A DNA stretch of 64,000 nucleotides from an uncultured Candidatus Saccharibacteria bacterium (GTDB lineage Bacteria; Patescibacteriota; Saccharimonadia; Saccharimonadales; AWTP1-31), in contig CAZVTA010000001.1 in assembly GCA_964629815.1 (NCBI GenBank), forward strand, positions 10,100-74,099, in the 5' to 3' direction. Each line of letters starts with the position of its first letter. The first letter of the stretch is position 1. Shown piece after piece: positions 1-64,000 of this stretch. Both the position numbers and the translations under genes were made by a program. The notes under the pieces are model-generated. The model was given only the letters and a program-made list of their open reading frames with translations, ran no database searches and had not been told where the DNA came from.

Positions 1-93
1 AAGACCGATTTTTTTTGAGCGTAACCGTAAATGCTTGTTGGGTAGGGTTATAATGGCTGATTTTGTTACTGGCATTAGTCTAGTATACCACTG

Positions 94-2052
94 TTATAGG
101 AGATTTAGCGGGTCGATGTCGTAGTGCGCATTTGCAGGTAGGTGTTCTCTGATAAGTTGGGTTAATGTACTGCGGCGACTGCTCCGGATGATAATTTGCC
201 AGTAGAATTTTCCGGCACGTTTACCGTAGAAAGAGGGTGTCGGTTGTGAGACGGTGCAGGTGGGAAATATGGCATTAATCTGTTTTGCAAGTTTTTGTGC
301 ATCGGCGCATGCCTTTTCTGATTTTGTCGCATTAAGTGTAATTTTTAGTGCATGCTTAAAAGGGGGAAAGTTATATGCTTTTCGTTCTTGTATTTCGGTT
401 TCGTAAAATGAACTCCAGTCTCCGCGCACCGCCGATAATACTGCAGGGTTCTCGGGACGAAACGTTTGGATAAAGATATTGGTTTCATTATGACCCCTGT
501 CGGCTCGACCGATAACCTGAGTAATTAATTGATTCGTTATCTCATTTGAGCTGTAGTCTGGGAACGAAAGGCTGCTGTCCGCATAGAGAACACCAACTGT
601 ACCCAGTTTTGGCAAGTCGAGTCCCTTGGCGATTATTTGCGTGCCAATGATGATGTCGACATCCGCATTAATAAGACTGGCGATGTGGTTGTTGAGTTGC
701 TCGGACTTTTTGTTGTCTGCATCAAACCTCATAATTCGCGCCGAAGGAAATAGTCGCCGAGTAATTGTTTCAATAGACTTTGTTCCGGAGCTTTTAAAGA
801 CGATATCCGTATCAGAACATACAGGACAGCTTATGGGCGGCTTGGCGGTGTATGAACATGTATGGCAACGCAGATTGTATGAATCGGCATGAAATACTAG
901 CGGTAGGTCGCACTCGGGGCACAATGCCTGCCAGTCGCAAGCTTGACAAAGTATGATTCGGGCGGTTCCGCGCCGGTTAAGGAGCAATAATGATTGCTGT
1001 TTATTCTGCATGGCGATTGTAATTGCCTTAACGAGGGGGTCGCTTATTTCACTGTTGTTCGAAAATGCCTGTTTGTCGTGCATATCCACGAGCGTAATAT
1101 GTGCCTGTTTGTCGCTTTCAACCGCACGATTGTGCATTGTGATGATAGGAACGTTCTTTAACTTTGCAATATAGAGATCGTATATCGGAGGGGTGGCCGA
1201 CCCAAAAACGAGCACTGCCTCGTGGAGTGTTGCAAGTTTACTTGCAACACGGTTAGCATGATAGTACGGGCTCTGATCTTGCTTGTAGGCAGCGTCGTGG
1301 AACTCATCTACAATAACTAATCCAAGGTTGGATATTGGGCTGAAAAGTGCAGACCGAGGGCCAATGATAACCACCGGCGAATGCCGAGATACACGATTTA
1401 TCTCGATCCATGCATTTCGACGCTCTCGTGTTGTCATTGCAGAGTGTATGACGAAGAAGGCTGTTTTCTTGGGTAAAGAAGCCTTTAGTGTAAGTGATAG
1501 TTGAGACGAAAGCCCAATTTCTGGCGATAGGATTAGGGCAGACTTGCCTTCGTCTAATGATTTTTTGATAAGTTCAATGTATAGCCGTGTTTTGCCACTG
1601 CCAGTCCGACCATGAATTATAAAGGTTGCTGGTCTTTGTTTGTTCTTCTGGATTTGCAATAGTGCGGACCTTTGTTCTGCGGTAAGAGGTGGAAGCTGAG
1701 GTGTGGATGTTGATTTTTGCGCCAAGATCTCCTCGGGTTTGGCCTGTGAGTAGTTTGCAATATAACGTGGTGCTACTAGGGCGCAGTGAACACCAAGCGG
1801 TGCTGGGTAGTAGGCTTGCTGCCATTCTAATAACGAAACCAGCTCCTGAGGGATCTGTGTTAAGTGCTGTAGTATCTCTTTGGTTTTATATGGGGGCTTT
1901 GAAGTTGCTCCCATTACAATACCAACGTATGAGCTCCCGCGCATTTCAACGATTACGATATCTCCAGTACGAAGTTTTTGAGCATACGCATACGTGAGTG
2001 GTTCGTAACCATGATACTTTACCGAAGAAACACCCACATGGTAGTAGTTCAT
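94..2052 (-). CDS. priA: Primosomal protein N' (replication restart helicase PriA)
   Basis: 652-aa ORF with Walker A GRTGSGKT and a DEFH (DExH) box. Cys-rich zinc-binding region CQACDWQALCPEC...CHTCSY...CPVCS is typical of PriA. Confidence 0.93.
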   Translation of the reverse strand: MNYYHVGVSSVKYHGYEPLTYAYAQKLRTGDIVIVEMRGSSYVGIVMGATSKPPYKTKEILQHLTQIPQELVSLLEWQQAYYPAPLGVHCALVAPRYIANYSQAKPEEILAQKSTSTPQLPPLTAEQRSALLQIQKNKQRPATFIIHGRTGSGKTRLYIELIKKSLDEGKSALILSPEIGLSSQLSLTLKASLPKKTAFFVIHSAMTTRERRNAWIEINRVSRHSPVVIIGPRSALFSPISNLGLVIVDEFHDAAYKQDQSPYYHANRVASKLATLHEAVLVFGSATPPIYDLYIAKLKNVPIITMHNRAVESDKQAHITLVDMHDKQAFSNNSEISDPLVKAITIAMQNKQQSLLLLNRRGTARIILCQACDWQALCPECDLPLVFHADSYNLRCHTCSYTAKPPISCPVCSDTDIVFKSSGTKSIETITRRLFPSARIMRFDADNKKSEQLNNHIASLINADVDIIIGTQIIAKGLDLPKLGTVGVLYADSSLSFPDYSSNEITNQLITQVIGRADRGHNETNIFIQTFRPENPAVLSAVRGDWSSFYETEIQERKAYNFPPFKHALKITLNATKSEKACADAQKLAKQINAIFPTCTVSQPTPSFYGKRAGKFYWQIIIRSSRRSTLTQLIREHLPANAHYDIDPLNLL

Positions 2053-2149
2053 TCTTGTATTATAGGCAATTTCGTCGCATAAGTACTTGAAAACCCTTAA
2101 AAGAATGGCTATACTAAAATTTACGTTGTTCTAATAACAATAAAAGCTT

Positions 2150-2443
2150 ATGCTAGATGTATTCATAACTTCACGAGTCAGACGCAAAATCATAGTGGTA
2201 TATGCTAAATACCCCGATTTTAAGACACATGTTCGCGGGCTTGCTAAGCTTATCAAAGAAGATGCAGGCAATATTCAGCGAGAACTAAAGCGTCTAGAAA
2301 AAATCGGTTTTCTTATTTCTGAAAAGCAGGGCAATACGAAGATCTATCATACGAATAAGCAGTTTGCGATTTTTAAAGAACTACAAAGTATAGTGTTAAA
2401 ATCGCAACGACTTAATCAAAAACGAACGACAGCTAACTCCTAG
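2150..2443 (+). CDS. Small winged-helix DNA-binding protein (ArsR/MarR-like fold), function unknown
   Basis: 97-aa ORF divergent from priA. Helix-turn-helix plus wing pattern LAKLIKEDAGNIQRELKRLEKIGFLISEKQGNTKIY. Confidence 0.6.
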   Translation: MLDVFITSRVRRKIIVVYAKYPDFKTHVRGLAKLIKEDAGNIQRELKRLEKIGFLISEKQGNTKIYHTNKQFAIFKELQSIVLKSQRLNQKRTTANS

Positions 2444-2445
2444 GC

Positions 2446-2474
2446 TTGCGCAATCATCTCTGTTAGCGTATAAT
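2446..2474 (+). promoter_or_regulatory. Predicted sigma70-type promoter of rpsU (TTGCGC - 17 nt - TATAAT)
   Basis: -35 TTGCGC at 2446-2451, 17-nt spacer, -10 TATAAT at 2469-2474. The ATG at 2483 lies only 8 nt after the -10 with no SD, implying a leaderless or near-leaderless transcript. Confidence 0.45.
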
Positions 2475-2482
2475 AAACAACC

Positions 2483-2698
2483 ATGATACAAGTAACGCGA
2501 AAAGATTCTAAAGAGTCATTCGAAAACCTGCTGCGTCGATTTAATCGAAAAGTCCAGCAATCTGGTGTTCTTGCTGCAGTAAAACAAGCTCAGTATTTTG
2601 AGAAGCCAGTAAGTAAGCGGGAGCGACGTCTGAAGGCGATTGTTCGCAAAGAACGAAAAGCCGTTAAGCTTAAAAAAATTAAGCTTGGTCAGCGTTAA
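2483..2698 (+). CDS. rpsU: 30S ribosomal protein S21
   Basis: 71-aa very basic ORF. ESFENLLRRFNRKVQQSGVL...EKPSKRERR pattern is typical of bS21. Confidence 0.9.
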   Translation: MIQVTRKDSKESFENLLRRFNRKVQQSGVLAAVKQAQYFEKPVSKRERRLKAIVRKERKAVKLKKIKLGQR

Positions 2699-2713
2699 AG
2701 TAATGGTTCGCTG

Positions 2714-2745
2714 AAACACCCCGCGAAGCCGGGGTGTTTTTATTT
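2714..2745 (+). terminator. Rho-independent terminator after rpsU
   Basis: GC-rich hairpin CACCCCG(2717-2723)/CGGGGTG(2730-2736) flanked by an A-run and followed by a TTTTTATTTTT tract. Confidence 0.75.
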
Positions 2746-2782
2746 TTATTTGCGCGACCGTATCTGTTACACTGAGAAAGCT

Positions 2783-3238
2783 ATGACAATAAAAGAACAA
2801 ATTGAGATTGACTTAAAAAAAGCGATGCTGTCAGGGGATAAGGTGCTTGCAACCACACTTCGAGGACTGAAAAGTGTTATTCTGTATGCCGAAGTTGCAA
2901 GTGGAGCCCGTGATTTGGGTATAGATAATGAAGAAGTAATAAAACTGTTTCAGAAAGAATCAAAGAAGCGCCAAGAAAGCGCCGATTTATTCGCAAAAGG
3001 TGGCAATGCCGAGAAACAACAGCAAGAACTTAATGAAAAGAAAGTAATTGACGCTTATTTGCCCGCACAAATGAGTGAGGAGGATATACAGCAAGCAGTT
3101 GCACAAGCCATAGAAGCGACGGATGCGAAAAGCATGCAAGACATGGGTAAGGTGGTGGGCTTGGTAAAACAGCAGCTTGGCTCGGCAGCCGACGGAAGTA
3201 TTATCGCTAGAATAGTGCGCGAAAGGCTTGTCTCATGA
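2783..3238 (+). CDS. GatB/YqeY domain-containing protein
   Basis: The ORF track starts at 2750, but that start overlaps the rpsU terminator, so ATG 2783 (MTIKEQIEIDLKKAMLSGDK) is more likely. LKKAM...LRGLKSVI...AKGGN...EL..I..YLP motif series is typical of the YqeY family. Confidence 0.8.
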   Translation: MTIKEQIEIDLKKAMLSGDKVLATTLRGLKSVILYAEVASGARDLGIDNEEVIKLFQKESKKRQESADLFAKGGNAEKQQQELNEKKVIDAYLPAQMSEEDIQQAVAQAIEATDAKSMQDMGKVVGLVKQQLGSAADGSIIARIVRERLVS

Positions 3239-3792
3239 TTATATTTATGGGTGTTGCTGGAAGCGGTAAAAGTGTTCAGGGTCGCATGCTGGCCGATGAA
3301 TTGGGGCTGCCATGGCTTTCCACGGGTGAGTTTCTCCGTATGCTGATATCGGGCGAGAAGCGAAAGAGCATGATAAAAGGTAAATTACTGTCAGATAGCG
3401 AGATAATTGCACTTGTACAGCGGATATTTACGATTATTGACCCCCATGAAGAGTTTGTGCTTGATGGCTTTCCGCGTACAGATGCACAGGCAGAATGGCT
3501 CTTGGCTCAAGTTAAGCACGGCCAGGTTCCGGCTACTGCGGTTGTCCATTTACAAGCGTCTGAGTCTGTCGTGTTGGAGCGCTTAAAATCTCGTGGCCGT
3601 CCAGACGATAATGACGATGCAATTCGAGAACGGCTTAGAGAATATGAGGAGTCGGCAAAGCCAATCATTGCTGCGTTTAAAGCGGCTGGCGTTCCAGTTG
3701 TAGAGGTAAACGGTGAGCTACAGGTAGATAGGGTTCACCAGCAAATAATGTCGGGCCTGAGCGTAGAAAAGCTACATGTACACGAGAGTTAA
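3235..3792 (+). CDS. adk: Adenylate kinase (short-lid type)
   Basis: P-loop GVAGSGKS, STGEFLR, LDGFPRT..QAEWL and RLKSRGRPDDN..AIRERL motifs. ATGA overlap with the upstream gene. Confidence 0.8.
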   Translation: MIIFMGVAGSGKSVQGRMLADELGLPWLSTGEFLRMLISGEKRKSMIKGKLLSDSEIIALVQRIFTIIDPHEEFVLDGFPRTDAQAEWLLAQVKHGQVPATAVVHLQASESVVLERLKSRGRPDDNDDAIRERLREYEESAKPIIAAFKAAGVPVVEVNGELQVDRVHQQIMSGLSVEKLHVHES

Positions 3793-4528
3793 GACAGACG
3801 TAGAAATCGTAGCAATGCGTGAATCTGGCAAACAGCTTGGGTTGGTTCTGCAGCATTTACGTAATCAAATAAAGCCCGGTCATAGTACGAAAGACTTAGC
3901 AGATATGGCTGCGGCCAAACTGAAGGAGCTTGGCGGCAAGCCAGCATTTTTGGGTTACTATGGTTTTCCCGATGTCTTATGCGTTTCGGTGAATGATGAA
4001 GTAGTTCATGGGATTCCTCGAAAAGATCATCTCATTCAGGAGGGTGATATAGTCAGTATGGATTTCGGTGTGGTTGTTGACGGTATGATTACCGATGCAG
4101 CAATTAGTGTTGTTGTTGGTCGGGGTTCAAAAGATGTTGAGCGACTCATTGCGTCTACCGAAAAATCCCTGCTGGCCGGTATTGATCAGCTCCGAGATGG
4201 CGTTCGGGTAGGGGATGTGGCTGCTTCGATAGAAGGGGTATTGCAAGGCAGCAAATTAGGGATCGTGCGCGATTTGGTGGGTCATGGCGTTGGTCATGAG
4301 CTTCATGAAGAGCCGAATATACCAAACTACGGCCACAAAAAAACAGGCCCTATTTTAAAAGCGGGTATGACTATTGCTATTGAGCCCATGGCTACCCTTG
4401 GCGGGTACGCTGTTAAAGTTGATGATGATGGCTGGACTATCCGAACGCAAGATGGCTCGCTTGCTGCGCATTTCGAACACACAGTGCTCATTACGGACGA
4501 AGGCGCAGAGATACTAACGTTGGCATAG
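3776..4528 (+). CDS. map: Type I methionine aminopeptidase
   Basis: 250-aa ORF with metal-ligand context DIVSMDFGVVVDGMITD, HGVGHELHEEP, IAIEP and FEHTVLIT. Sits in the conserved adk-map order. Confidence 0.93.
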   Translation: MYTRVKTDVEIVAMRESGKQLGLVLQHLRNQIKPGHSTKDLADMAAAKLKELGGKPAFLGYYGFPDVLCVSVNDEVVHGIPRKDHLIQEGDIVSMDFGVVVDGMITDAAISVVVGRGSKDVERLIASTEKSLLAGIDQLRDGVRVGDVAASIEGVLQGSKLGIVRDLVGHGVGHELHEEPNIPNYGHKKTGPILKAGMTIAIEPMATLGGYAVKVDDDGWTIRTQDGSLAAHFEHTVLITDEGAEILTLA

Positions 4529-4529
4529 C

Positions 4530-4558
4530 TTGTACGCCAAAGCCGTAAGCGGTATACT
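4530..4558 (+). promoter_or_regulatory. Predicted promoter of ftsA (TTGTAC - 17 nt - TATACT)
   Basis: -35-like TTGTAC at 4530-4535 and -10 TATACT at 4553-4558. ATG 4565 is 6 nt downstream with no SD in between. Confidence 0.4.
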
Positions 4559-4564
4559 TTGGTC

Positions 4565-5794
4565 ATGCGTGAACAAGTCACAAGGCACTTCGTTGGCCTA
4601 GATATCGGTACAAGTACGGTTCGTTGTGTCGTAGGGATGCTCGAAGTAGGAGATACTAATATACTTTCAGTGATTGGAAATGGCAGCTCGCCTAACACTG
4701 GCATGCGAAAGGGCTCGGTCGTTCATATTGACGATGTGGCAGCGGCGGTGACTCATGCGCTTTCAGAAGCAGAGCGCGTATCGGGTGCGAAAATTCCATA
4801 TGCAACAGTCAATGTTAATGGCTCGCATGTCGTTGGCATGAACTCTAGAGGTGTTATTGCGATTAGTACTGCCAACCGTGAGATAACCGACGAGGATAGA
4901 CTTCGGGTGGAAGAAGCGGCTACTATCGTAAAACTACCACCCAACCGTGAGATTATTCAGGTTTTTGCTAAAAACTATCGATTAGACGGTCAAGATAACA
5001 TTAAGGATCCGGTAGGCATGCAAGGTGTGCGTCTGGAAGTTGATACGCATATTGTAACCGCGGCAAGCCCTAATCTTAAAAGTGTAGACATAATGCTTGA
5101 GAAGGCTGGGGTGCGTCCGTCGCACTATACCGTATCAAGCTTAGCGGCTGCTGAGGCAGTTCTTACAAGGCAGCAAAAGGAATCTGGGACAGTGTTGCTT
5201 GATATTGGTGCAGGCACAACCAACTTGGTAGTGCTGGAGGAAGGCGAGGTACAGCATGTAGCGGTTATTCCAATCGGGGGCATGAATATTACCAATGATC
5301 TTGCGATTGGACTTAAGACTGATCTTGATATTGCCGAGCGGGTGAAAATAGATCACGGTGGTCTTGGTCGCTTTGCGAAAAAAGGCATGGTCTCGGTGCT
5401 GATTAATCGAGCGCGTCATGAGTTCGATGCGGAAGATATTCATATGATCATCGAAGCACGCGTCGAGGAGTTATTCGAATATGTTGATAAAGAGCTCAAG
5501 AAGATACAGCGTTCACGTAAGCTTCCAGGGGGTGTTGTATTGGTGGGCGGGACGGCAAAGCTTCAGGGCATAGCCGACTTTGCCAAAGAAAAACTAGAAC
5601 TCGCTGCTCGAGTTGGCAAATTGCAGCCCTTAGCAGGACTACTGGATACGGTACAGGATCCAGCCTACGCAAGTGCGGTAGGTTTGATGATACTTGATAT
5701 GCTTCTTGGCGAGGGTGGAGCTCAGAATCCTGGCTCGCCAAACCAATCGGCAGGCAGCCTGATTGAGGGAATATTGCGACGATTTAAGAAGTAA
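4565..5794 (+). CDS. ftsA: Cell division protein FtsA
   Basis: Actin/HSP70-fold motifs VGLDIGTS and LDIGAGTT, located immediately upstream of ftsZ. The ORF track begins at TTG 4559; ATG 4565 is preferred because of the promoter geometry. Confidence 0.9.
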   Translation: MREQVTRHFVGLDIGTSTVRCVVGMLEVGDTNILSVIGNGSSPNTGMRKGSVVHIDDVAAAVTHALSEAERVSGAKIPYATVNVNGSHVVGMNSRGVIAISTANREITDEDRLRVEEAATIVKLPPNREIIQVFAKNYRLDGQDNIKDPVGMQGVRLEVDTHIVTAASPNLKSVDIMLEKAGVRPSHYTVSSLAAAEAVLTRQQKESGTVLLDIGAGTTNLVVLEEGEVQHVAVIPIGGMNITNDLAIGLKTDLDIAERVKIDHGGLGRFAKKGMVSVLINRARHEFDAEDIHMIIEARVEELFEYVDKELKKIQRSRKLPGGVVLVGGTAKLQGIADFAKEKLELAARVGKLQPLAGLLDTVQDPAYASAVGLMILDMLLGEGGAQNPGSPNQSAGSLIEGILRRFKK

Positions 5795-5862
5795 TTTCTG
5801 TTTGAATAAAATTTGTGCACGAAAGTTTTCCCCAGAATTGCTGCGCACAAATCCGTCGTTGA

Positions 5863-5891
5863 TTGATGAACTTAAATGTGTGCAGTATACT
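5863..5891 (+). promoter_or_regulatory. Predicted promoter of ftsZ (TTGATG - 17 nt - TATACT)
   Basis: TTGATG at 5863-5868 and TATACT at 5886-5891, followed by SD GAGGA at 5917-5921 and ATG 5930. Confidence 0.4.
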
Positions 5892-5929
5892 AAACATGTA
5901 ACAAGAAATTAGTTCAGAGGATACATGAC

Positions 5930-7222
5930 ATGCCGCAAGTAGCACCAGAAATTGAAACCTTCGCAAGAATTAAGGTTATTGGCGTCGGTGGCGCCGGCGG
6001 TGCGGCGATTAATCGCATGGTTGATGCTGGGGTTAAGAACGTTGAATTTATTGCAGTTAACACTGATGCACAGGCGCTCCATCATTCAAAAGCCAGCGTT
6101 AAAATTCATATTGGCCGCGACACGACCAGAGGGCTGGGTGCGGGTGCAGATCCGTCGGTTGGACAGAAAGCAGCAGAAGAATCGATAGACGAGATTAAAA
6201 AAGCTATCGAGGGTGCTGACATGGTGTTTGTAACTATTGGCGCTGGTGGTGGTACGGGGAGCGGTGCAGGGCACGTCGTCGCAACTACGGCACGAGAAAT
6301 GGGTATTCTGGTCGTTGGTTTTGCTACCAAGCCATTTGCATTTGAGGGTGATAAGCGTCGTCGTAATGCCGATATAGCGATCGAGAATCTGCGACGAGCG
6401 GTAGACACACTTATTGTTATTCCAAATGATAGATTGCTGCAGACTATCGACCGACAGACTCCTTTGCTCGAGGCGTTCAAGGTAGCGGATGATGTTTTGC
6501 GGCAGGGTGTTCAGGGAATATCAGACCTTATAACGGTTCACGGACTTATCAACCTAGACTTTGCCGACGTAAAAACCGTCATGAGTAATGCGGGTTCTGC
6601 GCTTATGGGTATTGGTCGGGCAAGTGGAGAGAATCGCGCAGTGCAAGCTGCACAACAGGCTATTGAATCGCCTCTTCTCGAGGTTTCAATAGATGGGGCT
6701 CGTGGCATACTCTTTAATGTTATCGGTGGCAATGATATTTCAATGCACGAAATCAATACTGCTGCAGAGACAATTACGGCAGCCGCTGACCCCGATGCAA
6801 ACATTATTTTTGGTGCTACAATCAATCCTGAGCTCGAAGGGGAGCTGATTATAACTGTGGTGGCAACAGGCTTTGATGCTGCATACTATGCCAATCGTAA
6901 TGCTCAAACAGCGGCATTGCAGTCCGATAGCGATGCGCCTCAATTGGACGCGGATGATAATCAGGCACAGTCTACACAACCCGTTTTAGACGAAGAAGTG
7001 AACACGATGAATATGGATCTTGATGCGGCTACCGATGAATCGGCTCATCACGATTTTCATTCTAATGATCCGGTGCCGAATATATGGTCGCTTGACGGTC
7101 ATTCTGATGACGAGCCTTCGACTGCTGACCCGCTTGGGTCACACGAGGAAGAAGAGCTAGAGAAGCCCTCGTTTTTGCGAAGACTTAAAAAAAGACGAGC
7201 CGATAAAAAGACCGAAGAATAA
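5930..7222 (+). CDS. ftsZ: Cell division GTPase FtsZ
   Basis: Tubulin signature GGGTGSGAG and N-terminal [13 protein letters not shown]. Long acidic linker and C-terminal peptide KPSFLRRL followed by a basic tail. Confidence 0.97.
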
Positions 7223-7310
7223 GCGATATGTTGTGCATTGCACGTACTAAAAAATACAGCAAATATGTGCTTGCGCGTATTCAATAATAGCGTTACCATG
7301 ATAAGCATAT

Positions 7311-7326
7311 ACACTATATATAGTGA
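7311..7326 (+). promoter_or_regulatory. NrdR box (operator) upstream of nrdR-nrdJ
   Basis: ACACTATATATAGTGA contains a perfect 14-bp palindrome CACTATATATAGTG (7312-7325), matching the known 16-bp NrdR-box consensus acaCwAtATaTwGtgt. A weaker 16-mer ACATTGCAAAAAATGT (7331-7346, 5-bp arms) follows. Confidence 0.7.
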
Positions 7327-7362
7327 TAGTACATTGCAAAAAATGTATGTGAGAGGGAAATA

Positions 7363-7833
7363 ATGAAATGTAGTCAGTGTCAGGCGGCAGATACAAAAGT
7401 GATTGAGTCTCGTGATGTAGCAGAGGGTCAGGCTATTCGTCGACGTCGTTGTTGTACTGCATGTGCATTTCGCTTCACAACGTATGAGCGAATAGAACGC
7501 CCCCAGCTAATTGTTATAAAAAATACTGGAGCACGTGAACTATTCAATAGAGACAAGTTGCTGAGTGGATTGTATCGGGCATGCGAAAAAACGCCGGTTA
7601 CGAGCGTTCAGCTCGAAAAACTTGTAGCAGACATCGAACATGAGTTGTATACTTGTGGAGAATCTGAGATATCTTCCAATCGAATTGGACAGATAGTGAT
7701 GGAGAGGCTCGCAAAAGTTAACGAAGTTGCCTATGTACGGTTCGCAAGCGTATATCGTCGCTTCAAAGACATTGCAAGTTTCGAAAAAGAACTCTCTCAG
7801 ATACGCAAAAACCAAACAAAAGACGTCAAATAG
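7363..7833 (+). CDS. nrdR: Transcriptional repressor NrdR
   Basis: N-terminal zinc ribbon CSQC...CCTAC followed by an ATP-cone. SD GAGAGGGA lies upstream. Confidence 0.95.
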   Translation: MKCSQCQAADTKVIESRDVAEGQAIRRRRCCTACAFRFTTYERIERPQLIVIKNTGARELFNRDKLLSGLYRACEKTPVTSVQLEKLVADIEHELYTCGESEISSNRIGQIVMERLAKVNEVAYVRFASVYRRFKDIASFEKELSQIRKNQTKDVK

Positions 7834-7967
7834 CAATAGAGTGTTTGACGGTTCCCCTTTGATTAGGATGGGATTAATGGGGAGCAGCGCAAGGCATTTA
7901 GAGAGCATGTCCTTGTAGAGACTCTAAACAAAAACTATATAAAACTAATACATGTGAGGGTAGAAAA

Positions 7968-10712
7968 ATGGGGCAGACTACGATCCTAGAGCGTAGGAGG
8001 CTGTTTACTCAGCCAAAAACTAAGGGATATGACGCGCTAAATTGGGTAAAGCGCGATTCAATTATTACTAATCCAATGACTGGAAAGGCTGTATTCGAGC
8101 AGCGAGACGTAGAGTTTCCAGAGGGTTGGTCGCTCAATGCAATTAATATTGTTGCCCAAAAATACTTTACCGGTACACCGGGATCTGATGATCGCGAATC
8201 CTCACTTCGTCATCTCATCGATCGTGTTGTAGATACGATAACTAAGCAAGGTCTTCAAGAGAGTTATTTCGAGTCAAAAGAAGAGGCCGAAGACTTTAAA
8301 GAGGAACTAAAGTACGTACTTGCAACGCAACGCGCTGCGTTTAACTCGCCAGTATGGTTTAATATTGGCGCTCCTTCACGTTCTCAACAGGCAAGTGCAT
8401 GTTTTATTCTTGCGGTAGAAGATACTATGCCCTCGATCCTTAATTGGTATAAAGAAGAGGGCATGATCTTTAAGGGTGGCTCTGGAGCGGGGCTCAACTT
8501 GAGTTCAATTCGTTCATCGAAAGAGCGTCTTGGCAAAAGTGCCGGCACAGCATCTGGCCCTCTAAGCTTTATGCGTGGAGCGGATGCATCGGCAGGTGCA
8601 ATCAAGAGTGGAGGAAAAACACGGCGAGCCGCTAAAATGGTTATTTTGAATGCCGATCACCCAGATATCGAAGAATTCATCTGGTGTAAAGCAATCGAAG
8701 AGCGTAAAGCGCGCGTTCTGCAGCAAAACGGTTTTGACATGAACCTTGACGGCAGGGATTCGTTCTCTGTACAGTACCAAAATGCTAATAACTCGGTACG
8801 TGTAACCGATGAATTTATGCAGGCTGTTGCCGACGACAAAGATTGGGACTTGAAGGCTGTTACCAATGGCGATACGGTTAAGACTGTTCGTGCGCGTGAT
8901 TTGTATCGACAAATCGCTGAGGCAGCATGGGAGTGTGCAGATCCCGGTATGCAGTTCGACACAACCATCAACAAGTGGCACACTACGCCAAATGCAGGAC
9001 GTATCAACGGAAGCAACCCGTGTAGTGAGTATATGCATCTGGACAACTCGGCATGTAACCTGGCGTCAATCAATCTACTAAAATATCTTAACGACGATGC
9101 TTCATTCGATGTTGAAGCCTTTAAACACACTGTTGAGTTGATCTTTACGGCTCAAGAGATTCTTGTCGGCTACTCTGAATATCCAACTGAAAATATCACC
9201 AAAAACGCTAAAGCATATCGTGAGCTAGGCATTGGTTATGCAAACCTTGGCGCGTTATTAATGGCGCAAGGCTTGCCATACGATTCTGACGAAGGACGAG
9301 CTCAGGCAGCAGCAATCACGGCTTTAATGACAGGTCATGCATATGCAACGAGCGCAAAGATCGCACACCGCGTTGGTCCATTCGCGGGCTTTCATAAAGA
9401 CCAAGACAATATGATAAAAGTATTGCGTATGCACCGAGAAGCTGTCTCTCAGATAGATGCTAGTTTAGTCTCGGAAGAGTTGCTCAGTGCGGCTGCAGCT
9501 GCCTGGGATGATGCAGTAGAGCTAGGGCAACTTTATGGTGTCCGCAACGCTCAGGCCAGTGTTTTGGCGCCGACAGGAACAATTGGTCTTATGATGGACT
9601 GTGATACTACCGGTATTGAGCCAGACCTCGGTCTTGTTAAAGTTAAGAAGTTGGTCGGTGGTGGTACGATGAGCATTGTGAATCAAACAGTGCCTCGTGC
9701 GCTTAAGGCGCTTGGCTATTCCCAAAGTCAGATTGATGACATTGTTACTCATATCGATGTCGAAAAGAAGATAACTGGCGCACCGCACCTCAAGAAAGAG
9801 CACGAAGCAGTATTTGCGTGTTCTATGGGCGATAACCCAATTCACTATCTTGGACACGTTAAGATGATGTCCGCAGTCCAGCCGTTCATATCGGGGGCTA
9901 TCAGCAAGACTGTTAACATGCCAGAAGACGTAACAGTTGAAGATGTTGAACAGCTACATATGGATGCATGGAGGCTTGGTCTTAAGGCGGTTGCTATCTA
10001 TCGTGACAACTGTAAAGTTGGGCAGCCACTCAGCATGGCTAAGAAGGACGGCGAAGAAGCAAAACAGCAAGTGAGTGATGTTACGGACAAGATTATCTTG
10101 AAGGGTGCTGTGCGCCGTGAACTACCAAAGGTGCGCAACTCTAAGACGTTTTCATTCAAAGTTGCGGATAGTCATGGCTTTATGACGGTCGGTGAGTATG
10201 ACGACGGCAATCCAGGCGAAGTGTTTGTAAACATATCTAAGCAAGGCTCAACTCTGCGTGGTATCATGGATGCTTTTGCTATAAGCATTAGTCATGGTCT
10301 TCAGTTTGGCGTGCCGCTCAAAGACTACGTTAAGTCGTTTATGAGTATGTCGTTTGCGCCAGCAGGCATAACCGATGACCCAGAGATTCGCACGGCATCA
10401 TCTATCATTGACTATATTGCACGCCGTTTGGCGATGACGTATCTAAGCTTTGATGACAGGCTTGAACTCGGTCTTGCGTCAGTCGATGATATGCCCGATA
10501 CCCAGACAAACTTGCTCGATACAGTTGCTCCCGAACCAAAAGTACAGGAAGTAAAAGTCGAGCAAGAACAAAAGGTGGCTCCGGTAGCAACACAACAGAA
10601 GACGGCCGCTGACGATACGGCACCGCTCTGTTACAACTGCGGTAACCAGACACAGCGAGCGGGCAGCTGTTATGTGTGTACTGCATGTGGTAGCACAACT
10701 GGCTGTAGCTAG
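7968..10712 (+). CDS. nrdJ: Class II (adenosylcobalamin-dependent) ribonucleoside-triphosphate/diphosphate reductase
   Basis: 914-aa ORF with an RNR 10-stranded barrel motif series (NPCSEY, ACNLASINL, APTGTIG..GIEP). C-terminal Cys-rich tail CYNCGNQTQRAGSCYVCTACGSTTGCS. No separate beta subunit is adjacent. Confidence 0.92.
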   Translation: MGQTTILERRRLFTQPKTKGYDALNWVKRDSIITNPMTGKAVFEQRDVEFPEGWSLNAINIVAQKYFTGTPGSDDRESSLRHLIDRVVDTITKQGLQESYFESKEEAEDFKEELKYVLATQRAAFNSPVWFNIGAPSRSQQASACFILAVEDTMPSILNWYKEEGMIFKGGSGAGLNLSSIRSSKERLGKSAGTASGPLSFMRGADASAGAIKSGGKTRRAAKMVILNADHPDIEEFIWCKAIEERKARVLQQNGFDMNLDGRDSFSVQYQNANNSVRVTDEFMQAVADDKDWDLKAVTNGDTVKTVRARDLYRQIAEAAWECADPGMQFDTTINKWHTTPNAGRINGSNPCSEYMHLDNSACNLASINLLKYLNDDASFDVEAFKHTVELIFTAQEILVGYSEYPTENITKNAKAYRELGIGYANLGALLMAQGLPYDSDEGRAQAAAITALMTGHAYATSAKIAHRVGPFAGFHKDQDNMIKVLRMHREAVSQIDASLVSEELLSAAAAAWDDAVELGQLYGVRNAQASVLAPTGTIGLMMDCDTTGIEPDLGLVKVKKLVGGGTMSIVNQTVPRALKALGYSQSQIDDIVTHIDVEKKITGAPHLKKEHEAVFACSMGDNPIHYLGHVKMMSAVQPFISGAISKTVNMPEDVTVEDVEQLHMDAWRLGLKAVAIYRDNCKVGQPLSMAKKDGEEAKQQVSDVTDKIILKGAVRRELPKVRNSKTFSFKVADSHGFMTVGEYDDGNPGEVFVNISKQGSTLRGIMDAFAISISHGLQFGVPLKDYVKSFMSMSFAPAGITDDPEIRTASSIIDYIARRLAMTYLSFDDRLELGLASVDDMPDTQTNLLDTVAPEPKVQEVKVEQEQKVAPVATQQKTAADDTAPLCYNCGNQTQRAGSCYVCTACGSTTGCS

Positions 10713-10735
10713 GTAAGGACGCAAAAAGCAGTAAA

Positions 10736-10770
10736 CAGGGCGGGGCTATATGTCTCGCCCTGAGGCGTTT
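10736..10770 (+). terminator. Possible weak terminator after nrdJ
   Basis: Hairpin CAGGGCG(10736-10742)/CGCCCTG(10756-10762) with a 13-nt loop. The short TTTT (10767-10770) comes after a 4-nt gap, so this is not canonical. Confidence 0.3.
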
Positions 10771-10790
10771 TAGCTGATACACTAGATTGC

Positions 10791-11057
10791 ATGAAAGTGA
10801 TTATGCTGTATCGCCCAAATTCTGAGCATGCGCGAAGCGCAGAAGCCTTTGTACGCGATTTTCAACACCAAACCGATAAACGTATCGAACTGGTCAATAT
10901 AGATTCACGAGAAGGCGTACAAATGGCTGATTTGTATGGAATTGTGCAACACCCAGCGATTATTGCGGTTGATAACGATGGCCATATGCAGCAAATGTGG
11001 CAGGGTGCGGTGTTGCCACTCATGAATGAGGTTGCGTATTATGCGGTAGAGCCTTGA
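10791..11057 (+). CDS. Thioredoxin/glutaredoxin-fold-like small protein lacking any cysteine
   Basis: 88-aa ORF. Its beta-alpha-beta pattern (VIMLYRPNSEHARSAEAFV...) and the ...YGIVQHPAIIAVDNDG... segment (cis-Pro-like) resemble a Trx fold, but the CxxC position reads RPNSEH and the protein has no Cys. Confidence 0.45.
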   Translation: MKVIMLYRPNSEHARSAEAFVRDFQHQTDKRIELVNIDSREGVQMADLYGIVQHPAIIAVDNDGHMQQMWQGAVLPLMNEVAYYAVEP

Positions 11058-11095
11058 GCTAATCACTCAGAAAGTGTATAATTTACAGCAGAAAT

Positions 11096-11290
11096 GCGTC
11101 TAGGTAAAACTAGTAAGTGGCTATCAACCACAAAAGCAGTCGGAAGAACGGCGACAAACGCCTAGTAGAACCGAACGGGCAGCCCGTAACAGCAATAAGT
11201 AAGCGCTAAAAGAGTCGTCTCTTTTGGAAGCCAGATGGTACCGTCCGGTCATTCGGATTCTGGCAGCCAAAAGCGGCGATTTTTGTTTTA
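11096..11290 (+). promoter_or_regulatory. T-box riboswitch leader of ileS (putative Ile specifier)
   Basis: T-box sequence AGAUGGUACCGUCC at 11233-11246. Antiterminator-like fold has outer helix GCCAGA(11230-35)/UCUGGC(11259-64), a 7-nt bulge UGGUACC (11236-42) and inner helix GUCCGG/UCGGAU with loop UCAU. Stem III-like hairpin at 11206-11227. Hairpin GUGG-CUAUCAA-CCAC (11117-11131) presents AUC (Ile) followed by A. U-run at 11280-11289 precedes SD GGAG 11293-96. Confidence 0.65.
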
Positions 11291-11301
11291 ATGGAGATAG
11301 T

Positions 11302-14142
11302 ATGAAATTTAAATCAGGCACACGAAGACGAGCGCTCAAATACGAAAAAGATCTTGTTCGACAATGGAAACAGAACAAGACGTTTGAAAAATCTATCGAG
11401 AATCGATCAAAAGAAAATAGCTATGTATTTTATGACGGGCCTCCGTTTATTAGTGGGGTACCACACCATGGCACGCTGCTGAGCTCAATCGTAAAGGACG
11501 CGGTTCCGCGCTACCAAACCATGAAAGGTAAGCGGGTTGAGCGCGTCTGGGGATGGGACTGCCATGGTTTGCCGGCAGAACGCTACACAGAAAAAAAACT
11601 TGGCATTCATTCTCGACAGGAAGTTATCGAGTACGGAATCGAAAAATACATCACCGCTACACGTGAAAACATGATCCAAACCAGTAGCGAATGGGAAGAT
11701 GTAGTGGACCGCATCGGCCGTTGGGTCGACTTTACGGGTGCCTATAAAACCATGGATAAAGATTACATGGAGAGCGTTTGGTGGGCGTTTAAAGAGCTGT
11801 ACGACAAGGGCAAGATTTATGAAGGCGAAAAGGTGCTCATGTACTGTACGCTCGACGGAACGCCGCTTTCCAAGGCGGAAGTTACCATGGATGCCGGTGC
11901 CTACCAAGATGTAACCGACCCAAGTGTATTTGTTAAATTTAGGCTCAAAAACGAAGATGCATATCTATTGGCTTGGACAACAACACCATGGACTTTACCG
12001 GCAAACACTGCATTAGCAGTTAATCAAAAGTTCACATATGTAGAAGTTGAGCATGGGGGCGAAAAACTCATCATCTCAGAAGCATTGGTCGATAAAGTTC
12101 TAACCGATGAAAAACATCAGCAATTAGACTATAGAATTATACGCAAGTTAACAGGTAAGGATCTGGTTGGAAAAGAGTATGAGCCGCTTTTTGTGCATCG
12201 CGGCGAGGGTGCCCACAAGATTTGGCATGCTGATTATGTGAGCGACGAAGATGGATCTGGCATTGTTCACTTGGCGCCGGCATATGGTGAAGAAGACTTT
12301 GCCTTGGCGCAAGAAAAAAATATCCCAGTTGTTCACGTTATTGACCAGAATGGTTTCTATACCGAGGGCGACTGGAAGGGGCAGAATGTATGGGAGGCTA
12401 ATAAGCCAATAGCCAAAGAGCTAAAAGAGCGCGGCATAGTCTGGAAAATTGACTACATTCGCCATAGCTACCCGCATTGTCATCGTTGTAATACGCGACT
12501 GATGTATCGGGCGCACCCCAGCTGGTTCATGGACATAGATGGTCAACGCCAGCAAATGCTGGAGAAGAACCAGCCAATCAACTGGTTTCCGCCGCACGTA
12601 AAGAATGGTCGATTTGCAAAAACGGTCGAGCAAGCGCCAGACTGGAATATTTCAAGAGATCGCTTCTGGGCGACTGCTATGCCTGTTTGGAAGAGTAAGA
12701 ATGGTAATACCAAGGTGGTGGGTAGTTATGAAGAGCTAAAGCAGTTAAGTGGCGTAGAGCTTAACGATTACCATCGTCCGTGGATTGACGACGTAAAGTT
12801 TACGATTGATGGCGAAGAATATACGCGCATCGATAAAGTAATGGATAGCTGGTTCGAAGCAGGTAGTATGCCGTTTGCTCAATTCCATTACCCATTCGAG
12901 AACAAACAGAAGTTCGAAGAGAATTTCCCCGGTGACTTTATTGTCGAATATATTGGCCAGGTGAGGGCTTGGTTTTACTATATGCACGCCATGAGTGTTG
13001 CGCTGTTCGGCGAGAATTCATTCAAAAACGTCATTGTAACTGGTAACGTTGCCGGAAACGATGGGCGTAAAATGAGTAAAAGCTACGGTAACTATACCGA
13101 CCCCAACGAACTGATGGACCAATATTCGGCAGATTCTCTGCGCTTTTTGCTATTACAGAGTCCACTGCTGAATGGAGAGGATTTTGCGCTACAAGATAAA
13201 GAAGTTGGTGACGTTGCCAGAAAGCTTAGTATGGTCTGGAATATGTACGATTTCTTTACGATGTATGCAGAGGTTGATGGCTGGGAGTGGAATGGTGATC
13301 ATAGTGATCCTGCTGATTCGACTAACAATATGCTCGATACTTGGATAATCAGCCGTGTACATCAACTGACAGAAGAAGTTGAGCGGCATATGGATGCATA
13401 CGATATTCCTAACGCCTTAAAGCCTATTCTGCCGTTTATTGACGATGCATCCAACTGGTATGTTCGACGTAGTCGACGGCGTTTTTGGAAGAGCGGAGAC
13501 GATGCCGATAAGAATAGTGCATATCGAACACTGCATTATGTGCTTGTGCAGCTCAGTATGGTAATGGCGCCATTCACACCATTTCTAGCAGAAGAGCTGT
13601 ATCAAAAGCTCACCGGAGGTGAATCGGTTCATCTGCAAGATTGGCCAAAAACAGGAACAATCAACGAACAGCTTGTTACTGAGATGCAACAGGTGCGCGA
13701 ATACATTACCGAAGGGTTAGCGCAACGGGCAAAAGCAGCAATTAAAGTGCGTCAGCCGCTCAAATCGGTCACAGTGCCGCAACTGCCAGACGTATATAAA
13801 GAAGTTATTGCCGAAGAGCTGAACGTAAAAAGTGTGAACTGGGGTAAGGATGTTGAGTTAGACACTCAAATAACCACAGAGCTTAAGCACGAGGGCATGG
13901 CACGAGAGGTGATTCGTTTTGTTCAAAACGCCAGAAAGAATACAGGCTTGCAAGTAGACGATAGGATTCTGTTGCGGCTCGCAACCGTAGATCAAGATCT
14001 CCAGGAGGCTATCGAGGCTTTTGGCGACAATATTGCTGCCGAAACGCTGGCAAAAGAAGTAGCGGTTAAAGAAAGTCTTGATGAAGCCGAGGAGGCAAAG
14101 ATAGATGGCGCACCGCTTTCGATAAAAATTTCAAAGATCTAG
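11302..14142 (+). CDS. ileS: Isoleucyl-tRNA synthetase (type 2, eukaryote-like C-terminus)
   Basis: HIGH-type motif PHHGTL, KMSKS present (GRKMSKS), CP1 editing domain. ATG 11302 is preceded by GGAG. The 5' extension in the ORF track (11224) lies inside the T-box leader. Confidence 0.95.
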   Translation: MKFKSGTRRRALKYEKDLVRQWKQNKTFEKSIENRSKENSYVFYDGPPFISGVPHHGTLLSSIVKDAVPRYQTMKGKRVERVWGWDCHGLPAERYTEKKLGIHSRQEVIEYGIEKYITATRENMIQTSSEWEDVVDRIGRWVDFTGAYKTMDKDYMESVWWAFKELYDKGKIYEGEKVLMYCTLDGTPLSKAEVTMDAGAYQDVTDPSVFVKFRLKNEDAYLLAWTTTPWTLPANTALAVNQKFTYVEVEHGGEKLIISEALVDKVLTDEKHQQLDYRIIRKLTGKDLVGKEYEPLFVHRGEGAHKIWHADYVSDEDGSGIVHLAPAYGEEDFALAQEKNIPVVHVIDQNGFYTEGDWKGQNVWEANKPIAKELKERGIVWKIDYIRHSYPHCHRCNTRLMYRAHPSWFMDIDGQRQQMLEKNQPINWFPPHVKNGRFAKTVEQAPDWNISRDRFWATAMPVWKSKNGNTKVVGSYEELKQLSGVELNDYHRPWIDDVKFTIDGEEYTRIDKVMDSWFEAGSMPFAQFHYPFENKQKFEENFPGDFIVEYIGQVRAWFYYMHAMSVALFGENSFKNVIVTGNVAGNDGRKMSKSYGNYTDPNELMDQYSADSLRFLLLQSPLLNGEDFALQDKEVGDVARKLSMVWNMYDFFTMYAEVDGWEWNGDHSDPADSTNNMLDTWIISRVHQLTEEVERHMDAYDIPNALKPILPFIDDASNWYVRRSRRRFWKSGDDADKNSAYRTLHYVLVQLSMVMAPFTPFLAEELYQKLTGGESVHLQDWPKTGTINEQLVTEMQQVREYITEGLAQRAKAAIKVRQPLKSVTVPQLPDVYKEVIAEELNVKSVNWGKDVELDTQITTELKHEGMAREVIRFVQNARKNTGLQVDDRILLRLATVDQDLQEAIEAFGDNIAAETLAKEVAVKESLDEAEEAKIDGAPLSIKISKI

Positions 14143-14208
14143 GACTCTTTACACGAAAGGCCATATCTGTTACTATTTATTGGTAATTTTTAGATATTAA
14201 GGAAACAC

Positions 14209-14517
14209 ATGAAGAAAGCAGTCATTGCAACTGGCGGAAAACAATATGTTGTAACCGAAGGCGAAACGCTCGAGGTTGAGTTGCTGCAAGGCGACAAAAA
14301 GACTGTTGCGTTTGAGCCGCTACTCGTTATTGACGGTAAAGACATCAAAGTCGGTGCGCCTAAGGTTTCTGGTGTTACAGTAACCGCAAAGATAGCTGAA
14401 GAGCCAGTCCGCGCGGATAAGGTTACGGCTATTCGCTATAAAGCAAAGAAACGCGTGCGAAAAGTGCGTGGACATCGGCAGTCTCTAAGTCGGATCACTA
14501 TTGAAAAAATAGCGTAA
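14209..14517 (+). CDS. rplU: 50S ribosomal protein L21
   Basis: 102-aa ORF. MKKAVIATGGKQYVVTEGETLEVE...RKVRGHRQ is typical of bL21. SD AAGGA lies upstream. Confidence 0.95.
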   Translation: MKKAVIATGGKQYVVTEGETLEVELLQGDKKTVAFEPLLVIDGKDIKVGAPKVSGVTVTAKIAEEPVRADKVTAIRYKAKKRVRKVRGHRQSLSRITIEKIA

Positions 14518-14546
14518 TTCTTGGCACTTTTGCCTGTGTATAAAAA

Positions 14547-14570
14547 ACGACCCAGTCTGGGTCGTTTTTT
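14547..14570 (+). terminator. Rho-independent terminator after rplU
   Basis: ACGACCC(14547-53)/GGGTCGT(14559-65) hairpin preceded by AAAAA and followed by TTTTTT. Confidence 0.8.
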
Positions 14571-14591
14571 ATGGTATTGTTGAGTCAATTT

Positions 14592-14600
14592 TGCTACAAT
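14592..14600 (+). promoter_or_regulatory. Extended -10 promoter element (TGcTACAAT) upstream of the giant surface-protein gene
   Basis: TG at 14592-93 and TACAAT at 14595-14600. About 33-nt leader with SD GAGGG before GTG 14640. Confidence 0.35.
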
Positions 14601-14639
14601 AGTGCTTAAGTTTTACAGGGGAAAATACTGAGGGTACTT

Positions 14640-17600
14640 GTGGAAATAGGCCAAAAAAAGCATAAACGCGTTACTCGTGCTGTCAAACATGGAGTTGGCA
14701 AGGTGTATCCTCATGCGAAGAAAACAGTGCGTGTTGTATATAAGGGCGCGCGTGCCGGAACTAAAATTACCGTTCACTCGGCTAAAAGGGCTCGCTACCA
14801 TCTTGCGACCCGACCGCATGTGTATATGCAAGATAACTGGGCATGGTACGGAAAATGGCACTCTTGGCGCTGGCACAAGTTAGTTCATTTTAGTACGCTT
14901 GCACTCTATCTGGCCGTTATAACCGCGATGGTACTAAACGCTTCAAATCTTCCAAGTTCGGCCTTGAGCACGTGGTCGCAAACTAACTGGAGTGGCGGAA
15001 GTGGCACTAATACTTCTACGCAGTATGAGAGTCTTTCTAATATAGACGCCACAATTGCTAACCAGCTGACGCTGAGTAAAAGTAGCAACAGCTTCTCTAA
15101 TTCGACATTCGACAGTAACTTAACGGGCTGGAATGGGTATGGCAAGAGTTATGACACAACACAGAGCTATTCAGCGAGTGGCTCAGCTAAGATTATTGCA
15201 GGCGGAGTTTCTTCGGCTACCTTCTACAATCAAATAACAACAACTGGAGTTTCAAATCAAAACCAAATAGCTAGTGGAGATATTAATGGGGATGGCCTTG
15301 ATGATATTGCAATTTCAACATATGTAGCAGTTACAGGTACAGAAATACGTTGGTATCCTTCTAACGGAAATGGAACGTATGGCTCCGCCAATATTATTAA
15401 TACGCCCACCGGTGGAGCGTATAGTTTAGTTATCGGCGACTTTACCGGTGACGGCTGGAATGATCTTGTAGCTACGCAATCCTATGCGAGTGGCACAAAT
15501 AAACTGGCTTACTTTACCAATAATGGGTCTGGCTCATTATCTTCTCCTACTGAGGTTACTATTACCGGCGCCCCTACCGGTGGCACAAGAACGTGTTATA
15601 TAAAAAAGGGCTATATCGATAGTAATGCTTCACTTGATATGGTTGTAACATGTAACTCAGCTAACTTATTTATTTTTAATAATAACGGTTCTGGAACTTT
15701 CACGCAGAATAATTACGCAATGGGGTTTACATCAGGCAGCACGCCACCCCAACTAGCTATAGTAGATATCAATAATGATAGCCGGCCAGAGCTGGTATAC
15801 AACAACACAAATACCAATAGCTGCCTATTTTACGTCATGCCGAATAATGGGAGTACTTTTGATTCGCCGGTTAGCTACACCCTAAACCAGTGCGGAACAG
15901 GTTCTGTTGTAAAATATGCACTAGCTGGTGGGGACATAAATGGCGATGGCTATGGGGATGTTGCTATTGGTCGACGTACAGGCACGGGCGGTACAGCCAC
16001 CTCCGATACGTATTACCTAACTACACTACTGGGTACGTCTTCGACTACTTTGACCACACAAACTGATTATGCCGGTGCGACCGGCAGTGATGATGCGACA
16101 TCCGAAATAGTAATAACTGATGTTACAGGCGACGGATATGGCGACATCATGCAGGAGCTTCCCAGTAACAGTGTTATGGGTTACTACAAAAATAACGGCA
16201 ATGGGACACTAGCGGCAAAAGTCGATTACTCCACAGGGTCTGGTCCTAGCGGCATTGCAGCTACTGACTTCAATGGTGATGGTTACCTAGATTTCTCTGT
16301 TGTAAACAGTACGGGTGGAACAATCTCTACCTTTATTAATCGCACTCCAGGAGACGCGATTACTCAAACAGTGAACGTTGGAGATATAAGTACCTATCAG
16401 CTCGAAGTCTATGCGTATACCAGTGGAGCGGCAGTAACTAGTGCCGATGCAGTGTTGTGGTACAACGGTGCAGCAGTAAGTACGACCTTTACTGCAAGCG
16501 CAACGCCTGGTTGGTATAAGCTCACCGGAACATTAACTGGTGCCAACGCTAAGCGGAGTATTGGCGTGTTGGTAAAACAGGGTAAAACGGTTTATATTGA
16601 CAGCTTCACAGTGTATAAATATTCTTCTTCTGGGTATGTGAATTCGGCCATATTTGATCCCGGCTATGGTGGAGATTGGGGGAATTTAGCATATACTACT
16701 ACCAATAGTTCGGGGGTAACTGTAAAAGTAAGAACTTCAAATAGCTCTAGTATGTCGGGTGCTACGGCGTTTGGTTCTTGTAGCGCAATAACATCGGGTA
16801 GCGATATTTCAAGCAATGGCTGTGTTACCGATGGCGACAGATATATTCAGTATCAGGTAACGCTCACGCCAGTATCCGGAGATACGCCAGTATTTAGTTC
16901 ATTCTCTTTAGACTATGCTGCGTATGATGTATTGGCGCCGGACACAAATGCCTCAAGTATTATCATGAAGAAAGCGGCAGGTGGTGATGATGTTGCGTTA
17001 AATGATTGGACGAATGGTGCGAGTCCATATTTTAGCTGGACGGCTGGTGCAGATAATGCCGGTGGAGCGGGTTTGCTGGGGTATTGTGTGTACTTGGGTA
17101 CCGATAATACTGCCGACCCAGTTACAACTAAAGGACTACTTGGAACAACGCCAGTAAGTAATGCAGCCTGTCCGTTTATTGTTAATGACACTGAGCTTGA
17201 CCTTGGCACGGCTGGTTTGCTGGGCACGGCGCTTACAACATCCAATAGCGCCTATTACATCAGTATAAAAGCAGTTGATGTTGTTGGTAATGTGTATACG
17301 GGGTCGTCCGAGCAGTTCCATTTTCGCTTTGATAACACGGTGCCAAGTAATCCGGCCTATCTATCGGCGCCATCGCAGTTTTTGAACACAAAAACTGCGA
17401 CAGTAACATGGCCTGCAAGTGGCGATGGTGTAGCAGCGGACGCTAATTCTGGCCTGGCGGGTTTACAATATAAGATTAATTCTTCCGTATGGTATGGCGA
17501 CGACCATACAGGCGATGGCGATATAAATGACTTATTAGCCAATGACGGCGCGTATACTACTATTGACCCCACTGATTTCGATAACATCAACGACGGCGTC

Positions 17601-19505
17601 AATACTATCTATGTACGCACATGGGATAACGCGGGCAATGTAACTACGAGTTATGTTACCGCTGCCTTAAAAGTAAATACCAATGGTTCACCATCAGAAC
17701 CCCAGAATGTTACCGCTACGCCCACTACTAATGTGACTAATAGCTTTGCGTTTAGTTGGACTACTCCGGCAACCTATGTTGGGCAGGCAAGTGGCTTAAC
17801 GTACTGCTATACCATAAACGTGGTGCCCTCATCAGGCAACTGTTCCTTTACGGCTGCTGGTGTAACGAGTCTTGACGCTGGCGCTTATGCAACCCAGCCG
17901 GGAACAAACACGTTTTATGTTGTCGCGAAGGACGAGTCAAGCAACATTAATTATTCTAGCTATGCGAGTACGACCTTTACGGCAAATACGCCGGCGCCAG
18001 GCTTGCCGGTTAATGTTGACGTAGTAGATGTATCCCTGAAAGCAACGAGCAATTGGCGCCTTGCTCTTACGTGGGACGAGCCGGATGACACAGGTGCGGG
18101 TATCGCGAGCTATAAGATTTTTCGTAGCACTGATAATAATTCATTCTCTCAAGTAGGCTCAAGTAGTAGTACCTCGTATGTGGATAGCGGATTGTCACAG
18201 CAAGAGTACTTCTACCGTATTAAGGCTTGTGACAGCGCAAACCAGTGCAGCGCGGTCAGTTCTACGGTAAACGAGACCCCTACCGGAAAGTTTACCGCTC
18301 CTGCCAATATGACAAGCGAACCGGAGGTGAGTGATATTACGACGAAACGAGCCACGATTAGCTGGAGCACCGACAGAACATCCGATAGTAAAATACAAAT
18401 AGGTACGGCTAGTGGCGAGTATAGTCCGTCGGAAGTTGGTAACTCTGAACAGGTTACGGCTCATGACATAGAGCTAGATAATCTTGCCGCAGGCACAACT
18501 TACTATTTCAAGGCGTTATGGACTGACGAAGATGGGAATACGGGCATGAGTCAGGAATACTCGTTTACGACAGCACCTGCCCCCCTACTCAAAGAGGTTA
18601 ATACGCTTTTAGTAGGGCTAAGCACGGCAACGATACAATTTACTGTTAGGGATGCAACCAAGGTCTCGATTAGGTATGGAAAATCAGATGCTTTCGGGGG
18701 TATTAAGTCTCTGAATACATCTATGAATGAGTCAACCTACGAGGTTGAGCTGGGAGGATTAGACGATGGGGCGAAGTATCTATACCAGCTAACAATGACT
18801 GATAGCGAAGGTGGTGAGTATGACAGTAGTATCTTCTCGCTTACTACACCTCCTAGACCAAAGATTAGTAATCTACGCTTCCAGCCGGTTGCTGGAGAGC
18901 CAACAAGTACTCAGCAAATAACTTGGACAACCAATATAGCGACTTCTTCGATTGTTGCTTATGGCAAAACAGGTTCTAGTGGTACGATCATACAGACTAA
19001 CGAATTGAAGACTGCTCACGAGGTAGTGATTCGTGGCTTGGAAGACGACAGTGAATATTTCTTAATTGCGCAAGGAAGGGACTCTAACGGTAACCTGGCA
19101 ACTTCTGATAAGCAAGTTTTCAAGACGGCGCTCGATACACGGCCGCCATCAGTAAGCGACATTGTGATCGAGCCCAGCATCCGTGGTACCGGAACAGAGG
19201 CAAGAGGGCAGATTATTGTTTCGTGGAAGACCGACGAGCCGTCTACCAGTCAGGTTGCGTATGCAGAAGGCTCTGCTGCTACGGTATTCAATAATAAGAC
19301 CGCAGAAGATGCACAGCTAACAACTGAACATCTAGTGATCATATCAGATCTGCCACCAAGCCGGGTGTTTACAATATTGCCTATTTCTAAAGACAAATCC
19401 GGAAATGCGTCTTCTTCTACAGGACAAGCTGCGATAATTGGTAGGGCATCAGACAGTGTACTCAATATAGTTCTCAACACGCTTAGAAAGGTATTTGGTC
19501 TCTAG
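14640..19505 (+). CDS. Giant (1621 aa) N-terminally membrane-anchored surface protein with an FG-GAP/VCBS beta-propeller, a CBM-like jelly roll and multiple Ig/Fn3-like domains
   Basis: GTG start with SD. Basic K/R/H-rich N-terminus of about 80 aa, then one TM helix (LVHFSTLALYLAVITAMVLNA). Seven DxNxDGxxD-type repeats, then Ig-like and Fn3-like modules. High Thr/Ser/Asn/Gly content and no LPXTG. Confidence 0.85.
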   Translation: MEIGQKKHKRVTRAVKHGVGKVYPHAKKTVRVVYKGARAGTKITVHSAKRARYHLATRPHVYMQDNWAWYGKWHSWRWHKLVHFSTLALYLAVITAMVLNASNLPSSALSTWSQTNWSGGSGTNTSTQYESLSNIDATIANQLTLSKSSNSFSNSTFDSNLTGWNGYGKSYDTTQSYSASGSAKIIAGGVSSATFYNQITTTGVSNQNQIASGDINGDGLDDIAISTYVAVTGTEIRWYPSNGNGTYGSANIINTPTGGAYSLVIGDFTGDGWNDLVATQSYASGTNKLAYFTNNGSGSLSSPTEVTITGAPTGGTRTCYIKKGYIDSNASLDMVVTCNSANLFIFNNNGSGTFTQNNYAMGFTSGSTPPQLAIVDINNDSRPELVYNNTNTNSCLFYVMPNNGSTFDSPVSYTLNQCGTGSVVKYALAGGDINGDGYGDVAIGRRTGTGGTATSDTYYLTTLLGTSSTTLTTQTDYAGATGSDDATSEIVITDVTGDGYGDIMQELPSNSVMGYYKNNGNGTLAAKVDYSTGSGPSGIAATDFNGDGYLDFSVVNSTGGTISTFINRTPGDAITQTVNVGDISTYQLEVYAYTSGAAVTSADAVLWYNGAAVSTTFTASATPGWYKLTGTLTGANAKRSIGVLVKQGKTVYIDSFTVYKYSSSGYVNSAIFDPGYGGDWGNLAYTTTNSSGVTVKVRTSNSSSMSGATAFGSCSAITSGSDISSNGCVTDGDRYIQYQVTLTPVSGDTPVFSSFSLDYAAYDVLAPDTNASSIIMKKAAGGDDVALNDWTNGASPYFSWTAGADNAGGAGLLGYCVYLGTDNTADPVTTKGLLGTTPVSNAACPFIVNDTELDLGTAGLLGTALTTSNSAYYISIKAVDVVGNVYTGSSEQFHFRFDNTVPSNPAYLSAPSQFLNTKTATVTWPASGDGVAADANSGLAGLQYKINSSVWYGDDHTGDGDINDLLANDGAYTTIDPTDFDNINDGVNTIYVRTWDNAGNVTTSYVTAALKVNTNGSPSEPQNVTATPTTNVTNSFAFSWTTPATYVGQASGLTYCYTINVVPSSGNCSFTAAGVTSLDAGAYATQPGTNTFYVVAKDESSNINYSSYASTTFTANTPAPGLPVNVDVVDVSLKATSNWRLALTWDEPDDTGAGIASYKIFRSTDNNSFSQVGSSSSTSYVDSGLSQQEYFYRIKACDSANQCSAVSSTVNETPTGKFTAPANMTSEPEVSDITTKRATISWSTDRTSDSKIQIGTASGEYSPSEVGNSEQVTAHDIELDNLAAGTTYYFKALWTDEDGNTGMSQEYSFTTAPAPLLKEVNTLLVGLSTATIQFTVRDATKVSIRYGKSDAFGGIKSLNTSMNESTYEVELGGLDDGAKYLYQLTMTDSEGGEYDSSIFSLTTPPRPKISNLRFQPVAGEPTSTQQITWTTNIATSSIVAYGKTGSSGTIIQTNELKTAHEVVIRGLEDDSEYFLIAQGRDSNGNLATSDKQVFKTALDTRPPSVSDIVIEPSIRGTGTEARGQIIVSWKTDEPSTSQVAYAEGSAATVFNNKTAEDAQLTTEHLVIISDLPPSRVFTILPISKDKSGNASSSTGQAAIIGRASDSVLNIVLNTLRKVFGL
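15276..16298 (+). repeat. Seven FG-GAP/VCBS-like calcium-binding repeats (protein-level repeat, probable 7-bladed propeller)
   Basis: GDINGDGLDDIA, GDFTGDGWNDLV, GYIDSNASLDMV, VDINNDSRPELV, GDINGDGYGDVA, TDVTGDGYGDIM and TDFNGDGYLDFS, spaced about 50-60 aa apart. Confidence 0.7.
18291..19440 (+). repeat. Four tandem Fn3-like modules of about 95 aa each (purple-acid-phosphatase-N-like) at the C-terminus of the giant protein
   Basis: Recurrent pattern (A/I)T(I/V)xW(S/T)T(D/N)...S.(V/I)xYG...T.H.(V/I).(L/I)..L...T.Y.(F/Y), each module ending in a T(A/P)P-type linker. Confidence 0.6.
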
Positions 19506-19507
19506 CT

Positions 19508-20281
19508 ATGGATGCTCAAAAAACACTCATTTCGGTGAATGACCTTATACAAAAGTTTACCGTTGGTGATGAATTGATAGAGATTTTACACAAGAGTAGC
19601 TTTAGTCTCAAGGAAAATACATTCAATATTATCTATGGGCCATCAGGATCTGGTAAATCTACTATGCTTAATGTTTTGAGCGGTATTCAGGCGCCTACAG
19701 AAGGCAGCGTGCAATACGAGGGTCAAGATATATATAAGTACAGCCCAGAGCAACTAGCATATTTTCGTGCAAAATACATTGGTGTGGTATATCAACAAAA
19801 TTACTGGGTGAATAGTATGAATGTTATTGAGAACGTATCTGTGCCGTTGTATTTCTTGGGTTATACTCGCGCGGCCGCTTCTAAGGTGGCTATGGATGCT
19901 TTGCAACGAGTAGATATGGCGACTTTTGCAAAGAAAAGTCCTCTTATGCTGTCTGGTGGTGAACAACAGCGTATTGCCATGGCTCGGGCGATTGTTAATG
20001 ATCCTAAAGTCATTATCGCCGATGAGCCAACGGGCAACTTAGACTCAAAAAACGGCGATATGATTATGGCTTTACTCCGTAGTTACAATAAGGACCTTAA
20101 CCGTACAATCATCCTTGTTACCCATAACATGGAGTATCTACCACTCGCTGATCAATTAATCCGGGTTCAAGATGGTGAGTGTCAGCCAATGGAAAGTCAC
20201 GATATCGACAAAATTACCAATGTGCTCATGCAGGAAGTAAGAGATAGAATAGAAAGATTAGCAAAGGCAAAAAATGGATAG
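19508..20281 (+). CDS. ABC transporter ATP-binding protein (MacB/LolD/FtsE-like family)
   Basis: Walker A GPSGSGKST, signature LSGGEQQRIAMARA, Walker [12 protein letters not shown]. Starts 2 nt after the giant gene's stop. Confidence 0.92.
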   Translation: MDAQKTLISVNDLIQKFTVGDELIEILHKSSFSLKENTFNIIYGPSGSGKSTMLNVLSGIQAPTEGSVQYEGQDIYKYSPEQLAYFRAKYIGVVYQQNYWVNSMNVIENVSVPLYFLGYTRAAASKVAMDALQRVDMATFAKKSPLMLSGGEQQRIAMARAIVNDPKVIIADEPTGNLDSKNGDMIMALLRSYNKDLNRTIILVTHNMEYLPLADQLIRVQDGECQPMESHDIDKITNVLMQEVRDRIERLAKAKNG

Positions 20282-21491
20282 CTACAAAAATAAACAGCGA
20301 CCAACCATAAAGATGCGGATGCTTCTATATATGTCCTGGCGTAACTTGATCAGCAAGAAGCTTCGCTCTACGTTAACAATTGCCGGTATTGTAGTGGGTA
20401 TTGGCTCTATTGCATTTTTAATATCGTTTGGTCTTGGTCTACAGCGACTCGTCACCGAGAACGTTATTGGAGAAAAGTCGATAAAGTCTGTAGACATTTC
20501 GAGCCCAAATTCAAAAATCATCAAGCTTGATAGTAACGCAGTCAATAAAATCAAAAAATATCCACATATTGAGAAAATTGGTATTGAATACTCGTTTCCA
20601 GCAAGCGTAGGACTTAAAGGTGGTGGTATTGACTCCGTTATCTATGGCGTAGACGGTGCGTATCAGGATCTAACGACGCTAAATTTGGTTGAAGGCCGAC
20701 TTCTAAAAGAGACTGATAATAAGGTTGCTATCGTAAGTACTTCTGCGCTCCGATCAATAGGAATCACGGACGCAAAAAAGGCGATAAAGCAAAAACTTGA
20801 GGTAACGGTGCCGCTACAGTATGTCGATTCAAAAATCAGCGAACTGCGAGACACCTTTTTGGTTGTTGGGGTTATCGACTCCGGGCAGAGTAACGAAATT
20901 TTTGTTCCAAGTGCGCTTTTTGATGTTGCAGGAGTTCCAAGCTACAAGCAGGTTAAGGTTGTGGCTGATGATACAAAAAACATCGCGGCGCTCCGAAAGC
21001 AAATAGAGTCAAATGGCTTAATGACCTCCTCGCCAATTGATACGCTCGATCAGATTAACCAGTTGTTTAAGTTTTTTAATATTATCCTCGCGGGTTTTGG
21101 TGGTATTGGTATTGTTGTTGCTATTCTTGGTATGTTTAACACTCTCACTATTTCGCTGCTAGAGCGAACAAAAGAAATAGGCCTTATGGTAACGCTCGGT
21201 GGTAGGCGTAAAGATATGAGAAGACTCTTCATGCTAGAAGCCGTCATGCTTTCGTTTATTGGCGTATGTTTGGGTATTGCCGTTTCATTCTTTGCGAGTA
21301 GATTAGTCAACTACCTCATAAATGAAAATGCCGCAAAACGCGTGAACGAGCGATTTGATGTTTTCTCAATGCCGTTTTGGCTAATGTGTGCGCTGACTCT
21401 GTTTATGATTATTATTGGAGTGTTTGTTGCATATTTTCCAGCGCGCAGAGCGCAAAAAATTAGTCCAATCGATGCGCTGCGACGCGAATAG
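20274..21491 (+). CDS. ABC transporter permease, MacB/FtsX-type (1 TM, large extracytoplasmic domain, 3 TM)
   Basis: 405 aa. N-terminal TM, about 230-aa external domain, and a C-terminal FtsX-domain TM bundle ending ...ARRAQKISPIDALRRE. 8-nt overlap with the ATPase gene. Confidence 0.9.
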   Translation: MDSYKNKQRPTIKMRMLLYMSWRNLISKKLRSTLTIAGIVVGIGSIAFLISFGLGLQRLVTENVIGEKSIKSVDISSPNSKIIKLDSNAVNKIKKYPHIEKIGIEYSFPASVGLKGGGIDSVIYGVDGAYQDLTTLNLVEGRLLKETDNKVAIVSTSALRSIGITDAKKAIKQKLEVTVPLQYVDSKISELRDTFLVVGVIDSGQSNEIFVPSALFDVAGVPSYKQVKVVADDTKNIAALRKQIESNGLMTSSPIDTLDQINQLFKFFNIILAGFGGIGIVVAILGMFNTLTISLLERTKEIGLMVTLGGRRKDMRRLFMLEAVMLSFIGVCLGIAVSFFASRLVNYLINENAAKRVNERFDVFSMPFWLMCALTLFMIIIGVFVAYFPARRAQKISPIDALRRE

Positions 21492-21543
21492 CTTCGTAAT
21501 AACTTTGGCTTATGGTTAAATAGTACAAGGTAAAAAGAGGCGT

Positions 21544-22305
21544 ATGAGCAAGATAGTATCTATTCTTAATCAGAAGGGTGGCGTAGGGAAGACAACAACA
21601 GCTATAAATCTAGGTGCATACCTTGCAAAAAGAGGTAAGAGCGTACTGATTGTTGACCTTGACCCCCAAGGTAACGCCACAAGCGGACTAGGGATAGACA
21701 AACATTCCCTAGAGGCGAGCATGTATGATGTGCTGTTTGGTGCGGTCCCTGCAGAAAAGATAATTGTTGAAACAGCGCAGTCTGGACTTTTTATAGCACC
21801 GACTAACGAACAGCTAGCAGCAGCAGAAGTTGATCTTGCTTCAGAGCAAATGAGAGAGGGCAAGCTTCGCCAGGCTTTAGAACATTTGGTTTTTGATATT
21901 ATTTTAATCGACTGTCCGCCTGCTTTAAGTCTGCTTACGATTAATGCATTGACAGCAGCTGACTATGTTCTTATTCCTGTGCAAGCCGAGTATTACGCCC
22001 TTGAGGGTCTAAGTCAGCTCCTGGGAGTGGTGCAAAGGATTAGGGGCGGTCTTAATCCGCGACTAGAGCTTCTTGGTGTAGTGGTTACGATGCACGATAG
22101 TCGCACATCACTCTCTGATCAGGTTGTTTCGGAACTGAAGAAGCATTTTGGAGATAAGTTGCTGCAAACAATCATCCCCCGTAATGTGCGGCTTGCTGAG
22201 GCGCCAAGCTACGGAAAATCTATAGCGGAGCACGATAAATGGTCTAAGGGGGCAAGAAGCTATAAGCAACTGGCGAAGGAGGTAGATGCTCGTGTCGGTC
22301 ACTAA
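21544..22305 (+). CDS. parA: Chromosome partitioning ATPase ParA/Soj
   Basis: Deviant Walker A NQKGGVGKTTTA, DLDPQGNAT and IDCPP motifs. Confidence 0.95.
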   Translation: MSKIVSILNQKGGVGKTTTAINLGAYLAKRGKSVLIVDLDPQGNATSGLGIDKHSLEASMYDVLFGAVPAEKIIVETAQSGLFIAPTNEQLAAAEVDLASEQMREGKLRQALEHLVFDIILIDCPPALSLLTINALTAADYVLIPVQAEYYALEGLSQLLGVVQRIRGGLNPRLELLGVVVTMHDSRTSLSDQVVSELKKHFGDKLLQTIIPRNVRLAEAPSYGKSIAEHDKWSKGARSYKQLAKEVDARVGH

Positions 22306-23164
22306 AGCAAAGGGTCTCGGGCGTGGTTTTGATGCGCTCATTCCACAGAATTTTGATAGTTCGCTTATTCAAGAACAAGGCGAGCGCGTTGAGCAATTAC
22401 CCGTACGCAATCTCGTAGCAAATCCTGAGCAGCCACGTAAACAGTTTGATCAGTCCGAGCTTGAGGGTCTCGCACAATCTATAGCCGAACACGGAGTGAT
22501 ACAGCCTCTTGTTGTTACGTCCGACGGAACTGGTAAGTATTATGTTATTGCGGGTGAACGACGGTGGCGAGCATCGCTATTGGCGGGCATTGAAACCGTA
22601 CCTGCGGTTGTACGAACAATAAAGCAGTTACAGCGTCTCGAGCTGGCCATTGTAGAGAATGTGCAACGTGTTGATCTTTCTCCGCTTGAGCAAGCAGCGT
22701 CTATTGTTCAGCTTCATGAACAATTTAGTCAAGACATGGCAACTATTGCAAAGCGGCTCGGCAAGGCGCCGAGTACGGTTCAGAATATTGTTCGACTACT
22801 GCAGCTACCAGATCAAGCAAAACAGGCTTTAGCGCAGGGTAATATATCTGAAGGACATGCCCGTGCAATTTTGGCACTCAAAGAAGAAAACGATCGGCTC
22901 AAGATGTTGGAGCTGATAATTTCAAACGGTTGGTCTGTGCGCCAAGCAGAACGTTATGCGAGTGCACAAAAAGCTGGCATAAAACAGGTGGCGGCTGCTA
23001 AGAAGCGGGTCGAGACATCGAATAAACATACAGAGCGCTTGTCGCAAGTTATTAAAGCGCCAGTTAGTCTGCGACGTACTGCCAAGGGTGGAAAGATAGA
23101 GATATCGTTCAAGACCGATGCCGAATTCAAGAGAATTATTGCGATACTATCGAAACAAAAATAA
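22286..23164 (+). CDS. parB: Chromosome partitioning protein ParB/Spo0J
   Basis: GLGRGFDALI N-terminus, ParB box GERRWRA, HTH region. Overlaps the parA end. Confidence 0.95.
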   Translation: MLVSVTKAKGLGRGFDALIPQNFDSSLIQEQGERVEQLPVRNLVANPEQPRKQFDQSELEGLAQSIAEHGVIQPLVVTSDGTGKYYVIAGERRWRASLLAGIETVPAVVRTIKQLQRLELAIVENVQRVDLSPLEQAASIVQLHEQFSQDMATIAKRLGKAPSTVQNIVRLLQLPDQAKQALAQGNISEGHARAILALKEENDRLKMLELIISNGWSVRQAERYASAQKAGIKQVAAAKKRVETSNKHTERLSQVIKAPVSLRRTAKGGKIEISFKTDAEFKRIIAILSKQK

Positions 23165-23178
23165 AAGAGGGTAGTCTT

Positions 23179-23913
23179 CTAAAAGGTTTTGCCTTTACCA
23201 AAGGGATATACGCGCAAGATTAGTTTTCCAGTGAGGTCATTAGCATCTATGGGGCCAAACGCTCTAGAATCAAGCGAGTTTGTCCTGTTGTCTCCGCAGA
23301 CGAAAACCTGGCCTTCCGGCACAATTAGCTCCACATCACCAGGTGTTGTTTTGATGACTTTGCCATAGTCGGCATCATCAGGCTTAAACCCGTTTGGATT
23401 TGACTGGTTATATACGGTTAATACATTATTCTTAACGACAACGCGTTCGCCTGGCAGTGCAACGACACGCTTAATGAGTTGACGAGAAGTATTTCCTCCG
23501 AATGCAAAGCTTTCTTCGCGCTTAAATACTACGATATCCCCTCTGTTTGGAATGTATGGCTTTCTCGTGATGCGCGCAATGGTTTTTGGCAACTTGTAGA
23601 CAATAAGTCGGTCATGGTTTTGTAAGGTAGTTTCCATGCTTGGTCCGTCAACCTCGTATGACTGAAAAACAAACGCAGTCAAGGAAAGCGCGATGAGTGG
23701 AGCGATAATTAGTATTGCAATAGTAGACAGGATGCCTCGAATACCTTCGCCGCGATTATCCTGGGCTTCGTCTGTTGCGTCTGCTTGTGAATCGTTACTT
23801 ACTGTTTGATGACTAGGAGTAGAATCTTGGTTGGTTTGAATAGGAGACGAAGGACTGACTGAAGGAGTATCTTTTTGGTCATCGGGTGTTGGTGTTTCGC
23901 TGTTCATATGCAC
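23179..23913 (-). CDS. lepB: Signal peptidase I
   Basis: Catalytic Ser box GPSMETTL, RGDIVVF, KRVVALPGE and GDNRTNSLDSR. N-terminal low-complexity region plus a TM helix. Confidence 0.93.
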   Translation of the reverse strand: MHMNSETPTPDDQKDTPSVSPSSPIQTNQDSTPSHQTVSNDSQADATDEAQDNRGEGIRGILSTIAILIIAPLIALSLTAFVFQSYEVDGPSMETTLQNHDRLIVYKLPKTIARITRKPYIPNRGDIVVFKREESFAFGGNTSRQLIKRVVALPGERVVVKNNVLTVYNQSNPNGFKPDDADYGKVIKTTPGDVELIVPEGQVFVCGDNRTNSLDSRAFGPIDANDLTGKLILRVYPFGKGKTF

Positions 23914-24008
23914 AGCCTACTATAGCGGAAAATGGGGCGTTATGCACATGTTAATACATGGTCAATTACAGCTGTTCCTCAGAATCTTTGGTATACTGGA
24001 TAGTAAAT

Positions 24009-24758
24009 ATGAGACAAATTACGGCCAAAATAAAACCTAAGTCCGGATTCGCAAACATACTGCATTATCTGTTGCTTTCGTTGTTGCCAATAACAATATT
24101 CGTACTCGTGCGACTTCGCTTTTTTCAGTTGGCGGCAGCGCTTATCGTGGTAAGTAAATGGCGCATGTTTGCAGTAAAGCCGCGGCACTGGCCTGCGAAC
24201 TTACGTGCAAATGCTGTAGATATAATTGTTGGCATAGCATTCTTGGTGTTTATGATTCAGAGTGCTTCACAGGCTGGACAGCTGTTCTGGGCATTCGGAT
24301 ACATCGGCTGGTTGACATGGCTGAAGCCAAAATCGAGTGATTTAGGGGTGTCGGTGCAGGCGCTCGCAGCACAGGTCCTAGGCATGATAGCGGTCTATCT
24401 TGTTTGGGGTAGTGCGCCTATTATTGTGCTTATGCTTGCTTCATGGGCCGTTTCTTATTCGGCAGCGCGACACTTTTTTGCAAACTTTGAAGAATCATAT
24501 ATTCGGTTCTTGGCGTATTCTTGGGGCTTCTTTTCATTGGCGCTCTCTTGGCTGACAGGGCATTGGCTGATTTTTTATGGATCTGTTTCGCAGCCAGCGC
24601 TACTCCTTGCAGTGCTTTCATTTGGTCTTGGTTCGCTATACTATCTCGATAAGACAGATAGGCTTAGTCCAATGCTTCGAAGGCAACTACTTGTGTTGAT
24701 GACGGGAGTTGTATTAATAATTATTACGTTCTCGGAATGGGGGGATAGAACGATATAA
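24009..24758 (+). CDS. Polytopic membrane protein of unknown function
   Basis: About 250 aa with 6-7 predicted hydrophobic helices and no motif I recognise. ATG 24009 is preferred over the track's 23958. Confidence 0.6.
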   Translation: MRQITAKIKPKSGFANILHYLLLSLLPITIFVLVRLRFFQLAAALIVVSKWRMFAVKPRHWPANLRANAVDIIVGIAFLVFMIQSASQAGQLFWAFGYIGWLTWLKPKSSDLGVSVQALAAQVLGMIAVYLVWGSAPIIVLMLASWAVSYSAARHFFANFEESYIRFLAYSWGFFSLALSWLTGHWLIFYGSVSQPALLLAVLSFGLGSLYYLDKTDRLSPMLRRQLLVLMTGVVLIIITFSEWGDRTI

Positions 24759-24759
24759 G

Positions 24760-25935
24760 ATGGTAAGACTCAAAGATAAAGCTTCACATGCGTTTCGGTT
24801 AAGTAAAAGTGATATAGCGCACAAAACACTACTGATTCTTATCTGTGTATCTGCAGGATTTTTGGGTGGGCGCCTTGGTAACTCGGGTGCCTCATTGTCT
24901 AGTACAACGATAGAAGCTAAGCAGCAAATCGTAAGTAGCGAAAGTCAGCTCATCAGCGGTATCGCCAAAAGTGTAGGAGCAAGTGTCGTGTCGGTAAACG
25001 CAACTGGCGAAACCGGGGCAAATGTTTTTGGATTTAGATCGTCACAGGTAGCAAGTGCTGGGACGGGCTTTATTATTAGTGATCAAGGGGTGATATTAAC
25101 TAATCGACATGTTGTTCCTGCTGGCAGCTCTTCGGTGAGTGTAACGCTATCTGATGGGACGAAATTTGATAATGTTGAGGTTATTGGTAGAACGGGCGAG
25201 TCTGATAGTTTGGATATTGCGTTCTTGAAGATACGCGATACTAAAGGCAAGAAGCTGACGGTAGCAAAAATAGGCGATTCAAGTAAGGTGCAGGTGGGCG
25301 ATAAGGTTATAGCTATCGGAAATGCACTTGGTCAGTTCCAGAATACTGTAACAAGCGGCATCATATCGGGATATGGAAGGAGTGTTCAAGCAGGAGATGG
25401 CAGTGGCTCTTCATCGGAAACACTTCAAAACTTGTTCCAAACAGATACGTCAATTAACAGGGGTAATTCTGGAGGGCCGCTCGTAAACCTTAGCGGTGAG
25501 GTTATTGGTATTAATACGGCTGTCGCCGGGAATGCAGAAAATATTGGCTTCTCGATACCCGTTAACGATGTTCAGGGGCTTATAAAAGGGGTCCTCGAGA
25601 AGGGTAAATTGTTGCGACCATATCTTGGTGTGCGTTATGTATCGTTAACCGACGATTATGCCTATCAGTATAATATTGGTGTAAAACGGGGTGCATATAT
25701 TGCCCCATCTACGTCGGGAGCCTCGTCGATTGCCGATGGAAGCCCGGCCGCAAAGGCAGGCCTCCAAGAAAAGGATGTAATTATAAAGATTGATAATACA
25801 AATATCGACGAAAACAATAGTCTCACATCTGTTCTTGGTAGAAAGACAGTTGGCGATAAGGTTGCAATTACTGTTGTGCGGGGTGGAAAAGAAAAAACAC
25901 TTACCGTAGTGCTTGAAGCTGCGCCAGAACAATAG
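24760..25935 (+). CDS. htrA: HtrA/DegP-family serine protease with one PDZ domain
   Basis: Catalytic triad context TNRHVV, DIAFLK and GNSGGPL. C-terminal PDZ (GSPAAKAGLQEKDVIIKID). N-terminal TM anchor. Confidence 0.92.
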   Translation: MVRLKDKASHAFRLSKSDIAHKTLLILICVSAGFLGGRLGNSGASLSSTTIEAKQQIVSSESQLISGIAKSVGASVVSVNATGETGANVFGFRSSQVASAGTGFIISDQGVILTNRHVVPAGSSSVSVTLSDGTKFDNVEVIGRTGESDSLDIAFLKIRDTKGKKLTVAKIGDSSKVQVGDKVIAIGNALGQFQNTVTSGIISGYGRSVQAGDGSGSSSETLQNLFQTDTSINRGNSGGPLVNLSGEVIGINTAVAGNAENIGFSIPVNDVQGLIKGVLEKGKLLRPYLGVRYVSLTDDYAYQYNIGVKRGAYIAPSTSGASSIADGSPAAKAGLQEKDVIIKIDNTNIDENNSLTSVLGRKTVGDKVAITVVRGGKEKTLTVVLEAAPEQ

Positions 25936-25939
25936 GTAG

Positions 25940-26752
25940 TTATTTTTTCTGCAGTACAATACAGAAGTCGTGTATTGTTACAGTCCGGAACGCGTGTGAG
26001 AATGCGGCTATGCGTTGCATCTGTCTCGGCTCGGCTTCTAATACAATGTAACCGTTTTTCTGTAGTGCAGAGGGGGTGTCTTTGATGAATGTAAGTAGCT
26101 TGTATATTAGGTCAAGACCATCGTTGTCTGCGAAGAGTGCAAGTGATGGTTCGCACTTGGTTTCTGTCGAGGTTTTTTGTTGATTGCTAACATAGGGCAA
26201 ATTGGCGACAATGAGTGAAAAGGGGCCCGATGCATTTGTGAGTAGGTCAGACTGCGCAAAATTGATATCCTGATGAAGCTGTGTGGCATTTTTGCGCGCA
26301 ATAACAAGTGCTTTTCGGCTGATATCGACGGCGCTTACTTCGGCATTCGTAAAAAGGTATTTTAAGGTTATTGCGATTGCTCCTGAGCCGGTGCCCACAT
26401 CAATTATTCGCAGATTCTTTTTCGGGAGATTGAGGGTGCGAATTTGTTCAATAAGCTCCTCGGTCTCTGGACGAGGAATAAGCACGTGTTTATTCACTTG
26501 AAACATACGGCCGTAAAACTCTTTTTTGCCCATTATGTATGCGAGGGGAATGCGCTTGAGTCTCTTTTTCCGTAGTCGATTAAGCCGCAAGAGTAGGACG
26601 GGGGGGATATTCCGGTCGTCATGAGCAAGTATGGTTAAGCGATCTTGTTGCAGGACATACTCTAGGAGAATGAGCGCATCTAATCGCGACGATGAAATGC
26701 CGACACTACGAAAGAGGTTTGATGTGCTTTGCAGCCAATCACTGATTTTCAT
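25940..26752 (-). CDS. prmC: Release-factor glutamine N5-methyltransferase PrmC (HemK)
   Basis: SAM motif DVGTGSGAI and NPPY-variant ANLPYV, immediately downstream of prfA. ATG 26752 (MKISDWLQ...) is preferred over the track start 26791. Confidence 0.88.
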
Positions 26753-27794
26753 TGTTGAGTAGCTCTTGTTCGAAATGCTGGAGTTCAGCAATGAGATCGT
26801 CTATGTCGCCATTGAGGGCAGCGGGTATATTGCTGCGACTATAGCCAATGCGGTGATCCGTTATACGATCCTGAGGAAAGTTGTATGTTCGTATTTTTTC
26901 GCTTCTGTCTCCCGAGCCAATAAGTTTTTTTCTTGCATCGGATAGTTTTGCTTGTTCTTCTTCTATTTTCTGCGCGAGCAGACGAGAGCGAAGCACGCCC
27001 AGTGCTTTTTCTTTATTTTTTATCTGACTTTTTTCATCTTGGCAGGTAACAACAAGACCAGTCGGGATGTGTGTGATGCGAACTGCCGAGTCGGTTGTAT
27101 TGACCGATTGACCACCGTGCCCGCTACTGCGGTATACATCAATGCGAAGCTCGCTAGCGTTTATTTCTATATCGGTCTCTTCCGCTTCGGGTAAGACGGC
27201 TACGGTAACAGTGCTAGTATGTATGCGTCCTTGGCTCTCGGTGCTTGGTACACGCTGTACTCGGTGCACACCAGCCTCAAACTTTAGATTCTTGTAGGCG
27301 TCTTCGCCTCGTATGCCAAATATAATTTCTTTAAATCCGCCAACTTCGCTTGGACTTTCGCTAATGATTTCTGCTTTTAAGCCTTTGGCTTCGGCCCAGC
27401 GCGTGTACATTCTGAATAGATCGCCCGCGAAGAGGCTTGCTTCGTCTCCTCCGGCTGCAGCGCGGATCTCTACAATGACATCACGGTTATTGTTTGGATC
27501 TTTGGGGATTAAGAGTTCCTTAAGTGTGGCCTCGACAGCTATTTTTTTGTCAGCAAGCTCTTCGAGCTCAATCTGGGCTAGTTCTGCAAGTTCGCCACCT
27601 GATTCGACAAGTTTACGCGCATCATCAATCTGCGACTCTATATCGTGTAACTTATTGAATACTGATAGAATATCTTCTATTTCTTTCTGGCGTTTGGCAA
27701 GCTTAGGGTAGCTTTTTGATGCAAAGATAGCAGGGTCATCGAGACGAACTTTAATATCTTTTAGCTCTTGTCGGAGTGTTTCTTCTTTATTCAT
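26739..27794 (-). CDS. prfA: Peptide chain release factor 1
   Basis: GGQ motif (SGHGGQSVN) and RF1-type tripeptide PST ([10 protein letters not shown]). Confidence 0.96.
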
Positions 27795-27810
27795 TATGCT
27801 CTTTAGTATA

Positions 27811-27847
27811 CAAAAACCGTCTTACAATGGAAGGATGTAAGACGGTT
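27811..27847 (-). terminator. Rho-independent terminator after rpmE (minus strand)
   Basis: Perfect 11-bp inverted repeat ACCGTCTTACA (27816-26) / TGTAAGACGGT (27836-46) with a 9-nt loop. The A-run at 27812-16 on the plus strand is a U-run on the minus strand. Confidence 0.8.
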
Positions 27848-27862
27848 GCATTGTCCTGTGTG

Positions 27863-28198
27863 TTATTGTTTGGCTTCGCTGGCTTCTTTTTTTGCTGCAG
27901 TGCGAGCAGTCTTCTTGCTTGCAGCCTTTGCTCGTTGTTCGCGCGCTGCTTTTGCTGCTTCTGCACGTGCTTTAAATTTGTCGACGCGGCCTTCAATGTC
28001 AACAAGCTTTTCTTGACCGGTGAAGAAGGGGTGAGAGGCACTGCTAATGTGCACACTTACGAGTGGGTACTCGTTGCCGTCTTCCCATGTGATTGTCTCA
28101 TCCGTTGCTACAGTTGAACGAGTTAAAAAGGTCGTTCCGTTGTTCAAGTCCTTGAATACAACTGTACGGTAAGTGTTTGGGTGTAAATCTTTTTTCAT
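27863..28198 (-). CDS. rpmE: 50S ribosomal protein L31 (non-zinc type B-like) with a long basic C-terminal extension
   Basis: [10 protein letters not shown]...HPFFTG core without CxxC. About 40 extra Lys/Ala-rich residues at the C-terminus. Confidence 0.9.
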
Positions 28199-28388
28199 AA
28201 TCAGAGTGGTATTATACAGCGCAAACTTACTTCGGTCAACACTTTATACAGATTGCTTGTGTAATAGCAGTATATCTGGTAGAATAGAAGCATTATTCAT
28301 TAAGCAGGATATCGAAGATAATCCTCCCATGCCAGATCGTGTAGGCTGGTTTTGGGGAAGTCGATACTCCGAAGAGAAAGGATTTACC

Positions 28389-29111
28389 ATGGCATCAACA
28401 GATGTTGATATCAAAAAATTATTAGAGGCTGGTGCTCATTTTGGACACAAGACAAGCCGTTGGCACCCTAAGATGGCGCCTTATATTCATAGCAAGCGCG
28501 AGGGCACGCATATTATTGATCTCACCAAGACTGTCGAAGGTCTAGATGCGGCGCTTGATTTTGTAGCAAAGTCGGTTGCAGCCGGGAATCAGGTTTTGTT
28601 TGTTGGTACAAAACGACAAGCAAAAGACATCGTTAAGGCAGCGGCAGAAGAAGTAAACATGCCTTATGTTACTGAGCGTTGGCTCGGAGGTATGCTTACG
28701 AATCGTCAAACTATGGGCGAGCGCATCAAGCACCTCAAGGAACTTGAGTCAAAGATGGCGTCTGGGCAATTGGCAAACAAGTACAATAAGCTCGAGTTGC
28801 AGCGTTTTCAGGAAGAAATTGATCAGCTTAACTTATTGTATGGCGGCATCAAAGAAATGGCTGTACGTCCCGGTGTCGTTTTCGTGGTTGACATCATCAC
28901 AGAGAATAACGCAGTAAAAGAAGCAAACAAGCTTGGCATTAAGACAGTTGCAATTGCAGATACAAACACTGATCCTTCATCGGTAACGTATCCAATACCT
29001 GCGAACGATGACGCTATTAAGACGCTACAACTTATCGTTGATTATGTGAAACAAGCAGTGCTCGATGGTAAATCGAAGCAAAAGACAAGCGCAAAAGAGG
29101 AGGATAAGTAA
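28389..29111 (+). CDS. rpsB: 30S ribosomal protein S2
   Basis: LLEAGAHFGHKTSRWHPKM begins just after ATG 28389. The track's 5' extension (28173) overlaps rpmE and is not S2-like. Confidence 0.95.
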   Translation: MASTDVDIKKLLEAGAHFGHKTSRWHPKMAPYIHSKREGTHIIDLTKTVEGLDAALDFVAKSVAAGNQVLFVGTKRQAKDIVKAAAEEVNMPYVTERWLGGMLTNRQTMGERIKHLKELESKMASGQLANKYNKLELQRFQEEIDQLNLLYGGIKEMAVRPGVVFVVDIITENNAVKEANKLGIKTVAIADTNTDPSSVTYPIPANDDAIKTLQLIVDYVKQAVLDGKSKQKTSAKEEDK

Positions 29112-29708
29112 ATGGCGATTTCGCTAGAAGACGTCAAGCGACTCAAGGATCTAACAGGAGTTGGCCTTACGGATGCAAAAAAGGCGCTCGAAGAGGCTCA
29201 GGGTGATTTTGACAAGGCGCTCGAAGCAATGCGCAAGAAAGGTCTTACTAAAGCAGAGAAGCGTGGTGAGCGAGAGGCGCGAGCAGGTGTAATTGGTACA
29301 TACAATCACGATGGCCGTATTGGTGTTCTCGTTGAAGTTAACTGCGAAACGGATTTTGTGGCTCGCAATGATATTTTTACTGATCTCGTAAAAGATATAG
29401 CAATGCATATTGCTGCCAGCGCTCCGGAATATGTAACAGTGGATGATGTGCCCAGTGATGTTCAGCAAAAGATAGCAGAAGAGTTCAAAGAAAAGGTTAT
29501 AAATGAAGGTAAGCCTGAGGCGATGGCTGACCAGATTGTTGCTGGTATGCTCAAGAAATACTTCGCCGAGCGTTGTTTGCTTGATCAGCCATATATCAAG
29601 AACCCAGACGTGACCGTAGGCGAGTACCTTAAAGAGCATATCGCTAAGCTGGGCGAGAATATAGTAGTGCGAAGATTTAGCCGAATTGCACTTGGCGAAG
29701 TCGCCTAG
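29112..29708 (+). CDS. tsf: Elongation factor Ts (short form)
   Basis: UBA-like N-terminus VKRLKDLTGVGLTDAKKALEEAQGDFDKALEAMRKKG, then VEVNCETDFVARN. Sits in rpsB-tsf order. Confidence 0.95.
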   Translation: MAISLEDVKRLKDLTGVGLTDAKKALEEAQGDFDKALEAMRKKGLTKAEKRGEREARAGVIGTYNHDGRIGVLVEVNCETDFVARNDIFTDLVKDIAMHIAASAPEYVTVDDVPSDVQQKIAEEFKEKVINEGKPEAMADQIVAGMLKKYFAERCLLDQPYIKNPDVTVGEYLKEHIAKLGENIVVRRFSRIALGEVA

Positions 29709-29763
29709 TTGAATTAGACGTAATTAGATACAATACGTAGGTAATTAAAAGGACGCACTATTC

Positions 29764-30327
29764 ATGGATACAGCTCGCATAGTCACAGATGCTAAAGATA
29801 AGTTCACACAAGCCGTTGCGCATCTAGAAGAGGACTTAAAAAAACTACGCACTGGTCGTGCGAGCGCTGCTATGTTAGATGGTGTAGTGGTTGAGGCTTA
29901 TGGCTCAGCCATGCCACTTGTTCAGGTGGCGTCTGTATCGGCTCCAGAGGCGCAGCTTTTGCAGATTACCCCCTTCGACCCTAATAATATTCAGGCAATT
30001 AGTGCTGCCATTCGCGCTAATGAGTCTCTGGGCTTAAACCCTATGGATGATGGGCGAGTTGTACGCGTACCTATTCCAGCGTTAACAGAGGAAAGGCGCA
30101 GAGACATTACTCGTCAGGTTGGGGCAAAGCTCGAGGACTGTATGATCAGAATGAGGAACGTGCGACACGATAGTCTAGCCGAAATTGAGAAATCAAAAAA
30201 AGACAAAGCAATTGGCGAAGATGAAGCAAAGCGACTTGTGTCTCAAGTTGAAGAGGCTATGAGTCTGGCAAAGCAAACTGCAGACCAGGCTGCAAAAGAT
30301 AAAGAAAAGGAAATAATGACCCTTTAA
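29764..30327 (+). CDS. frr: Ribosome recycling factor
   Basis: 187 aa with LRTGRASAAMLD and PIPALTEERRRD motifs. Confidence 0.95.
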   Translation: MDTARIVTDAKDKFTQAVAHLEEDLKKLRTGRASAAMLDGVVVEAYGSAMPLVQVASVSAPEAQLLQITPFDPNNIQAISAAIRANESLGLNPMDDGRVVRVPIPALTEERRRDITRQVGAKLEDCMIRMRNVRHDSLAEIEKSKKDKAIGEDEAKRLVSQVEEAMSLAKQTADQAAKDKEKEIMTL

Positions 30328-30350
30328 CAGGGCCATAGTCTTTTTTTACA

Positions 30351-31046
30351 ATGGCACAGACTGAATCAATACCAGCCCATCTCGGATTGATTCTTGACGG
30401 TAATCGCAGGTGGGCAAAAGCTCATGGCTTGCCGCAGCTCGAAGGTCATCGTAAAGGGTACGAGAATCTTAAAACAATTACACTTGAAGCGGTTGCGCAG
30501 GGCGTGCAATATGTGTCTGCCTATGTTTTTTCTACCGAAAACTGGAAGCGAAGCAAAGAAGAAGTTGATTATCTAATGAAGCTGTTGCTTTGGGTGGCAA
30601 GACACGAAGTAAAGATTCTCGACGAACATGATATTAAGGTGGTGTTTGCGGGCTCGCGCACCCAACTTTCTAAAGAAGTGATTGCTGCGATTGAGAAGGC
30701 TGAAGCGCGCACCGCACACAATCGTAAAGGTACATTGGTACTTTGTCTGAACTATGGTGGGCAGGACGAAATCATTGATGCGATCAATGAGATGTTTAAA
30801 GAACACGCAAATGGCGAGCCTGTAACAAAGGAGCTCTTTGAACAATATTTGTATGCGCCAGATGTACCTCCGGTTGATCTAGTGATACGCACGTCGGGTG
30901 AGCACAGAATTAGCAATTTTATGCTCTGGCGTTCGGCATATGCAGAGCTACTGTTTAGCGATGTTTTGTGGCCGGAATTTTCAAAACAAGATTTGAATGA
31001 AGCGCTTCATTGGTATGCAAAAAGAAGCCGACGTTTTGGTGCATAA
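30351..31046 (+). CDS. uppS: Undecaprenyl diphosphate synthase (cis-prenyltransferase)
   Basis: DGNRRWA and IRTSGEHRISNFMLWRSAYAEL motifs. Confidence 0.94.
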   Translation: MAQTESIPAHLGLILDGNRRWAKAHGLPQLEGHRKGYENLKTITLEAVAQGVQYVSAYVFSTENWKRSKEEVDYLMKLLLWVARHEVKILDEHDIKVVFAGSRTQLSKEVIAAIEKAEARTAHNRKGTLVLCLNYGGQDEIIDAINEMFKEHANGEPVTKELFEQYLYAPDVPPVDLVIRTSGEHRISNFMLWRSAYAELLFSDVLWPEFSKQDLNEALHWYAKRSRRFGA

Positions 31047-31085
31047 AGCATAGGGTACCATCCATAGATACGGTATACTTGTTGT

Positions 31086-32210
31086 ATGAGTATTCTATTA
31101 TTAATTTTTGCAATTATCCTTTTTGTCGGACTGGTTGTAGCGCATGAGTTCGGTCACTATATTGCGGCCCGCAGGGGAAGTATAGATGTTGAGGAATTTG
31201 GGATTGGTTTTCCTCCAAAGTTATGGGCCAGAAAACTAAAAAACGGAACGCTGTTTACGCTTAATGTGCTTCCGCTTGGAGGGTTTGTTCGCTTGAAGGG
31301 TGAACATGATTCGGCTACGGCCAAAGGTAGTTTTGGGGCGGCACCACTTAAAACGAAAATATCCGTTATGCTCGCAGGAGTAGGAATGAATCTTGTGGTT
31401 GCATATATACTTCTGACTATTGTTGCTCTGATAGGGATGCCACAAATTATCAAGAATCAGTACAGTGTCGCTTCAGATGCGCGAATAAATCGTCAGGAAG
31501 TCTTGGTAGGCTTTGTTGAGTCTGATTCGCCTGCGCAAAAAGCTGGGTTGCGCCAGCGGGATAGACTGGTCTCGTTTGTAGTTGATGGTTCGGAAAAAGT
31601 AATAGCCAGCGCAGATGAGCTACCTCTATTAACTGAACAGCTAGCAGGAAAAAGTGTCGTGCTTGTTTACCAAAGAGATACGAAACGCATCGAATCGACT
31701 TTGATGTTGCGATCCACAGAAGAGGTAGAAAAAAGTAAAGAAACGCAAAATCCAAAAGGGTATTTAGGAATTTCTCCTACGGACTATTCTCTGCAAAGGT
31801 ACACATGGTCTGCGCCGGTTGTGGCTGCCGGAGTGGCGTATCAGTTTACTACTGAAACATTCCGTGGACTCGGAAAGGCGTTGTGGGCTGTATTGACGGC
31901 TAATGGCTCAGAAGCAAGCAGTCAGGTGTCTGGTCCGGTCGGTATAGTCGTGTTGCTAAAGGATGGTAGCTCGCTTGGTATGCAATTTGTCTTGATGATA
32001 ATCGCAATTATTTCGCTGACACTTGCAATTATGAATGTACTTCCCATACCTGCGCTCGATGGCGGAAGACTTTTTGTTACGCTATGGTACCGTATGCGCA
32101 AACGGGTTTTAACCCAGGAGACCGAAGAAAAAATACATGGTATTGGTTTTGCGATTTTGATGCTGCTACTGATAATGATTACATTCGTTGATATAAGGCG
32201 ATTTTTCTAA
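31086..32210 (+). CDS. rseP: Site-2 protease RseP (M50 family) with a PDZ domain
   Basis: HEFGH at the N-terminus, PDZ (SPAQKAGLRQRDRLV), and NVLPIPALDGG motif. Confidence 0.92.
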   Translation: MSILLLIFAIILFVGLVVAHEFGHYIAARRGSIDVEEFGIGFPPKLWARKLKNGTLFTLNVLPLGGFVRLKGEHDSATAKGSFGAAPLKTKISVMLAGVGMNLVVAYILLTIVALIGMPQIIKNQYSVASDARINRQEVLVGFVESDSPAQKAGLRQRDRLVSFVVDGSEKVIASADELPLLTEQLAGKSVVLVYQRDTKRIESTLMLRSTEEVEKSKETQNPKGYLGISPTDYSLQRYTWSAPVVAAGVAYQFTTETFRGLGKALWAVLTANGSEASSQVSGPVGIVVLLKDGSSLGMQFVLMIIAIISLTLAIMNVLPIPALDGGRLFVTLWYRMRKRVLTQETEEKIHGIGFAILMLLLIMITFVDIRRFF

Positions 32211-33044
32211 ATGAGTATCGAGATTTTGCTGTATGCATGGTCTCTTGTCGGGCTAGCATCATTCATCGACCGTGTGCATAGAAACGAATCAAAGTCTGAC
32301 GGTCATGGCAAATTTGGTCGTATGTTTGAGATAGTTGGAGTAACGCTGTTTATCTACTATGTATCTCAAATTTTGGGTTCTATGGTTGCGTATATATATC
32401 CAGCGCTGCGCGGCTGGGATGCAACACAAGCATTTGATTGGTTTGAGCGGTCTTCGTTCGGGCAATTCATCTTGATCTTTAGCATTGATGTGTGGACGAT
32501 TGGACTGCTTTCTTTGGTCTTGAGATTGCAGAAACTGTCGATGAGAAGCATTGGACTTCGTGGTAAACCAAAACTCGTTGATCTAGGGTATGTATTGGCT
32601 GGCTTTGCAGCGTATTTTTTGATTTATGCTGTACTTTCATCGATTCTTGATAGATTTGTTGGTGGATTTGATTTACTGCAAAAACAAGAGATTGGCTTTA
32701 CGGGCGTGTCTGGCATGGGGCTTGTGGCTGCATTCTTCAGCTTGGTTATTTTGCCGCCGGCTGTAGAAGAGGTACTAACGAGAGGATTCTTGTTTTCGTC
32801 ACTCCGGAAACATCTTCCGTATATAACGAGTGCGGTTATTACGAGCGTGTTATTTGGCATAGCTCATTTACAGCCAGGACTGAACAAACCTTTGCTCTGG
32901 GTGGCGGCTCTAGATACTTTTATACTATCTATGGTACTAGTTTGGATAAGAGAGAAACGAGGCAATCTGTGGGCCTGTATGGGGCTGCACATGTTAAAGA
33001 ACCTTATCGCGTTTCTTGCGATATTTATCTTTAAGATTACATAG
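32211..33044 (+). CDS. CPBP-family intramembrane glutamic endopeptidase (CAAX protease-like)
   Basis: EEVLTRGFLF (EExxxR), FGIAH (FxxxH) and HMLKN (HxxxN) motifs in a polytopic protein. Confidence 0.85.
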   Translation: MSIEILLYAWSLVGLASFIDRVHRNESKSDGHGKFGRMFEIVGVTLFIYYVSQILGSMVAYIYPALRGWDATQAFDWFERSSFGQFILIFSIDVWTIGLLSLVLRLQKLSMRSIGLRGKPKLVDLGYVLAGFAAYFLIYAVLSSILDRFVGGFDLLQKQEIGFTGVSGMGLVAAFFSLVILPPAVEEVLTRGFLFSSLRKHLPYITSAVITSVLFGIAHLQPGLNKPLLWVAALDTFILSMVLVWIREKRGNLWACMGLHMLKNLIAFLAIFIFKIT

Positions 33045-33117
33045 TTTTTTGATAAGAAGTAGAGCGAAGCAGAAAGAGATAGTACAATAAACAAGAATAA
33101 AACCATAAAGAGGTGTT

Positions 33118-34374
33118 ATGCGATTATCCCAACTATTTACGAAGACTAGTAAAACAGTTCCTGCAGATGAAACAGCACGCAATGCGCAGCTGCTTATTAA
33201 GGCCGGATTTATCTACAAAGTTATGGCTGGGGTATATGCGTATACACCCTTAGGGCTTCGCGTTGTCGAAAACATTAAACAGATTGTTCGTGAAGAAATG
33301 AATGCGATCGGCGGGCAAGAGTTAATTATGACGAATCTCCAGCCGCAAGAACCCTGGGCGATGACGACGCGTTGGGACGAAAAGATTGTTGATGTGTGGT
33401 TTAAGACAAAGCTTCAAGACGGTACAGAGCTGGGCTTGGCTTGGTCGCACGAAGAAGCGATTTTGGATATGATGCGCCAATTTGTTAAGAGCTACAAAGA
33501 CTTACCGATATACGCCTATCAGTTCCAAACTAAGCTCCGTAATGAGCTGCGTGCAAAAAGTGGCATAATGCGTGGTCGTGAATTTGTCATGAAGGATATG
33601 TATTCATTATGTACGGATGCTGATCAACACGAACAGATCTATCAGGCGTGCATCGACGCCTATAAGCGCATTTTTGATAAGCTTGGCATCGGTGACATAA
33701 CTTACGTGACATTTGCCAGCGGTGGTGCTTTTACGAAGTTTAGTCATGAATTTCAAACAATTTGTGATGCCGGCGAAGACGTTATCTACTTGCATCGTGA
33801 GAAAAACATTGCAGTTAACGAAGAGGTGCTCGATGAAGAGAACTTACAGAATCTTGGCATTAAACGCGAAGAGTTAGAAGAGGTTAAAAGCGCAGAAGTG
33901 GGCAATATTTTTAATTTTGGTACAGAAAAAGCCGAACAAATGGGCGTTACGTTCATGGACAAGGAAGGTAAACAGCAGCCGGTATTTCTTGGATCTTATG
34001 GTATTGGAGTGACGCGTTTAATGGGCGTTATTGCCGAGCTCATGAGTGATGACAAGGGTCTAGTCTGGCCAGAAAATATTGCGCCCGCTCGCGTCTATAT
34101 TGCTCAATTAGGTGTAGAGGGGTCCGTTGTGACTGCGGCCGAGCAGTTGTACGAAAAACTGAGCAAGAATGGTATCGAAGCTATGTACGATGACAGAGAT
34201 GTTCGTCCTGGACAAAAAATGGCTGACGCTGACTTGTTGGGTATGCCATATCGGGTTGTCGTGAGTCAGAAGACGGTTGCAGATGGTGTGTTTGAAATAA
34301 AAAAGCGAACAGAAAACGATGTTCGTATGATGAACATTGATGGTATACTTGAATTCCTGTCCAATGCGAATTGA
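33118..34374 (+). CDS. proS: Prolyl-tRNA synthetase, bacterial-type N-terminus but lacking the INS editing domain (418 aa)
   Basis: MRLSQLFTKT...ARNAQLLIKAGFI...GLRVVENI..REEM N-terminus, class II motifs, C-terminal anticodon-binding domain. Only 418 aa. Confidence 0.88.
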   Translation: MRLSQLFTKTSKTVPADETARNAQLLIKAGFIYKVMAGVYAYTPLGLRVVENIKQIVREEMNAIGGQELIMTNLQPQEPWAMTTRWDEKIVDVWFKTKLQDGTELGLAWSHEEAILDMMRQFVKSYKDLPIYAYQFQTKLRNELRAKSGIMRGREFVMKDMYSLCTDADQHEQIYQACIDAYKRIFDKLGIGDITYVTFASGGAFTKFSHEFQTICDAGEDVIYLHREKNIAVNEEVLDEENLQNLGIKREELEEVKSAEVGNIFNFGTEKAEQMGVTFMDKEGKQQPVFLGSYGIGVTRLMGVIAELMSDDKGLVWPENIAPARVYIAQLGVEGSVVTAAEQLYEKLSKNGIEAMYDDRDVRPGQKMADADLLGMPYRVVVSQKTVADGVFEIKKRTENDVRMMNIDGILEFLSNAN

Positions 34375-34428
34375 TAGCGTTATAATAAACCCGAATTACT
34401 ACGACGGTTACCCGATAAGGAGAATAAT

Positions 34429-34890
34429 ATGAAAAAGCAATTTCACTTAACTAAAGAAGGTGTAGAAGAATTACAGACGGAGCTTGAGTCTTTGGTATCG
34501 CAGCGCGGACCAATCGCCGAACGTATCAAGACAGCTCGTGAGTTTGGTGATTTAAGCGAAAATGCTGAGTACAGTGCTGCACGCCAAGAGCAAGAGCGCA
34601 CCGAAATGCGCATTAGCGAAATTGAGCACATCTTACAGAATGTTGAAATCATCAAGAAGCCAAAGGGCGATAGCAAGGTTCAACTTGGCTCAACGGTAAA
34701 GCTTAAGTCGGACGCAGGTAAAACCAAAGAATTTCAGGTCGTTGGCACTGTTGAGGCAGATCCACTGAACGGCAAAATTTCAGATGAATCCCCAATCGGG
34801 ATTGCCCTTATGGGCAAGAAAGAAGGCGACAGCGTAGAAATCTCTACGCCAGCTGACACAACGACGTATAAGATTATCGATATAGCGTAG
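34429..34890 (+). CDS. greA: Transcription elongation factor GreA
   Basis: Coiled-coil N-terminus with FGDLSENAEY, and a C-terminal FKBP-like domain ISDESPIGIALMGKKEGD. SD AAGGAG lies upstream. Confidence 0.95.
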   Translation: MKKQFHLTKEGVEELQTELESLVSQRGPIAERIKTAREFGDLSENAEYSAARQEQERTEMRISEIEHILQNVEIIKKPKGDSKVQLGSTVKLKSDAGKTKEFQVVGTVEADPLNGKISDESPIGIALMGKKEGDSVEISTPADTTTYKIIDIA

Positions 34891-34926
34891 TTCTCATAAG
34901 CACTTTTTGCTATACTAACCCAGACT

Positions 34927-35619
34927 ATGATTGAAGTTGTTGGTGTTACAAAACAATATGGTAAGAAACAGAATACGTTCACCGCTCTTAAAGACGTTAG
35001 TTTCTCTATACCAAAGGGCGCAACGGTCGCAATTGTAGGTAAAAGTGGATCAGGCAAGTCAACGCTCATGCACATTATGAGTGGCCTCGATCATCCAACG
35101 AACGGAACGGTAGCTATAAATGGAATGGTGCTTCAGGGTATGAAGCCAAAACAGATGGACCGGTTTCGTGCACAAGAAATGAGTTTTATCTTCCAGGCCT
35201 TTTTTATTGAAGCAAACCAGACGTGCTATCAGAATGTTATGCTGCCATTAGAGATTGCAAGGGTTGGCAGGAGGCTACGAAAGGCGAAGGTCGAAATGGC
35301 ACTTGAGGCTGTCGATCTTATCGAGAAAGTTAATGAAAAAGCCGTGAATCTTTCAGGCGGACAAAAACAAAGGCTGGCAATCGCTCGTTCTATCGTGAAT
35401 GAGCCAAAACTTATCTTTGCAGATGAGCCAACAGGAAACCTCGATAGCGCAACAGGAGATAAAATTATTAAGCTGTTATTCGATCTTAACAAAACACTTG
35501 GTGCTACGTTGGTCATCGTTACGCATGACCAAGAGCTTGCAGACCAATGTCAAATCCAGCTTGTCATGAAGGACGGACAGCTCAATGAGGTAAGACAAAA
35601 ACGAAGGGTAAAGAAATAG
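34927..35619 (+). CDS. ABC transporter ATP-binding protein (MacB/LolD-like)
   Basis: Walker A GKSGSGKST, signature LSGGQKQRLAIARS, Walker [12 protein letters not shown]. Confidence 0.92.
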   Translation: MIEVVGVTKQYGKKQNTFTALKDVSFSIPKGATVAIVGKSGSGKSTLMHIMSGLDHPTNGTVAINGMVLQGMKPKQMDRFRAQEMSFIFQAFFIEANQTCYQNVMLPLEIARVGRRLRKAKVEMALEAVDLIEKVNEKAVNLSGGQKQRLAIARSIVNEPKLIFADEPTGNLDSATGDKIIKLLFDLNKTLGATLVIVTHDQELADQCQIQLVMKDGQLNEVRQKRRVKK

Positions 35620-35621
35620 GC

Positions 35622-36965
35622 ATGAGAGTATCAGATCTTATTCGACGTTCTGTACGTAACCTAAAGAGCGCCAAAATGCGTACCTTGCTTACGGCAACTG
35701 CAATTGCTGTGGGAGGTTTTACCCTGACAATTACACTGGCTGCATCTAACGGTAGTAGGGCATATGTAGATAAAATCTTGCAAGAAAACTTTGACCCTGC
35801 AGAATTATTTGTGTATCGAGACAAAGCTGTTTTTGGTGAAGATGACAAGACAAAGCCAAAAGAATATAGCGAAGACGGCGCGCTTGGATCTGTTGCGGGC
35901 GAGGGTGGAAATTTGGCATCAGTTAAACTTGTTACTGAAAAAGATATCGAACAGTTGCGCAAACTGTCGTATGTAGAAAAAGTAACCCCACTCGTCCAGG
36001 TTACGCCAGAGTATGTGACGCGCGAAGGCCAAAAGAAGTATACTGCCACATTTCAGCAATTCGGATCACGGCAGAATCTTCCTGTTATTGCAGGCAAACA
36101 AGAAGGTAAACCCGGAAGCAAAGAGGTGCTAATTCCAGAGCCGTTCGTGTCTGCACTTGGTTTTCGTGATGCAGCTGATGCGGTCGGTAAGTCGATTACG
36201 GTTGCCGTTCGTCCCTTATCCGACATGAGCCAAAAGACGAATTTTCTTGAGCGACAGGCTCCAAATATCTCGGAATTTAAATTTACGATAATAGGTGTGA
36301 GAAAAAATGTCGCCTCACAACAGCCTGGAACCAACTTTGCCATATATGCGTATAATGAAGATTTGCAACAACTCCATGATGTTGTTTATGCGTCTCAGCC
36401 TGCATATCGTAGTCATGCGACGGTGATCGCCCGTATTAAAGATGGTAACAATGAAAACACGCTTAAAGATGTTCAAGGCAAACTAACGGGTTTGGGTTAT
36501 GAATCAAAAAGTTCGAAAGACTTACAAAAGCTGATTAATAACTTTATATCAACGCTACAGATTGTTATTGTAGTGTTTTCGGTAATCACCGTAATTGCAT
36601 CAATATTTGGTATCGTTAATACCATGTACATTTCTGTTCTTGAGCGCACAAGAGAAATAGGGCTCATGAAAGCACTAGGCATGAGCAAGCGGGCAGTGAG
36701 TGCGCTCTTTACGTTTGAAGCCATCTGGATAGGATTTATTGGCGGCGCTATGGGTGTGGTTGGTGGCCTTCTGTTTGGGATCGCCCTTAACCCGGTTATT
36801 AGCGAAAAGTTAGAACTGGGCGAAGGTGTAAGTTTATTGGAGTATCATTGGACACAGATGCTAGCGCTTATTGGTGTGTTAATGGCTGTTGCTATGGTCG
36901 CAGGGATACTGCCTGCGTTTAAGGCGTCACGCCTCGATCCAATAGAGGCTTTACGAACCGAATAA
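35622..36965 (+). CDS. ABC transporter permease, MacB/FtsX-type with a large extracytoplasmic domain
   Basis: 447 aa. N-terminal TM, about 270-aa external domain, C-terminal FtsX TM bundle ending FKASRLDPIEALRTE. Confidence 0.9.
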   Translation: MRVSDLIRRSVRNLKSAKMRTLLTATAIAVGGFTLTITLAASNGSRAYVDKILQENFDPAELFVYRDKAVFGEDDKTKPKEYSEDGALGSVAGEGGNLASVKLVTEKDIEQLRKLSYVEKVTPLVQVTPEYVTREGQKKYTATFQQFGSRQNLPVIAGKQEGKPGSKEVLIPEPFVSALGFRDAADAVGKSITVAVRPLSDMSQKTNFLERQAPNISEFKFTIIGVRKNVASQQPGTNFAIYAYNEDLQQLHDVVYASQPAYRSHATVIARIKDGNNENTLKDVQGKLTGLGYESKSSKDLQKLINNFISTLQIVIVVFSVITVIASIFGIVNTMYISVLERTREIGLMKALGMSKRAVSALFTFEAIWIGFIGGAMGVVGGLLFGIALNPVISEKLELGEGVSLLEYHWTQMLALIGVLMAVAMVAGILPAFKASRLDPIEALRTE

Positions 36966-36977
36966 GCCGAGGCCGTA

Positions 36978-37616
36978 CTATTCCACTAGTTTTGCTTCTA
37001 ATACGTAGCGTTTAGCGGTGCTTCCTAGCGGAAAACATGTGTACAGCGTTAGTTTGGCGGGGGCATCTGGGTCGTAATCTCGAATGTCTATCTGATTAGG
37101 AAGTACCTCTTGCGTGTTGTAGACAGAGTATTCATATGTTCGACTATTCCATATAACGTAAAGTTTTTCGCCAATTTTAATTTCCGGTAGATTATAGAAC
37201 TGGCCACCATTGAGGGCGCTATACAGGAAACGATGGCCTGCAATAACAAGATTGCCCGGCTGTTCGGGTGAGACTGTGTTCGTTTCGCGCCATACACCCT
37301 GATTTTTTCCGATTACATCTATGCTTTTGCCGTCGATGATTTGGGTGTTTATGCCTATAGAAGGCAGGATTAGCCGGTTGCCATTGTAGTTGGTATTGGT
37401 CGGCAGCGATTTTGACTGAGCAGCATTCGCCAGCTCTGTTGTGCGAATGCTTGGTCTACGAAGCAAGAATACGATTTTTGGGATATATGGGAACACAATA
37501 ACAATGATACTGGCGACACACACAAGGGTAAGGAAAGCACTGAGCAATGAAATATGTAATCTTCTAGTATTCTTTTTTTGTGGGATAGCATTGTCGCTTT
37601 TGTGATCAGTACGCAT
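36978..37616 (-). CDS. Sortase-family transpeptidase
   Basis: N-terminal TM anchor, catalytic His context VIAGHR, TLYTC (TLxTC) Cys motif, and a downstream Arg (KRYVLEA). Confidence 0.85.
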   Translation of the reverse strand: MRTDHKSDNAIPQKKNTRRLHISLLSAFLTLVCVASIIVIVFPYIPKIVFLLRRPSIRTTELANAAQSKSLPTNTNYNGNRLILPSIGINTQIIDGKSIDVIGKNQGVWRETNTVSPEQPGNLVIAGHRFLYSALNGGQFYNLPEIKIGEKLYVIWNSRTYEYSVYNTQEVLPNQIDIRDYDPDAPAKLTLYTCFPLGSTAKRYVLEAKLVE

Positions 37617-37667
37617 TGAATCATATTATACCAATAGGCTTGTGCTTTTCTGTGATATAGTGTGATT

Positions 37668-38474
37668 ATGGCAATACTAAAAAAAACTACAGGGAAGAAA
37701 GTAACATTTAACCAATTGCATCGATGGAATGTGGCTATGGCCGTCTTGCATGCTATCCAAGGACTGCTGGTGATCGTTCTCAGTAAGTCAAATGCATGGA
37801 CTGTCAGTACGAGCTATCTGCAGCTTGATGAGGTTGCGACAAAAATACTGGGTCGTCCAGTTCTAGAGTCTGCATCGCGCGATCTGTTTGATGTTAATCT
37901 TGCGTATATCGTAGCCACATTCTTCTTTATGTCGGCAATCGCACATACCTTAATTGCCACTATATATCGAAAGCAGTATGAACGTAATCTTTCGCGAGGC
38001 ATAAATAAGGCGCGGTGGATAGAATACGGATTTAGCGCCAGCGTTATGATGATCGGTATCGCTTTGCTGAGCGGCATTTATGACCTTTCTACGTTAATCA
38101 TGATCTTTGTTCTCGATATGATTATGAATTTGCTTGGACTGGTTATGGAAACGCATAACGAGGGCAAGAAACAGCCAAATTGGCTAAGTTACTGGATCGG
38201 TTGTCTCGCAGGTATTGTACCGTGGGTAGTGTTTGGTATCTATGTGTGGGGCGCAACGGTGTATGGCGGAGGTAATATACCAACATTTGTGTACTGGATT
38301 TATGTCAGTATATTTCTGTTCTTTAATAGTTTCGCAGTTAATATGTATCTCCAGTACAAGAAAAAGGGCAAATGGTCAGATTATTTGTACGGTGAACGTG
38401 CATATATGGTCTTAAGTCTTGTTGCGAAGTCGGTTCTTGCTTGGCAGGTCTTTGCTGGGTCTCTTCGTCCGTAA
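37668..38474 (+). CDS. Heliorhodopsin (retinal-binding 7-TM photoreceptor, inverted topology family)
   Basis: Near-colinear similarity to heliorhodopsin 48C12 as I recall it: RWIEYGFSASVMM, YWIGCLAGIVPWVVFGIYV, FLFFNSFAVNMYLQYKKKGKWSDYLYGERAYMVLSLVAKSVLAWQVF. Schiff-base Lys codon AAG at 38427-38429 and counterion Glu GAA at 38022-38024. Alternative GTG start at 37662. Confidence 0.88.
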   Translation: MAILKKTTGKKVTFNQLHRWNVAMAVLHAIQGLLVIVLSKSNAWTVSTSYLQLDEVATKILGRPVLESASRDLFDVNLAYIVATFFFMSAIAHTLIATIYRKQYERNLSRGINKARWIEYGFSASVMMIGIALLSGIYDLSTLIMIFVLDMIMNLLGLVMETHNEGKKQPNWLSYWIGCLAGIVPWVVFGIYVWGATVYGGGNIPTFVYWIYVSIFLFFNSFAVNMYLQYKKKGKWSDYLYGERAYMVLSLVAKSVLAWQVFAGSLRP

Positions 38475-38501
38475 GAATGCATGTGGTATTATCTGTAGGT
38501 T

Positions 38502-39770
38502 GTGAAAAAGAATACCATTATTAATGATGTTCGTATTGATGGCCTTGTGGCAGGTGGTCAGGGCATTGGAACCTTGCCAACAGGTAAGAAGGTCTTTGTA
38601 TGGAACGCGCTACCGGGCGAGCGAGTTGACGTGCGCATAACGCGAAATAAACGTGATTTTGCTGAAGCGATTACTTCTGCAGTCATTGAGAAGAGTCCAT
38701 ATAGGTTGGGGGATGGTGCGATTGCGGATGAAGATTTAGCGACGCGCCCTTGGTCTATTTTTTCTACGGCGGAGGCCGAGCTCGATGCAAAAAAAGAGCT
38801 CGTAAAAGATATATTTGAGCGTGCCGGACTTAAGCTGCCTAGGTTTACGGTTGGAAGTGCGGGGAAAGTGCAGAATTATCGAAACAAAATGGAGTATTGC
38901 TTTTGGGGCGATGATGAAGGTGTTCATCTTGCACATTTTAGACGAGGATCGCATGGAAAAATCATTGCAAATCTTGCCAAAGACAAACTCGGTCAGGCGC
39001 ATTTGCTAGAAACTGCTGCTAGGCTGCTGGAGTGTCTAAACAGAGCGCATGTACGTGCAAGTGAGTTAAAATCGGTAATATTCCGTGCAGACAGCCGTAA
39101 AGTTGCTATAGCGTTATTCGTGAAGGACAGAGCATTTCCGGCGATTCAATTACCAGAACACTGTGTCGTGTACTATAGTAATCCAAAAAGCCCGGCGTCG
39201 ATAGTAACCGAAGAGTTGTATCGCACGGGCGAAACACGGCTTATTGATGATGTGAACGGTGTTAAGCTGACATATGATGCGCTTTCGTTCTTTCAAGTGA
39301 ATATTCCTGCGTTTGAGCGAGCGCTTAGTGATATGAAGCAGCATATAAATTCTCGAGTACCGGTACTTGATATGTATTCGGGGGTAGGCACTATTGGTTT
39401 GTGTCTCGATGTGCAATCCCTAACGCTCGTTGAACTTGATCCAAACAATATAGCTATGGCGCGTAAAAACAGCAAGCGGCACGAACACGTTACCGTTGTT
39501 GAAGCAAGTACAGAAGATGCGCTCGAATACATCCACCATGATGCCTGTGTTATTGTCGATCCTCCCCGAAGTGGACTGCATAAAAATGTGAGGCAAAAGA
39601 TTGTTACAGAATCACCACAGCAGGTTATCTATTTATCGTGTAACCCTGTGACACAGGCTCGTGATGTAGCGGATATTATTGAAGGTTACACTGTTCGTTA
39701 CTTTGGTGCGTATAACTTTTTTCCAAACACACCACATATTGAGACGTTGATTATATTGGAGCGAGCATGA
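38502..39770 (+). CDS. TRAM-domain RNA (uracil-5-)-methyltransferase, RlmD/TrmA family
   Basis: GTG start. N-terminal TRAM-like barrel, SAM motif DMYSGVGTIG, DPPRSG, and catalytic Cys context YLSCNP. No Fe-S cysteine cluster. Confidence 0.85.
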   Translation: MKKNTIINDVRIDGLVAGGQGIGTLPTGKKVFVWNALPGERVDVRITRNKRDFAEAITSAVIEKSPYRLGDGAIADEDLATRPWSIFSTAEAELDAKKELVKDIFERAGLKLPRFTVGSAGKVQNYRNKMEYCFWGDDEGVHLAHFRRGSHGKIIANLAKDKLGQAHLLETAARLLECLNRAHVRASELKSVIFRADSRKVAIALFVKDRAFPAIQLPEHCVVYYSNPKSPASIVTEELYRTGETRLIDDVNGVKLTYDALSFFQVNIPAFERALSDMKQHINSRVPVLDMYSGVGTIGLCLDVQSLTLVELDPNNIAMARKNSKRHEHVTVVEASTEDALEYIHHDACVIVDPPRSGLHKNVRQKIVTESPQQVIYLSCNPVTQARDVADIIEGYTVRYFGAYNFFPNTPHIETLIILERA

Positions 39771-40465
39771 AGATCCATAGGTTCTATTACGAAGGAAAGA
39801 TTGGCAATAAAGTTTTGAATATAGACGATGGGGAACTAGTAGCGCAGTGGTCAAGAGTATTACGGTTCAGACAGGGACAGATAATTGATCTATTTAATGA
39901 AGGATCTGATGTGCGCTATCGTGTCGTGAGCATTGCCAAAAACTTGTTTACACTTGAATATGTTGGCCAAAACCAACGTCTGCTTCCCGGGCGAGAAGTA
40001 GTTTTGTTTTGGTCTGTACTTAAGAAAGATAAAAATGAATGGGTGATACAGAAATGCACTGAGTTAGGCATTAAGCATTTTGTTCCTCTGATTGCTGAAC
40101 GATCAGAGAAAACTGGATATAATGTCGACAGAGCAAGGAAGATTATTGTAGAAGCTGCCGAACAGTGTGGTCGTGCAGACGTACCGGAGCTTCACGATGT
40201 AATGACGGTACAAAACGCTATTTCTGTATATAAATATGACACCCGTTTGCTGGTTGGCGATCAGTTCATCGGTACAGCTGATAGTAGTCGAAAGGATGAC
40301 ACACTGACTGCGCGCATCGGCATTTTTGTAGGCCCCGAGGGCGGCTGGTCTGAGTCTGAGAAGAGGTTGTTTGCTGCAATGGATGTACAACCGGTATCGT
40401 GTAGTCGGTTTACGCTAAGGGCAGAAACTGCATGCGTTGCACTCTCTGCAAAGCTGTTACAATAG
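39767..40465 (+). CDS. rsmE: 16S rRNA (uracil1498-N3)-methyltransferase RsmE
   Basis: MKIHRFY start, PUA-like N-terminus, SPOUT C-terminus (IFVGPEGGWSESE...LRAETA). Confidence 0.88.
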   Translation: MKIHRFYYEGKIGNKVLNIDDGELVAQWSRVLRFRQGQIIDLFNEGSDVRYRVVSIAKNLFTLEYVGQNQRLLPGREVVLFWSVLKKDKNEWVIQKCTELGIKHFVPLIAERSEKTGYNVDRARKIIVEAAEQCGRADVPELHDVMTVQNAISVYKYDTRLLVGDQFIGTADSSRKDDTLTARIGIFVGPEGGWSESEKRLFAAMDVQPVSCSRFTLRAETACVALSAKLLQ

Positions 40466-40469
40466 TCCA

Positions 40470-41243
40470 ATGAGTTATTGGAGAGAGCGGAGTCAGCCAT
40501 ATAAGCCAGGACAAAAAACGCCATATAAGGTTAGTCGTAGTAAGATTGAACTTTATATGCAGTGTCCACGCTGTTTCTGGCTAGATGTGCGCCTTAAGAT
40601 ATCACGCCCAAACACGCCCCCATTCAATATTAATAAGGCAATTGATGAGCTGCTTAAGAAAGAGTTTGATTCATATCGTCTAGAGAAAAAGCCGCATCCG
40701 TGGATGATTGAGCACAAAATTGATGCAATACCAATGCAGCACCAAGATCTCGAAACCTGGAGACATAATTTTACAGGTGTTTTCACACTGCATGCAGACA
40801 CTAATCTCCATGTTTTTGGGGCGATAGATGATCTATGGGTTGACAGTAAGGGCGCTCTCATAGTTGTAGATTACAAAGCTACCGCAAAAGATAAAGAGGT
40901 AAATATTGATAGTGAATGGCAGATTAGCTATAAGCGTCAGCTTGAGGTGTATCAATGGCTATTACGACAAAATGGATTCGAGGTTAATAATACGGGATAT
41001 TTTGTTTATACCAATGGTCGTCTTGACGCAGATGGCTTTTTTAACCGTGTTGAATTTTCAACAAAGATTATTCCATATGTCGGGAATGATACATGGATAG
41101 AACCAACGCTTCGAGAGATGAAGCAGTGCATGGAAGGATCGATGCCGCCTGTGGGTAAGGCAGCTATGGGTGGTGATTGTGATTACTGTACATATGCAAA
41201 ACAGCGTACTGAACTAACGATCGCTCATTTGCGCAAGCAGTAA
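40470..41243 (+). CDS. PD-(D/E)XK nuclease, Cas4/RecB-like with four cysteines (CxxC...CxxC)
   Basis: IDD...VVDYK (D..(D/E)xK) and the QLEVY (QxxxY) motif. Cys pairs CPRC near the N-terminus and CDYC near the C-terminus. ATG 40470 is preferred over the track's 40437, which overlaps rsmE. Confidence 0.7.
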   Translation: MSYWRERSQPYKPGQKTPYKVSRSKIELYMQCPRCFWLDVRLKISRPNTPPFNINKAIDELLKKEFDSYRLEKKPHPWMIEHKIDAIPMQHQDLETWRHNFTGVFTLHADTNLHVFGAIDDLWVDSKGALIVVDYKATAKDKEVNIDSEWQISYKRQLEVYQWLLRQNGFEVNNTGYFVYTNGRLDADGFFNRVEFSTKIIPYVGNDTWIEPTLREMKQCMEGSMPPVGKAAMGGDCDYCTYAKQRTELTIAHLRKQ

Positions 41244-41279
41244 ACCTGTTTGAAAAAATAGAGTATAATAGTAAGTAAT

Positions 41280-42572
41280 ATGTTGGACATCCAGTTTATC
41301 CGTGAAAACCCAAAGCTTGTTCAAGAAAAATCAAAGCAAAAGGGTTATGAGGTGGACGTTGATCGTCTGCTTGCTGTTGATAACGAGAAGAAGCGATTAC
41401 TTGGTGAAATAGAGGCCTTACGTGCGCGTCGTAATGAGCACGCAGCTGGTTTGAAGGCAGGCAGTCCGACGCCGCAGCAGATAGAAGAGGGCAGGAAGAT
41501 CAAAGACGATCTTACGGCGGCAGAGCAAAAACTTGTTCCGCTTGATCAAGATTTTCTAGATTTGTTACATGCTATTCCGAATATGCCCCTCGAATCGGTG
41601 CCGGTTGGTACGAGCGAAGAGCAAAATGTTGTTATTCGAACAGTTGGTGAACCGGAAAAAATTTCGTTTACCCCTCGTAGTGATGCAGAATTGGGTGTCT
41701 TGCACGACACGATAGACAAGGAGCGTGCAGCGAAAGTTGCGGGTGCGCGTTTTGCGTATATTAAGGGTGATGCCGTTCGGCTTCAGTTTGCAATTATTCA
41801 GTACGTTTTTGATGTTTTGAGCGATGAATCGGTGATCGCTAAAATTATTCAAGATAATCAGTTAAGCGTGAGCGCAAAAGTATTCTGTCCTATTTTGCCG
41901 CCCGCGATGATTAAGACCCAGCCCTATGTCGCTTCGGCACGCTTGAACGCTGAGGAAGTGACCTACAAGCTTGCTGATGACGAATTGTGGATGAATGCTA
42001 GTGCAGAACATAGTCTATGCACCATGTATATGAATGAAACATTGGATGAGAGTCAGCTGCCAATACGATATATAGGATACGCCACGAGTTTTCGACGCGA
42101 AGCAGGTACTTATGGTAAAGATACCGAAGGCATTTTTCGAATGCATCAATTTGATAAGTTAGAGATGGAGGTATTTAGTACCCCAGAAACTGGTCTTGAA
42201 GAACATGCTTTGTTGGTCGCAATCCAAGAGTATCTAGTGCAAAAGCTTGGACTACCGTATCAGCTAATACAAAAGTGCACGGCAGATATTGGCAAGCCAA
42301 ATGCTCAAGGAGTTGATATTAATGTCTGGATGCCCGCGCAGGGTCAGTATCGAGAAACTCACACTGCGGATTACATGACTGATTACCAGTCTAGACGGCT
42401 GAATACTCGAGTTCGTCGTGCGAATGGTCGCTTGCAATTTGTCCATACAAACGATGCAACAGCATTTGCGCTTGGTAGGATTATTAAGGCGGTACTAGAA
42501 AACTATCAGAATGCTGATGGAACTATTCGTGTGCCAGAGGTATTAAGGCCATATATGAGGAGGGCGCTATGA
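41280..42572 (+). CDS. serS: Seryl-tRNA synthetase
   Basis: MLDIQFIRENP start, coiled-coil tRNA-binding arm, class II core (FRREAG..G.DT.GIFRMHQF.K.E). Confidence 0.95.
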   Translation: MLDIQFIRENPKLVQEKSKQKGYEVDVDRLLAVDNEKKRLLGEIEALRARRNEHAAGLKAGSPTPQQIEEGRKIKDDLTAAEQKLVPLDQDFLDLLHAIPNMPLESVPVGTSEEQNVVIRTVGEPEKISFTPRSDAELGVLHDTIDKERAAKVAGARFAYIKGDAVRLQFAIIQYVFDVLSDESVIAKIIQDNQLSVSAKVFCPILPPAMIKTQPYVASARLNAEEVTYKLADDELWMNASAEHSLCTMYMNETLDESQLPIRYIGYATSFRREAGTYGKDTEGIFRMHQFDKLEMEVFSTPETGLEEHALLVAIQEYLVQKLGLPYQLIQKCTADIGKPNAQGVDINVWMPAQGQYRETHTADYMTDYQSRRLNTRVRRANGRLQFVHTNDATAFALGRIIKAVLENYQNADGTIRVPEVLRPYMRRAL

Positions 42573-42940
42573 TTACACAATTAGAAATTTCGGGTTTACA
42601 TATGGAGGTTTCAGATGAACTCCAGAAGTATATTCAGAAAAAGATAGGTAGACTGGATCTCTATATGTCTGCACACGCGCGCAAAACAGTTCATGCTGAG
42701 GTTAAGGTTAAAGAGGCAAAATCGAAAGACAAAAAAGAATGTATCTGTGAGGTTGTATTGCATTTGCCCAAGGAAACTCTTACCGCTAAAGATAGTACGA
42801 TCAATATGTTTGCGGCAGTTGATGTGGTCGAGGCCAAGCTAAAGAATCAACTCAAGAAGTACAAAGAAACGCACGGTTCAAAACAGCTTCACAGGCGAGT
42901 CATATCAAAGCTCAAAAAGACTGCTGAACCCACGATTTAG
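42569..42940 (+). CDS. hpf: Ribosome hibernation promoting factor (short HPF/RaiA type)
   Basis: 123 aa. ISG.HMEVSDELQKYIQKKIGRL is typical of the sigma54-modulation/S30EA family. Sits in the conserved hpf-secA order. Confidence 0.85.
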   Translation: MITQLEISGLHMEVSDELQKYIQKKIGRLDLYMSAHARKTVHAEVKVKEAKSKDKKECICEVVLHLPKETLTAKDSTINMFAAVDVVEAKLKNQLKKYKETHGSKQLHRRVISKLKKTAEPTI

Positions 42941-42963
42941 CGTAAAAATTACGCTCTTTGTTT
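42939..42963 (+). terminator. Putative Rho-independent terminator after hpf
   Basis: AGCGTAA(42939-45)/TTACGCT(42949-55) hairpin with a 3-nt loop, followed by CTTTGTTT. Confidence 0.5.
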
Positions 42964-43028
42964 GGTCTAAAGTGCGATACAATATATTTTGTAATGTTCA
43001 AAAATGGGTGGCAAGAAAGTTTTACTGA

Positions 43029-45632
43029 ATGAAGCAAGTAATTAAGAAAGTATTGGGCGATCCTCAGGCAAAAACACTGAAAAGACTGACAAAACGCGTC
43101 AAGGCTATTAATGCTCTTGGCGATCAGTATAAGAAGCTTACCGACAAACAGCTTCAGAATAAAACCAATGAATTTAAAAAACGCCTGCAAAAAGAGTCTT
43201 TGGATGCTTTACTGCCTGAAGCATTTGCGGCGGCTCGAGAGGCGGCAACGCGCACACTTGGACAACGGCACTTCGATGTACAGCTAATTGGTGGGATGGC
43301 TTTACATGAGGGTTCGGTTGCCGAGATGAAAACCGGTGAGGGTAAGACGCTGGTAGCGACCGCACCAGTTTATCTGAATGCACTTACAGGTAAAGGTGTT
43401 CATGTTGTAACGGTGAACGATTATCTTGCGCAGCGTGACGCAGGCTGGATGGGGCAGGTCTACGCTTTCCTCGGTTTAACAACGGGCGTTATTATCGCAG
43501 ACGAGTCGTATATATTTGACGCAAACTTCACCAATAAAGAACATGATGACGAGCGATTCCGTCATCTTAAGCCGTGTACCCGACAAGAAGCATATCGTGC
43601 CGATATTACCTATGGAACGAACAATGAGTTCGGGTTTGATTATCTAAGAGATAACATGGTTAGGGAAGTTGATCAGCTTCGACAGAGAGACCTCTATTTT
43701 GCAATTGTTGACGAAGTTGATTCAATTCTTATCGATGAAGCACGTACGCCACTTATCATCTCTGCGCCTGCAACAAGCAGTGGTGCAGCGTATGGTCAGT
43801 TTTCCAAGGTTGCTAAGCAGCTCATACCAGACGATTATGAAGTAGATGAAAAGCGTAAGGCCGTTACACTTACAAACGACGGTGTTGATCATGTAGAGAA
43901 AATACTCGGCATAACCGATTTATATTCCGCTGATAACATTCGAACTATTTACCACCTTGAACAAGCTTTGCGTGCAGAAACACTGTTTAAGCGTGACAAA
44001 GACTATGTAATTACTTCAGATGGAGAAGTAGTGATCGTCGATGAGTTTACGGGCCGTCTTCTCAAGGGGAGGCGCTATAACGAAGGGCTGCATCAAGCGA
44101 TAGAAGCAAAAGAAGGTGTCGAGGTTCAAGAAGAGTCTATGACCCTTGCAACGATTAGCTTTCAGAATTATTTCCGTTTGTACGAAAAGATTTCTGGTAT
44201 GACGGGTACGGCAATAACAGAAAGTGAAGAGTTTCATCAGATATATAAGCTTGATGTATTAGAAATTCCTTCGAACAGGCAAGTTGCGCGTATCGATCGA
44301 CCAGATAGAATTTACAAAACCGAAATGGGCAAGTTTCGTGCTATCGCAAAAGAAGTAAAAATGCTTCACCAAAAAGGTCAGCCCGTACTAATCGGTACGG
44401 TATCTATCGAAAAAAACGAACTGCTGAGCAGTTTATTAAAAAATGCTGGGGTGCCTCATCAAATATTGAACGCAAAGAATAACGAAAAAGAGGCTGCAAT
44501 TGTCGCCAAAGCAGGAATGCGTGGTGCGGTAACTCTAGCGACCAACATTGCCGGTCGCGGTACGGATATTGTGCTTACCGATGAGGTTAAAGAGCTAGGC
44601 GGTTTGTTCGTGCTCGGTTCAGAACGACACGAATCAAGGAGAATTGATAACCAGTTACGTGGTAGGTCGGGGCGTCAGGGTGACCCTGGTGTAACACAAT
44701 TTTTTGTCAGTACCGAAGACGATCTTATGAGGATATTTGGTGGTGAGAGAATTGCTGTAGTCATGGACAGGTTGAATGTTGACGACGAGACTCCGATCGA
44801 GAATCGAATTATTTCGAGAAGCCTAGAGGCTGCGCAAAAGAAAGTCGAAGGACATAACTTTGATCAGCGCAAGAACGTTGTGCAATATGACGATGTGATG
44901 AACCGGCACCGCAAAGCAACCTATATTATGCGCAAAGAAATTCTTGTACAAGACGACATCAGTGCACGCATTAAGATATTTCTTGAACAAGAGGCAGATA
45001 GAATCGTTAGGCATCCACTTGCAACGACTGAGCAGTACGAACAAGTTATCCTAGATGTATTTCCATTTGATGAAACAACGCTAGATTTATTATTCGAGAC
45101 CAATGCCGACAAGTTTCCGCAAGTATTAAAGCAACAAATTCATAGTCTATACGCAGATCGCGAAAAAAGCTTTACGCCAGAAGTTATGCGAAAAGTTGAA
45201 AGAGACGTGTACCTGCAAATACTCGATAACTTGTGGATGCAGCATCTAGAGAATATGGATCATCTGCGTGAAGGTATCCATTGGATTAGTGTTGGACAAC
45301 GAGATCCGCTGGTGGAATATCGAAGACAAGGTCAGCGTCTTTTTGAAGAGATGCAGCTTTCGTTGCGCTCTGATGTTGTTCGCGCTCTCTTTAGTGCAGA
45401 GCCCGTAGAAGAAGGTGAGCTTGATAAACCGGTAGAGACCGATTTAACGAGAGCTGCACGACAGTCTGTAGATAATGCTGATAAGATCATCGAAGCAGAA
45501 GAGTTTCATGAAGAAGACTTTATTGGCGGACAAACAAAACAGCTTGGCGGAACAAAGAAAAAGATTACAACCGAGAAAAGAAAAAAAGCGCGAAAAGCAG
45601 AACGCAAGCGGCGAGCAAAAAAGCGAAAGTAA
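43029..45632 (+). CDS. secA: Preprotein translocase ATPase SecA
   Basis: MKTGEGKTLVA Walker A, DEVDSILIDEARTPLIIS, TNIAGRGTDI, and GRSGRQGDPG. The C-terminus is a Lys/Arg tail without the zinc-binding motif. Confidence 0.97.
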   Translation: MKQVIKKVLGDPQAKTLKRLTKRVKAINALGDQYKKLTDKQLQNKTNEFKKRLQKESLDALLPEAFAAAREAATRTLGQRHFDVQLIGGMALHEGSVAEMKTGEGKTLVATAPVYLNALTGKGVHVVTVNDYLAQRDAGWMGQVYAFLGLTTGVIIADESYIFDANFTNKEHDDERFRHLKPCTRQEAYRADITYGTNNEFGFDYLRDNMVREVDQLRQRDLYFAIVDEVDSILIDEARTPLIISAPATSSGAAYGQFSKVAKQLIPDDYEVDEKRKAVTLTNDGVDHVEKILGITDLYSADNIRTIYHLEQALRAETLFKRDKDYVITSDGEVVIVDEFTGRLLKGRRYNEGLHQAIEAKEGVEVQEESMTLATISFQNYFRLYEKISGMTGTAITESEEFHQIYKLDVLEIPSNRQVARIDRPDRIYKTEMGKFRAIAKEVKMLHQKGQPVLIGTVSIEKNELLSSLLKNAGVPHQILNAKNNEKEAAIVAKAGMRGAVTLATNIAGRGTDIVLTDEVKELGGLFVLGSERHESRRIDNQLRGRSGRQGDPGVTQFFVSTEDDLMRIFGGERIAVVMDRLNVDDETPIENRIISRSLEAAQKKVEGHNFDQRKNVVQYDDVMNRHRKATYIMRKEILVQDDISARIKIFLEQEADRIVRHPLATTEQYEQVILDVFPFDETTLDLLFETNADKFPQVLKQQIHSLYADREKSFTPEVMRKVERDVYLQILDNLWMQHLENMDHLREGIHWISVGQRDPLVEYRRQGQRLFEEMQLSLRSDVVRALFSAEPVEEGELDKPVETDLTRAARQSVDNADKIIEAEEFHEEDFIGGQTKQLGGTKKKITTEKRKKARKAERKRRAKKRK

Positions 45633-46919
45633 ATGAAGCACATTGTTACTGAAGTTGAACTTGAAAATGGCGCTAGGGGTTTATTGATTCATATACCTGG
45701 TGCAAGTGTCATGAGTTACGAAATTAGCTTTAGGGCTGGAGAGTTTCTTGTTGACGAAAATAAATGGGAGGCTCCACACTTGATGGAGCATATATTGCTT
45801 GGTGCAAATGAACAGTATCCGCGCACGAGGGACTTCCAGTCAGAGTTTGAAAAAAATGGTGCCTATTCTAACGCCTCGACAGGTACATACGATATAACGT
45901 ACGAAGCGGAATGTGCAGATTTTGAGTGGGATCGGATTTTACAGTTGCTTCTTTTGTCGATTTCAAAGCCATTGTTTTTGGCAGATGAGTTCCTCGCAGA
46001 GTTTGGAAACGTGACTGAAGAGTTGACGTCACGATCGAATAATCATTTTAGGCATCTGTGTCTTGCGCTTCGAAATCAATACGGATTCAAGGTCAAGACC
46101 GATCAAGAGCGTTTAGAATTAATGTATAACGTTACAGTGAACGATATAGTACAGCACTATAAGAATACTCATACAACAAGTAACTTGCGTTTTGTGTTTG
46201 CGGGAAAGCTTACAGCTGTTCGAAAAAAGAAAATAGAAAAACTTATGTCTACAATCGCGCTGCCGGAAGGTGACGGTAGAAAGGTTATACCCCCAGAGAT
46301 TCCTAAGCGCTTGAACAGGCCACTATACATTGTTAATGACACCATTGATAATCTGTATTTTTATCTTGATACGTTCACCAAGCATGCTCTGAGCGATAAG
46401 CATATAGATAGTCTTAGTCTATTGAATAGTATGCTAACCGAAACCTATTACTCAAGGATTCTAGGAGCCGCCCGGGAACGAGGGTTGGTTTATCATTTAA
46501 GTTCTGGAGTTGGGAACTTTAGCCATGCTGCGAACTGGTGGTTTGCCGCACAGATTTTGCCACAAAATATTTCAGAACTTTATGACATTATTGTATCCGA
46601 GATACAGGACGTACTTGCCGGCAACATTACAAGCAAAGAGATGAGAGCGGCAAAGCAATATGCGCTCGGTAAGCACCAACGGAGTGGACAGACCGTATCA
46701 GGGATATTGTCTGCGTATAGTAATCGGTATTTTTTTGACGAGGTAATCGAGGATCACTATCAGGTGCCTCGCCGAATCAGAGCTATCAATCGTGACTTGA
46801 TTGTCGACGCAGCGCAAGAAATGTTCGCAGACAATGTGTGGGGTCTGGGGGTTCTGGGTGTTTCGAGTAAGCAAAGTCTAGATGCGCTACGTAAGCAACT
46901 TTCGGTGCTATGGAAGTAA
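45633..46919 (+). CDS. M16-family (pitrilysin/insulinase-like) zinc peptidase
   Basis: Inverted zinc motif HLMEH (HxxEH) near the N-terminus. Two-domain length of 428 aa. Confidence 0.8.
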   Translation: MKHIVTEVELENGARGLLIHIPGASVMSYEISFRAGEFLVDENKWEAPHLMEHILLGANEQYPRTRDFQSEFEKNGAYSNASTGTYDITYEAECADFEWDRILQLLLLSISKPLFLADEFLAEFGNVTEELTSRSNNHFRHLCLALRNQYGFKVKTDQERLELMYNVTVNDIVQHYKNTHTTSNLRFVFAGKLTAVRKKKIEKLMSTIALPEGDGRKVIPPEIPKRLNRPLYIVNDTIDNLYFYLDTFTKHALSDKHIDSLSLLNSMLTETYYSRILGAARERGLVYHLSSGVGNFSHAANWWFAAQILPQNISELYDIIVSEIQDVLAGNITSKEMRAAKQYALGKHQRSGQTVSGILSAYSNRYFFDEVIEDHYQVPRRIRAINRDLIVDAAQEMFADNVWGLGVLGVSSKQSLDALRKQLSVLWK

Positions 46920-46923
46920 TGGC

Positions 46924-48006
46924 GTGGATGAAATAAAAAAATCATCATCTGCGCTGCTGCAACAGATTACGCAATCTATGGACTTGCTTGGGATAGAGAA
47001 GCGGCAAAGAGAACTAGATGATCATCGTAACCAGTCGCAAGATGCAGATTTTTGGTCAGACCCCGTACGAGCCCAAAAAGTAATGCAGAAGATTGCTGAG
47101 CTACAAAGTTTTGTAGAGCCATGGATAGTAGTGCGAGATCAGGTCCAAGATTTGGTTGAGCTTTCAGAGAGCGAGGACACGACTCTACAGGCAGAGCTAG
47201 AAAAATCATTGTATTCGCTACAGCAATCATATGACTCATTAAAGCAACAGCTTCGTTTTAGAGGCGAATATGATAGATTGGGCGCGATTATTACGTTGAC
47301 GGCAGGGGCTGGAGGAACTGACGCCCAAGATTGGACACAAATGTTGTTCAGAATGTATAGTCGATGGGCAGAAAAACAAGGCTTTACGATGACGATATTA
47401 GACGAGGCTGCTGGTGAGGAGGCGGGTTTGAAGCGCGTTGTAGCCTCTATAGAAGGATCATTTGCGTACGGGCAATTACGAGCAGAGCATGGCGTGCATC
47501 GATTGGTTCGCCTTAGTCCATTTAATGCAGATAACTTGAGGCAAACAAGCTTTGCCAAGGTCGAGGTTGTCCCAAAGATAGATGATGAGTCTACAGTTGA
47601 TCTGGACGAATCTAGCTTGAAGATTGATGTATTTAGGGCTGGAGGGCATGGAGGTCAGAGTGTTAATACTACCGACTCAGCGGTGCGCATAACCCACATT
47701 CCTACGGGCATAACAGTTTCTATACAAAATGAGCGATCGCAATTACAAAACAAGGCAACAGCGCTTACGATACTTCGATCGAGATTGGCACAACTAAAGA
47801 TTGAACAACATCAGAATAAAATCAATGATCTTAAAGGGCCAAACCAGTCTGCAGAGTGGGGTAATCAAATTAGGAGCTATGTTCTGCACCCCTATAAGCA
47901 AGTGAAAGATGTTCGTACAAAACAAGAAACGAGTAATGTAGATGCTGTGCTCAACGGAGATATACAGTCATTTATTGATGCATATCTCGAACAGCATCTT
48001 GCGTAG
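46924..48006 (+). CDS. prfB: Peptide chain release factor 2 (no programmed frameshift)
   Basis: SPF tripeptide (RLSPFN) and GGQ (GGHGGQSVN). Continuous frame from GTG 46924 (VDEIKKSSSALL...), preceded by GGAAG. The track's ATG 46882 lies inside the M16 gene. Confidence 0.92.
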   Translation: MDEIKKSSSALLQQITQSMDLLGIEKRQRELDDHRNQSQDADFWSDPVRAQKVMQKIAELQSFVEPWIVVRDQVQDLVELSESEDTTLQAELEKSLYSLQQSYDSLKQQLRFRGEYDRLGAIITLTAGAGGTDAQDWTQMLFRMYSRWAEKQGFTMTILDEAAGEEAGLKRVVASIEGSFAYGQLRAEHGVHRLVRLSPFNADNLRQTSFAKVEVVPKIDDESTVDLDESSLKIDVFRAGGHGGQSVNTTDSAVRITHIPTGITVSIQNERSQLQNKATALTILRSRLAQLKIEQHQNKINDLKGPNQSAEWGNQIRSYVLHPYKQVKDVRTKQETSNVDAVLNGDIQSFIDAYLEQHLA

Positions 48007-48046
48007 AGTGCGTATGCTTTTGCATAGCGCATGGTATAAGAACCAT

Positions 48047-48075
48047 TTGTAGCAAAAGCGTTAGCGCTTTATAAT
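48047..48075 (+). promoter_or_regulatory. Predicted promoter of ftsE (TTGTAG - 17 nt - TATAAT)
   Basis: TTGTAG at 48047-52 and TATAAT at 48070-75. ATG 48085 is 9 nt downstream with no SD. Confidence 0.45.
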
Positions 48076-48084
48076 AGATCAGAC

Positions 48085-48771
48085 ATGATATTGCTGGATA
48101 GAGTTACGAAGGTATACAACACAAACGCAGGCTCAGCGCTGGATAGGATTAATCTACATGTAGAAGCCAAAGAGTTTGTGATTATTGTTGGCGCAAGTGG
48201 TGCAGGAAAGTCGACACTCTTAAAGCTGTTAACTCGAGAAGAGAAGCCGACAAGCGGTAAGATTATTGTAGGCGGCATAGACTATGAATCGCTTAAGGAT
48301 AAAGAGATTCCTCTTTTGCGACGTAAAATTGGCGTGGTTTTTCAGGACTTTAAATTACTACCTAATAAGACCGTGTTTGAGAATGTTGCCTTTGCGCTTG
48401 AGATCGTAGGCATGGGCAATAAAGAGATACGCAATACTGTGCCGCGTGTACTCGATATAGTGGGATTAAAGGGCAAAGAAAATCGAATGCCGCTTGAGCT
48501 TTCAGGTGGTGAAAGACAGCGTGTGGCGATTGCGCGCGCCATTGTACGACAGCCACGTATTCTTATTGCAGATGAGCCAACAGGCAATCTTGATCCAAAG
48601 CATGCCTGGGATGTGATACGCGTATTAGAAAAGATTAATCGATTTGGCACTACAGTTATATTGACGACCCACAATCAAGAAATTGTTAATAAGCTCAAGA
48701 GAAGAGTGATTACTATTCAAGATGGAAAGATCGTGAGTGATCGTGCGAGTGCCGCGGAGTACAAAGTATGA
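48085..48771 (+). CDS. ftsE: Cell division ATP-binding protein FtsE
   Basis: Walker [24 protein letters not shown], and [11 protein letters not shown]. Followed by ftsX with a 4-nt overlap. Confidence 0.94.
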
Positions 48772-49715
48772 GTATGACGCCACATCTTATTACGTTGCGT
48801 CGCATCGTTCGAACGGGTATGGTTAACTTTATCCGTAACGCATGGCTCGGCATGGCAGCCATGGCTGTCATGGTTATAACGCTCACCATTGTGTTGTTTT
48901 CGATTATCGCCAATGCAACGTTTAATAATACAGTCACACAGATAACCGATAAGATTGATGTTTCGGTTTACCTAAAAGATTCAGTTACCGAACAGAAAAG
49001 AGAAGATCTAATTAGTCAATTGTCACGACTGGAAAATGTAAAGAGTGTTAGTTTTGTTTCAAAAGACCAGGCACTGGAAACATACAAGAAACAAAATGCT
49101 AATAACCTTGATCTTCTGCTCGCAATTTCTCAAACGGACAATCCGCTACCGGCTAGTCTTCAGATCAAGCCAAGAGATCCAAACAGAATAGAATCAATCA
49201 AGCAGTTTCTCGAGCGTAAAGACATAAAAGATTTGCAGTCTGACGAGACATCATATTCAGGTGACCGTAAGGAAGCGATTGATAAAATTACCAGTGCAAC
49301 ACACTTTTTTCAAAGAGCGGGCGTAGTGAGTGTTGTTGTGTTTGCGTTTATATCTATGCTCATTATCTTTAATACGATTCAGATGGCAATATTCAACCGG
49401 CGAGATGAGATTACGATTATGCGCCTGCTTGGTGCCAGTACGAACTATATTCGTGGGCCCTTTATTGTCGAGAGTATGATTTACGGCATTGTTTCAGGAA
49501 TATTGTCGATTAGTATTGTCCATTCATTATTTGCGATTTCGTCCAAAGCGTTTGAGGCAAGTAGTTTGGGGTTGCTCGATATTAATTTCTCTAACCAGTA
49601 CTTTCTTCGTTACTACTGGGCCTTTCTGGGCCTGCAGGTTGGTGTGGGTATTTTGATCGGCGCGGTCTCTTCGTTAATTGCTACGAGAAGGTATTTGAAA
49701 TTCAAGACAAGCTAA
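48768..49715 (+). CDS. ftsX: Cell division permease-like protein FtsX
   Basis: 315 aa. N-terminal TM, about 130-aa external domain (VSVYLKD...VKSVSFVSKDQAL), and 3 C-terminal TMs. Confidence 0.92.
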   Translation: MSMTPHLITLRRIVRTGMVNFIRNAWLGMAAMAVMVITLTIVLFSIIANATFNNTVTQITDKIDVSVYLKDSVTEQKREDLISQLSRLENVKSVSFVSKDQALETYKKQNANNLDLLLAISQTDNPLPASLQIKPRDPNRIESIKQFLERKDIKDLQSDETSYSGDRKEAIDKITSATHFFQRAGVVSVVVFAFISMLIIFNTIQMAIFNRRDEITIMRLLGASTNYIRGPFIVESMIYGIVSGILSISIVHSLFAISSKAFEASSLGLLDINFSNQYFLRYYWAFLGLQVGVGILIGAVSSLIATRRYLKFKTS

Positions 49716-49767
49716 ATGAGCACGGTCGATACCGTTTGTCGAGATTATGGTATTATAATAAGTACTT

Positions 49768-50943
49768 ATGCTAATACAAAAACACGCTATTCGAGCAATT
49801 ATGCAGCGCCTTCGTGTGCTGGGTGTTTTAGTTTTTGCGCTCGTGCTTGTCGGGGGTTTCGCTGCCAAATTTGTATATGCAGATCAATTTGAGCAGCAAA
49901 TACGCGAACTTCAGCAACAGAATAATGATAAGCAGCAGAAGATACAGGCCCTTCAGGTAGAGGCGGGGAGCCTGGAGGCAACAATAAGCGGGCTTGCTAA
50001 GCAGATCAATGGTTTGCAAAGCGAGATAGACACCAATGAAAAAAAGAAAGAAGACCTAGAGAAGCAGATTGCCGATGCCGAGGTAGAGCTTGCTAAACAA
50101 AGGCGGGTGCTCGGCGAGAATATAAAAGCGATGTATTTAGAAGGTCAGATTTCCACGCTTGAAATGTTGGCAAGTAGCAAAGACTTGAGTGAGTTCGTAG
50201 ACAAAGAACAATATCGTAATTCTGTTAAAGATAAAATTAAGACAACACTCGATAAAGTGACGGCGCTTAAAAACCAGCTGCGGACTCAGAAGAGCCAAGT
50301 CGAGGTGCTCATAAAAGAGAAGCAGGGGCTTCAAGATCAGATAAGTGCCCAAAAGGCTGAGCAAGATAGGCTACTCGGACTTAATCAGTCTGAGCAAGCT
50401 GCCACCGATAAGCAAATCAAAGATAACTATAATAAGATTATGGACCTAAAGCGGCAACAGGCGATTGAGAATATGCGCTTGTTTGGTGGCGGCGGAGGAA
50501 CTATTGGCGGCGGTGGCTATCCCTGGGGTAGTGCGGTCTGTCTTCATACCGGCGCAGTTGACGGGCCTTGCTGGAATTACGACTGGTCTGTTGGTGGATC
50601 GGTTTGGAACTGGCAAACGGGTGGCTACGGCTATCGTAACTGCACAGACTGGGTATCATTCAGAGTTCGATCAACTGGGCGGATGGTGCCGAGTGGTCTG
50701 GGTAATGCAAACACTTGGGATGACAGGGCTCCAGCATACGGATACACTGTCAGCAGCTCACCAAAAGAAGGCGCGGCAGCCGTAAGCAACAGCGGCAATT
50801 ATGGTCATGTTATGTATGTAGAAGCGGTCAATGGCGACGGTTCGATTATCGTGAGCGACTACAATCGAGCAGGTACAGGAAAATATGATATGACACGATT
50901 AAGCCCGTCAGTTGCTTCGTCGTTGCGGTATGTATATTTCTAA
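49768..50943 (+). CDS. Secreted coiled-coil + CHAP-domain peptidoglycan hydrolase (PcsB-like)
   Basis: Signal/anchor sequence, about 200 aa of heptad-rich coiled coil (QQIRELQQQNNDKQQKIQALQ...), Gly-rich linker, and CHAP catalytic Cys (RNCTDWVSFR) and His (GHVMYVEAV). Confidence 0.85.
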   Translation: MLIQKHAIRAIMQRLRVLGVLVFALVLVGGFAAKFVYADQFEQQIRELQQQNNDKQQKIQALQVEAGSLEATISGLAKQINGLQSEIDTNEKKKEDLEKQIADAEVELAKQRRVLGENIKAMYLEGQISTLEMLASSKDLSEFVDKEQYRNSVKDKIKTTLDKVTALKNQLRTQKSQVEVLIKEKQGLQDQISAQKAEQDRLLGLNQSEQAATDKQIKDNYNKIMDLKRQQAIENMRLFGGGGGTIGGGGYPWGSAVCLHTGAVDGPCWNYDWSVGGSVWNWQTGGYGYRNCTDWVSFRVRSTGRMVPSGLGNANTWDDRAPAYGYTVSSSPKEGAAAVSNSGNYGHVMYVEAVNGDGSIIVSDYNRAGTGKYDMTRLSPSVASSLRYVYF

Positions 50944-50993
50944 GTCGGCTGTAAAATAATGAGAAGAATAGTAATTAATGTGGAGGAGATTGT

Positions 50994-52178
50994 ATGCATA
51001 TGCCCAAAAAACAACAAATAGTTAGGTCTTTAGCGGGCGGACTTGTGCTGTTTTGGGTGTTTGCCGCTGGAGTCATGTACGGCCGTGGTTCTTTCTCACT
51101 TGGTAGCGTTTCAAACAACAGTAAGCTGCCAGATAATTTGAACTATGCCAGTGTAGAGCAAACATACGATATTCTGCGGTCTCGATATGATGGCCGACTC
51201 GATCAAAATACGCTCCTCGATGGCTTAAAAGAAGGCCTTGCGCGTGCAAGTGGTGATCCATACACGGAATATATGAATCCAAAAGATGCGAACTCATTTA
51301 ACGAAGGTTTTACAGGTTCATTCACGGGCATTGGCGCAGTGCTTGGCAAGAACGAGCAAGGAAATGTCATTGTTGTGTCTCCGATTGATGGTTTTCCTGC
51401 AAAACAGGCTGGTCTTCTGCCCAAAGATGTTATCGCCGAGGTTAATGGAGAGGATGCTTCTGCTTGGACTGTTGACAAAGCGGTTGATAAGATACGCGGG
51501 CCAAAAGATACAGTCGTTAAGCTGAAGATAGTTCGAAGTGGTGCGGTTATTGATGTCGAAATTACGCGAGACACTATTACTATTCCAAGTGTTGAATCAA
51601 AAATCCTCGATGGAAATATTGGATACCTAAAGATAACGCAGTTTGGTGATGACACAGTTGAGCTTGCACAACAGGCGGCAAAGAGCTTCAAAGAGAAGGC
51701 AGTTACGGGGGTTGTACTTGATCTCAGAGGAAATCCAGGAGGGTATCTTGAAGGAGCTGTTGATGTGTCGAGTTTGTGGTTGCAAAACTCAACGGTCCTT
51801 AAAGAAAAGCGAGACGGCAAGCTTATGCGAACCTACAATGCGCGCGGCATTGCAACACTCAGTGGCGTTAAGACGGTTGTGCTCATCGATGAAGGTAGTG
51901 CCAGTGCCAGCGAAATTACGGCTGGTGCGCTTCGAGATAATAATGCTGCTAAGCTCGTAGGTGTAAAAAGTTTTGGAAAGGGCAGCGTCCAAGAGATTCA
52001 AAAACTACCAAACGGGGGAATATTAAAAGTTACGATAGCACGGTGGTTTACGCCTAAAGATAAAAATATCGACAAAGAAGGAATTTTGCCCGACAAAGAA
52101 GTCAAGCTGTCCTCAGAAGATATAAAAAATGCTAAAGATCCTCAGTTAGACGCAGCAAAGCTAGAAATAACAGAGTAA
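50994..52178 (+). CDS. C-terminal processing peptidase (S41 family, Ctp) with a PDZ domain
   Basis: PDZ (FPAKQAGLLPKDVIAEVNG), DLRGNPGGYL, catalytic Ser context GSASASEI, and Lys context KSFGKGSVQ. SD GGAGG lies upstream. Confidence 0.92.
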   Translation: MHMPKKQQIVRSLAGGLVLFWVFAAGVMYGRGSFSLGSVSNNSKLPDNLNYASVEQTYDILRSRYDGRLDQNTLLDGLKEGLARASGDPYTEYMNPKDANSFNEGFTGSFTGIGAVLGKNEQGNVIVVSPIDGFPAKQAGLLPKDVIAEVNGEDASAWTVDKAVDKIRGPKDTVVKLKIVRSGAVIDVEITRDTITIPSVESKILDGNIGYLKITQFGDDTVELAQQAAKSFKEKAVTGVVLDLRGNPGGYLEGAVDVSSLWLQNSTVLKEKRDGKLMRTYNARGIATLSGVKTVVLIDEGSASASEITAGALRDNNAAKLVGVKSFGKGSVQEIQKLPNGGILKVTIARWFTPKDKNIDKEGILPDKEVKLSSEDIKNAKDPQLDAAKLEITE

Positions 52179-52242
52179 TTTGCTTGCATAATGGTGGATT
52201 TACCGGTATTATCTTGCATAGAAAGTGAGAGGTAAATATACG

Positions 52243-53856
52243 GTGGCAAAACCGATTAAGTATGTGTTTGTGACGGGTGGTGTGCTTTCCGGACTTGGAA
52301 AGGGTATCACGGCCGCCTCAATCGGAAACCTTCTCAAAGCTCGTGGACTCAAAGTAAATCTTCAAAAATGTGATCCATACCTTAATGTGGACGCTGGTCT
52401 ATTGAATCCTCGTGAACATGGCGAATGCTTTGTAACAAAAGATGGTGCCGAAACCGACTTAGACCTTGGTCATTACGAACGATTTATCGATGAAGAGCTT
52501 ACATCAAAGAGTAGCCTTATGAGTGGACGTGTGCTCTTAAAGCTTATTCAAGATGAACGAGCAGGTAAGTTCGAGGGCGAAGATGTGCAGATTATCCCGC
52601 ACCTAACAGGTGCTATTCAAGATTGGATTAGGCAAGCTGGTGAAGGCTTTGATGTGCATATTGTAGAAATTGGTGGAACAGTTGGCGACTATGAATCACT
52701 TTCGTTTATAGAGGCTATTCGCGAACTTGGTGTTCGTGTGGGGCTCGAAAATTGTGTCTATGTACATGTTGTGTATCTGCCATATTTGGGGGCGAGTAAC
52801 GAGACAAAGACCAAACCGGCACAAAATTCAGTGAGAGAGTTGCGTGGCTTGGGTATTGCGCCAGATATTTTAGTTGCTCGGAGTGAGCAGCTTGCCAATG
52901 GTGGAGTAAAAGCAAAACTGAGTTTGTTTAGTGGGGTTGCTGAGGATGCCATAGCATTATTGCCAAATGCGCCAAGTATTTATCAAGTGCCATTAACACT
53001 TGAAGATACCGGTATAGCAGACGTGATTACAAAAAAACTTGGGCTTAAAACATCGAAGCCTAATATGAAACAATGGCGACAACTGGTTGATCTCGTAACG
53101 TCAGAACAGAAGACAACAGCTAGAGTTGCGCTCGTTGCAAAATACATGGATAACACAGATACGTACATGTCGGTTTTTGAGGCATTAAAGGCGGCTGCTT
53201 GGCATAATAAATGCAAAGTTGATATAACCTGGGTTGATGCATCAGAATTCGATGAGAAGAGCGCTGATATAAGTGGCGCACTAAAAGGTTTTGATGGCAT
53301 CGTGGTGCCGGGTGGATTTGGCCAGCGAGGGCTTGAAGGTAAGATTAAAGCTGCACAATACGCACTAAAACATAAAGTACCGTATCTTGGTTTGTGCCTT
53401 GGTATGCAAATGGCGGTTATCGCAGCAGCACGTAATGCTGGAATCGAAGATGCAACGACCTTTGAACTGAATCCTGATAGTAAAAATCTTGTTATCCATA
53501 CTATGGCTGACCAGCACGACAAGCAAATGACTGGCGGTACAATGCGACTTGGTAATTATGATTGTGCACTAAAAAAAGGATCTATTGCGGCTAAAGTCTA
53601 TGGAACGACCAAAATTACAGAACGACATCGTCATCGTGGGGAATGTAACAATGACTATAGAGGCCAGTTTGAAAAATGGGGGATTAGAGCATCTGGATTG
53701 AATCCGGACAATAATTTAGTAGAAATCATTGAAGCAATCAATCATCCATATATGGTTGCTTCCCAATTCCATCCAGAATTTAAATCTCGCCCCAATAAGC
53801 CGCACCCCTTGTTTACTGGATTTATTCAGGCAATATTGCAAGAAAATCAAAGATAG
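52243..53856 (+). CDS. pyrG: CTP synthase
   Basis: KYVFVTGGVLSGLGKG N-terminus, GATase Cys context LGLCLGMQ, and FHPEF. GTG 52243 with GAGG 10 nt upstream is preferred; the track start is GTG 52225. Confidence 0.95.
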   Translation: MAKPIKYVFVTGGVLSGLGKGITAASIGNLLKARGLKVNLQKCDPYLNVDAGLLNPREHGECFVTKDGAETDLDLGHYERFIDEELTSKSSLMSGRVLLKLIQDERAGKFEGEDVQIIPHLTGAIQDWIRQAGEGFDVHIVEIGGTVGDYESLSFIEAIRELGVRVGLENCVYVHVVYLPYLGASNETKTKPAQNSVRELRGLGIAPDILVARSEQLANGGVKAKLSLFSGVAEDAIALLPNAPSIYQVPLTLEDTGIADVITKKLGLKTSKPNMKQWRQLVDLVTSEQKTTARVALVAKYMDNTDTYMSVFEALKAAAWHNKCKVDITWVDASEFDEKSADISGALKGFDGIVVPGGFGQRGLEGKIKAAQYALKHKVPYLGLCLGMQMAVIAAARNAGIEDATTFELNPDSKNLVIHTMADQHDKQMTGGTMRLGNYDCALKKGSIAAKVYGTTKITERHRHRGECNNDYRGQFEKWGIRASGLNPDNNLVEIIEAINHPYMVASQFHPEFKSRPNKPHPLFTGFIQAILQENQR

Positions 53857-53871
53857 GGTAGCATTAGCATT

Positions 53872-54264
53872 ATGAGTGATGCAAAAGATACAAAAATGAA
53901 AAAGATTTTATTAGTGGAAGACGATGATGCGCTTGCGAGCGTATATCAGACGAGATTGCAAGCAGAAGGTTTCGATGTAAAACGCGTTCCTAACGGCGAA
54001 GATGCATTAGCGTCTGCAATGGAATATCATCCAGACCTTATTATTCTCGATGTAATGATGCCCAAGGTTACGGGTTTTGACGTGCTAGACATACTACGCA
54101 ATACACCGGAGACTGCAAAGACCAAAGTATTAATGCTGACTGCCCTTAGCCAAGAAAGCGACAAAGACCGTGCAAAAAGCCTTGGGGCAGATGACTATCT
54201 CGTAAAATCTCAAGTTGTGATTGCAGATGTTGTAGAGCGCATCAAACATCACTTAAGTATGTAA
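53872..54264 (+). CDS. Stand-alone response-regulator receiver domain (CheY-like), canonical residues present
   Basis: LLVEDDD, phospho-acceptor context IILDVMMP, LMLTAL (Thr), and DYLVKS (Lys). No output domain. Confidence 0.88.
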   Translation: MSDAKDTKMKKILLVEDDDALASVYQTRLQAEGFDVKRVPNGEDALASAMEYHPDLIILDVMMPKVTGFDVLDILRNTPETAKTKVLMLTALSQESDKDRAKSLGADDYLVKSQVVIADVVERIKHHLSM

Positions 54265-54277
54265 GGACTAGTCCTGT

Positions 54278-55456
54278 ATGCAGGAATCGGCAACAGCGAC
54301 GCCTCTTCAGCCAGAAGACCCAGATGAGGGTACATCATTTAATCCTGATCAACCCATATCGCTTGACGATATGAATGCTATGTACGCATCTGGTCAGGCG
54401 CTTCAGCCACTCGAAGATCGGACTGATCTCATGACGGATAAAACCTTAGAGCGCAAGCGTTTGACTATGCAGCAAGAACTGGATCAGCTGAGGTTCGAGG
54501 AAGATCCAAATACAAAGAGTTTGTTTGATGCTTTGCCTCCAACATCTGGCATGAGTATCGATAAGCAAGAATTTATGATTTCGAACGTAGTACGCTCGCC
54601 GCATCGTGCTATGGCGGTCGGTTATGTTACGCTTCCAACAGGCCAAGTTGCTCCTCGGCTGTTTTATAAGTCGTTAAGCCAAGGTGAATGGAGGGTTGCG
54701 CCGTATACGGCTAGAACTATTAATGACGAAGGGATAGTGTCTGGACGTTTTTACTCTAAAGGCGAAACCATGCAATATGGCTATGCGCGAGAAACACAAA
54801 TTCATGATGATTTGAGCGAATCTCTTGAGGCGAAGCTGTCGCAAGCCCAAGAGTGGGGTAACGAAGGTGCTAACTGGCTTATGGACCATTTCACGAACGA
54901 TAAGCTTGGCAAGACAAATACCTATAGAGATGAGGCATTTGAGGTTCGACTATATCCCGCGACTCCTGAGGTATATGGAGCTGCGCCAGGACACTTAGGA
55001 CTGAAGTCGCAAGATGGTAGACCGACTCGAGATATTTTTGCCCACGCGGCCTTGCCTGAGCGTAAGATGCCGAACTATAGTTCGGGCGCAAAAAAAACTG
55101 TCGAGTCTGAACATCCTATCCTTGGCACCGTAATAACTGAAACATATCTTTCAGGTGACACCTTGCTTGCCTGGAAGATTAGTCGAGATAGTAAGGGTAG
55201 GGTTTGGGTTGCAGGAGTCTCAGGAGCTTATGAAGCGCAGCCAACGTCGTATGGTACAAATGAAGAAGTTGTGTCTGCAGGTGTCTATGACAACAAGCCA
55301 CTCGAGTATAAGACACAGGTGAGAGGACTTGAGGCAGGGGTGGATTATAAAGATATTCCTAATATAAAGAGCTATGTAGATATATCGCCATTATTAGACC
55401 ACCTGCCGGTTATAAGAGCATACCGGTTGTCTCAAGGCGTGCAGCGCCTCGAGTAA
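54278..55456 (+). CDS. Hypothetical soluble protein (392 aa), no recognisable motif
   Basis: Long ORF 13 nt after the receiver gene. Acidic/Pro-rich, probably disordered first ~100 aa, then a globular region. No TM helix or signal peptide. Confidence 0.6.
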   Translation: MQESATATPLQPEDPDEGTSFNPDQPISLDDMNAMYASGQALQPLEDRTDLMTDKTLERKRLTMQQELDQLRFEEDPNTKSLFDALPPTSGMSIDKQEFMISNVVRSPHRAMAVGYVTLPTGQVAPRLFYKSLSQGEWRVAPYTARTINDEGIVSGRFYSKGETMQYGYARETQIHDDLSESLEAKLSQAQEWGNEGANWLMDHFTNDKLGKTNTYRDEAFEVRLYPATPEVYGAAPGHLGLKSQDGRPTRDIFAHAALPERKMPNYSSGAKKTVESEHPILGTVITETYLSGDTLLAWKISRDSKGRVWVAGVSGAYEAQPTSYGTNEEVVSAGVYDNKPLEYKTQVRGLEAGVDYKDIPNIKSYVDISPLLDHLPVIRAYRLSQGVQRLE

Positions 55457-55493
55457 AGTAATCGACAAGAGCTTTTAGAAATAGTATTGGGTA

Positions 55494-55766
55494 TTATTCA
55501 ACAGTAACTTCGGTGCGGCGAACAGTTTTACCGGTAAAACGGCGAATTTTTCGAGTTTTGTAGGTAACAACACCATCTTTTTCAGCATGAATAGTATAGT
55601 TGCGGCTGAGCTTTGTGCCTTTGCCATTTCGCTTTGTAAGGCCAACTTGGCGAACAATAACCTGACCAGTCTTTACTTTTTGGCCACCAAATAGCTTAAC
55701 GCCAAGTCGCTGACCAGGGCTATCATGAATGTTTTTGCTACTACCACCAGCTTTAACGTGTGACAT
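55494..55766 (-). CDS. rpmA: 50S ribosomal protein L27
   Basis: MSHVKAGGSSKN..DS.GQRLGVK.FGGQ.V..G.VIVRQ is typical of bL27. Confidence 0.93.
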   Translation of the reverse strand: MSHVKAGGSSKNIHDSPGQRLGVKLFGGQKVKTGQVIVRQVGLTKRNGKGTKLSRNYTIHAEKDGVVTYKTRKIRRFTGKTVRRTEVTVE

Positions 55767-55767
55767 A

Positions 55768-56943
55768 TTACTTCCTTTTTAGTACTACTAGTTCACGTGC
55801 GACATATTGTCCTTCGCGGTGATAGATGAGGTCTGTCTCCGCGCAGTGAACGAACTTCATACGAGTATACCCTAATTCTTCCAGATAATCAAGCGTTTTA
55901 AGGTGTTTGAAGCCATGGTTCGTCTTCCATGCGGGGACGGCAATGCAAAGCCGAAAGCCAGGCGGGGTTTGAGACGCAAGGTTACTTAAGAATTTCTTAT
56001 GTATCATATGGACGTCTTGCATGACTTTATTGAGTCTGTCTGGTGCAGGTGGTGCAGAAAATGGCTGCCCAAGATATGTTTCGGCTGCGACGGCTGTGAA
56101 CGGATGAGTCCATTGCGCGTTGGTTGCGTCACCTTGTTCTATGGCAATATTCTTACCGGAAGGCTTAAATGCATGCTCGAGCCACTCGATATTGCTTTTG
56201 CTGTATTCTATCATGCGTTCATCGAGGTCAGTACCGTAAGAGCTAAAGCCCATAAGCTGTGCTTCTTGAAGAACGACACCCGTTCCACAAAATGGATCGA
56301 GTATGCAGGTATTTTCTGGACTGGTTCCGGCCAGATTGATGATTATCTGAGCAAGTTTTGGAGGAAGCATGCCGACGCGCGCATCGCGCTTTGGGCGTTC
56401 TTGGTCACGCGCGGCATAGGCATTAATATCTTGTTCGGCTACGGTTTGCGCAAGGATAGTTTTAGATCCGTTCTTTATGAAAACCAATTCCATGCCAAGT
56501 TCGGACGTAAGTTGGTTGTGCAATACTTGAGCGCTGTTGAGCGAGGGCGTGTTATTAGGTACAACCCGAACCGAACGGCCAGTATTCTTTATTATTTTCT
56601 TGAGCGCAAGCGAAGAACGGTTAATATGATTGGCTGGTACATTTAGCCCAAATGCGCTGAGGCCAAGTTTGAGTTTTCCTTCTGGCAGGTAACCGAGATG
56701 TTTGGGTATTTCCACGCTAACGTAGTCGACGAGTTTTTGCCAGTCGGTGTAGGGGAGAACAGTTAATACTTTTGCAAGTTTAATGCTTCCACCGAGGCGA
56801 CTGAAGTCAATCTTGTTGGTAGGGGCATCTACATGTACCGCATAGTGTGCTATAGGTGTTAGTGCGTTGGAACCGTACAAGCTCTCGAGCTCTGCAATAC
56901 CAAGAGACGGTTGTCGACCTAAAAGTAATACGCTTTGTTGCAT
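55768..56943 (-). CDS. Putative SAM-dependent RNA (guanine-N2-type) methyltransferase, Trm11/UPF0020-like
   Basis: Motif I DPFCGTG, GTDLD, and a preceding MLPPKLAQIIINLAG substrate-domain junction. About 190-aa N-terminal RNA-binding-like domain. The stop of this gene abuts the rpmA start. Confidence 0.55.
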   Translation of the reverse strand: MQQSVLLLGRQPSLGIAELESLYGSNALTPIAHYAVHVDAPTNKIDFSRLGGSIKLAKVLTVLPYTDWQKLVDYVSVEIPKHLGYLPEGKLKLGLSAFGLNVPANHINRSSLALKKIIKNTGRSVRVVPNNTPSLNSAQVLHNQLTSELGMELVFIKNGSKTILAQTVAEQDINAYAARDQERPKRDARVGMLPPKLAQIIINLAGTSPENTCILDPFCGTGVVLQEAQLMGFSSYGTDLDERMIEYSKSNIEWLEHAFKPSGKNIAIEQGDATNAQWTHPFTAVAAETYLGQPFSAPPAPDRLNKVMQDVHMIHKKFLSNLASQTPPGFRLCIAVPAWKTNHGFKHLKTLDYLEELGYTRMKFVHCAETDLIYHREGQYVARELVVLKRK

Positions 56944-56995
56944 GTTGTGTCTAGTATAGCTCTGTCAGCTACTTTCCGGTATAGTTTATATAAAT

Positions 56996-58033
56996 ATGAG
57001 TCAAAAAGCTAAAGCTCGTTGGAAGGTGATAATAACGGTACTGACTTTTGTGGCTTTGGGGGGGATGATTTACGCCCTTCGCGTTCAGATCCTTGAGAGT
57101 TTGCGAAATCTTGGCAAGGTAAATACCTGGGCATTGTTGCTCATGATTCCGCTGCAGATAACCAATTATCATGCGTACACCAACCAGTCTCGTTCCTTAT
57201 TTAGACTGCTCGGTGAACGATTGAAATATCGATCGATGTATCGATTGATGCTAGAACTCAATTTCGTAAACAATGTTTTTCCAAGTGGAGGTGTAACGGG
57301 ATTTTCTTATTTTAGTTTACGCATGAAAGATGCAGAGGTGAGTACTGCAAAATCATCACTCGTATACCTTATGCGCTTTATCTTGGTATTTATATCGTTT
57401 CAGATATTGTTAGCCGTTGGTCTTGTTTTGCTTGCAATCGATGGCAGGGCAAGCGGTTTTGTATTGCTTGTTGGTGGCTCGTTGGCTTCGCTTATTCTGT
57501 TTGGTACGTTACTAATTGCGTTTGTGATTGGAAGCAAGACGCGTATCAATGCTTTTTTTGTTACGCTGACACGATTGTTAAATAGGGTTATTCACGTAAT
57601 ACGTCCGCATCATCCAGAAACAATAAACGTAGAAAAGGTAAGGAAGCTATTCGACGAACTTCATGATGATTACATAAAAATTAAAGCAGATCTTGGGAGT
57701 CTCAGGAAGCCTTTGTTGTGGTCGCTGCTCGCCAATGCAACAGAAGTAATGACTATTTATTCGGTCTACATTGCGTTTGGCAACTGGGTGAACCCAGGTG
57801 CGGTGATTTTGGCGTATGCAGTGGCTAACTTTGCGGGTATTGTATCGGTGCTACCGGGAGGCGTCGGTATTTACGAGGCGCTTATGACGGCGGTGCTTGC
57901 CGCCAGTGGTGTTCCTGCTGGGTTGAGTATTCCGGTTACTGTTATGTATCGCGTGCTTAATATGAGCATACAACTGCCCCCGGGTTACTTTTTTTATCAC
58001 AAGAAACTTCATCAGAACAAACAAGTCGCATAA
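56996..58033 (+). CDS. Polytopic membrane protein, UPF0104 / lysylphosphatidylglycerol-synthase-TM-region (flippase-like) family
   Basis: 345 aa with about 8 TM helices. N-terminal KxxWKVIITVLTFVALGGMIY and central/terminal patterns (VLPGGVGIYEA) are typical of this family. Confidence 0.55.
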   Translation: MSQKAKARWKVIITVLTFVALGGMIYALRVQILESLRNLGKVNTWALLLMIPLQITNYHAYTNQSRSLFRLLGERLKYRSMYRLMLELNFVNNVFPSGGVTGFSYFSLRMKDAEVSTAKSSLVYLMRFILVFISFQILLAVGLVLLAIDGRASGFVLLVGGSLASLILFGTLLIAFVIGSKTRINAFFVTLTRLLNRVIHVIRPHHPETINVEKVRKLFDELHDDYIKIKADLGSLRKPLLWSLLANATEVMTIYSVYIAFGNWVNPGAVILAYAVANFAGIVSVLPGGVGIYEALMTAVLAASGVPAGLSIPVTVMYRVLNMSIQLPPGYFFYHKKLHQNKQVA

Positions 58034-59130
58034 TGAACGATCTCATTTTTTCGGTCAGCGATTTTGTGGCGGTATTTAATCAAACTTTAGAAAATGCTTA
58101 CCCGTCGGTTGTCATTGAAGGTGAGCTTGCCAATTTTAAAATTAGCAAAAATAAGTGGATATATTTTGATCTAAAAGACGAAACGGCGAGTGTACGATTC
58201 TTTGGCACGGTGTACGCACTGCCCGGACCTTTAGAGGAGGGGATGGTCGTGCGTGTTCGCGGTGTGCCACGTCTACATCCTGTTTTTGGGTTCTCTATTA
58301 GCGTAACGGCTATTACGCCAGTGGGTGAAGGGACTATACGACATGCGGCAAAACTGCTCGAGGCAAAACTTAGGGCAGAAGGGCTGTTTGACGAGTCACG
58401 CAAACGTACGTTACCGTACCCTCCTGAAAGAATCGGACTCGTTGCTTCCAAAGAATCTGCGGCTTACGCTGACTTTATGAAGGTACTAGCAAAACGGTGG
58501 GGTGGTATAGAAATACTGCACACCGATGTGCAGGTTCAGGGCGAGCTCGCAGTTGAGCAAATTGTAGCAGCTATTGCACAATTAAATATGCATCAAGTAG
58601 AAGCTATTGTTATAACTCGAGGTGGTGGGAGTGCTGACGATTTAGTTGCATTTAGCTCGGAGCAAGTTACGCGGGCAGTGGCACAGAGCCGTATTCCTAC
58701 GTTGGTTGCTATTGGGCATGAAGTCGATATGAGTCTGGCAGAGTTGGCAGCCGATCTTCGCGCAAGTACACCGAGCAACGCAGCAGAGCTGCTTGCGCCG
58801 GAAAAGAGTGCAATTGCAAAACATGCTCATGAACAGGTATTGCGCTGCAAAGATGCTGCTATAGCCCAGTTGAGACAGGACCAACTAGCTGTGCAAGCTT
58901 ACGTACAGGATATGCGACGTGTGGTAGCTGGTACTATAGATCGAGCGCAAGCTGAAGTGTCGACGCTTCAGGAGCTAATTAGGGCGTATGATCCAACTGC
59001 AGTTTTACGCCGTGGATATTCGTTGATAAAAAAACAGGGTAGTGTAGTCAAAAGCGTCCACGATGTTAAAACGGGCGATGCTGTTTCGTTGCAGCTGCAT
59101 GATGGTTCGGTGGATGCACGAATAACGTAG
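58033..59130 (+). CDS. xseA: Exodeoxyribonuclease VII large subunit
   Basis: N-terminal OB fold (VSDFVAVFNQTLENAYPSVVIEGELANF), TRGGGS motif, and HEVD. Confidence 0.92.
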   Translation: MNDLIFSVSDFVAVFNQTLENAYPSVVIEGELANFKISKNKWIYFDLKDETASVRFFGTVYALPGPLEEGMVVRVRGVPRLHPVFGFSISVTAITPVGEGTIRHAAKLLEAKLRAEGLFDESRKRTLPYPPERIGLVASKESAAYADFMKVLAKRWGGIEILHTDVQVQGELAVEQIVAAIAQLNMHQVEAIVITRGGGSADDLVAFSSEQVTRAVAQSRIPTLVAIGHEVDMSLAELAADLRASTPSNAAELLAPEKSAIAKHAHEQVLRCKDAAIAQLRQDQLAVQAYVQDMRRVVAGTIDRAQAEVSTLQELIRAYDPTAVLRRGYSLIKKQGSVVKSVHDVKTGDAVSLQLHDGSVDARIT

Positions 59131-59146
59131 GGTATACTTACTGTAT

Positions 59147-59326
59147 ATGGTGAACAAAAGAACATATAAGCAAATAAAAGCTGAACTAGATGAAGTTATC
59201 GCTTGTTTCGAAGCAGAAACGATAGATATCGATGAGGCAACTACCAAGTATAAAAAGGCTCAGAAGCTTGTTAAGGAGCTTCAGGAATATCTTGCTCACG
59301 CTAAGAACGAAGTTACGAGTCTGTAG
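59147..59326 (+). CDS. xseB: Exodeoxyribonuclease VII small subunit (59 aa; missing from the supplied ORF track)
   Basis: Hand-translated as MVNKRTYKQIKAELDEVIACFEAETIDIDEATTKYKKAQKLVKELQEYLAHAKNEVTSL*. This is a helical hairpin pattern typical of XseB, located directly after xseA. Confidence 0.8.
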   Translation: MVNKRTYKQIKAELDEVIACFEAETIDIDEATTKYKKAQKLVKELQEYLAHAKNEVTSL

Positions 59327-59334
59327 GCTGCAAA

Positions 59335-60027
59335 ATGCTTAAAAAATATGGTACCATAAGCACTATGAAGCGACTCAACCAATCTGGTACGACTGATGCG
59401 TGGTTTATTGGCTTTGTTATTGTACTTGTGCTGTTCTTTGGCGCAACTAGCTTTGCTGTCTGGGCGTTTATGGGTCGTAGTGACTATAAAAATAATGTCG
59501 ATGAAAAGATATCAACAGCTGTCGAGGCCGCCAATAAAGAGCTTGGAACGGTTAAGGACAAAGAATTTGCCGAAAAGGAAAAACAACCTAACCGAACCTA
59601 CACTGGACCTGCGGCGTACGGCACGGTAAGTATCTCGTACCCTAAAACATGGAGCGTCTATGTTGACGAGTCGGGTAAAGGCAGCATACCACTCGATGGT
59701 TATTTGAACCCAAATACCGTCCCTGGGCTACAAAGTGGTGCAAGTTTTGCAACACGCGTGCAAGTTACATCAACTGCCTATGATCAAGAAGTAAAAAGGT
59801 TTGATTCATTTGTAAAAGCCGGAAAATTAAAAGCGAGTGCATTTAGGGCAGATAAAGTAAAAGATATTGTTGGCATACGTATGGAGGGCGAAGTGGTTGT
59901 TGGCAAGCAGGGAATTCTGGTTATACTTCCGCTGCGCGATAAGACTCTTAAGGTGTGGACTGAGTCAACACAATTCGCTAACGATTTTCAGAATACAATT
60001 TTACCTAGTTTGTCGTTTATACCATAG
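59335..60027 (+). CDS. Hypothetical N-terminally anchored extracytoplasmic protein
   Basis: One TM helix (AWFIGFVIVLVLFFGATSFAVWAF) followed by a domain of about 170 aa. No recognised motif. Confidence 0.6.
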   Translation: MLKKYGTISTMKRLNQSGTTDAWFIGFVIVLVLFFGATSFAVWAFMGRSDYKNNVDEKISTAVEAANKELGTVKDKEFAEKEKQPNRTYTGPAAYGTVSISYPKTWSVYVDESGKGSIPLDGYLNPNTVPGLQSGASFATRVQVTSTAYDQEVKRFDSFVKAGKLKASAFRADKVKDIVGIRMEGEVVVGKQGILVILPLRDKTLKVWTESTQFANDFQNTILPSLSFIP

Positions 60028-60084
60028 GCCACACTGAATAGAACAGTGATATACTAGCTTGTACAAAGGGCAGGCTAGAGGGTA

Positions 60085-60807
60085 ATGACAGATCTACACA
60101 CTATTGGCGACACAGACACTTTTGTTGACGCGCAGTCACGGGTGTTTTTCTCATTGTTACAACAAATTAAAACACCATTTTTGCACATTCGTCACGAGGC
60201 GGAGCTAGGGCATGCGCTGCAAGATCCTGAGCGGTTTCAGCAAGTACAAATAACTGCCGATGCGGCACTTGGATTACTCGATAGCTATATGCTGAGCTTG
60301 CAGCTACAGACAACAGGGCCAGAACTTCAGCTTGAGCCAGTTGCGTTGTCTTCGGTTTTAAATGAGGCTGCGCATGCGCTTCAGTTAACAGCACGAGCAT
60401 ACGACACAGATATACAGCTTGTTCTGGACGGCAAATACGAACCAGTTATTGCGCATAAAGCGGGCTTGTTTGCGGCCTTAACTAGTCTTGGGTATGTATT
60501 GCTGCAAACCCCGTCAGCCGGTGCGCGTAAAACGATCGAACTCAGCGCGCATCGATCGCGTGGTGGTATTGTCGCAGGACTATATGCCAATGGCATGGGT
60601 CTTGAAGCGGGGCTTTTAAAAAAAGCTCGCAGTATACCGACCGCGCGTCAGCCGTTTGGTAACGTTGCTAATATTGGTGGGGCGGGCGTATTTATAGCAG
60701 AGGCATTATTGGAGAGTATGCAATCAAGACTACGGATAGCTCGACATCATAATATGCGTGGGTTGGCGGCAACATTTGTACCGAGCCAACAGATGAGTTT
60801 AGTGTAA
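60085..60807 (+). CDS. Soluble histidine-kinase-like protein with degenerate catalytic boxes (probable pseudokinase)
   Basis: DHp-like FFSLLQQIKTPFLHIRHEAEL (compare FxxxxSHELRTPL) and a GHKL-like C-terminal half. In that half the N-box Asn is absent (TSLGYVLLQ), the G1 Asp is Ala (YANGMG), and G2 reads GGAGVF. No TM helix. Confidence 0.55.
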   Translation: MTDLHTIGDTDTFVDAQSRVFFSLLQQIKTPFLHIRHEAELGHALQDPERFQQVQITADAALGLLDSYMLSLQLQTTGPELQLEPVALSSVLNEAAHALQLTARAYDTDIQLVLDGKYEPVIAHKAGLFAALTSLGYVLLQTPSAGARKTIELSAHRSRGGIVAGLYANGMGLEAGLLKKARSIPTARQPFGNVANIGGAGVFIAEALLESMQSRLRIARHHNMRGLAATFVPSQQMSLV

Positions 60808-61181
60808 TGCGGGTGCTTATTGTCGACCCAGATATAGTGATGTCTCGGCAGATGGTAGCGTCGTTTATTAGTGCAGGACACGATACGATTGCTGCTCATA
60901 CTATTGCTGACGCGGTGAATTATCTGGACAATAATAAGGTCGACGCAGTAGTTTTAGAGCTGCATATTCCGGTACATAATGGCGTCGAATTTATGTACGA
61001 ACTTCGTTCATATACCGACTGGCAAACAATCCCCATTGTGGTATATAGCTATGCGAACGATCGTGTCCTTCCAAGCGTTCGAACGCAACAACAGCTTGGC
61101 ATACAGGCATTTCTCTCAAAAACAAAGCACCGGCTGCGAGATGTTATCGTAGCAGTCGAAGCAACTACAATAAACGTATGA
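60807..61181 (+). CDS. Receiver-domain protein with Glu at the phospho-acceptor position (atypical/pseudo-receiver)
   Basis: MRVLIVDPD..., AVVLELHIPVHNG (Glu codon GAG at 60957-60959 where Asp is expected), VVYSYA (Ser), and FLSKT (Lys). ATG overlaps the upstream stop by 1 nt. Confidence 0.7.
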   Translation: MRVLIVDPDIVMSRQMVASFISAGHDTIAAHTIADAVNYLDNNKVDAVVLELHIPVHNGVEFMYELRSYTDWQTIPIVVYSYANDRVLPSVRTQQQLGIQAFLSKTKHRLRDVIVAVEATTINV

Positions 61182-61870
61182 AGCAGATAGTTACCCCAGC
61201 AATCGTGCTGTCACGCATGAATTATGGTGAAGCAGATCGTATTCTGCATGTTATTACCCCAAAACAGGGAAAGATCTCGATTTTAGCCAAAGGTGTACGC
61301 AGAGTTAAGAGCAAGTTGGCAGGGGGCATTGAATTGTTCAGTGTTAATACTATTACGTATATCGATGGACGGAGCGAGCTAAAAACCCTTACGTCATCGC
61401 GCGTAGAGCAGCATTTTGGCAACATTGTTCACGATATAACACGAACGATGTTTGCGTATGATGCACTAAAACTTATACATAAAGTTACCGAAGATGCGGC
61501 AGAAGGCGAGTATTTTGATATGCTAAGCAGTTTGCTGGTTGCGCTGAACGACCCTCAGAGTATAGTCGATGCACTGCGTGTGTGGCTGTATATACAGCTA
61601 CTCGCAACCGAGGGGCATGTACCAAACTTGCGTTCAGATAGTGCTGGTAAAAAACTTCAAGAACAAACAAACTATGTTTTTAGTTTTGAAGACATGGCGT
61701 TTACTGCAAATAGTACGGGTAATTTTACCGATAAGCACATAAAGCTACTCCGACTTATGCTTGCTATTAAAGAGCCCCAAAAGCTGGCGCAGGTGCAAGA
61801 TTTGGCCGTATACGTGCAAGCACTGTTACCGCTTACAAAGACTATGGCACAAACGCATATACGGCTTTGA
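61178..61870 (+). CDS. recO: DNA repair protein RecO
   Basis: N-terminal OB fold pattern AIVLSRMNYGEADRILHVITPKQGKISILAKGVRR. 4-nt overlap (ATGA) with the upstream gene. Confidence 0.88.
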   Translation: MKQIVTPAIVLSRMNYGEADRILHVITPKQGKISILAKGVRRVKSKLAGGIELFSVNTITYIDGRSELKTLTSSRVEQHFGNIVHDITRTMFAYDALKLIHKVTEDAAEGEYFDMLSSLLVALNDPQSIVDALRVWLYIQLLATEGHVPNLRSDSAGKKLQEQTNYVFSFEDMAFTANSTGNFTDKHIKLLRLMLAIKEPQKLAQVQDLAVYVQALLPLTKTMAQTHIRL

Positions 61871-61895
61871 TTTACATCTGTTATAATGTGCCCAT

Positions 61896-63557
61896 ATGAG
61901 TGAAGTAAAAATGGACGATATTGTTAGTTTGTGCAAGCGCCGCGGATTTATTTATCAAGGATCTGAAGTCTACGGCGGCTTAGCAGGGACATGGGATTAT
62001 GGCCCCTTAGGTGTGGCGCTTAAGCGAAATATTATGAACTTGTGGTGGAAGACATTTGTCGAAGATCGTGATGATATGTACGGTGTCGATGCGGCAATTT
62101 TGATGAACCAGAAGGTTTGGCAAGCGAGTGGCCATGCAACTGGGTTTAATGATCCTTTGGTTGAATGTGGAACAGGAAACTGCAATATGCGCTATCGCGC
62201 CGATCATATGCTTGATGATTACACGGGCAATGAAAAGATAGAGACATATCTTAGTCTAGTAAAGAAGATTAGAGACGACTTCTTAAAGTCCAAGAGTGGC
62301 GAAAAAAAACCTTCCCATACAATAAAAAGACTAATTACAGAGTACCTTTATGATGACCCAGAACGCTATGGGCTTAGAGAGTTTGTCAATGCCTATCAAG
62401 ATTTGTCATTTGAAAGAGGCGCATCTTCGGTTGAGCTGTACCTACAGGACTTGTTAGAGAGAGTAAACAGTAGTAGCCTGAACGGCGAAAGACAATTTAA
62501 TGATGATGTATTGGAACAGTGGTATAACCGCTATTCATCAAATGATTGGGGCGAGTTAGCACTTCAACTGTTTTTGAATAAGAACATATCTTGCAAGAAA
62601 TGTGGTGCGAAATATTGGGCTCTACCTCGTCCGTTTAACATGATGTTCAAGACGCATATAGGTCCGGTTGAAGACGACACTTCTGTGAGCTACTTACGGC
62701 CAGAAACTGCACAGGGTATTTTTACTAATTTTAAAAATGTAGTAGATAGTTTATATCCAGACATGCCCTTCGGAATAGCCCAGCAGGGTAAGGCTTTTCG
62801 CAACGAAATTAGTCCAAGAGATTTTGTATTTCGTTCACGGGAGTTTGAGCAAATGGAGATTGAATACTTTGTTGACCCTGACGAATGGGAGAAGTCATTT
62901 GAGCAGTGGCGAACAGATATCATTAGCTTTCTTAAGGAGTTGGGCTTAGCCAATGCTAACATTCATGAACTCGAGGTTCCAGAAGAAGATAGGGCGCATT
63001 ATAGCAAGAGGACTATAGACTTTGAATTCGATTATCCTATTGGTCGAAAAGAATTACTTGGCCTTGCGTACAGAACAGACTTTGACTTAACAAATATTCA
63101 GCGCGACAGCGGCAAGAATATGGAGTATCGAACAAAAGACGGCAACAAGACATTCGTACCACATGTTATAGAGCCGAGTTTTGGTGTTGAGCGGCTACTG
63201 ATGGCAGTTCTTGTTAGTGCGTACGCCGAAGAAGAGATAAATGGTGAAACTCGGGTTGTGCTAAAACTTAAACCAGAACTTGCGCCGTATCGATTTGCGG
63301 TTTCGCCACTCTTAAAAAACAAGCCAGAGTTGGTTGAAAAAGCTCGAGAAGTATACGCAACACTTAAAAAAAAATACGGTAACGTTATCTGGGACGACAA
63401 CGGTAACATCGGTAAGCGCTATCGTCGGCAAGACGAGATTGGCACACCAGAATGTATAGTTATCGACTTCCAGACACTCGAAGACGAAACGGTAACTGTA
63501 CGTGACCGTGATACAACCGAACAAAAACGCGTTGCCATTGCTAGCATTGTCTCTTAG
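61896..63557 (+). CDS. glyQS: Glycyl-tRNA synthetase (alpha2 GlyQS type) with an enlarged insertion
   Basis: LCKRRGFIYQGSEVYGGLAGTWDYGPLG N-terminus, class II motifs (FRNEISPR, FEQMEIEYF), and a C-terminal anticodon-binding domain. 553 aa. Confidence 0.94.
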   Translation: MSEVKMDDIVSLCKRRGFIYQGSEVYGGLAGTWDYGPLGVALKRNIMNLWWKTFVEDRDDMYGVDAAILMNQKVWQASGHATGFNDPLVECGTGNCNMRYRADHMLDDYTGNEKIETYLSLVKKIRDDFLKSKSGEKKPSHTIKRLITEYLYDDPERYGLREFVNAYQDLSFERGASSVELYLQDLLERVNSSSLNGERQFNDDVLEQWYNRYSSNDWGELALQLFLNKNISCKKCGAKYWALPRPFNMMFKTHIGPVEDDTSVSYLRPETAQGIFTNFKNVVDSLYPDMPFGIAQQGKAFRNEISPRDFVFRSREFEQMEIEYFVDPDEWEKSFEQWRTDIISFLKELGLANANIHELEVPEEDRAHYSKRTIDFEFDYPIGRKELLGLAYRTDFDLTNIQRDSGKNMEYRTKDGNKTFVPHVIEPSFGVERLLMAVLVSAYAEEEINGETRVVLKLKPELAPYRFAVSPLLKNKPELVEKAREVYATLKKKYGNVIWDDNGNIGKRYRRQDEIGTPECIVIDFQTLEDETVTVRDRDTTEQKRVAIASIVS

Positions 63558-63602
63558 ATTTGTATTGCCAATAACACAGGTATTTGGTAATAATTGCAGC
63601 AG

Positions 63603-64000
63603 ATGCAATGGGATTATAGGGAAGTAGATATAGTTCAGCTCGAACAAATGGGCGAAGTTTTATCTGCGGTATTGCACAATTCTCCCGAGATGTTCTTCTT
63701 AGGACCAGAAGTATATGATGGTCTTATTGAGCCCATTGAGACACTTGCCCAAAATTTGTTTGGGTCATGGGCATGCCGGGTGTGTACTAGTATGTGTCTG
63801 GGCATTTCTTTTGATGGTGCAAAGGAAACGATAACTGATGCAAACTCAACAGAATTTATAGGTAGATTTACACAAGTAGACTTAATGTTTGAGCAGGATG
63901 CAGACTCCGGACTATTATTGCCGAGTTTAGTGTTTGATACGCTTGATGATCCACAATACGACAGGGCGCTCGCCCAGACATATCCGTTTGTTGGCCTGCC
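63603..64000 (+). CDS. Hypothetical protein, 5' partial view (ORF runs off the window end)
   Basis: Open frame from ATG 63603 to the window edge (MQWDYREVDIVQLEQMGEVLSAVLHN...). No motif recognised. Confidence 0.4.
   Translation, partial: MQWDYREVDIVQLEQMGEVLSAVLHNSPEMFFLGPEVYDGLIEPIETLAQNLFGSWACRVCTSMCLGISFDGAKETITDANSTEFIGRFTQVDLMFEQDADSGLLLPSLVFDTLDDPQYDRALAQTYPFVGL

Follow-up and report, generated by a model that had tools for sequence, protein, structure and literature searches.

What does the largest gene of the window (the whole 64,000-nucleotide stretch of Candidatus Saccharibacteria DNA analysed here) encode, and how would its product be held at the cell surface and act there? Host recognition and holding by ultra-small epibiotic bacteria are little understood beyond type IV pili, and large surface proteins with Fn3 or integrin domains have already been proposed as adhesins of Patescibacteria (PMC13059738, PMC10633639). 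An earlier note, made from the sequence alone, had described this gene as encoding an N-terminally anchored surface protein and a candidate adhesin. Sequence comparisons and structure models support an intact, conserved, exported multi-domain envelope protein in which an integrin-alpha-like propeller is joined to an Ig/Fn3 stalk, and they point to a conserved C-terminal tail and a downstream ABC complex as the candidate means of its attachment.

Gene layout and domain architecture

The gene and its upstream signals are listed below by position in the window.

14640..19505, + strand: giant surface protein gene, GTG start, 1621 aa, intact ORF
14539..14573, + strand: intrinsic terminator of rplU (L21), 16-pair stem followed by a T-run
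14592..14600, + strand: extended -10-like element TGcTACAAT, a consensus match only, without a convincing -35
14630..14634, + strand: Shine-Dalgarno-like GAGGG, 5 nt ahead of the GTG start

The ORF list confirmed that no gene of the window is larger, and the position assigned to it behind the rplU terminator was also correct: the terminator scan ranked 14539-14573 as the strongest terminator-like site of the region, and the upstream neighbour encodes ribosomal protein L21 (PF00829, Ribosomal_L21p). The claim that the gene has its own extended -10 promoter stood only in part, as the element is present in the sequence but was not reported by the promoter scan because no -35 element goes with it. 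Orthologues start at an equivalent position, with N-termini aligning from residue ~1-9, and a protein identical to the 1621-aa product is present in public collections (P0001). The ORF is intact and conserved, and not a fragmented pseudogene in relatives.

The protein comprises a basic N-terminus, one hydrophobic segment, a seven-bladed FG-GAP propeller, about ten Ig/Fn3-type beta-sandwich modules and a C-terminal amphipathic helix. A residue count agreed with the Thr/Ser/Asn/Gly-rich composition noted earlier, and its cysteines include six close pairs, as would suit a protein outside the cytoplasm. Its regions are as follows.

14640..14879, + strand: basic n-region, aa 1-80, with 28 K/R/H versus 2 D/E and 33% mean identity
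14880..14969, + strand: h-region (81-99) and c-region NASNLPSSALS, aa 81-110, with the Kyte-Doolittle peak at 81-100
14970..15224, + strand: conserved mature N-terminus (TWSQTNWSGG...), aa 111-195, 62% identity among orthologues
15225..16349, + strand: seven-bladed FG-GAP (integrin-alpha-type) beta-propeller, aa ~196-570, from Pfam, AlphaFold and Foldseek
16350..16934, + strand: two beta-sandwich modules, aa 571-765, strand-rich AlphaFold model with pLDDT 40-70
16935..18299, + strand: four Ig/Fn3-like modules, including a classical Fn3 at ~1131-1200, aa 766-1220, from Pfam, AlphaFold and Foldseek
18300..19430, + strand: four Pur_ac_phosph_N-type Fn3 modules, aa 1221-1597, PF16656, pLDDT 80-93
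19431..19502, + strand: conserved C-terminal tail AIIGRASDSVLNIVLNTLRKVFGL, aa 1598-1621, 84% identity, the best-conserved region

Pfam searches with the full protein identified FG-GAP (PF01839; 3.5e-24, 84.6 bits against a cut-off of 22.1) and FG-GAP_3 (PF13517; 7e-24, 84.6 bits against a cut-off of 26.9, in 7 stretches), and the isolated propeller segment scored 110 and 89 bits with these families, respectively. The AlphaFold model had a pLDDT of ~80 over aa ~195-565, and Foldseek matched it to integrin alphaV (6.7e-11), ITFG2 (TMt 0.65), CRTAC1, the fungal GlcNAc lectins PVL and AAL2 (TMt 0.52-0.55) and UmbA4. The integrin-alpha-like seven-bladed propeller read from the sequence was thus borne out by all three approaches. 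Its seven supposed DxNxDGxxD repeats hold as seven blades and seven Pfam stretches, but only six motifs are strict (aa 214, 267, 376, 432, 494, and 543) and the blade at ~326 is degenerate; by their residues, the six strict loops among the seven blades qualify as Ca2+-binding-type.

Among orthologues, the propeller (39% identity) was far more divergent than the stalk (62-76%, ~70%), with the n-region at 33%, the mature N-terminus at 62% and the tail at 84%. Some relatives retain residues ~1-100 and ~680/760-1621 around unrelated heads of 300-1100 aa that contain Laminin_G_3 (LamG) or DUF2341, and distant family members carry RCC1, Kelch or NHL heads. The hypervariability for which a comparison of orthologues had been suggested was found, in a propeller that evolves fast and is swapped for other lectin-type modules, a pattern that fits a ligand- or host-recognition head. 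We also considered an insertion of the propeller into a split beta-sandwich and rejected it, given that in a BLAST search of the concatenated halves against propeller-less members only the C-terminal half aligned; the N-terminal half of this proposed domain had AlphaFold confidence below 35.

Behind the propeller, the first two modules (aa 571-765) had no Pfam match, and the second of them (VKVRTS...YIQYQV...) is common to distant members, with 56% BLAST identity to P0018 over aa 696-762. The next four were modelled as beta-sandwich beads with pLDDT 80-90 from aa ~1019, and Foldseek gave a strong fold-level match of the stalk to Fn3 arrays. The classical Fn3 of the earlier reading is an Fn3 by fold, although PF00041 (~1131-1200) scored E 4.7e-5 and 23.9 bits, just below the Pfam cut-off of 25. 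The four tandem modules resembling the N-domain of purple acid phosphatases were confirmed by PF16656 (7.7e-15, 55.7 bits against a cut-off of 30, 3-4 copies by Pfam), the last of which, from DTRPP, is the family-wide tail-proximal domain in distant homologues (alignment A3). Both the propeller and the Fn3 assignments thus held up in Pfam, AlphaFold and Foldseek. The array of about nine Ig/Fn3 modules is real by fold, with a count closer to ten, and starts of the D(N/V)xxP type exist, but in two modules rather than several. CBM_4_9 (PF02018), suggested earlier and considered here for aa ~135-195 and 571-660, was rejected for want of Pfam support, with no match on aa 551-770 or on concatenated flanking half-segments even at E<=10. 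An enzyme role was likewise rejected, as no catalytic domain was found and Pur_ac_phosph_N corresponds to no more of the purple acid phosphatases than their Fn3-like N-domain.

The two ends of the protein

An N-terminus of about 80 strongly basic residues followed by one hydrophobic helix had been read correctly, residues 81-100 being the sole hydrophobic segment of the protein on the Kyte-Doolittle scale. That it anchors the protein is probably wrong. Sequence rules predict a signal peptidase I site at S110|T111 (ALS110|T111), and in 20/20 homologues the residue at -1 is small and that at -3 is A, V or T, with P at -6. This (A/V/T)-x-(S/A/G) site lies immediately ahead of a conserved xWxQxxWxGG motif in all 20, and [WFY]xQxxWxxG also occurs in distant family members, in six of which (P0018, P0045, P0068, P0101, P0037, and P0012) a short signal peptide of the ordinary kind takes this position. 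Three sequence features of a Sec signal (positive n-region, h-region, small -3/-1 residues) are present in 20/20 homologues. The segment resembles a cleavable Sec signal peptide, but one whose basic n-region, at ~80 aa, is unusually long. The mature N-terminal segment (aa 111-195) was modelled with AlphaFold confidence below 35.

The n-region is atypical in another way, as it contains a juxtamembrane motif, RPH..(8-14)..WY..WH.W.WHK, which is kept across Saccharimonadales homologues and may reflect a retained cytoplasmic domain. Such a W/H/R motif would be unexpected in a peptide destined for degradation, and together with the single hydrophobic segment and its strongly positive N-side, it speaks for a type II signal anchor. 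The segment would then remain uncleaved, with the basic 80-residue domain on the cytoplasmic side (and perhaps even in contact with the ABC ATPase described below), the propeller next to the membrane and the Fn3 array distal, or with both ends kept at the membrane. However, conservation is lowest overall in the n-region, the conserved small-residue site with its helix breaker at -6 stands exactly ahead of the mature motif, and signal peptides of ordinary cleavable type take the same place in distant homologues. A variable recognition head at the membrane beneath a conserved distal stalk would also be an unusual geometry for an adhesin. We therefore consider a signal anchor unlikely, and favour cleavage with retention through the other end of the protein.

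At that other end, the earlier claim that the protein lacks an LPXTG motif was right, as a search of all 1621 residues gave no LPx[TSA]G, while the accompanying claim of no C-terminal anchor overlooked a strongly conserved amphipathic tail. The protein ends in the amphipathic helix SDSVLNIVLNTLRKVFGL-COOH, predicted at 1603-1619 with an AlphaFold pLDDT of ~60; it is 18 residues long, with a hydrophobic moment of 0.46 and a mean hydrophobicity of 0.20, and has no terminal basic cluster. The tail type was invariant across 15 loci, a homologous tail was present in 81 of the 149 best library representatives, and giant Patescibacteria proteins with unrelated heads carry it in their hundreds. A word-indexed search with the tail profile returned short fragments only, in which every named match was from Patescibacteria. 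The family of tail-bearing giant proteins is defined in this analysis and is not a curated one: its motifs are a last Fn3-type module of the form D[TS]xxP...SW.T[DN]EP...H...KPG.VY...D..GN and a helix of the form h-h-x-h-h-x-x-x-[LF]-x-x-x-F-G-[WFL] within ~15 residues of the C-terminal end, and they are present in P0001-P0008 and nine distant proteins (alignment A3). No specific description of this tail was found in the literature searched.

The downstream ABC pair

The giant gene is followed by two genes of an ABC system, which the earlier note had missed.

19508..20281, + strand: ABC ATPase (LolD/FtsE/MacB-NBD-like), PF00005 1.7e-30, beginning 2 nt past the giant gene's stop codon
20274..21491, + strand: type VII ABC permease (MacB_PCD and FtsX 4-TM domain), with an 8-nt overlap with the ATPase gene

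In the permease, Pfam identified MacB_PCD (PF12704, 1e-17), the extracytoplasmic domain, and FtsX (PF02687, 1.5e-19), and its closest solved chains were YtrF (9o9x, 1.9e-25), MacB (5lil) and Spr0695 (5xu1), with LolF and LolE also matched. The ATPase matched the NCBIfam models for LolD (6e-58) and FtsE (2.5e-53), both far under the equivalog cut-offs (LolD 196 versus 308, FtsE 181 versus 265), as were LolCE (47 versus 362) and MacB (89-158 versus 966). By these scores, the pair is of the type VII class (MacB/FtsEX/LolCDE) and is orthologous to none of the named systems (LolD/LolCE, FtsE/FtsX, MacB).

An ATPase and a permease gene lay directly downstream in 15/15 evaluable Saccharimonadales cassettes (13 complete and 2 truncated by contig ends). 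Among these are two tandem duplicated cassettes, each of which has its own ABC pair, the outer flanks differ while the three genes stay together, and ABC-pair identity tracks stalk identity across the cassettes. Outside Saccharimonadales, the arrangement was found in 4/6 distant tail-bearing homologues and in 9/34 loci of one distant subgroup, collected by a metagenome scan with the subgroup profile (A4). The pair was absent beside the other two homologues and within 5 kb downstream in 25/34 subgroup loci, and therefore the link is not obligate in cis. One further locus (L003), with an ABC pair ahead of the giant gene, was considered a possible rearranged cassette and was rejected, given that its pair is only 29-39% identical to that of the window and that the contig ends 90 nt past the giant gene.

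These absences, and Southlakia epibionticum, where a MacB-like pair (SEML1_0053/0054) stands alone with no adjacent giant gene, suit a reading in which the pair is an efflux or resistance transporter (of the MacB, YknYZ or Bce-like kind) that merely shares the operon, with the C-terminal helix doing no more than capping the last domain structurally; annotations of MacB-class pumps commonly name them as exporters of drugs or peptides. We regard this as distinctly unlikely. The adjacency survives in very divergent lineages (25-30% identity in shared domains) while every other neighbour differs, and by chance it would be expected in well under 1% of loci. The co-duplication of giant genes and ABC pairs also argues against it, as do junctions that, by their spacing, are tight enough for translational coupling of the three genes. 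No membrane-fusion (HlyD/MFP) adaptor was found in the giant protein or in neighbouring genes. The pairing of such a giant protein with a MacB/FtsX-type ABC system was not described in the literature searched, and the ABC partnership is the new part of the finding.

Proposed mechanism and comparison with known systems

By sequence and structure models, the product of the giant gene is a modular surface fibril with a Sec-type export signal, and the other two genes of the cassette supply a type VII (MacB/FtsX-class) ABC complex that is probably dedicated to it. We propose, with middling confidence, that the fibril is held by its tail, tipped by a lectin-type head and actuated by the ABC complex. 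Signal peptidase I would remove the N-terminal hydrophobic segment after S110, and the conserved C-terminal end (the last Fn3-type module and the amphipathic helix) would hold the protein at the cell, at the outer side of the membrane and/or docked on the permease, at its extracytoplasmic domain or transmembrane groove. With the C-terminal end so held, the variable propeller would be the distal tip of the fibril and would recognise a surface glycan or glycopolymer in the manner of a lectin; for a Saccharibacterium, this ligand would most plausibly lie on the cell wall of the host bacterium. Using ATP, the ABC complex would act mechanically on the tail, either retaining and actuating the fibril or extracting and releasing it from the membrane, in parallel to FtsEX, LolCDE, MacAB and YbbAP, each of which has a dedicated extracytoplasmic partner. 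Such a partner is stated to exist for every characterised type VII ABC system (PMC12646458). From genomic linkage, we infer the connection between tail and permease, and an adhesin or receptor-binding role for the giant protein is plausible from its domains and matches existing hypotheses for such bacteria. A more tentative extension, which we rate as possible but doubtful, is that the helix serves across Patescibacteria as a sorting or anchoring signal read by a MacB/FtsX-class ABC machine, for the ATP-driven holding, actuation (extension and retraction) or release of lectin-tipped fibrils.

The least probable reading, an envelope scaffold or S-layer-like coat whose ABC system aids assembly or turnover, would suit a large, repetitive, T/S/G/N-rich beta-sandwich protein, cassettes kept in single copy or duplicated in many genomes, and head hypervariability as escape from phages (as is typical of phage-receptor evasion) or predators, but it is quite improbable, as the Pfam and NCBIfam searches found neither SLH nor any other known domain for S-layer anchoring or self-assembly, and the heads have ligand-binding folds of lectin type (FG-GAP, LamG, Kelch, NHL, and RCC1).

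This locus is a concrete three-gene module in which a surface fibril, with a head swapped between lineages and a conserved tail, is encoded beside a membrane machine that is driven by ATP and belongs to the mechanotransmission class. Should the partnership of tail and ABC complex be true, type VII ABC systems acquire a new kind of partner, the tail is a sequence signature with which candidate host-interaction proteins can be catalogued in Patescibacteria metagenomes, and the head-swap variants are natural experiments on host specificity. If the helix is also a sorting signal, this would be an undescribed mode of adhesin deployment in monoderm-type ultra-small epibionts and a fifth functional class of type VII ABC systems. 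Without such a partnership, the gene adds one member to the already-recognised giant putative adhesins.

Those giant proteins, from Absconditicoccaceae, Patescibacterium danicum and Southlakia epibionticum (its "adhesins"), resemble the one described here in size, in a signal peptide or TM segment, in fibronectin-III, integrin/FG-GAP (VCBS) and lectin-type domains, and in their occurrence in reduced-genome epibionts, where they were also proposed to serve host contact (PMC13059738, PMC11809585, PMC10633639). The earlier reports covered domain content only and did not note the tail, the mature N-terminal motif or the ABC linkage. The giant protein was also considered as a counterpart of SEML1_0890/0891, the essential VCBS and Fn3 proteins of Southlakia, but this was rejected, as these are much smaller and different and have no MacB pair beside them; the essential VCBS protein SEML1_0891 is a 565-aa lysozyme-like and propeller protein.

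The head shares its seven blades and Ca-type DxNxDGxxD loops with the integrin alpha head and with the FG-GAP lectins of Psathyrella velutina, Agrocybe (AAL2) and Streptomyces (UmbA4), at Foldseek E-values of 1e-9 to 7e-11, yet at just 10-18% sequence identity. Known FG-GAP propeller lectins bind GlcNAc-type glycans, and UmbA4 is part of the Streptomyces umbrella toxin particles. According to its title, structure entry 9oee shows UmbA4 in complex with S. griseus TUA; we read TUA as teichuronic acid from the actinobacterial cell wall.

Extended signal peptides occur on very large secreted proteins, as ESPR in autotransporters and TPS proteins and as KxYKxGKxW and YSIRK in Gram-positive surface proteins. 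The similarity lies in a conserved N-terminal extension ahead of a normal h- and c-region on a very large surface protein; the extension here differs in its ~80 residues and its unrelated W/H/R-rich motif, and it had no NCBIfam or Pfam match. Sortase-anchored LPXTG adhesins differ from the giant protein, which has no LPXTG and whose tail helix has no terminal basic cluster. RTX/T1SS giant adhesins (LapA, MpIBP-type), which are of the Megadalton class, are alike in beta-sandwich extender repeats, in modules that bind ligands and in an ABC system encoded nearby in the locus, and their terminal regions decide retention or release, as is likewise proposed here. However, they have RTX repeats and no Sec signal and are exported C-terminus first by a HlyB-type ABC transporter with an MFP and TolC, whereas the giant protein has a Sec-type N-terminal signal and a MacB/FtsX-class ABC system and belongs to a monoderm-type cell, and Pfam found no RTX/HemolysinCabind match in it.

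The cassette as a whole can also be compared with the type VII systems FtsEX-EnvC/PcsB/RipC, LolCDE-LolA, MacAB-TolC, YbbAP-TesA and B. subtilis YtrEF, which share with it a separate ATPase, a 4-TM FtsX-fold permease with a MacB-type periplasmic core domain, and an exported partner whose gene lies in the same operon. The MacAB-type tripartite pump differs in its HlyD-type adaptor, not found at this locus. In the known systems, the partner is a hydrolase activator, a chaperone, a membrane-fusion protein or an esterase, whereas the candidate partner in the cassette is an Ig/Fn3 fibril of 170 kDa that carries a lectin-type head.

The giant gene and its surroundings

The giant protein of the window combines a variable head with a conserved stalk and tail, and its gene and those of a type VII ABC pair form a tight and evolutionarily persistent operon. 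The earlier note had described the giant gene and missed this partner system, an ATPase and a permease gene directly 3' of it, which together with the giant gene we call the cassette:

14640-19505 (+): giant gene, GTG start, 1621 aa, longest ORF of the window
19508-20281: ABC ATPase gene, beginning two nt after the giant gene stop
20274-21491: permease gene with MacB_PCD and FtsX domains, overlapping the ATPase gene by 8 nt

ORF calling returned the giant gene as claimed. Its start is credible, given that GAGGG lies 5 nt 5' of the GTG and that orthologue N-termini align with the giant protein from the first residues. The L21 gene lies upstream, and the rplU terminator proposed to precede the giant gene was recovered by a terminator scan as the best terminator-like site of the region (14539-14573). 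The proposed extended -10 element, TGcTACAAT, is present at 14592-14600, but as a consensus match only, with no -35 and unlisted by the promoter scan. All 11 related genome loci came from Saccharibacteria/Saccharimonadales metagenome-assembled genomes, and the window organism is a member of this group.

The remaining window genes are housekeeping genes (IleRS, class II RNR, SecA, PriA, CTP synthase, ParAB). Directly 3' of the cassette are parA-parB, followed by genes for signal peptidase I (Peptidase_S26) and an HtrA-like Trypsin/PDZ protease (all of these within 21544-23164, 23179-23907 (-) and 24760-25935), as annotated at locus L001, identical with the window over this part. GC skew was positive in all 2-kb bins of positions 1-64000, with a monotonically climbing cumulative skew, and the + strand carries almost every large ORF, which places the window on the leading strand of a single replichore.

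Swappable head, conserved stalk and tail

The seven-bladed, integrin-alpha-like propeller suggested from the sequence was borne out. Pfam detected FG-GAP (3.5e-24) and FG-GAP_3 (7e-24, in seven stretches), the AlphaFold model of aa 96-860 contained a confident propeller (aa ~195-565, pLDDT ~80), and Foldseek matched it to integrin alphaV, ITFG2, CRTAC1, the fungal GlcNAc-binding lectins PVL and AAL2, and UmbA4, the last in an entry whose description has it bound to S. griseus TUA. The DxNxDGxxD loop attributed to seven blades is strict in six and degenerate in the seventh. When Pfam was run by segment, the one classical Fn3 was found at aa ~1131-1200, but with 23.9 bits against a cut-off of 25; Pur_ac_phosph_N (7.7e-15) supported the four PAP-N-like modules, the fourth being weak and seen only by the segment-wise scan, and CBM_4_9 found no support in the segments of the giant protein. 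The AlphaFold model of aa 850-1621 is a chain of beta-sandwich domains (pLDDT 80-93 from aa ~1019) that matched Fn3 arrays in Foldseek and is closed by a 17-residue alpha-helix (aa 1603-1619, pLDDT ~60). The 12 cysteines of the protein make six close pairs, a pairing that is consistent with an extracytoplasmic location.

Eight full-length orthologues have 53-71% identity, and the genes are intact in these and at many genome loci, with no pseudogenisation. Among the nine propeller-bearing orthologues, identity was 33% in the n-region, 39% in the propeller, 62-76% in the stalk modules and 84% in the last 24 residues, a conserved tail containing the C-terminal helix, which the statement of "no C-terminal anchor" had overlooked. 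Other Saccharimonadales relatives retain aa ~1-100 and ~680/760-1621 at 60-69% identity and carry as heads unrelated 300-1100-aa segments with Laminin_G_3 or DUF2341, while distant giant proteins (1760-2740 aa) have RCC1, Kelch-like, NHL or LamG heads.

Every copy at Saccharimonadales loci terminates in ...AIIGRASDSVLNIVLNTLRKVFG[LFYI]. With a hydrophobic moment of 0.46 and a mean hydrophobicity of 0.20, this helix is amphipathic, and it is too short and too polar for a transmembrane anchor; LPXTG is absent, as previously stated, by motif search. Distant giant proteins have in common the last Fn3-type module and a homologous tail, ..LTP+xxxS(I/V)hxhIhxN[FL]xxxFG[WF].., which no Pfam or NCBIfam model covered in scans of the giant protein. 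A profile of the last module plus tail, searched against 1.84 billion representative proteins at E <= 0.001, gave 20,585 matches, many sharing the Fn3-type module alone; in 81 of the 149 best of these the tail is the protein end, at lengths of 780-6321 aa. The source-named matches of a word-indexed search were all Patescibacteria (Saccharibacteria, Berkelbacteria, Moranbacteria, "Patescibacteria group"). Many top profile matches without the tail (P0216, P0219, P0222, P0240, P0241, P0248, P0265, P0266) end in another conserved C-terminus, of the type ...SGVY.Y......F..T+K..LL+, indicating that the same Fn3-type repeat can be combined with more than one kind of conserved C-terminus. We presume that this other C-terminus resembles T9SS-type sorting domains of Bacteroidota-like organisms.

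The N-terminus and the linkage to the ABC pair

The N-terminus is basic with one TM-like segment, as described earlier (28 K/R/H vs 2 D/E in aa 1-80; sole hydrophobic stretch at 81-100), and its reading as an anchor is probably mistaken. In all Saccharimonadales homologues the hydrophobic stretch is followed by a short, conserved c-region ending in A-L-S, A-L-A or similar, with a helix breaker near -6 of the predicted cut and the motif TWxQTNWxGG directly after it. In distant family members, an ordinary short signal peptide with AxA at its end comes right before the same conserved mature motif (at the predicted cleavage site, ...FTARA precedes ATYTWVQEDWSGG in homologue P0018 and ...RAEA precedes ASYTWTQSNWSGG in P0068), and the -3/-1 rule was obeyed in 20/20 sequences examined. 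Given these features, cleavage is predicted between S110 and T111, and a long signal peptide seems more likely than an anchor. That the hydrophobic segment stays uncleaved and anchors the protein is unlikely, yet this reading is kept alive by a conserved W/H/R-rich juxtamembrane motif of the n-region, RPHvY..W.WY.kWH.WrWHK (aa ~58-80, window 14811-14879), which is kept across Saccharimonadales homologues and absent from distant family members. On the mature side, xWxQxxWxGG and the next ~85 residues (aa 111-195, window 14970-15224) are 62% conserved, yet were modelled with pLDDT <35; this motif also occurs in distant family members whose heads are unrelated.

The solved chains closest to the permease were B. 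subtilis YtrF, MacB, S. pneumoniae Spr0695 and LolF/LolE, which together with its MacB_PCD/FtsX domains identify the ABC pair as a type VII ABC system. Given that its NCBIfam equivalog scores all fell far under the cut-offs, the pair is not LolCDE, FtsEX or MacB proper. ATPases of distant cassettes have 426-455 aa (L017:11769-13049, L019:12149-13516, L020:11520-12836) vs 257 aa in the window, their ~200-residue C-terminal extension having no Pfam match, and the permease at L016:15022-16986 (654 aa) has an enlarged extracytoplasmic region.

The ABC pair lies directly downstream in all 15 evaluable Saccharimonadales cassettes (13 complete, 2 truncated at contig ends), with no counter-example, and in 4/6 distant tail-bearing homologues (P0009, P0068, P0018 and P0101; not P0055 and P0043). 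In the metagenome subgroup, where loci reaching 3 kb or more past the giant gene were counted, it was present at 9/34, the other 25 having no ABC gene within 5 kb. Locus L003, whose contig ends 90 nt past the giant gene, was left out, and its upstream ABC pair was rejected as cassette partner, being a distant paralogue. Outer flanking genes are wholly different among Saccharimonadales loci, and ABC protein identity follows stalk identity. Given that Southlakia has a few such ABC pairs per ~900-gene genome, these adjacency counts indicate a linkage very strongly enriched over chance; that the pair is an efflux pump placed there by coincidence is improbable. Outside the Saccharimonadales lineage, linkage in cis is not obligate; the pattern resembles that of sorting systems whose machinery has one substrate gene as neighbour, with the other substrate genes scattered.

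Several loci had further arrangements. Two Saccharimonadales genomes have two tandem cassettes each (L004:1085-7477 and 7977-16342; L005:196-6537 and 6599-14737), the first giant gene encoding a protein of 1452 or 1388 aa whose short head is of DUF2341 type and the second one of 2120 or 2049 aa whose head is of LamG type. Behind each giant gene stand separate ATPase and permease genes, and identity between the paralogous ABC pairs is only ~40-47%. At L018 (1-14220 and 14223-19146), two tail-bearing giant genes stand in tandem (>3016 aa and 2739 aa); behind them come genes for a 143-aa product, an 820-aa DUF87/TrwB-like ATPase and a 676-aa protein in place of an ABC pair. One relative encodes a 496-aa CHAP and FG-GAP_3 protein 3.7 kb upstream of the cassette (L014:2814-4304), recalling Southlakia SEML1_0891 (essential, lysozyme-like and 7-bladed), and the 946-kb contig of one distant cassette has a heliorhodopsin gene (PF18761, L017:4074-4835) ~1.2 kb upstream of the cassette.

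Proposed mechanism and comparison with known systems

We propose that the giant protein is exported by Sec, its signal peptide then being cleaved, and that it would be retained via the C-terminal module and helix, on the outside of the membrane or on the permease. Held at this end, it would present the propeller distally as a lectin-like recognition tip, whose ligand would most plausibly be host cell-wall glycan. The ABC complex may work mechanically on the tail, for retention and actuation or for extraction and release, by analogy with characterised type VII systems, all of which are described as having an extracytoplasmic partner of their own to act on (FtsEX-EnvC, LolCDE-LolA, MacAB-TolC, YbbAP-TesA; PMC12646458). 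The giant protein is likely a surface recognition protein, a role in a surface coat being distinctly unlikely. This offers a clear testable hypothesis on surface-fibril deployment by epibiotic ultra-small bacteria.

Earlier work put forward large Patescibacteria surface proteins carrying Fn3, integrin and lectin domains as attachment factors (PMC13059738, PMC11809585, PMC10633639), and the adhesin hypothesis of the earlier note is therefore the standard one. Neither the tail nor the mature N-terminal motif nor the giant-gene/MacB-type cassette was found described in the full-text literature searched, which included few subscription-journal papers. The essential Southlakia VCBS protein is different from the giant protein and smaller, and the Southlakia MacB-like pair SEML1_0053/0054, whose disruption causes a growth defect, stands alone. 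As a giant putative adhesin, the gene belongs to a known kind; its conserved tail and type VII ABC partner set it apart.

Follow-up and report, generated by a model that had tools for sequence, protein, structure and literature searches.

Gene content of the locus

The window, i.e., the whole stretch of 64,000 nucleotides that was analyzed, has a G+C content of 44.7% and carries about 60 open reading frames (ORFs), almost all on one strand. Housekeeping genes are represented by those for PriA, adenylate kinase, FtsA/FtsZ, NrdR, class II ribonucleotide reductase, IleRS, ParAB, signal peptidase, HtrA, RF1/RF2, EF-Ts, RRF, UppS, SerRS, SecA, FtsEX, CTP synthase, RecO and GlyRS. Neither Rfam families nor tRNA genes were detected when the window was scanned for them. 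Within this stretch, a heliorhodopsin (HeR) gene and a sortase gene lie back to back, with the following features:

37668..38474, + strand: HeR coding sequence, 268 aa plus stop codon (PF18761, NF038020, PDB matches, AlphaFold2 model)
37653..37661, + strand: extended -10 element TGaTATAGT (TGATATAGT), 6 nt before ATG 37668 (sequence; conserved in relatives)
36978..37616, - strand: sortase, divergent neighbor (PF04203, E = 1.3e-20)
37625..37633, - strand: extended -10 element of the sortase gene (TGGTATAAT), 8 nt before the sortase ATG (sequence)

A reading of this DNA made earlier from the letters alone (hereafter the sequence-only reading) had described the HeR gene as divergent from a sortase gene, and this arrangement holds, the sortase being encoded on the minus strand. 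The scores of its product against the sortase subfamilies fell below the class cut-offs. Besides, a sortase gene occupied position -1 in only 11 of 77 related loci, all of them within the syntenic subgroup. The sortase marks a monoderm-type envelope and probably has no functional tie to the HeR.

The nearest relatives of the HeR among 5.8 billion proteins were 69–77% identical to it, and those bearing a name are designated "heliorhodopsin HeR" of Candidatus Saccharibacteria or Saccharimonadales. In a scan in which each species was represented by a single genome, at least 591 genomes were found to encode a HeR relative, and the best 80 of these are mostly titled Saccharibacteria or Saccharimonadales MAGs. 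In the closest relatives the gene order of the window was kept, with 60–85% identity in GreA, SecA, SerRS and a PD-(D/E)XK protein. By synteny and neighbor identity, the organism, previously described as a reduced, host-dependent bacterium, is an ultrasmall member of the Saccharibacteria (CPR) with a reduced genome. The adjoining sortase, together with the synteny with Saccharibacteria MAGs at 60–85% identity, points to a monoderm. This is in line with the reported restriction of heliorhodopsins to monoderms (PMC8612252).

Family assignment and predicted fold

On the plus strand, the ORF can be read either from GTG 37662, giving 270 aa, or from ATG 37668, giving 268 aa, with the stop codon at 38472-38474. 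The sequence-only reading had called it a heliorhodopsin gene and had proposed a PF18761 profile search as the check. Run on the 268-aa translation, this search gave an E-value of 1.5e-93 and 313 bits (cut-off 26.7) over 242 of 242 profile positions, and the NCBIfam equivalog NF038020 ("heliorhodopsin HeR") scored 316.8 bits for a curated cut-off of 100. The best sequence match in the PDB was TaHeR (6is6, E = 1.7e-69), and the 48C12 chains (6su3, 6uh3 and 9ljj) were matched with E about 1e-51. With TaHeR the window protein shares 49% global identity (over 251 residues), and with 48C12 43%. As had been proposed, it is colinear with 48C12; the same is true of TaHeR, with the Lys, the Glu and both His in register. 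All of the peptides quoted in the sequence-only reading (AVLHAIQ, SAIAHTL, RWIEYGFSASVMM, YWIGCLAGIVPW and FLFFNSFA...SLVAKS...LAWQ) were found in the translation, and the 48C12 strings that it had given (RWVEYSLSSSVMI and FWFGCIAGIVPW) agree with the PDB chains. On a 34-kb public contig with matching sequence, the gene call likewise begins at the ATG and yields an identical protein of 268 aa; this protein is unannotated in the ENA and Logan assemblies.

An AlphaFold2 (AF2) model of the protein was built on 24 orthologues, with a mean pLDDT of 81.5. It comprises seven long transmembrane (TM) helices and, in ECL1, the hairpin of two strands (44-53 and 66-76) that characterizes heliorhodopsins. 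When this model was compared with the PDB using Foldseek, the top 10 matches were all TaHeR or 48C12 (TM-scores of 0.77–0.88, E down to 1e-18), the TaHeR structures 6is6 and 7u55 reaching 0.82–0.88. Type-1 rhodopsin structures reached only 0.5–0.6 at 10–17% identity. The profile of type-1 microbial rhodopsins (PF01036) did not match the protein, and its TM7 motif is SxxxK, instead of the DxxxK of type-1 rhodopsins. The window gene is an intact heliorhodopsin, and chance resemblance is impossible.

Functional residues and membrane topology

Residue correspondences were taken from the pairwise alignment of the window protein with 48C12. The alignment of 24 Saccharibacteria orthologues, in which overall identity is just 60–73%, served to assess conservation. 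The following positions, all on the plus strand, were identified:

38427..38429 (AAG): K254, retinal Schiff-base Lys (48C12 K241), in SLVAK; invariant in the 24 HeRs
38415..38417 (AGT): S250, Ser of the SxxxK motif (48C12 S237); invariant in the 24 HeRs
38022..38024 (GAA): E119, single Schiff-base counterion (48C12 E107); invariant in the 24 HeRs
37749..37751 (CAT): H28 (48C12 H23); invariant in the 24 HeRs
37944..37946 (CAT): H93 (48C12 H80); invariant in the 24 HeRs
38190..38213: lateral fenestration, TM5 side, Y175, C179 and G182 (48C12 F162, C166 and G169)
38322..38336: lateral fenestration, TM6 side, F219, N220 and A223 (48C12 F206, N207 and A210)

The SxxxK motif is used here as defined for heliorhodopsins (PMC9166423). 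The codon positions given in the sequence-only reading for the Lys and the Glu were exact, and both of the conserved His that it had claimed are present, i.e., H28 and H93. The proton-accepting hydrogen-bond network is likewise represented by Q229 and E243 (48C12 Q216 and E230), which are invariant in the 24 orthologues. A six-position fenestration site between TM5 and TM6 has been defined in a recent preprint (Kornilov et al., 2025; bioRxiv 10.1101/2025.11.27.691015). By sequence comparison, this fenestration is intact in the window protein, which has the pattern predicted for a carotenoid site, with the opposed aromatics Y175 and F219, the small residues C179 and A223, G182, and N220. Among the 24 orthologues, G182 is invariant and Y175 is conserved in at least 90%. 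At the positions of the transport hallmark of V2HeR3 (E191 and W195), the window protein carries Ile215 and Phe219, and TaHeR carries I199 and F203. Therefore, the proton-transport hallmark is absent.

With helix boundaries taken from the AF2 model, 18 Lys and Arg residues were counted on the N-terminus and ICL1-3, and five on ECL1-3 and the C-terminus. The excess of positive charges on the presumed inner side favors the inverted, N-in topology that is predicted for the protein. Altogether, these residues predict a pigment that would bind all-trans retinal, absorb at about 540–550 nm and undergo a slow photocycle without ion transport.

Start site and promoter

Upstream of the HeR ATG, no Shine-Dalgarno-like motif was found. 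Instead, an extended -10 element without a -35 is located at 6 nt from ATG 37668, and a two-hexamer promoter scan gave no canonical -35/-10 pair at the HeR start. This element was compared across 73 related loci with an anchorable N-terminus. A TAnnnT box was observed 6-7 nt before the candidate start in 50 of the 73 loci, where 4.5 were expected, and the more stringent TGnTAnnnT was observed at the same distance in 36 of them (0.4 expected). Such conserved geometry between box and start is that expected of leaderless transcripts, and hence ATG 37668 is favored over GTG 37662; indeed, the in-frame GTG would sit upstream of the predicted transcription start. A leaderless mRNA starting at or beside A37668 is thus predicted. 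The leaderless start with TGaTATAGT put forward in the sequence-only reading is well supported by this recurrence in relatives.

In the 51-bp intergenic region between the HeR and sortase genes, the two -10 boxes lie back to back. The same layout of box and start was seen at about 18 other genes of the window, so that the leaderless arrangement is not special to the HeR gene. Across the related loci, TGnTAnnnT was found 5-8 nt upstream of 94 of 890 promoter-proximal genes. A literature search on leaderless transcription in Saccharibacteria yielded incidental citations only.

Gene neighborhood across relatives

All ORFs of the best 80 related loci were clustered de novo and the neighbors within three genes of the HeR gene were counted. 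The most frequent ones were the following:

PD-(D/E)XK protein: 25 of 80 loci
MsrA (PF01625): 20 of 80 loci
RsmE: 18 of 80 loci
RlmD-like methyltransferase: 18 of 80 loci
Sortase: 12 of 80 loci
HAD phosphatase: 12 of 80 loci

None of these genes, nor any other, was universally adjacent to the HeR gene among the 80 loci. The order shared in relatives is MacB-(MsrA)-sortase-HeR-RlmD-RsmE-PD-(D/E)XK-SerRS, and the window block is devoid of MsrA and DUF427 genes, which in its nearest relatives usually stand ahead of the sortase and HeR genes. Because the frequent neighbors belong to one syntenic block of closer relatives and are gone in distant loci, they reflect inherited synteny only. Hence, the search for conserved neighbors across relatives, which the sequence-only reading had suggested, led to no shared partner in the 80 loci and to nothing beyond the synteny of closer relatives. 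The adjacency of MsrA and HeR fits the idea of a role in oxidative stress, yet inherited gene order may explain it.

Ten classes of heliorhodopsin neighbors have been described (PMC11109279), none of which adjoins the window HeR. A single MacB-type ABC pair is located two genes upstream and differs in type from the exporter studied with another heliorhodopsin. In the 80 loci, just the MacB-type ABC was recognized among these classes, in a minority of cases, and most gene clusters were without annotation. Downstream, the RlmD gene starts 27 nt after the HeR gene and has its own -10-like box. The terminator scan gave three weak matches for 1.6 expected, none of them between HeR and RlmD.

Among syntenic relatives, mean identity was 63% for the HeR and 59% for SerRS, as compared with 45–53% for RlmD, RsmE and the sortase. 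Conservation on a par with that of SerRS, and well above that of the three other proteins, is a sign that the HeR has been under strong purifying selection and was inherited vertically, not acquired by recent transfer.

Source of retinal

Among the ORFs of at least 80 aa in the 64-kb window, no match was found to phytoene synthase or desaturase, lycopene cyclase, Blh/Brp, RPE65/CCD or bacteriorhodopsin families. Within that scope, this bears out the earlier statement that no crt or blh genes are present, and the sole isoprenoid enzyme of the window is undecaprenyl-diphosphate synthase. A multi-TM ORF of 266 aa with four His (23958-24758) was considered as a cryptic Blh and rejected, as it gave no Pfam BCD match at E≤10 and no NCBIfam Brp/Blh match at E≤0.1.

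According to a published study (Jaffe et al., 2022; PMC9296517), blh is missing from rhodopsin-encoding Saccharibacteria, whose retinal probably comes from co-occurring Actinobacteria. The same study raised, and partly tested, the question of retinal supply by the host for Saccharibacteria rhodopsins, and described rapid retinal uptake via the lateral fenestration for TaHeR.

Comparison with known rhodopsins

TaHeR, from the Thermoplasmatales archaeon SG8-52-1 (PDB 6is6, 7u55 and 7clj), is the best solved relative of the window protein. Both have an S-A-S triplet after the counterion, a Met in place of 48C12 Q213, the I/F pair instead of the transport hallmark, SLVAK and a near-identical C-terminal third. 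Furthermore, Tyr175 of the window protein corresponds to TaHeR Y164, whereas 48C12 has a Phe. The organism that encodes TaHeR likewise has no retinal pathway, and retinal is loaded into TaHeR via the fenestration (PMC9296517). It differs by its archaeal host and by shorter loops, ECL1 being six and the TM5-TM6 loop five residues shorter than in the window protein.

All of the named functional residues of 48C12 map one to one onto the window protein, at 43% identity. This heliorhodopsin is of actinobacterial origin and differs at S112, N138 and Q213, which are replaced by Ala124, Asp150 and Met226, respectively, in the window protein. These replacements could possibly cause minor changes in color or hydrogen bonding. 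Asp150, in TM4, is found in neither the TaHeR nor the 48C12 structure.

Within the lineage itself, the HeRs of Saccharimonadia and other CPR (PMC9166423) share with the window protein the family and the most common TM7 motif, SLVAK, and no other cluster exceeds 77% identity to the window orthologue. The type-1 rhodopsins of Saccharibacteria (SacR; PMC9296517) occur in the same lineage and likewise depend on all-trans retinal from outside, and rapid retinal uptake through a lateral hole was proposed for them (PMC9296517). In contrast to the window HeR, they are type-1 proteins with a DTS motif, pump protons outward and have the opposite membrane orientation. Finally, V2HeR3 from Emiliania huxleyi virus 202 (PMC9448325) is a heliorhodopsin with the same counterion Glu and a network Glu (E215) equivalent to E243 of the window protein, whereas its E191/W195 gate differs from Ile215/Phe219, and it belongs to a viral subgroup without the fenestration motif.

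Proposed function and alternative explanations

The reading that we consider probable is that the HeR is functional and acts as a slow-cycling light sensor, which takes up exogenous retinal and modulates a partner protein. The apoprotein would be produced from its own leaderless transcript and would enter the single membrane with its N-terminus inside. Its all-trans retinal, possibly accompanied by a xanthophyll, would then come from other organisms such as the host and enter through the fenestration. An exogenous source is suggested because the lineage reportedly lacks blh and the window contains no carotenoid genes. Green light, at roughly 540–550 nm if the protein behaves like TaHeR and 48C12, would isomerize the retinal, and the Schiff-base proton would pass to an internal acceptor group with no net transport. 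The resulting intermediate, expected to last for seconds, may alter the basic cytoplasmic loops ICL1 (R101-R116) and ICL3 (K231-R244), which in turn could act through direct contact on a partner, either soluble or in the membrane, by analogy with other heliorhodopsins. Indeed, charged cytoplasmic residues enable other members of the family to bind glutamine synthetase, photolyase and an ABC exporter and to regulate them (PMC9529153; PMC9769723; PMC11109279), and a light-induced mitigation of oxidative stress has been proposed for monoderms and CPR (PMC8612252; PMC9166423). As for the partner, MsrA, which repairs proteins after photo-oxidative damage and lies beside the HeR gene in a quarter of the relatives, is the only recurrent hint. 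On the other hand, several HeR-bearing relatives have isolate names suggestive of poorly lit or dark places, for instance groundwater and activated sludge, and this fits poorly with light sensing as the only role. The sensor could also work as a detector of the coincidence "host attached and daylight", an elaboration that we regard as quite unlikely: the apoprotein, made constitutively from the conserved leaderless promoter, would become photoactive only once the host membrane supplies retinal, perhaps together with a xanthophyll, by way of the fenestration, which is accessible from outside, and its output would be directed to protein repair or oxidative stress, for instance through MsrA.

Other functions can be envisaged for this protein. 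If an exogenous xanthophyll occupied the fenestration and funneled its energy to the retinal, the HeR would be a "two-antenna" light harvester whose inverted topology captures outside pigments in a monoderm. All six positions proposed for the carotenoid site are present, the adjoining sortase denotes a monoderm-type organism, and the lineage lives on pigment-producing hosts (PMC9296517). However, the motif occurs in 91% of all HeRs and hence provides no discrimination, and carotenoid binding in the Kornilov preprint comes from structure, sequence statistics and docking, not from measurements on prokaryotic HeRs. As light harvesting is silent on the output, it can be accommodated within the sensor model, to which it is secondary, and as an explanation of its own we consider it unlikely. 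Another use of light would be a light-gated or light-driven proton transport resembling that of V2HeR3, which would change the proton-motive force of a fermentative cell upon illumination. Some heliorhodopsins do move protons (PMC9448325) and type-1 proton pumps are in use by Saccharibacteria (PMC9296517). Nevertheless, this function is highly improbable here, as the hallmark Glu/Trp pair is replaced by the Ile/Phe pair found in the non-transporting TaHeR. At 49% identity, TaHeR is itself a protein for which no transport was detected according to Shihoya (2019), as cited in PMC9448325. Moreover, the fenestration-positive class is described as non-viral and non-transporting (bioRxiv 10.1101/2025.11.27.691015).

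The partner of the HeR could also be encoded next to it, the protein then being an operon-linked regulator of a neighbor product, namely the upstream MacB-type ABC, the sortase, or the downstream RlmD or RsmE. A heliorhodopsin from Ornithinimicrobium modulates an ABC exporter, RlmD follows the HeR gene after 27 nt with no convincing terminator between them, and RlmD, RsmE and the PD-(D/E)XK protein are found within three genes in 18–25 of the 80 loci. However, this adjacency holds only among the closest syntenic relatives and is lost at more distant HeR loci. The neighbors are housekeeping genes less conserved than the HeR itself, RlmD has its own -10-like box while the HeR gene has its own conserved promoter, and the ABC pair is of the MacB/FtsX type and not the heterodimeric MDR exporter that was studied. 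An operon-linked role is thus very doubtful. Finally, in a retinal-auxotrophic organism, the protein might persist as a chromophore-less relic or as a structural membrane protein. The absence of a retinal pathway from the window, and reportedly from the lineage (PMC9296517), would fit such a fate, as would the dark-sounding habitats of some relatives. However, K254, E119, H28, H93, S250 and the pocket residues are invariant, and the fenestration is conserved, in 24 orthologues that are only 60–73% identical, and the conservation of the HeR equals that of SerRS, which is not expected without a chromophore-dependent function. A relic is for these reasons scarcely credible, and the slow-cycling light sensor loaded with exogenous retinal is the reading that we retain.

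Significance for Saccharibacteria and heliorhodopsins

The factual statements of the sequence-only reading were all borne out. It also implied that a heliorhodopsin in such an organism was new, which is not supported. A screen of 1326 CPR genomes found heliorhodopsins predominantly in Saccharimonadia, with 80 occurrences, and listed SLVAK among the commonest TM7 motifs (Chiriac et al., 2022; PMC9166423). The retinal question had already been asked (PMC9296517), and NCBI gives the relatives their family name. With hundreds of HeR genes on record for the lineage, the window HeR is an ordinary further orthologue. What is being regulated by light, which was the other question raised, is a general one for all heliorhodopsins, and the window locus does not sharpen it. 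Taken alone, the gene matters little, being one more orthologue in a catalogued and automatically named family. The small additions made here are the conserved leaderless promoter and the absence of a conserved partner gene. Since no conserved operon partner emerged from the 80 loci, the output of Saccharibacteria heliorhodopsins is to be sought by interaction screens and not in gene context. Besides, the locus offers a clean and complete example of this family, with its functional residues intact, its start defined and its syntenic block known. Intact residues, a defined leaderless start and the syntenic block make it usable for expression and for assays of retinal and carotenoid uptake.

Heliorhodopsin loci in related genomes

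The comparison covered the best 80 loci among at least 591 genomes carrying a relative of the window heliorhodopsin (HeR). In 20 of these 80 related loci (labeled L0xx), a gene for the peptide methionine sulfoxide reductase MsrA (PF01625) was found at most three genes upstream of HeR, for example in L033 (9227-9760), L004, L005, L007 and L011, and was often accompanied by a DUF427 gene. Both genes are absent from the equivalent position of the window, where the gap between the MacB and sortase genes is only 12 nt.

A subgroup of Saccharibacteria heliorhodopsins carries an N-terminal extension of 55-65 aa, located on the cytoplasmic side, which is rich in Lys, Ala, Ser and Thr and resembles a histone tail (e.g., MATTKKSTTKSTAKKSVAKKTTKK...). 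It was observed at the N-termini of the HeR ORFs of L018, L021, L023, L026, L029 and L032, at about 9790-10000 in locus coordinates, and is lacking in the window protein.

Besides, three heliorhodopsin contigs (L030, L035 and L073), whose proteins share 55-63% identity with that of the window, were binned as Methanofastidiosum, Izimaplasma and Dormiibacterota. Because two of them are short (L030 and L035, 1.6 and 4.6 kb), these assignments may reflect mis-binning or a lateral transfer out of CPR bacteria.

Other genes of the window

14640-19505 (+), protein of 1621 aa, secreted or exposed at the surface, containing FG-GAP repeats as well as purple-acid-phosphatase-N (fibronectin-like) domains
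23958-24758 (+), multi-pass membrane protein of 266 aa, encoded between the signal peptidase and HtrA genes
40470-41243 (+), Cas4-like PD-(D/E)XK nuclease-family protein, without CRISPR context
53872-54264 (+), stand-alone response-regulator receiver domain
60085-60807 (+), 240-aa ORF
60807-61181 (+), stand-alone response-regulator receiver domain

The FG-GAP protein is plausibly an adhesin of the episymbiont. The membrane protein was considered as a cryptic form of Blh, the retinal-forming enzyme, and this identity was rejected, as no match was obtained in Pfam or NCBIfam. With 65-84% identity among Saccharibacteria, the PD-(D/E)XK protein is more conserved than SerRS and HeR; its gene likely starts at ATG 40470, inside the end of rsmE and preceded by TGtTACAAT. 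For the 240-aa ORF, nothing beyond a faint resemblance to histidine kinases was obtained (NCBIfam, E=9e-4). Since this ORF and the two receiver domains lie 16-22 kb away from HeR, no link to it is implied.

Start sites and apparently leaderless or near-leaderless genes

Approximately 18 window genes having an upstream gap lack a Shine-Dalgarno sequence and display a -10-like TAnnnT box, frequently with a TG extension, only 5-11 nt ahead of the start codon. This is illustrated by the starts at 2052 (-), 4565, 10791, 31086, 34927, 37616 (-), 38502, 40470, 41280, 48085, 49768, 61178 and 61896. Instead, GGAG or GAGG is present at other window genes, namely those of FtsZ, NrdR, RNR, L21, ParA, EF-Ts and GreA. 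Our literature search found no description of leaderless or near-leaderless mRNAs for the Saccharibacteria lineage. Judging from the arrangement of these start regions, such mRNAs look common in this Saccharibacterium.

Follow-up and report, generated by a model that had tools for sequence, protein, structure and literature searches.

Does a two-component pair that has lost the residues of phosphotransfer still have a function and, if so, what does it do beside a recombination gene? Two adjacent genes raised this question in the window, the stretch of 64,000 nucleotides of Saccharibacteria DNA that we analysed. They encode a kinase-like protein and a single-domain receiver and lie between a gene for a membrane protein and recO. 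Genes of this pair currently carry the label 'hypothetical protein' or the misleading labels 'HAMP domain-containing histidine kinase' and 'response regulator'. The features of the locus are as follows.

59335..60027, + strand: single-pass membrane protein with an extracytoplasmic PsbP/Mog1p-like domain (AF2 model, Foldseek)
60085..60807, + strand: soluble pseudo-histidine kinase, 240 aa; DHp helical hairpin and CA-like domain, without a sensor or TM domain
60160..60162 (CAA), + strand: Gln26 at the phospho-His position; LLQQIKTPF against SHDLRTPL, on EnvZ His243 (hhalign)
60466..60510, + strand: equivalent of the N-box helix, residues 128-142, LFAALTSLGYVLLQT; contains no Asn
60580..60603, + strand: degenerate G1 box, residues 166-173, LYANGMGL; Ala168 at the position of the adenine-binding Asp
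60676..60699, + strand: partly kept G2 box, residues 198-205, GGAGVFIA; G199 and G201 kept, third Gly replaced by Phe203
60805..60809, + strand: TAATG junction between the kinase-like and receiver genes; 1-nt overlap of stop and start
60807..61181, + strand: single-domain pseudo-receiver of the aspartate-less type, 124 aa (Pfam Response_reg)
60825..60833, + strand: Asp7-Pro8-Asp9; first acidic metal ligand kept, second replaced by Pro, then Asp
60957..60959 (GAG), + strand: Glu51 at the phospho-acceptor position, aligned with the phospho-Asp of RpfC-REC, RR468 and PhoB
60981..61025, + strand: helix alpha3 and the alpha3-beta4 loop, residues 59-73, GVEFMYELRSYTDWQ; most conserved surface of the receiver
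61178..61181, + strand: ATGA junction between the receiver gene and recO; 4-nt overlap of the recO start with the receiver stop
61178..61870, + strand: recO, 230 aa (Pfam RecO_N and RecO_C; TIGR00613)

The sequence confirmed the coordinates and strand of the four open reading frames that a first-pass annotation had listed, together with both overlaps that it had reported. The last A of the kinase-like stop codon TAA (60805-60807) is the first base of the receiver ATG (60807-60809), and the receiver stop codon TGA (61179-61181) overlaps the recO ATG (61178-61180). RecO was identified by its matches to RecO_N (1.6e-19), RecO_C (2.3e-5) and TIGR00613 (5e-21). The order of PsbP-like membrane protein, kinase-like protein, receiver and recO recurs in almost all of 80 Saccharibacteria genomes. 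The membrane protein gene precedes the pair in 77 of 80 loci, the receiver gene lies directly downstream of the kinase-like gene in 77 of 80, and recO stays beside the pair in 74 of 80, so the proposed check of gene linkage in related genomes found it kept in most of them. Because about 75 independent genomes share the whole arrangement, a chance arrangement can be excluded. In 64 out of 77 loci, the kinase-like and receiver genes overlap or are at most 6 nt apart. Of 74 loci, 56 showed the ATGA overlap at the receiver-recO junction and 8 others an overlap of 1 nt; the lpg-xseA and xseA-xseB junctions had ATGA overlaps in 13 out of 68 and 6 out of 71 loci, respectively. The translational coupling and unusual linkage to recO noted earlier are thus borne out. 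The whole 7-kb array is syntenic, including an unrelated LPG-synthase-like gene and glyS; it also carries the Exonuclease VII genes, just upstream. Overlapping start and stop codons are common in the ORF list of the window's genome.

We compared the 240-aa protein with known histidine kinases by sequence, profile and structure. Pfam gave no match for it, neither HisKA nor HATPase_c reaching the gathering score, and NCBIfam gave a weak match to ActS/PrrB (E 9e-4). Among 33 members of its family, 11 had weak HisKA matches (best E 0.006) and none matched HATPase_c, and the family profile matched CpxA and QseC in the PDB at E 3e-4. The AF2 model (pLDDT 83.5) had HK853, CpxA, ZraS, RetS and DivL (4q20) as its best Foldseek matches, with probability 1.0. 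Aligning the family with EnvZ, PhoR, CpxA, PhoQ and BaeS using hhalign gave a probability of 90.3% and an E of 1.5e-6 over 197 columns. The protein therefore has the HisKA-type architecture, a DHp hairpin followed by a GHKL-type CA domain, as the first-pass annotation had judged by eye.

Residues on which kinase chemistry depends are replaced in the H, N and G1 boxes of this fold and, in part, in G2. The Gln previously placed at the H-box His position does align with EnvZ His243; at this site, 79 of 81 orthologues have Glu, one Gln and one Asn, and 150 family representatives have Glu (119), Gln (11), Asp (10) or His (3), with Ala, Arg and Leu also tolerated. Where His persists, in three lineages, the N and G1 boxes are nonetheless missing and the partner receiver carries Glu as usual. 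It had been suggested that the nearby His34 and 'His36-Glu37' (in fact His37-Glu38) left the acceptor ambiguous. Neither His34 nor His37 is an alternative acceptor, because their columns are not conserved in the family, being Gln in 59/81 and Arg in 66/81 orthologues, respectively. Positions H+1 and H+4 are Gln27 and Thr30 in the window protein, and Gln (67/81) and Leu (56/81) in most orthologues; the HisKA kinase/phosphatase motif E/D-x-x-T/N, with an acidic H+1 and Thr or Asn at H+4, is therefore absent.

The profile alignment likewise upheld the three lesions described in the ATP-binding boxes. EnvZ N343 and N347 align with Ser134 and Gln141, no Asn occurs in the helix in any register, and the family has Ser and Glu in these columns. 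The G1 motif DxGxG aligns with A168-N-G-M-G, with Ala in place of Asp. Its Gly columns lack conservation within the family, and column 168 holds Ser, Ala, Gly or Thr, with no Asp among the top four residues of the 81 orthologues or the top six of the 150 representatives. The G2 motif GxGxG, which is only partly kept, aligns with G199-A-G201-V-F203, and Phe203 is present in 80/81 orthologues. Lacking the N-box Asn and the G1 Asp, and with G2 broken, the protein is predicted to have lost ATP binding; a loss of phosphotransfer is likewise predicted from the sequence. The CA-like domain is highly conserved (G116, Y118, P120, an AAHR motif and GLAAT) and, given this conservation, may bind some ligand or partner. 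His156 and His221 are conserved in many members and are Tyr, Arg or Phe in many representatives.

The receiver was recognized directly by Pfam Response_reg (PF00072; 46.4 bits against a cut-off of 30.2, E 5e-12), by PDB receivers (E down to 4e-7) and by hhalign against PhoB-type receivers (probability 99.5%). Profile alignments placed Glu and not Asp at the end of beta3, in agreement with the reading of the GAG codon in the first-pass annotation. The check for conservation of this Glu that it had called for found Glu in 76 and Asp in 2 of 78 orthologues. The two acidic metal ligands (DD) expected after beta1 are Asp7 and then Pro8 in the window receiver, where the family pattern is E-P-D (Glu 77/78, Pro 77/78, Asp 70/78). 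The switch residues described as retained are indeed present: Ser81 and Lys105 occupy the T and K positions, with Ser or Thr in 76/78 and Lys in 78/78 family members. The 124-aa protein thus fits the definition of a pseudo-receiver, or aspartate-less receiver (PMC12632262), and, with Glu for the acceptor Asp and Pro for the second metal ligand, it is presumably not phosphorylatable. On the surface formed by helix alpha3 and the following loop, G59, E61, F62, Y64, E65, R67, S68, Y69 and W72 are invariant or nearly so among the 78 orthologues, which makes the alpha3 face a candidate output surface.

Both genes are under strong purifying selection. We obtained dN/dS values of 0.03-0.06 (kinase-like protein) and 0.03-0.15 (receiver), and found intact open reading frames of the pair in about 80 genomes and at least 261 sequence clusters of the kinase-like family at E≤1e-30. 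Across the same genome pairs, the kinase-like protein has higher amino acid identity than RecO or XseA, and the residues that replace the lost catalytic ones are themselves conserved. A pseudo-histidine kinase, as defined by Collins and Childers in the wording cited in PMC12632262, has a kinase fold, has lost at least one kinase function and is retained under selection. The 240-aa protein corresponds to this description in its fold, its missing catalytic residues and its dN/dS, with the loss of function itself predicted from those residues.

The protein encoded upstream of the pair, described earlier as membrane-anchored, is a single-pass membrane protein. We found no Pfam, NCBIfam or other sequence-level family for it. 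Translation probably begins at Met11 (59365), the start used in the NCBI version and in most homologues; ahead of the TM helix lies a short conserved motif, M-K/R-x-L-N/D-Q-x-G, at the N terminus. The AF2 model (pLDDT 84.8) has one helix spanning residues 22-81 followed by an alpha/beta domain; the membrane span is the N-terminal part of this helix, as read from a hydrophobic stretch at about residues 23-45. Foldseek searches of the PDB returned CyanoP/PsbP (E 4e-5 to 1e-3, probability 1.0). The fold is PsbP/Mog1p-like, with an antiparallel sheet flanked by helices as in PsbP/CyanoP (2lnj, 2xb3 and 1v2b; E 4e-5 to 5e-4, target TM-score 0.48-0.53). The syntenic protein SEML1_0245 of the cultivated relative Southlakia epibionticum is annotated 'Mog1p/PsbP-like' (PMC10633639 Table S2).

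Published Tn-seq data for S. epibionticum indicate that the pair matters for growth in this relative, which is tied to the locus by synteny-based orthology; its orthology and Glu/Glu state follow from synteny, gene sizes and annotations. The genes syntenic to the upstream protein and the pair, SEML1_0245-0247, were essential or strongly depleted (PMC10633639 Table S1). SEML1_0245 was essential at all time points; insertions in SEML1_0246 fell from 32 in the input to 8, 3 and 1, and those in SEML1_0247 fell from 10 to 2, 1 and 0 (PMC10633639 Table S1). By contrast, insertions in recO (SEML1_0248) numbered 38 in the input and then 25, 36 and 29, with calls of NE, NE and GD (PMC10633639 Table S1). 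Because recO insertions stay high, the fitness phenotype belongs to the pair and reflects neither RecO nor polarity on glyS. The S. epibionticum proteins match Pfam HisKA and HATPase_c somewhat better than the window protein does, with independent E values of 3e-4 and 7e-6 (PMC10633639).

To see how the two proteins might contact each other, we computed mutual information between them. The top 25 inter-protein pairs included 5 canonical DHp/receiver interface pairs against 0.7 expected (p 6e-4), a modest signal from about 70 effective sequences with an interface set defined partly after the top hits had been seen. The best covarying pair joined position H+11 of the kinase-like protein to residue 15 in helix 1 of the receiver and exceeded all 20 pairing-shuffle controls. 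These results support covariation between interface residues of the two families, from which we infer direct binding of the kinase-like protein to the receiver.

Taking these results together, the pair is probably a phosphorylation-independent binding module of a pseudo-kinase and a pseudo-receiver. Since the catalytic residues are lost, yet the pair is strongly conserved and growth-relevant, it would work by protein binding alone. The two genes would be a cognate pseudoenzyme pair descended from a HisKA-type two-component system, in which docking would occur through the ordinary interface between DHp helix 1 and receiver helix 1 and action would be purely protein-protein. Together with the switch residues that remain (Ser/Thr, Lys and aromatic), Glu51 would fix the receiver in a single conformation. 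A further partner would receive the output by way of the alpha3 face, which is specific to the family and nearly invariant (FLYExRSYxEW). Expression would come from one long co-directional array of the PsbP-like envelope protein, pseudo-kinase, pseudo-receiver, recO and glyS, and the coupling of the receiver gene to recO would most likely set RecO expression and not the function of the pair.

The constancy of the ATGA junction, far above that of the neighbouring junctions, hints at a closer relation to RecO than this reading allows. The pair could be an accessory or regulator of RecO, with the pseudo-receiver binding RecO and controlling recombination or the processing of transforming DNA; Saccharibacteria are naturally competent, and Exonuclease VII is encoded just upstream. 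We regard this as improbable, however. The synteny extends over the entire array and its unrelated genes, start/stop overlaps are frequent in this genome, and the recO-glyQS adjacency is old, occurring also in Bacillus. Moreover, recO of S. epibionticum tolerates insertions and the pair does not, so the pair must do something independent of RecO. Since RecO is nearly dispensable where the pair is not, recombination is unlikely to be the pair's main role, and the tight coupling to recO probably does not reflect its main function.

A rather unlikely alternative, although less so than a role in recombination, shares with the binding module the lack of catalysis and differs in the partners it names. 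The pseudo-kinase would be a modulator of genuine two-component proteins, as DivL and RetS are, binding a phosphorylated canonical receiver or heterodimerizing with a PAS histidine kinase, and the Glu-receiver would be a competitor or decoy. A fully canonical single-domain receiver (53872-54264; VEDDD, LDVMMP, LTA, VKS) is encoded 7 kb upstream, S. epibionticum encodes a PAS-HK/RR pair (SEML1_0318/0317) along with an orphan receiver (SEML1_0238) (PMC10633639), DivL and RetS are among the structural matches, and binding-competitor roles have been proposed for pseudo-two-component proteins (PMC12632262). The covariation, however, points to contact with the adjacent Glu-receiver, and the strong depletion of the pseudo-pair in S. 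epibionticum contrasts with the NE calls that the canonical receivers and the PAS kinase receive there at all or most time points. As those canonical proteins are non-essential, a modulator would explain the phenotype only if they became toxic when deregulated. That the pair is still a phosphorelay with non-canonical chemistry (a different His or Asp, trans-phosphorylation by another kinase, or Glu carrying an acyl-phosphate) is very improbable. Three of the 150 representatives keep the H-box His, but their N and G1 boxes are degenerate all the same and their receivers are of the Glu type; His156 and His221 are conserved in many members but are replaced in many representatives; and the receiver keeps its acidic first metal position, Ser/Thr and Lys but has Pro as the second metal ligand in 77/78. 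The tolerance of Glu, Gln, Asp, Ala, Arg and Leu at the His site also argues against chemistry there. The first-pass annotation had offered a 'remnant or protein-protein module'. All catalytic motifs are eroded, but a decaying remnant with no function of its own is close to inconceivable given the low dN/dS, the identity of the kinase-like protein exceeding that of RecO and XseA, the intact reading frames and many sequence clusters, the conserved substitutions at the catalytic sites themselves and the Tn-seq depletion of the syntenic genes; the protein-protein module is the part that the evidence favours.

To our knowledge, almost all characterized pseudo-histidine kinases and pseudo-receivers are orphans. 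The binding module proposed here offers an operon-encoded, co-evolving pair in which both partners lack chemistry, with Glu at the His and Asp positions and Pro at a metal ligand conserved across a class-level lineage. S. epibionticum is genetically tractable and, by synteny, the genes matter for its growth; the role of the two-component docking interface once phosphotransfer is gone, and that of Glu as a phosphomimetic in natural pseudo-receivers, thus become testable. Three adjacent Patescibacteria genes, the equivalents of SEML1_0245-0247, are candidates for the essential biology of reduced epibionts. More speculatively, and with the odds against it, the pseudo-kinase, the pseudo-receiver and the adjacent essential PsbP-like protein might form one lineage-defining, phosphorylation-free Saccharibacteria module that uses a fossilized docking interface as a permanent structural or regulatory complex, possibly for control of the cell envelope or of polar budding, as analogy with DivL and PsmA would suggest; RecO expression would then be slaved to this module. 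If true, this would be the first cognate two-component pair with both partners obligate pseudoenzymes yet quasi-essential.

Among known systems, the hybrid histidine pseudokinase PsmA of Streptomyces venezuelae resembles the kinase-like protein in its HisKA-type DHp and CA fold, Glu at the phospho-His position, degenerate ATP-binding motifs and missing E/D-x-x-T/N motif (PMC12963549). PsmA orthologues differ at the His site (Asp, Gln, Val, Tyr), and so do members of the present family (Glu, Gln, Asp, rarely His); PsmA has no autokinase activity and acts via protein-protein contacts (PMC12963549). Unlike the pair, PsmA is a large fusion (PAS-PAS-HK, long disordered linker, REC) with the Asp retained in the receiver; it occurs only in Streptomycetaceae and has DivIVA as a binding partner (PMC12963549), whereas the kinase-like protein has no input domain and its receiver is separate, with Glu and Pro. 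DivL, the Caulobacter crescentus pseudokinase that reads DivK~P, also lacks the phospho-His (Tyr) (PMC4211667, 10.1101/812529). Its DHp/receiver docking surface is a sensor or binding site without phosphotransfer, and it is essential (PMC4211667, 10.1101/812529). Its structure 4q20 was among our matches to the kinase-like protein. What DivL binds, however, is a true receiver that can be phosphorylated, and DivL itself has PAS input domains and is membrane-anchored (PMC4211667, 10.1101/812529); because the adjacent partner here is a pseudo-receiver, the pair would have no phosphorylation state to read. RetS-GacS likewise uses a kinase core as a binding module, and RetS structures are among the best matches of the kinase-like protein, but RetS is a membrane hybrid sensor acting on another kinase, whereas the evidence here points to no kinase partner.

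On the receiver side, bacterial pseudo-receivers most often have Asp replaced by Glu at the D position, and the activity of aspartate-less receivers is independent of phosphorylation (PMC12632262). Glu-type examples such as plant PRRs and fungal Rim15p share with our receiver the fold, the Asp-to-Glu change and the retained Ser/Thr and Lys (PMC12632262); our receiver differs in its dedicated co-evolving dead kinase-like partner, the additional Pro at the second metal ligand and the family-specific alpha3 face. The FrzS pseudo-receiver of Myxococcus xanthus binds SgmX via its alpha3-beta4-alpha4 surface (PMC12632262), and alpha3 and the alpha3-beta4 loop are the most conserved part here. FrzS has a long coiled-coil output domain and works in a chemosensory pathway, unlike our receiver, and the likeness is one of receiver fold. 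A 2025 review called the mode of action of bacterial pseudo-receivers 'a mystery' (PMC12632262). Both pseudo-histidine kinases and pseudo-receivers are already known separately, and the pair described here is a new variant of pseudo-two-component proteins.

The kinase-like gene and the receiver gene downstream of it lie in an array whose order in the window is an LPG-synthase-TM-like gene (lpg), xseA, xseB, the four genes for a PsbP-like membrane protein, the kinase-like protein, the receiver and RecO, and the glycyl-tRNA synthetase gene (glyS). The ORF list bore out the positions of the four genes, all on the plus strand, in the first-pass annotation; they are given here with lpg.

56996-58033, LPG-synthase-TM-like gene, upstream of xseA and xseB
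59335-60027, plus strand, PsbP-like membrane protein
60085-60807, plus strand, kinase-like protein
60807-61181, plus strand, receiver
61178-61870, plus strand, recO

Both overlaps described earlier were found in the sequence: the last base of the kinase-like stop codon TAA (60805-60807) is also the first of the receiver ATG (60807-60809), and the receiver stop codon TGA (61179-61181) overlaps the recO ATG (61178-61180) as ATGA. The two critical codons had also been read correctly, CAA at 60160-60162 encoding Gln26 of the kinase-like protein and GAG at 60957-60959 encoding Glu51 of the receiver. Promoter and terminator consensus scans of 56800-63800 gave counts equal to random expectation and were uninformative on operon structure, and no Rfam RNA family was present in 56000-64000. 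The idea of a defence island was dropped, as PADLOC made no defence-system assignment.

The 240-amino-acid (aa) kinase-like protein was identified via profile and fold methods only; single-sequence searches returned no Pfam match and no PDB match (phmmer). A profile of 33 homologues matched CpxA and QseC (E 3e-4), and the AlphaFold model (pLDDT 83.5) matched HK853, CpxA, ZraS, RetS and DivL over its whole length. Profile-profile alignment with EnvZ, PhoR, CpxA, PhoQ and BaeS (probability 90.3% over 197 columns) fixed the register. The model matches and this alignment together uphold the likeness to a DHp domain plus kinase core that had been recognized by eye, and the alignment places the eroded boxes where they had been proposed: Gln26 occupies the EnvZ His243 column, Ser134 and Gln141 the two N-box Asn columns, Ala168-N-G-M-G the DxGxG column, and G199-A-G201-V-F203 (within GGAGVF) the GxGxG column. 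The HisKA phosphatase motif (acidic residue at H+1, Thr or Asn at H+4) was absent from the family, and the protein contains no transmembrane or sensor domain. Nearby histidines had been thought to leave the acceptor ambiguous. The numbering His36-Glu37 was off by one, with 60186-60198 encoding His34, Arg36, His37 and Glu38. We rejected His34 and His37, together with His156 and His221, as alternative phospho-acceptors, since none of them is conserved across the family.

The 124-aa receiver passed the Pfam Response_reg threshold (46.4 bits against 30.2), was alignable end to end with solved receivers, and matched PhoB-type receivers with an hhalign probability of 99.5%. The phospho-Asp column holds Glu51, in agreement with the first-pass annotation, and the first and second metal ligands are Asp7 and Pro8, respectively; Ser81 and Lys105, correctly reported as retained switch residues, fall in the conserved Thr and Lys columns. 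Because of the Glu51 and Pro8 substitutions, the receiver lacks two of the five residues that define the domain, and its sequence places it among the aspartate-less pseudo-receivers as defined in PMC12632262. Among 78 receiver orthologues, the acceptor residue is Glu in 76 and Asp in 2, and conservation extends to the E-P-D motif, Ser/Thr, Lys-Pro and the aromatic switch residue. Helix alpha3 and the loop that follows it (GIEFLYEFRSYxEWQ) are almost invariant in the same set.

The kinase-like family comprises 281 or more clusters when grouped at 90% identity, with 261 representatives at 50% identity scoring E<=1e-30. Homologues were found in Saccharibacteria/Patescibacteria assemblies only, which marks the window as DNA of a divergent member of this lineage. 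At the His site, 79 out of 81 orthologues have Glu, one has Gln (the window protein) and one Asn; the counts among 150 representatives were Glu 119, Gln 11, Asp 10 and His 3, with Ala, Arg and Leu once each. A site that is mostly Glu yet tolerant of change argues for a structural role of this residue rather than chemistry. The representatives that keep His, with an AHDLRLPL-like H-box, are as follows.

L086, 2405-3536, representative P0382
L088, 209-1258, representative P0362
L089, 684-1791, representative P0329

Around them, the recO synteny is the same wherever contigs reach (L086, L087 and L089). These three members might be taken to point to non-canonical phosphochemistry, but their N and G1 boxes are still missing and their downstream receivers read IEPD ... 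E; the His was either lost after the other catalytic parts or regained neutrally, and we regard such chemistry as very improbable. Degeneration had also suggested a remnant, an option in the first-pass annotation that the conservation of the family speaks against. Nei-Gojobori dN/dS values in unsaturated genome pairs (four to five informative pairs, most being synonymously saturated) were 0.03-0.06 for the kinase-like gene and 0.03-0.15 for the receiver gene. In moderately diverged pairs (L001-L080, the relatives' loci), amino-acid identity was 0.81-0.87 for the kinase-like protein, exceeding that for RecO (0.63-0.80) and XseA (0.61-0.74). Few proteins of the region are as constrained as the "dead" kinase, and that the pair should be a functionless remnant is scarcely credible. 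The conserved CA-like domain of the kinase-like protein (G116-K-Y-x-P, AAHR, GLAAT) may serve a ligand or a partner.

Covariation was computed as APC-corrected mutual information over 78 paired kinase-like and receiver sequences. The second-ranked inter-protein pair joins kinase-like residue 37 (His site +11) to residue 15 in receiver helix 1, a classical specificity contact where HK853 meets RR468 and EnvZ meets OmpR. Receiver residue 53 (acceptor +2) pairs with kinase-like residues 28, 32 and 33. The canonical interface set, which makes up 2.8% of all pairs and was fixed after the first list had already been viewed, supplied 5 of the top 25 pairs (p 6e-4) and 7 of the top 50 (p 5e-4), and its two best pairs exceeded the maximum of 20 pairing-shuffled controls. 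With this small sample, the covariation is supportive of contact between the two proteins, not conclusive.

The gene neighbourhood was assessed in the best 80 of 172 Saccharibacteria loci, a sample biased towards the window's relatives. Among these 80 kinase-like loci, the membrane protein and the receiver were each present in 77, recO in 74, xseA in 72, xseB in 71, lpg in 69 and glyS in 61; missing genes appear mostly to reflect contig ends. The order is kept: lpg, xseA, xseB, a small methyltransferase gene in many, membrane protein, kinase-like, receiver, recO and, further on, glyS. The claimed receiver-recO linkage is recovered in this sample, as an ATGA overlap in 56 out of 74 loci and a 1-nt overlap in a further 8. 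Overlaps are far less constant for lpg-xseA (13 out of 68) and xseA-xseB (6 out of 71); thus, the receiver-recO coupling is real and unusually stable. The methyltransferase (class I, SAM-dependent, DOT1-like, about 165 aa; 1118-1615 in L086) is encoded between xseB and the membrane protein gene, where gaps of about 500 nt occur in, for example, L010, L012 and L017-L020. The window has no such gene, with xseB ending at 59326 and the next ORF starting at 59335 or 59365.

No sequence family was found for the membrane protein. Its model (pLDDT 84.8) has a helix at residues 22-81 followed by an alpha/beta domain matching PsbP/CyanoP. Since residues from about 23 to 45 are hydrophobic, we read the N-terminal part of the helix as a membrane span and the rest as a stalk, which would put the bulk of the protein outside the cell and leave about ten residues in the cytoplasm. 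These residues carry a conserved M-K/R-x-L-N/D-Q-x-G motif, unusually conserved for a signal-anchor n-region. The real start is probably Met11 (59365, within 59335-59394); the NCBI version and most homologues have 220 aa and start with this motif just before the transmembrane helix. No direct route for signalling between this protein and the soluble kinase-like protein is evident.

Wang et al. (Cell 2023, PMC10633639) provide Tn-seq data for Southlakia epibionticum ML1, which has a block that matches in gene order and in gene sizes. By synteny, we infer that its genes are orthologues of those in the window. Essentiality calls (ES, GD, NE) at three time points and insertions at input, T0, T1 and T2 are given where they apply.

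SEML1_0241, flippase-like
SEML1_0242 and SEML1_0243, xseA and xseB
SEML1_0244, methyltransferase
SEML1_0245, in the place of the PsbP-like membrane protein gene, ES/ES/ES; 18, 1, 0, 0
SEML1_0246, in the place of the kinase-like gene, GD/GD/ES; 32, 8, 3, 1
SEML1_0247, "response regulator", 366 bp, NE/GD/ES; 10, 2, 1, 0
SEML1_0248, RecO, NE/NE/GD; 38, 25, 36, 29
SEML1_0249, GlyRS

Because recO tolerated insertions, as did the xseA, xseB and methyltransferase genes upstream (PMC10633639), the depletion is not explained by polarity on glyS or SEML1_0245. The genes of this block occur only in the supplementary tables of PMC10633639, with no discussion there, and in the literature on Saccharibacteria histidine kinases, response regulators and two-component systems we found no paper discussing them.

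Other genes upstream in the window were as follows.

48085-52178, plus strand, cluster of a 228-aa ORF (48085-48771), FtsX, a CHAP-domain coiled-coil hydrolase (PcsB-like) and an S41 PDZ protease
53872-54264, plus strand, canonical single-domain receiver, 130 aa (Pfam Response_reg 5e-25; VEDDD, LIILDVMMP, LTA, VKS)
54278-55456, plus strand, 392-aa ORF directly after the canonical receiver

The cluster is probably cell-separation machinery, with the 228-aa ORF presumably FtsE by synteny; its syntenic counterpart is SEML1_0234-0237, where Tn-seq shows FtsE, FtsX and the CHAP protein to be essential. The canonical receiver follows pyrG and this cluster and is syntenic with SEML1_0238, a non-essential orphan "response regulator". 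The 392-aa ORF was rejected as a hidden kinase, having no Pfam match and a non-significant match to the kinase-like profile.

The canonical receiver has no kinase gene beside it and so could be a true phosphotransfer partner, or a ligand, within the same cell. A DivL/RetS-like modulator of canonical receivers or of a PAS kinase, partly compatible with a dead pair, nevertheless seems unlikely to us. That the pair is a RecO accessory would fit the stable coupling; however, the entire array is syntenic, unrelated genes included, and overlaps are frequent in this compact genome (about 7 of the roughly 48 junctions between same-strand ORFs of the window), and we consider this role quite improbable. 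The reading we favour, with reasonable but far from full confidence, is a pair that is catalytically dead, judging by its residues, and binds directly; any specific cellular role would be far less secure. A cognate pseudo-kinase and pseudo-receiver would have lost ATP binding and phosphate movement and would dock through the ancestral DHp/receiver interface. Glu51, together with the Ser, Lys and aromatic residues that are kept, may lock the receiver in one conformation, presenting the invariant alpha3 face to a partner, and these epibionts would need the pair to grow normally. RecO would be translated in the receiver's wake, the simplest effect being a low, fixed RecO level.

Throughout a class-level lineage the replacement residues are kept, and synteny suggests that the pair matters for fitness. 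For the kinase half, PsmA, DivL and RetS are precedents; PsmA, a Streptomyces pseudokinase (PMC12963549), has the same His-site pattern, mostly Glu but tolerant. For the receiver half, they are aspartate-less receivers carrying Glu, the residue that most often takes the place of the Asp (PMC12632262). According to the same Bourret review, all but 2 of the 20 atypical regulators characterised in bacteria are orphans, and FrzS is the only pseudo-receiver in which use of the alpha3-beta4-alpha4 face has been observed (PMC12632262). What appears to be new is the combination: two separate proteins, encoded in one operon and co-evolving, both of them dead.
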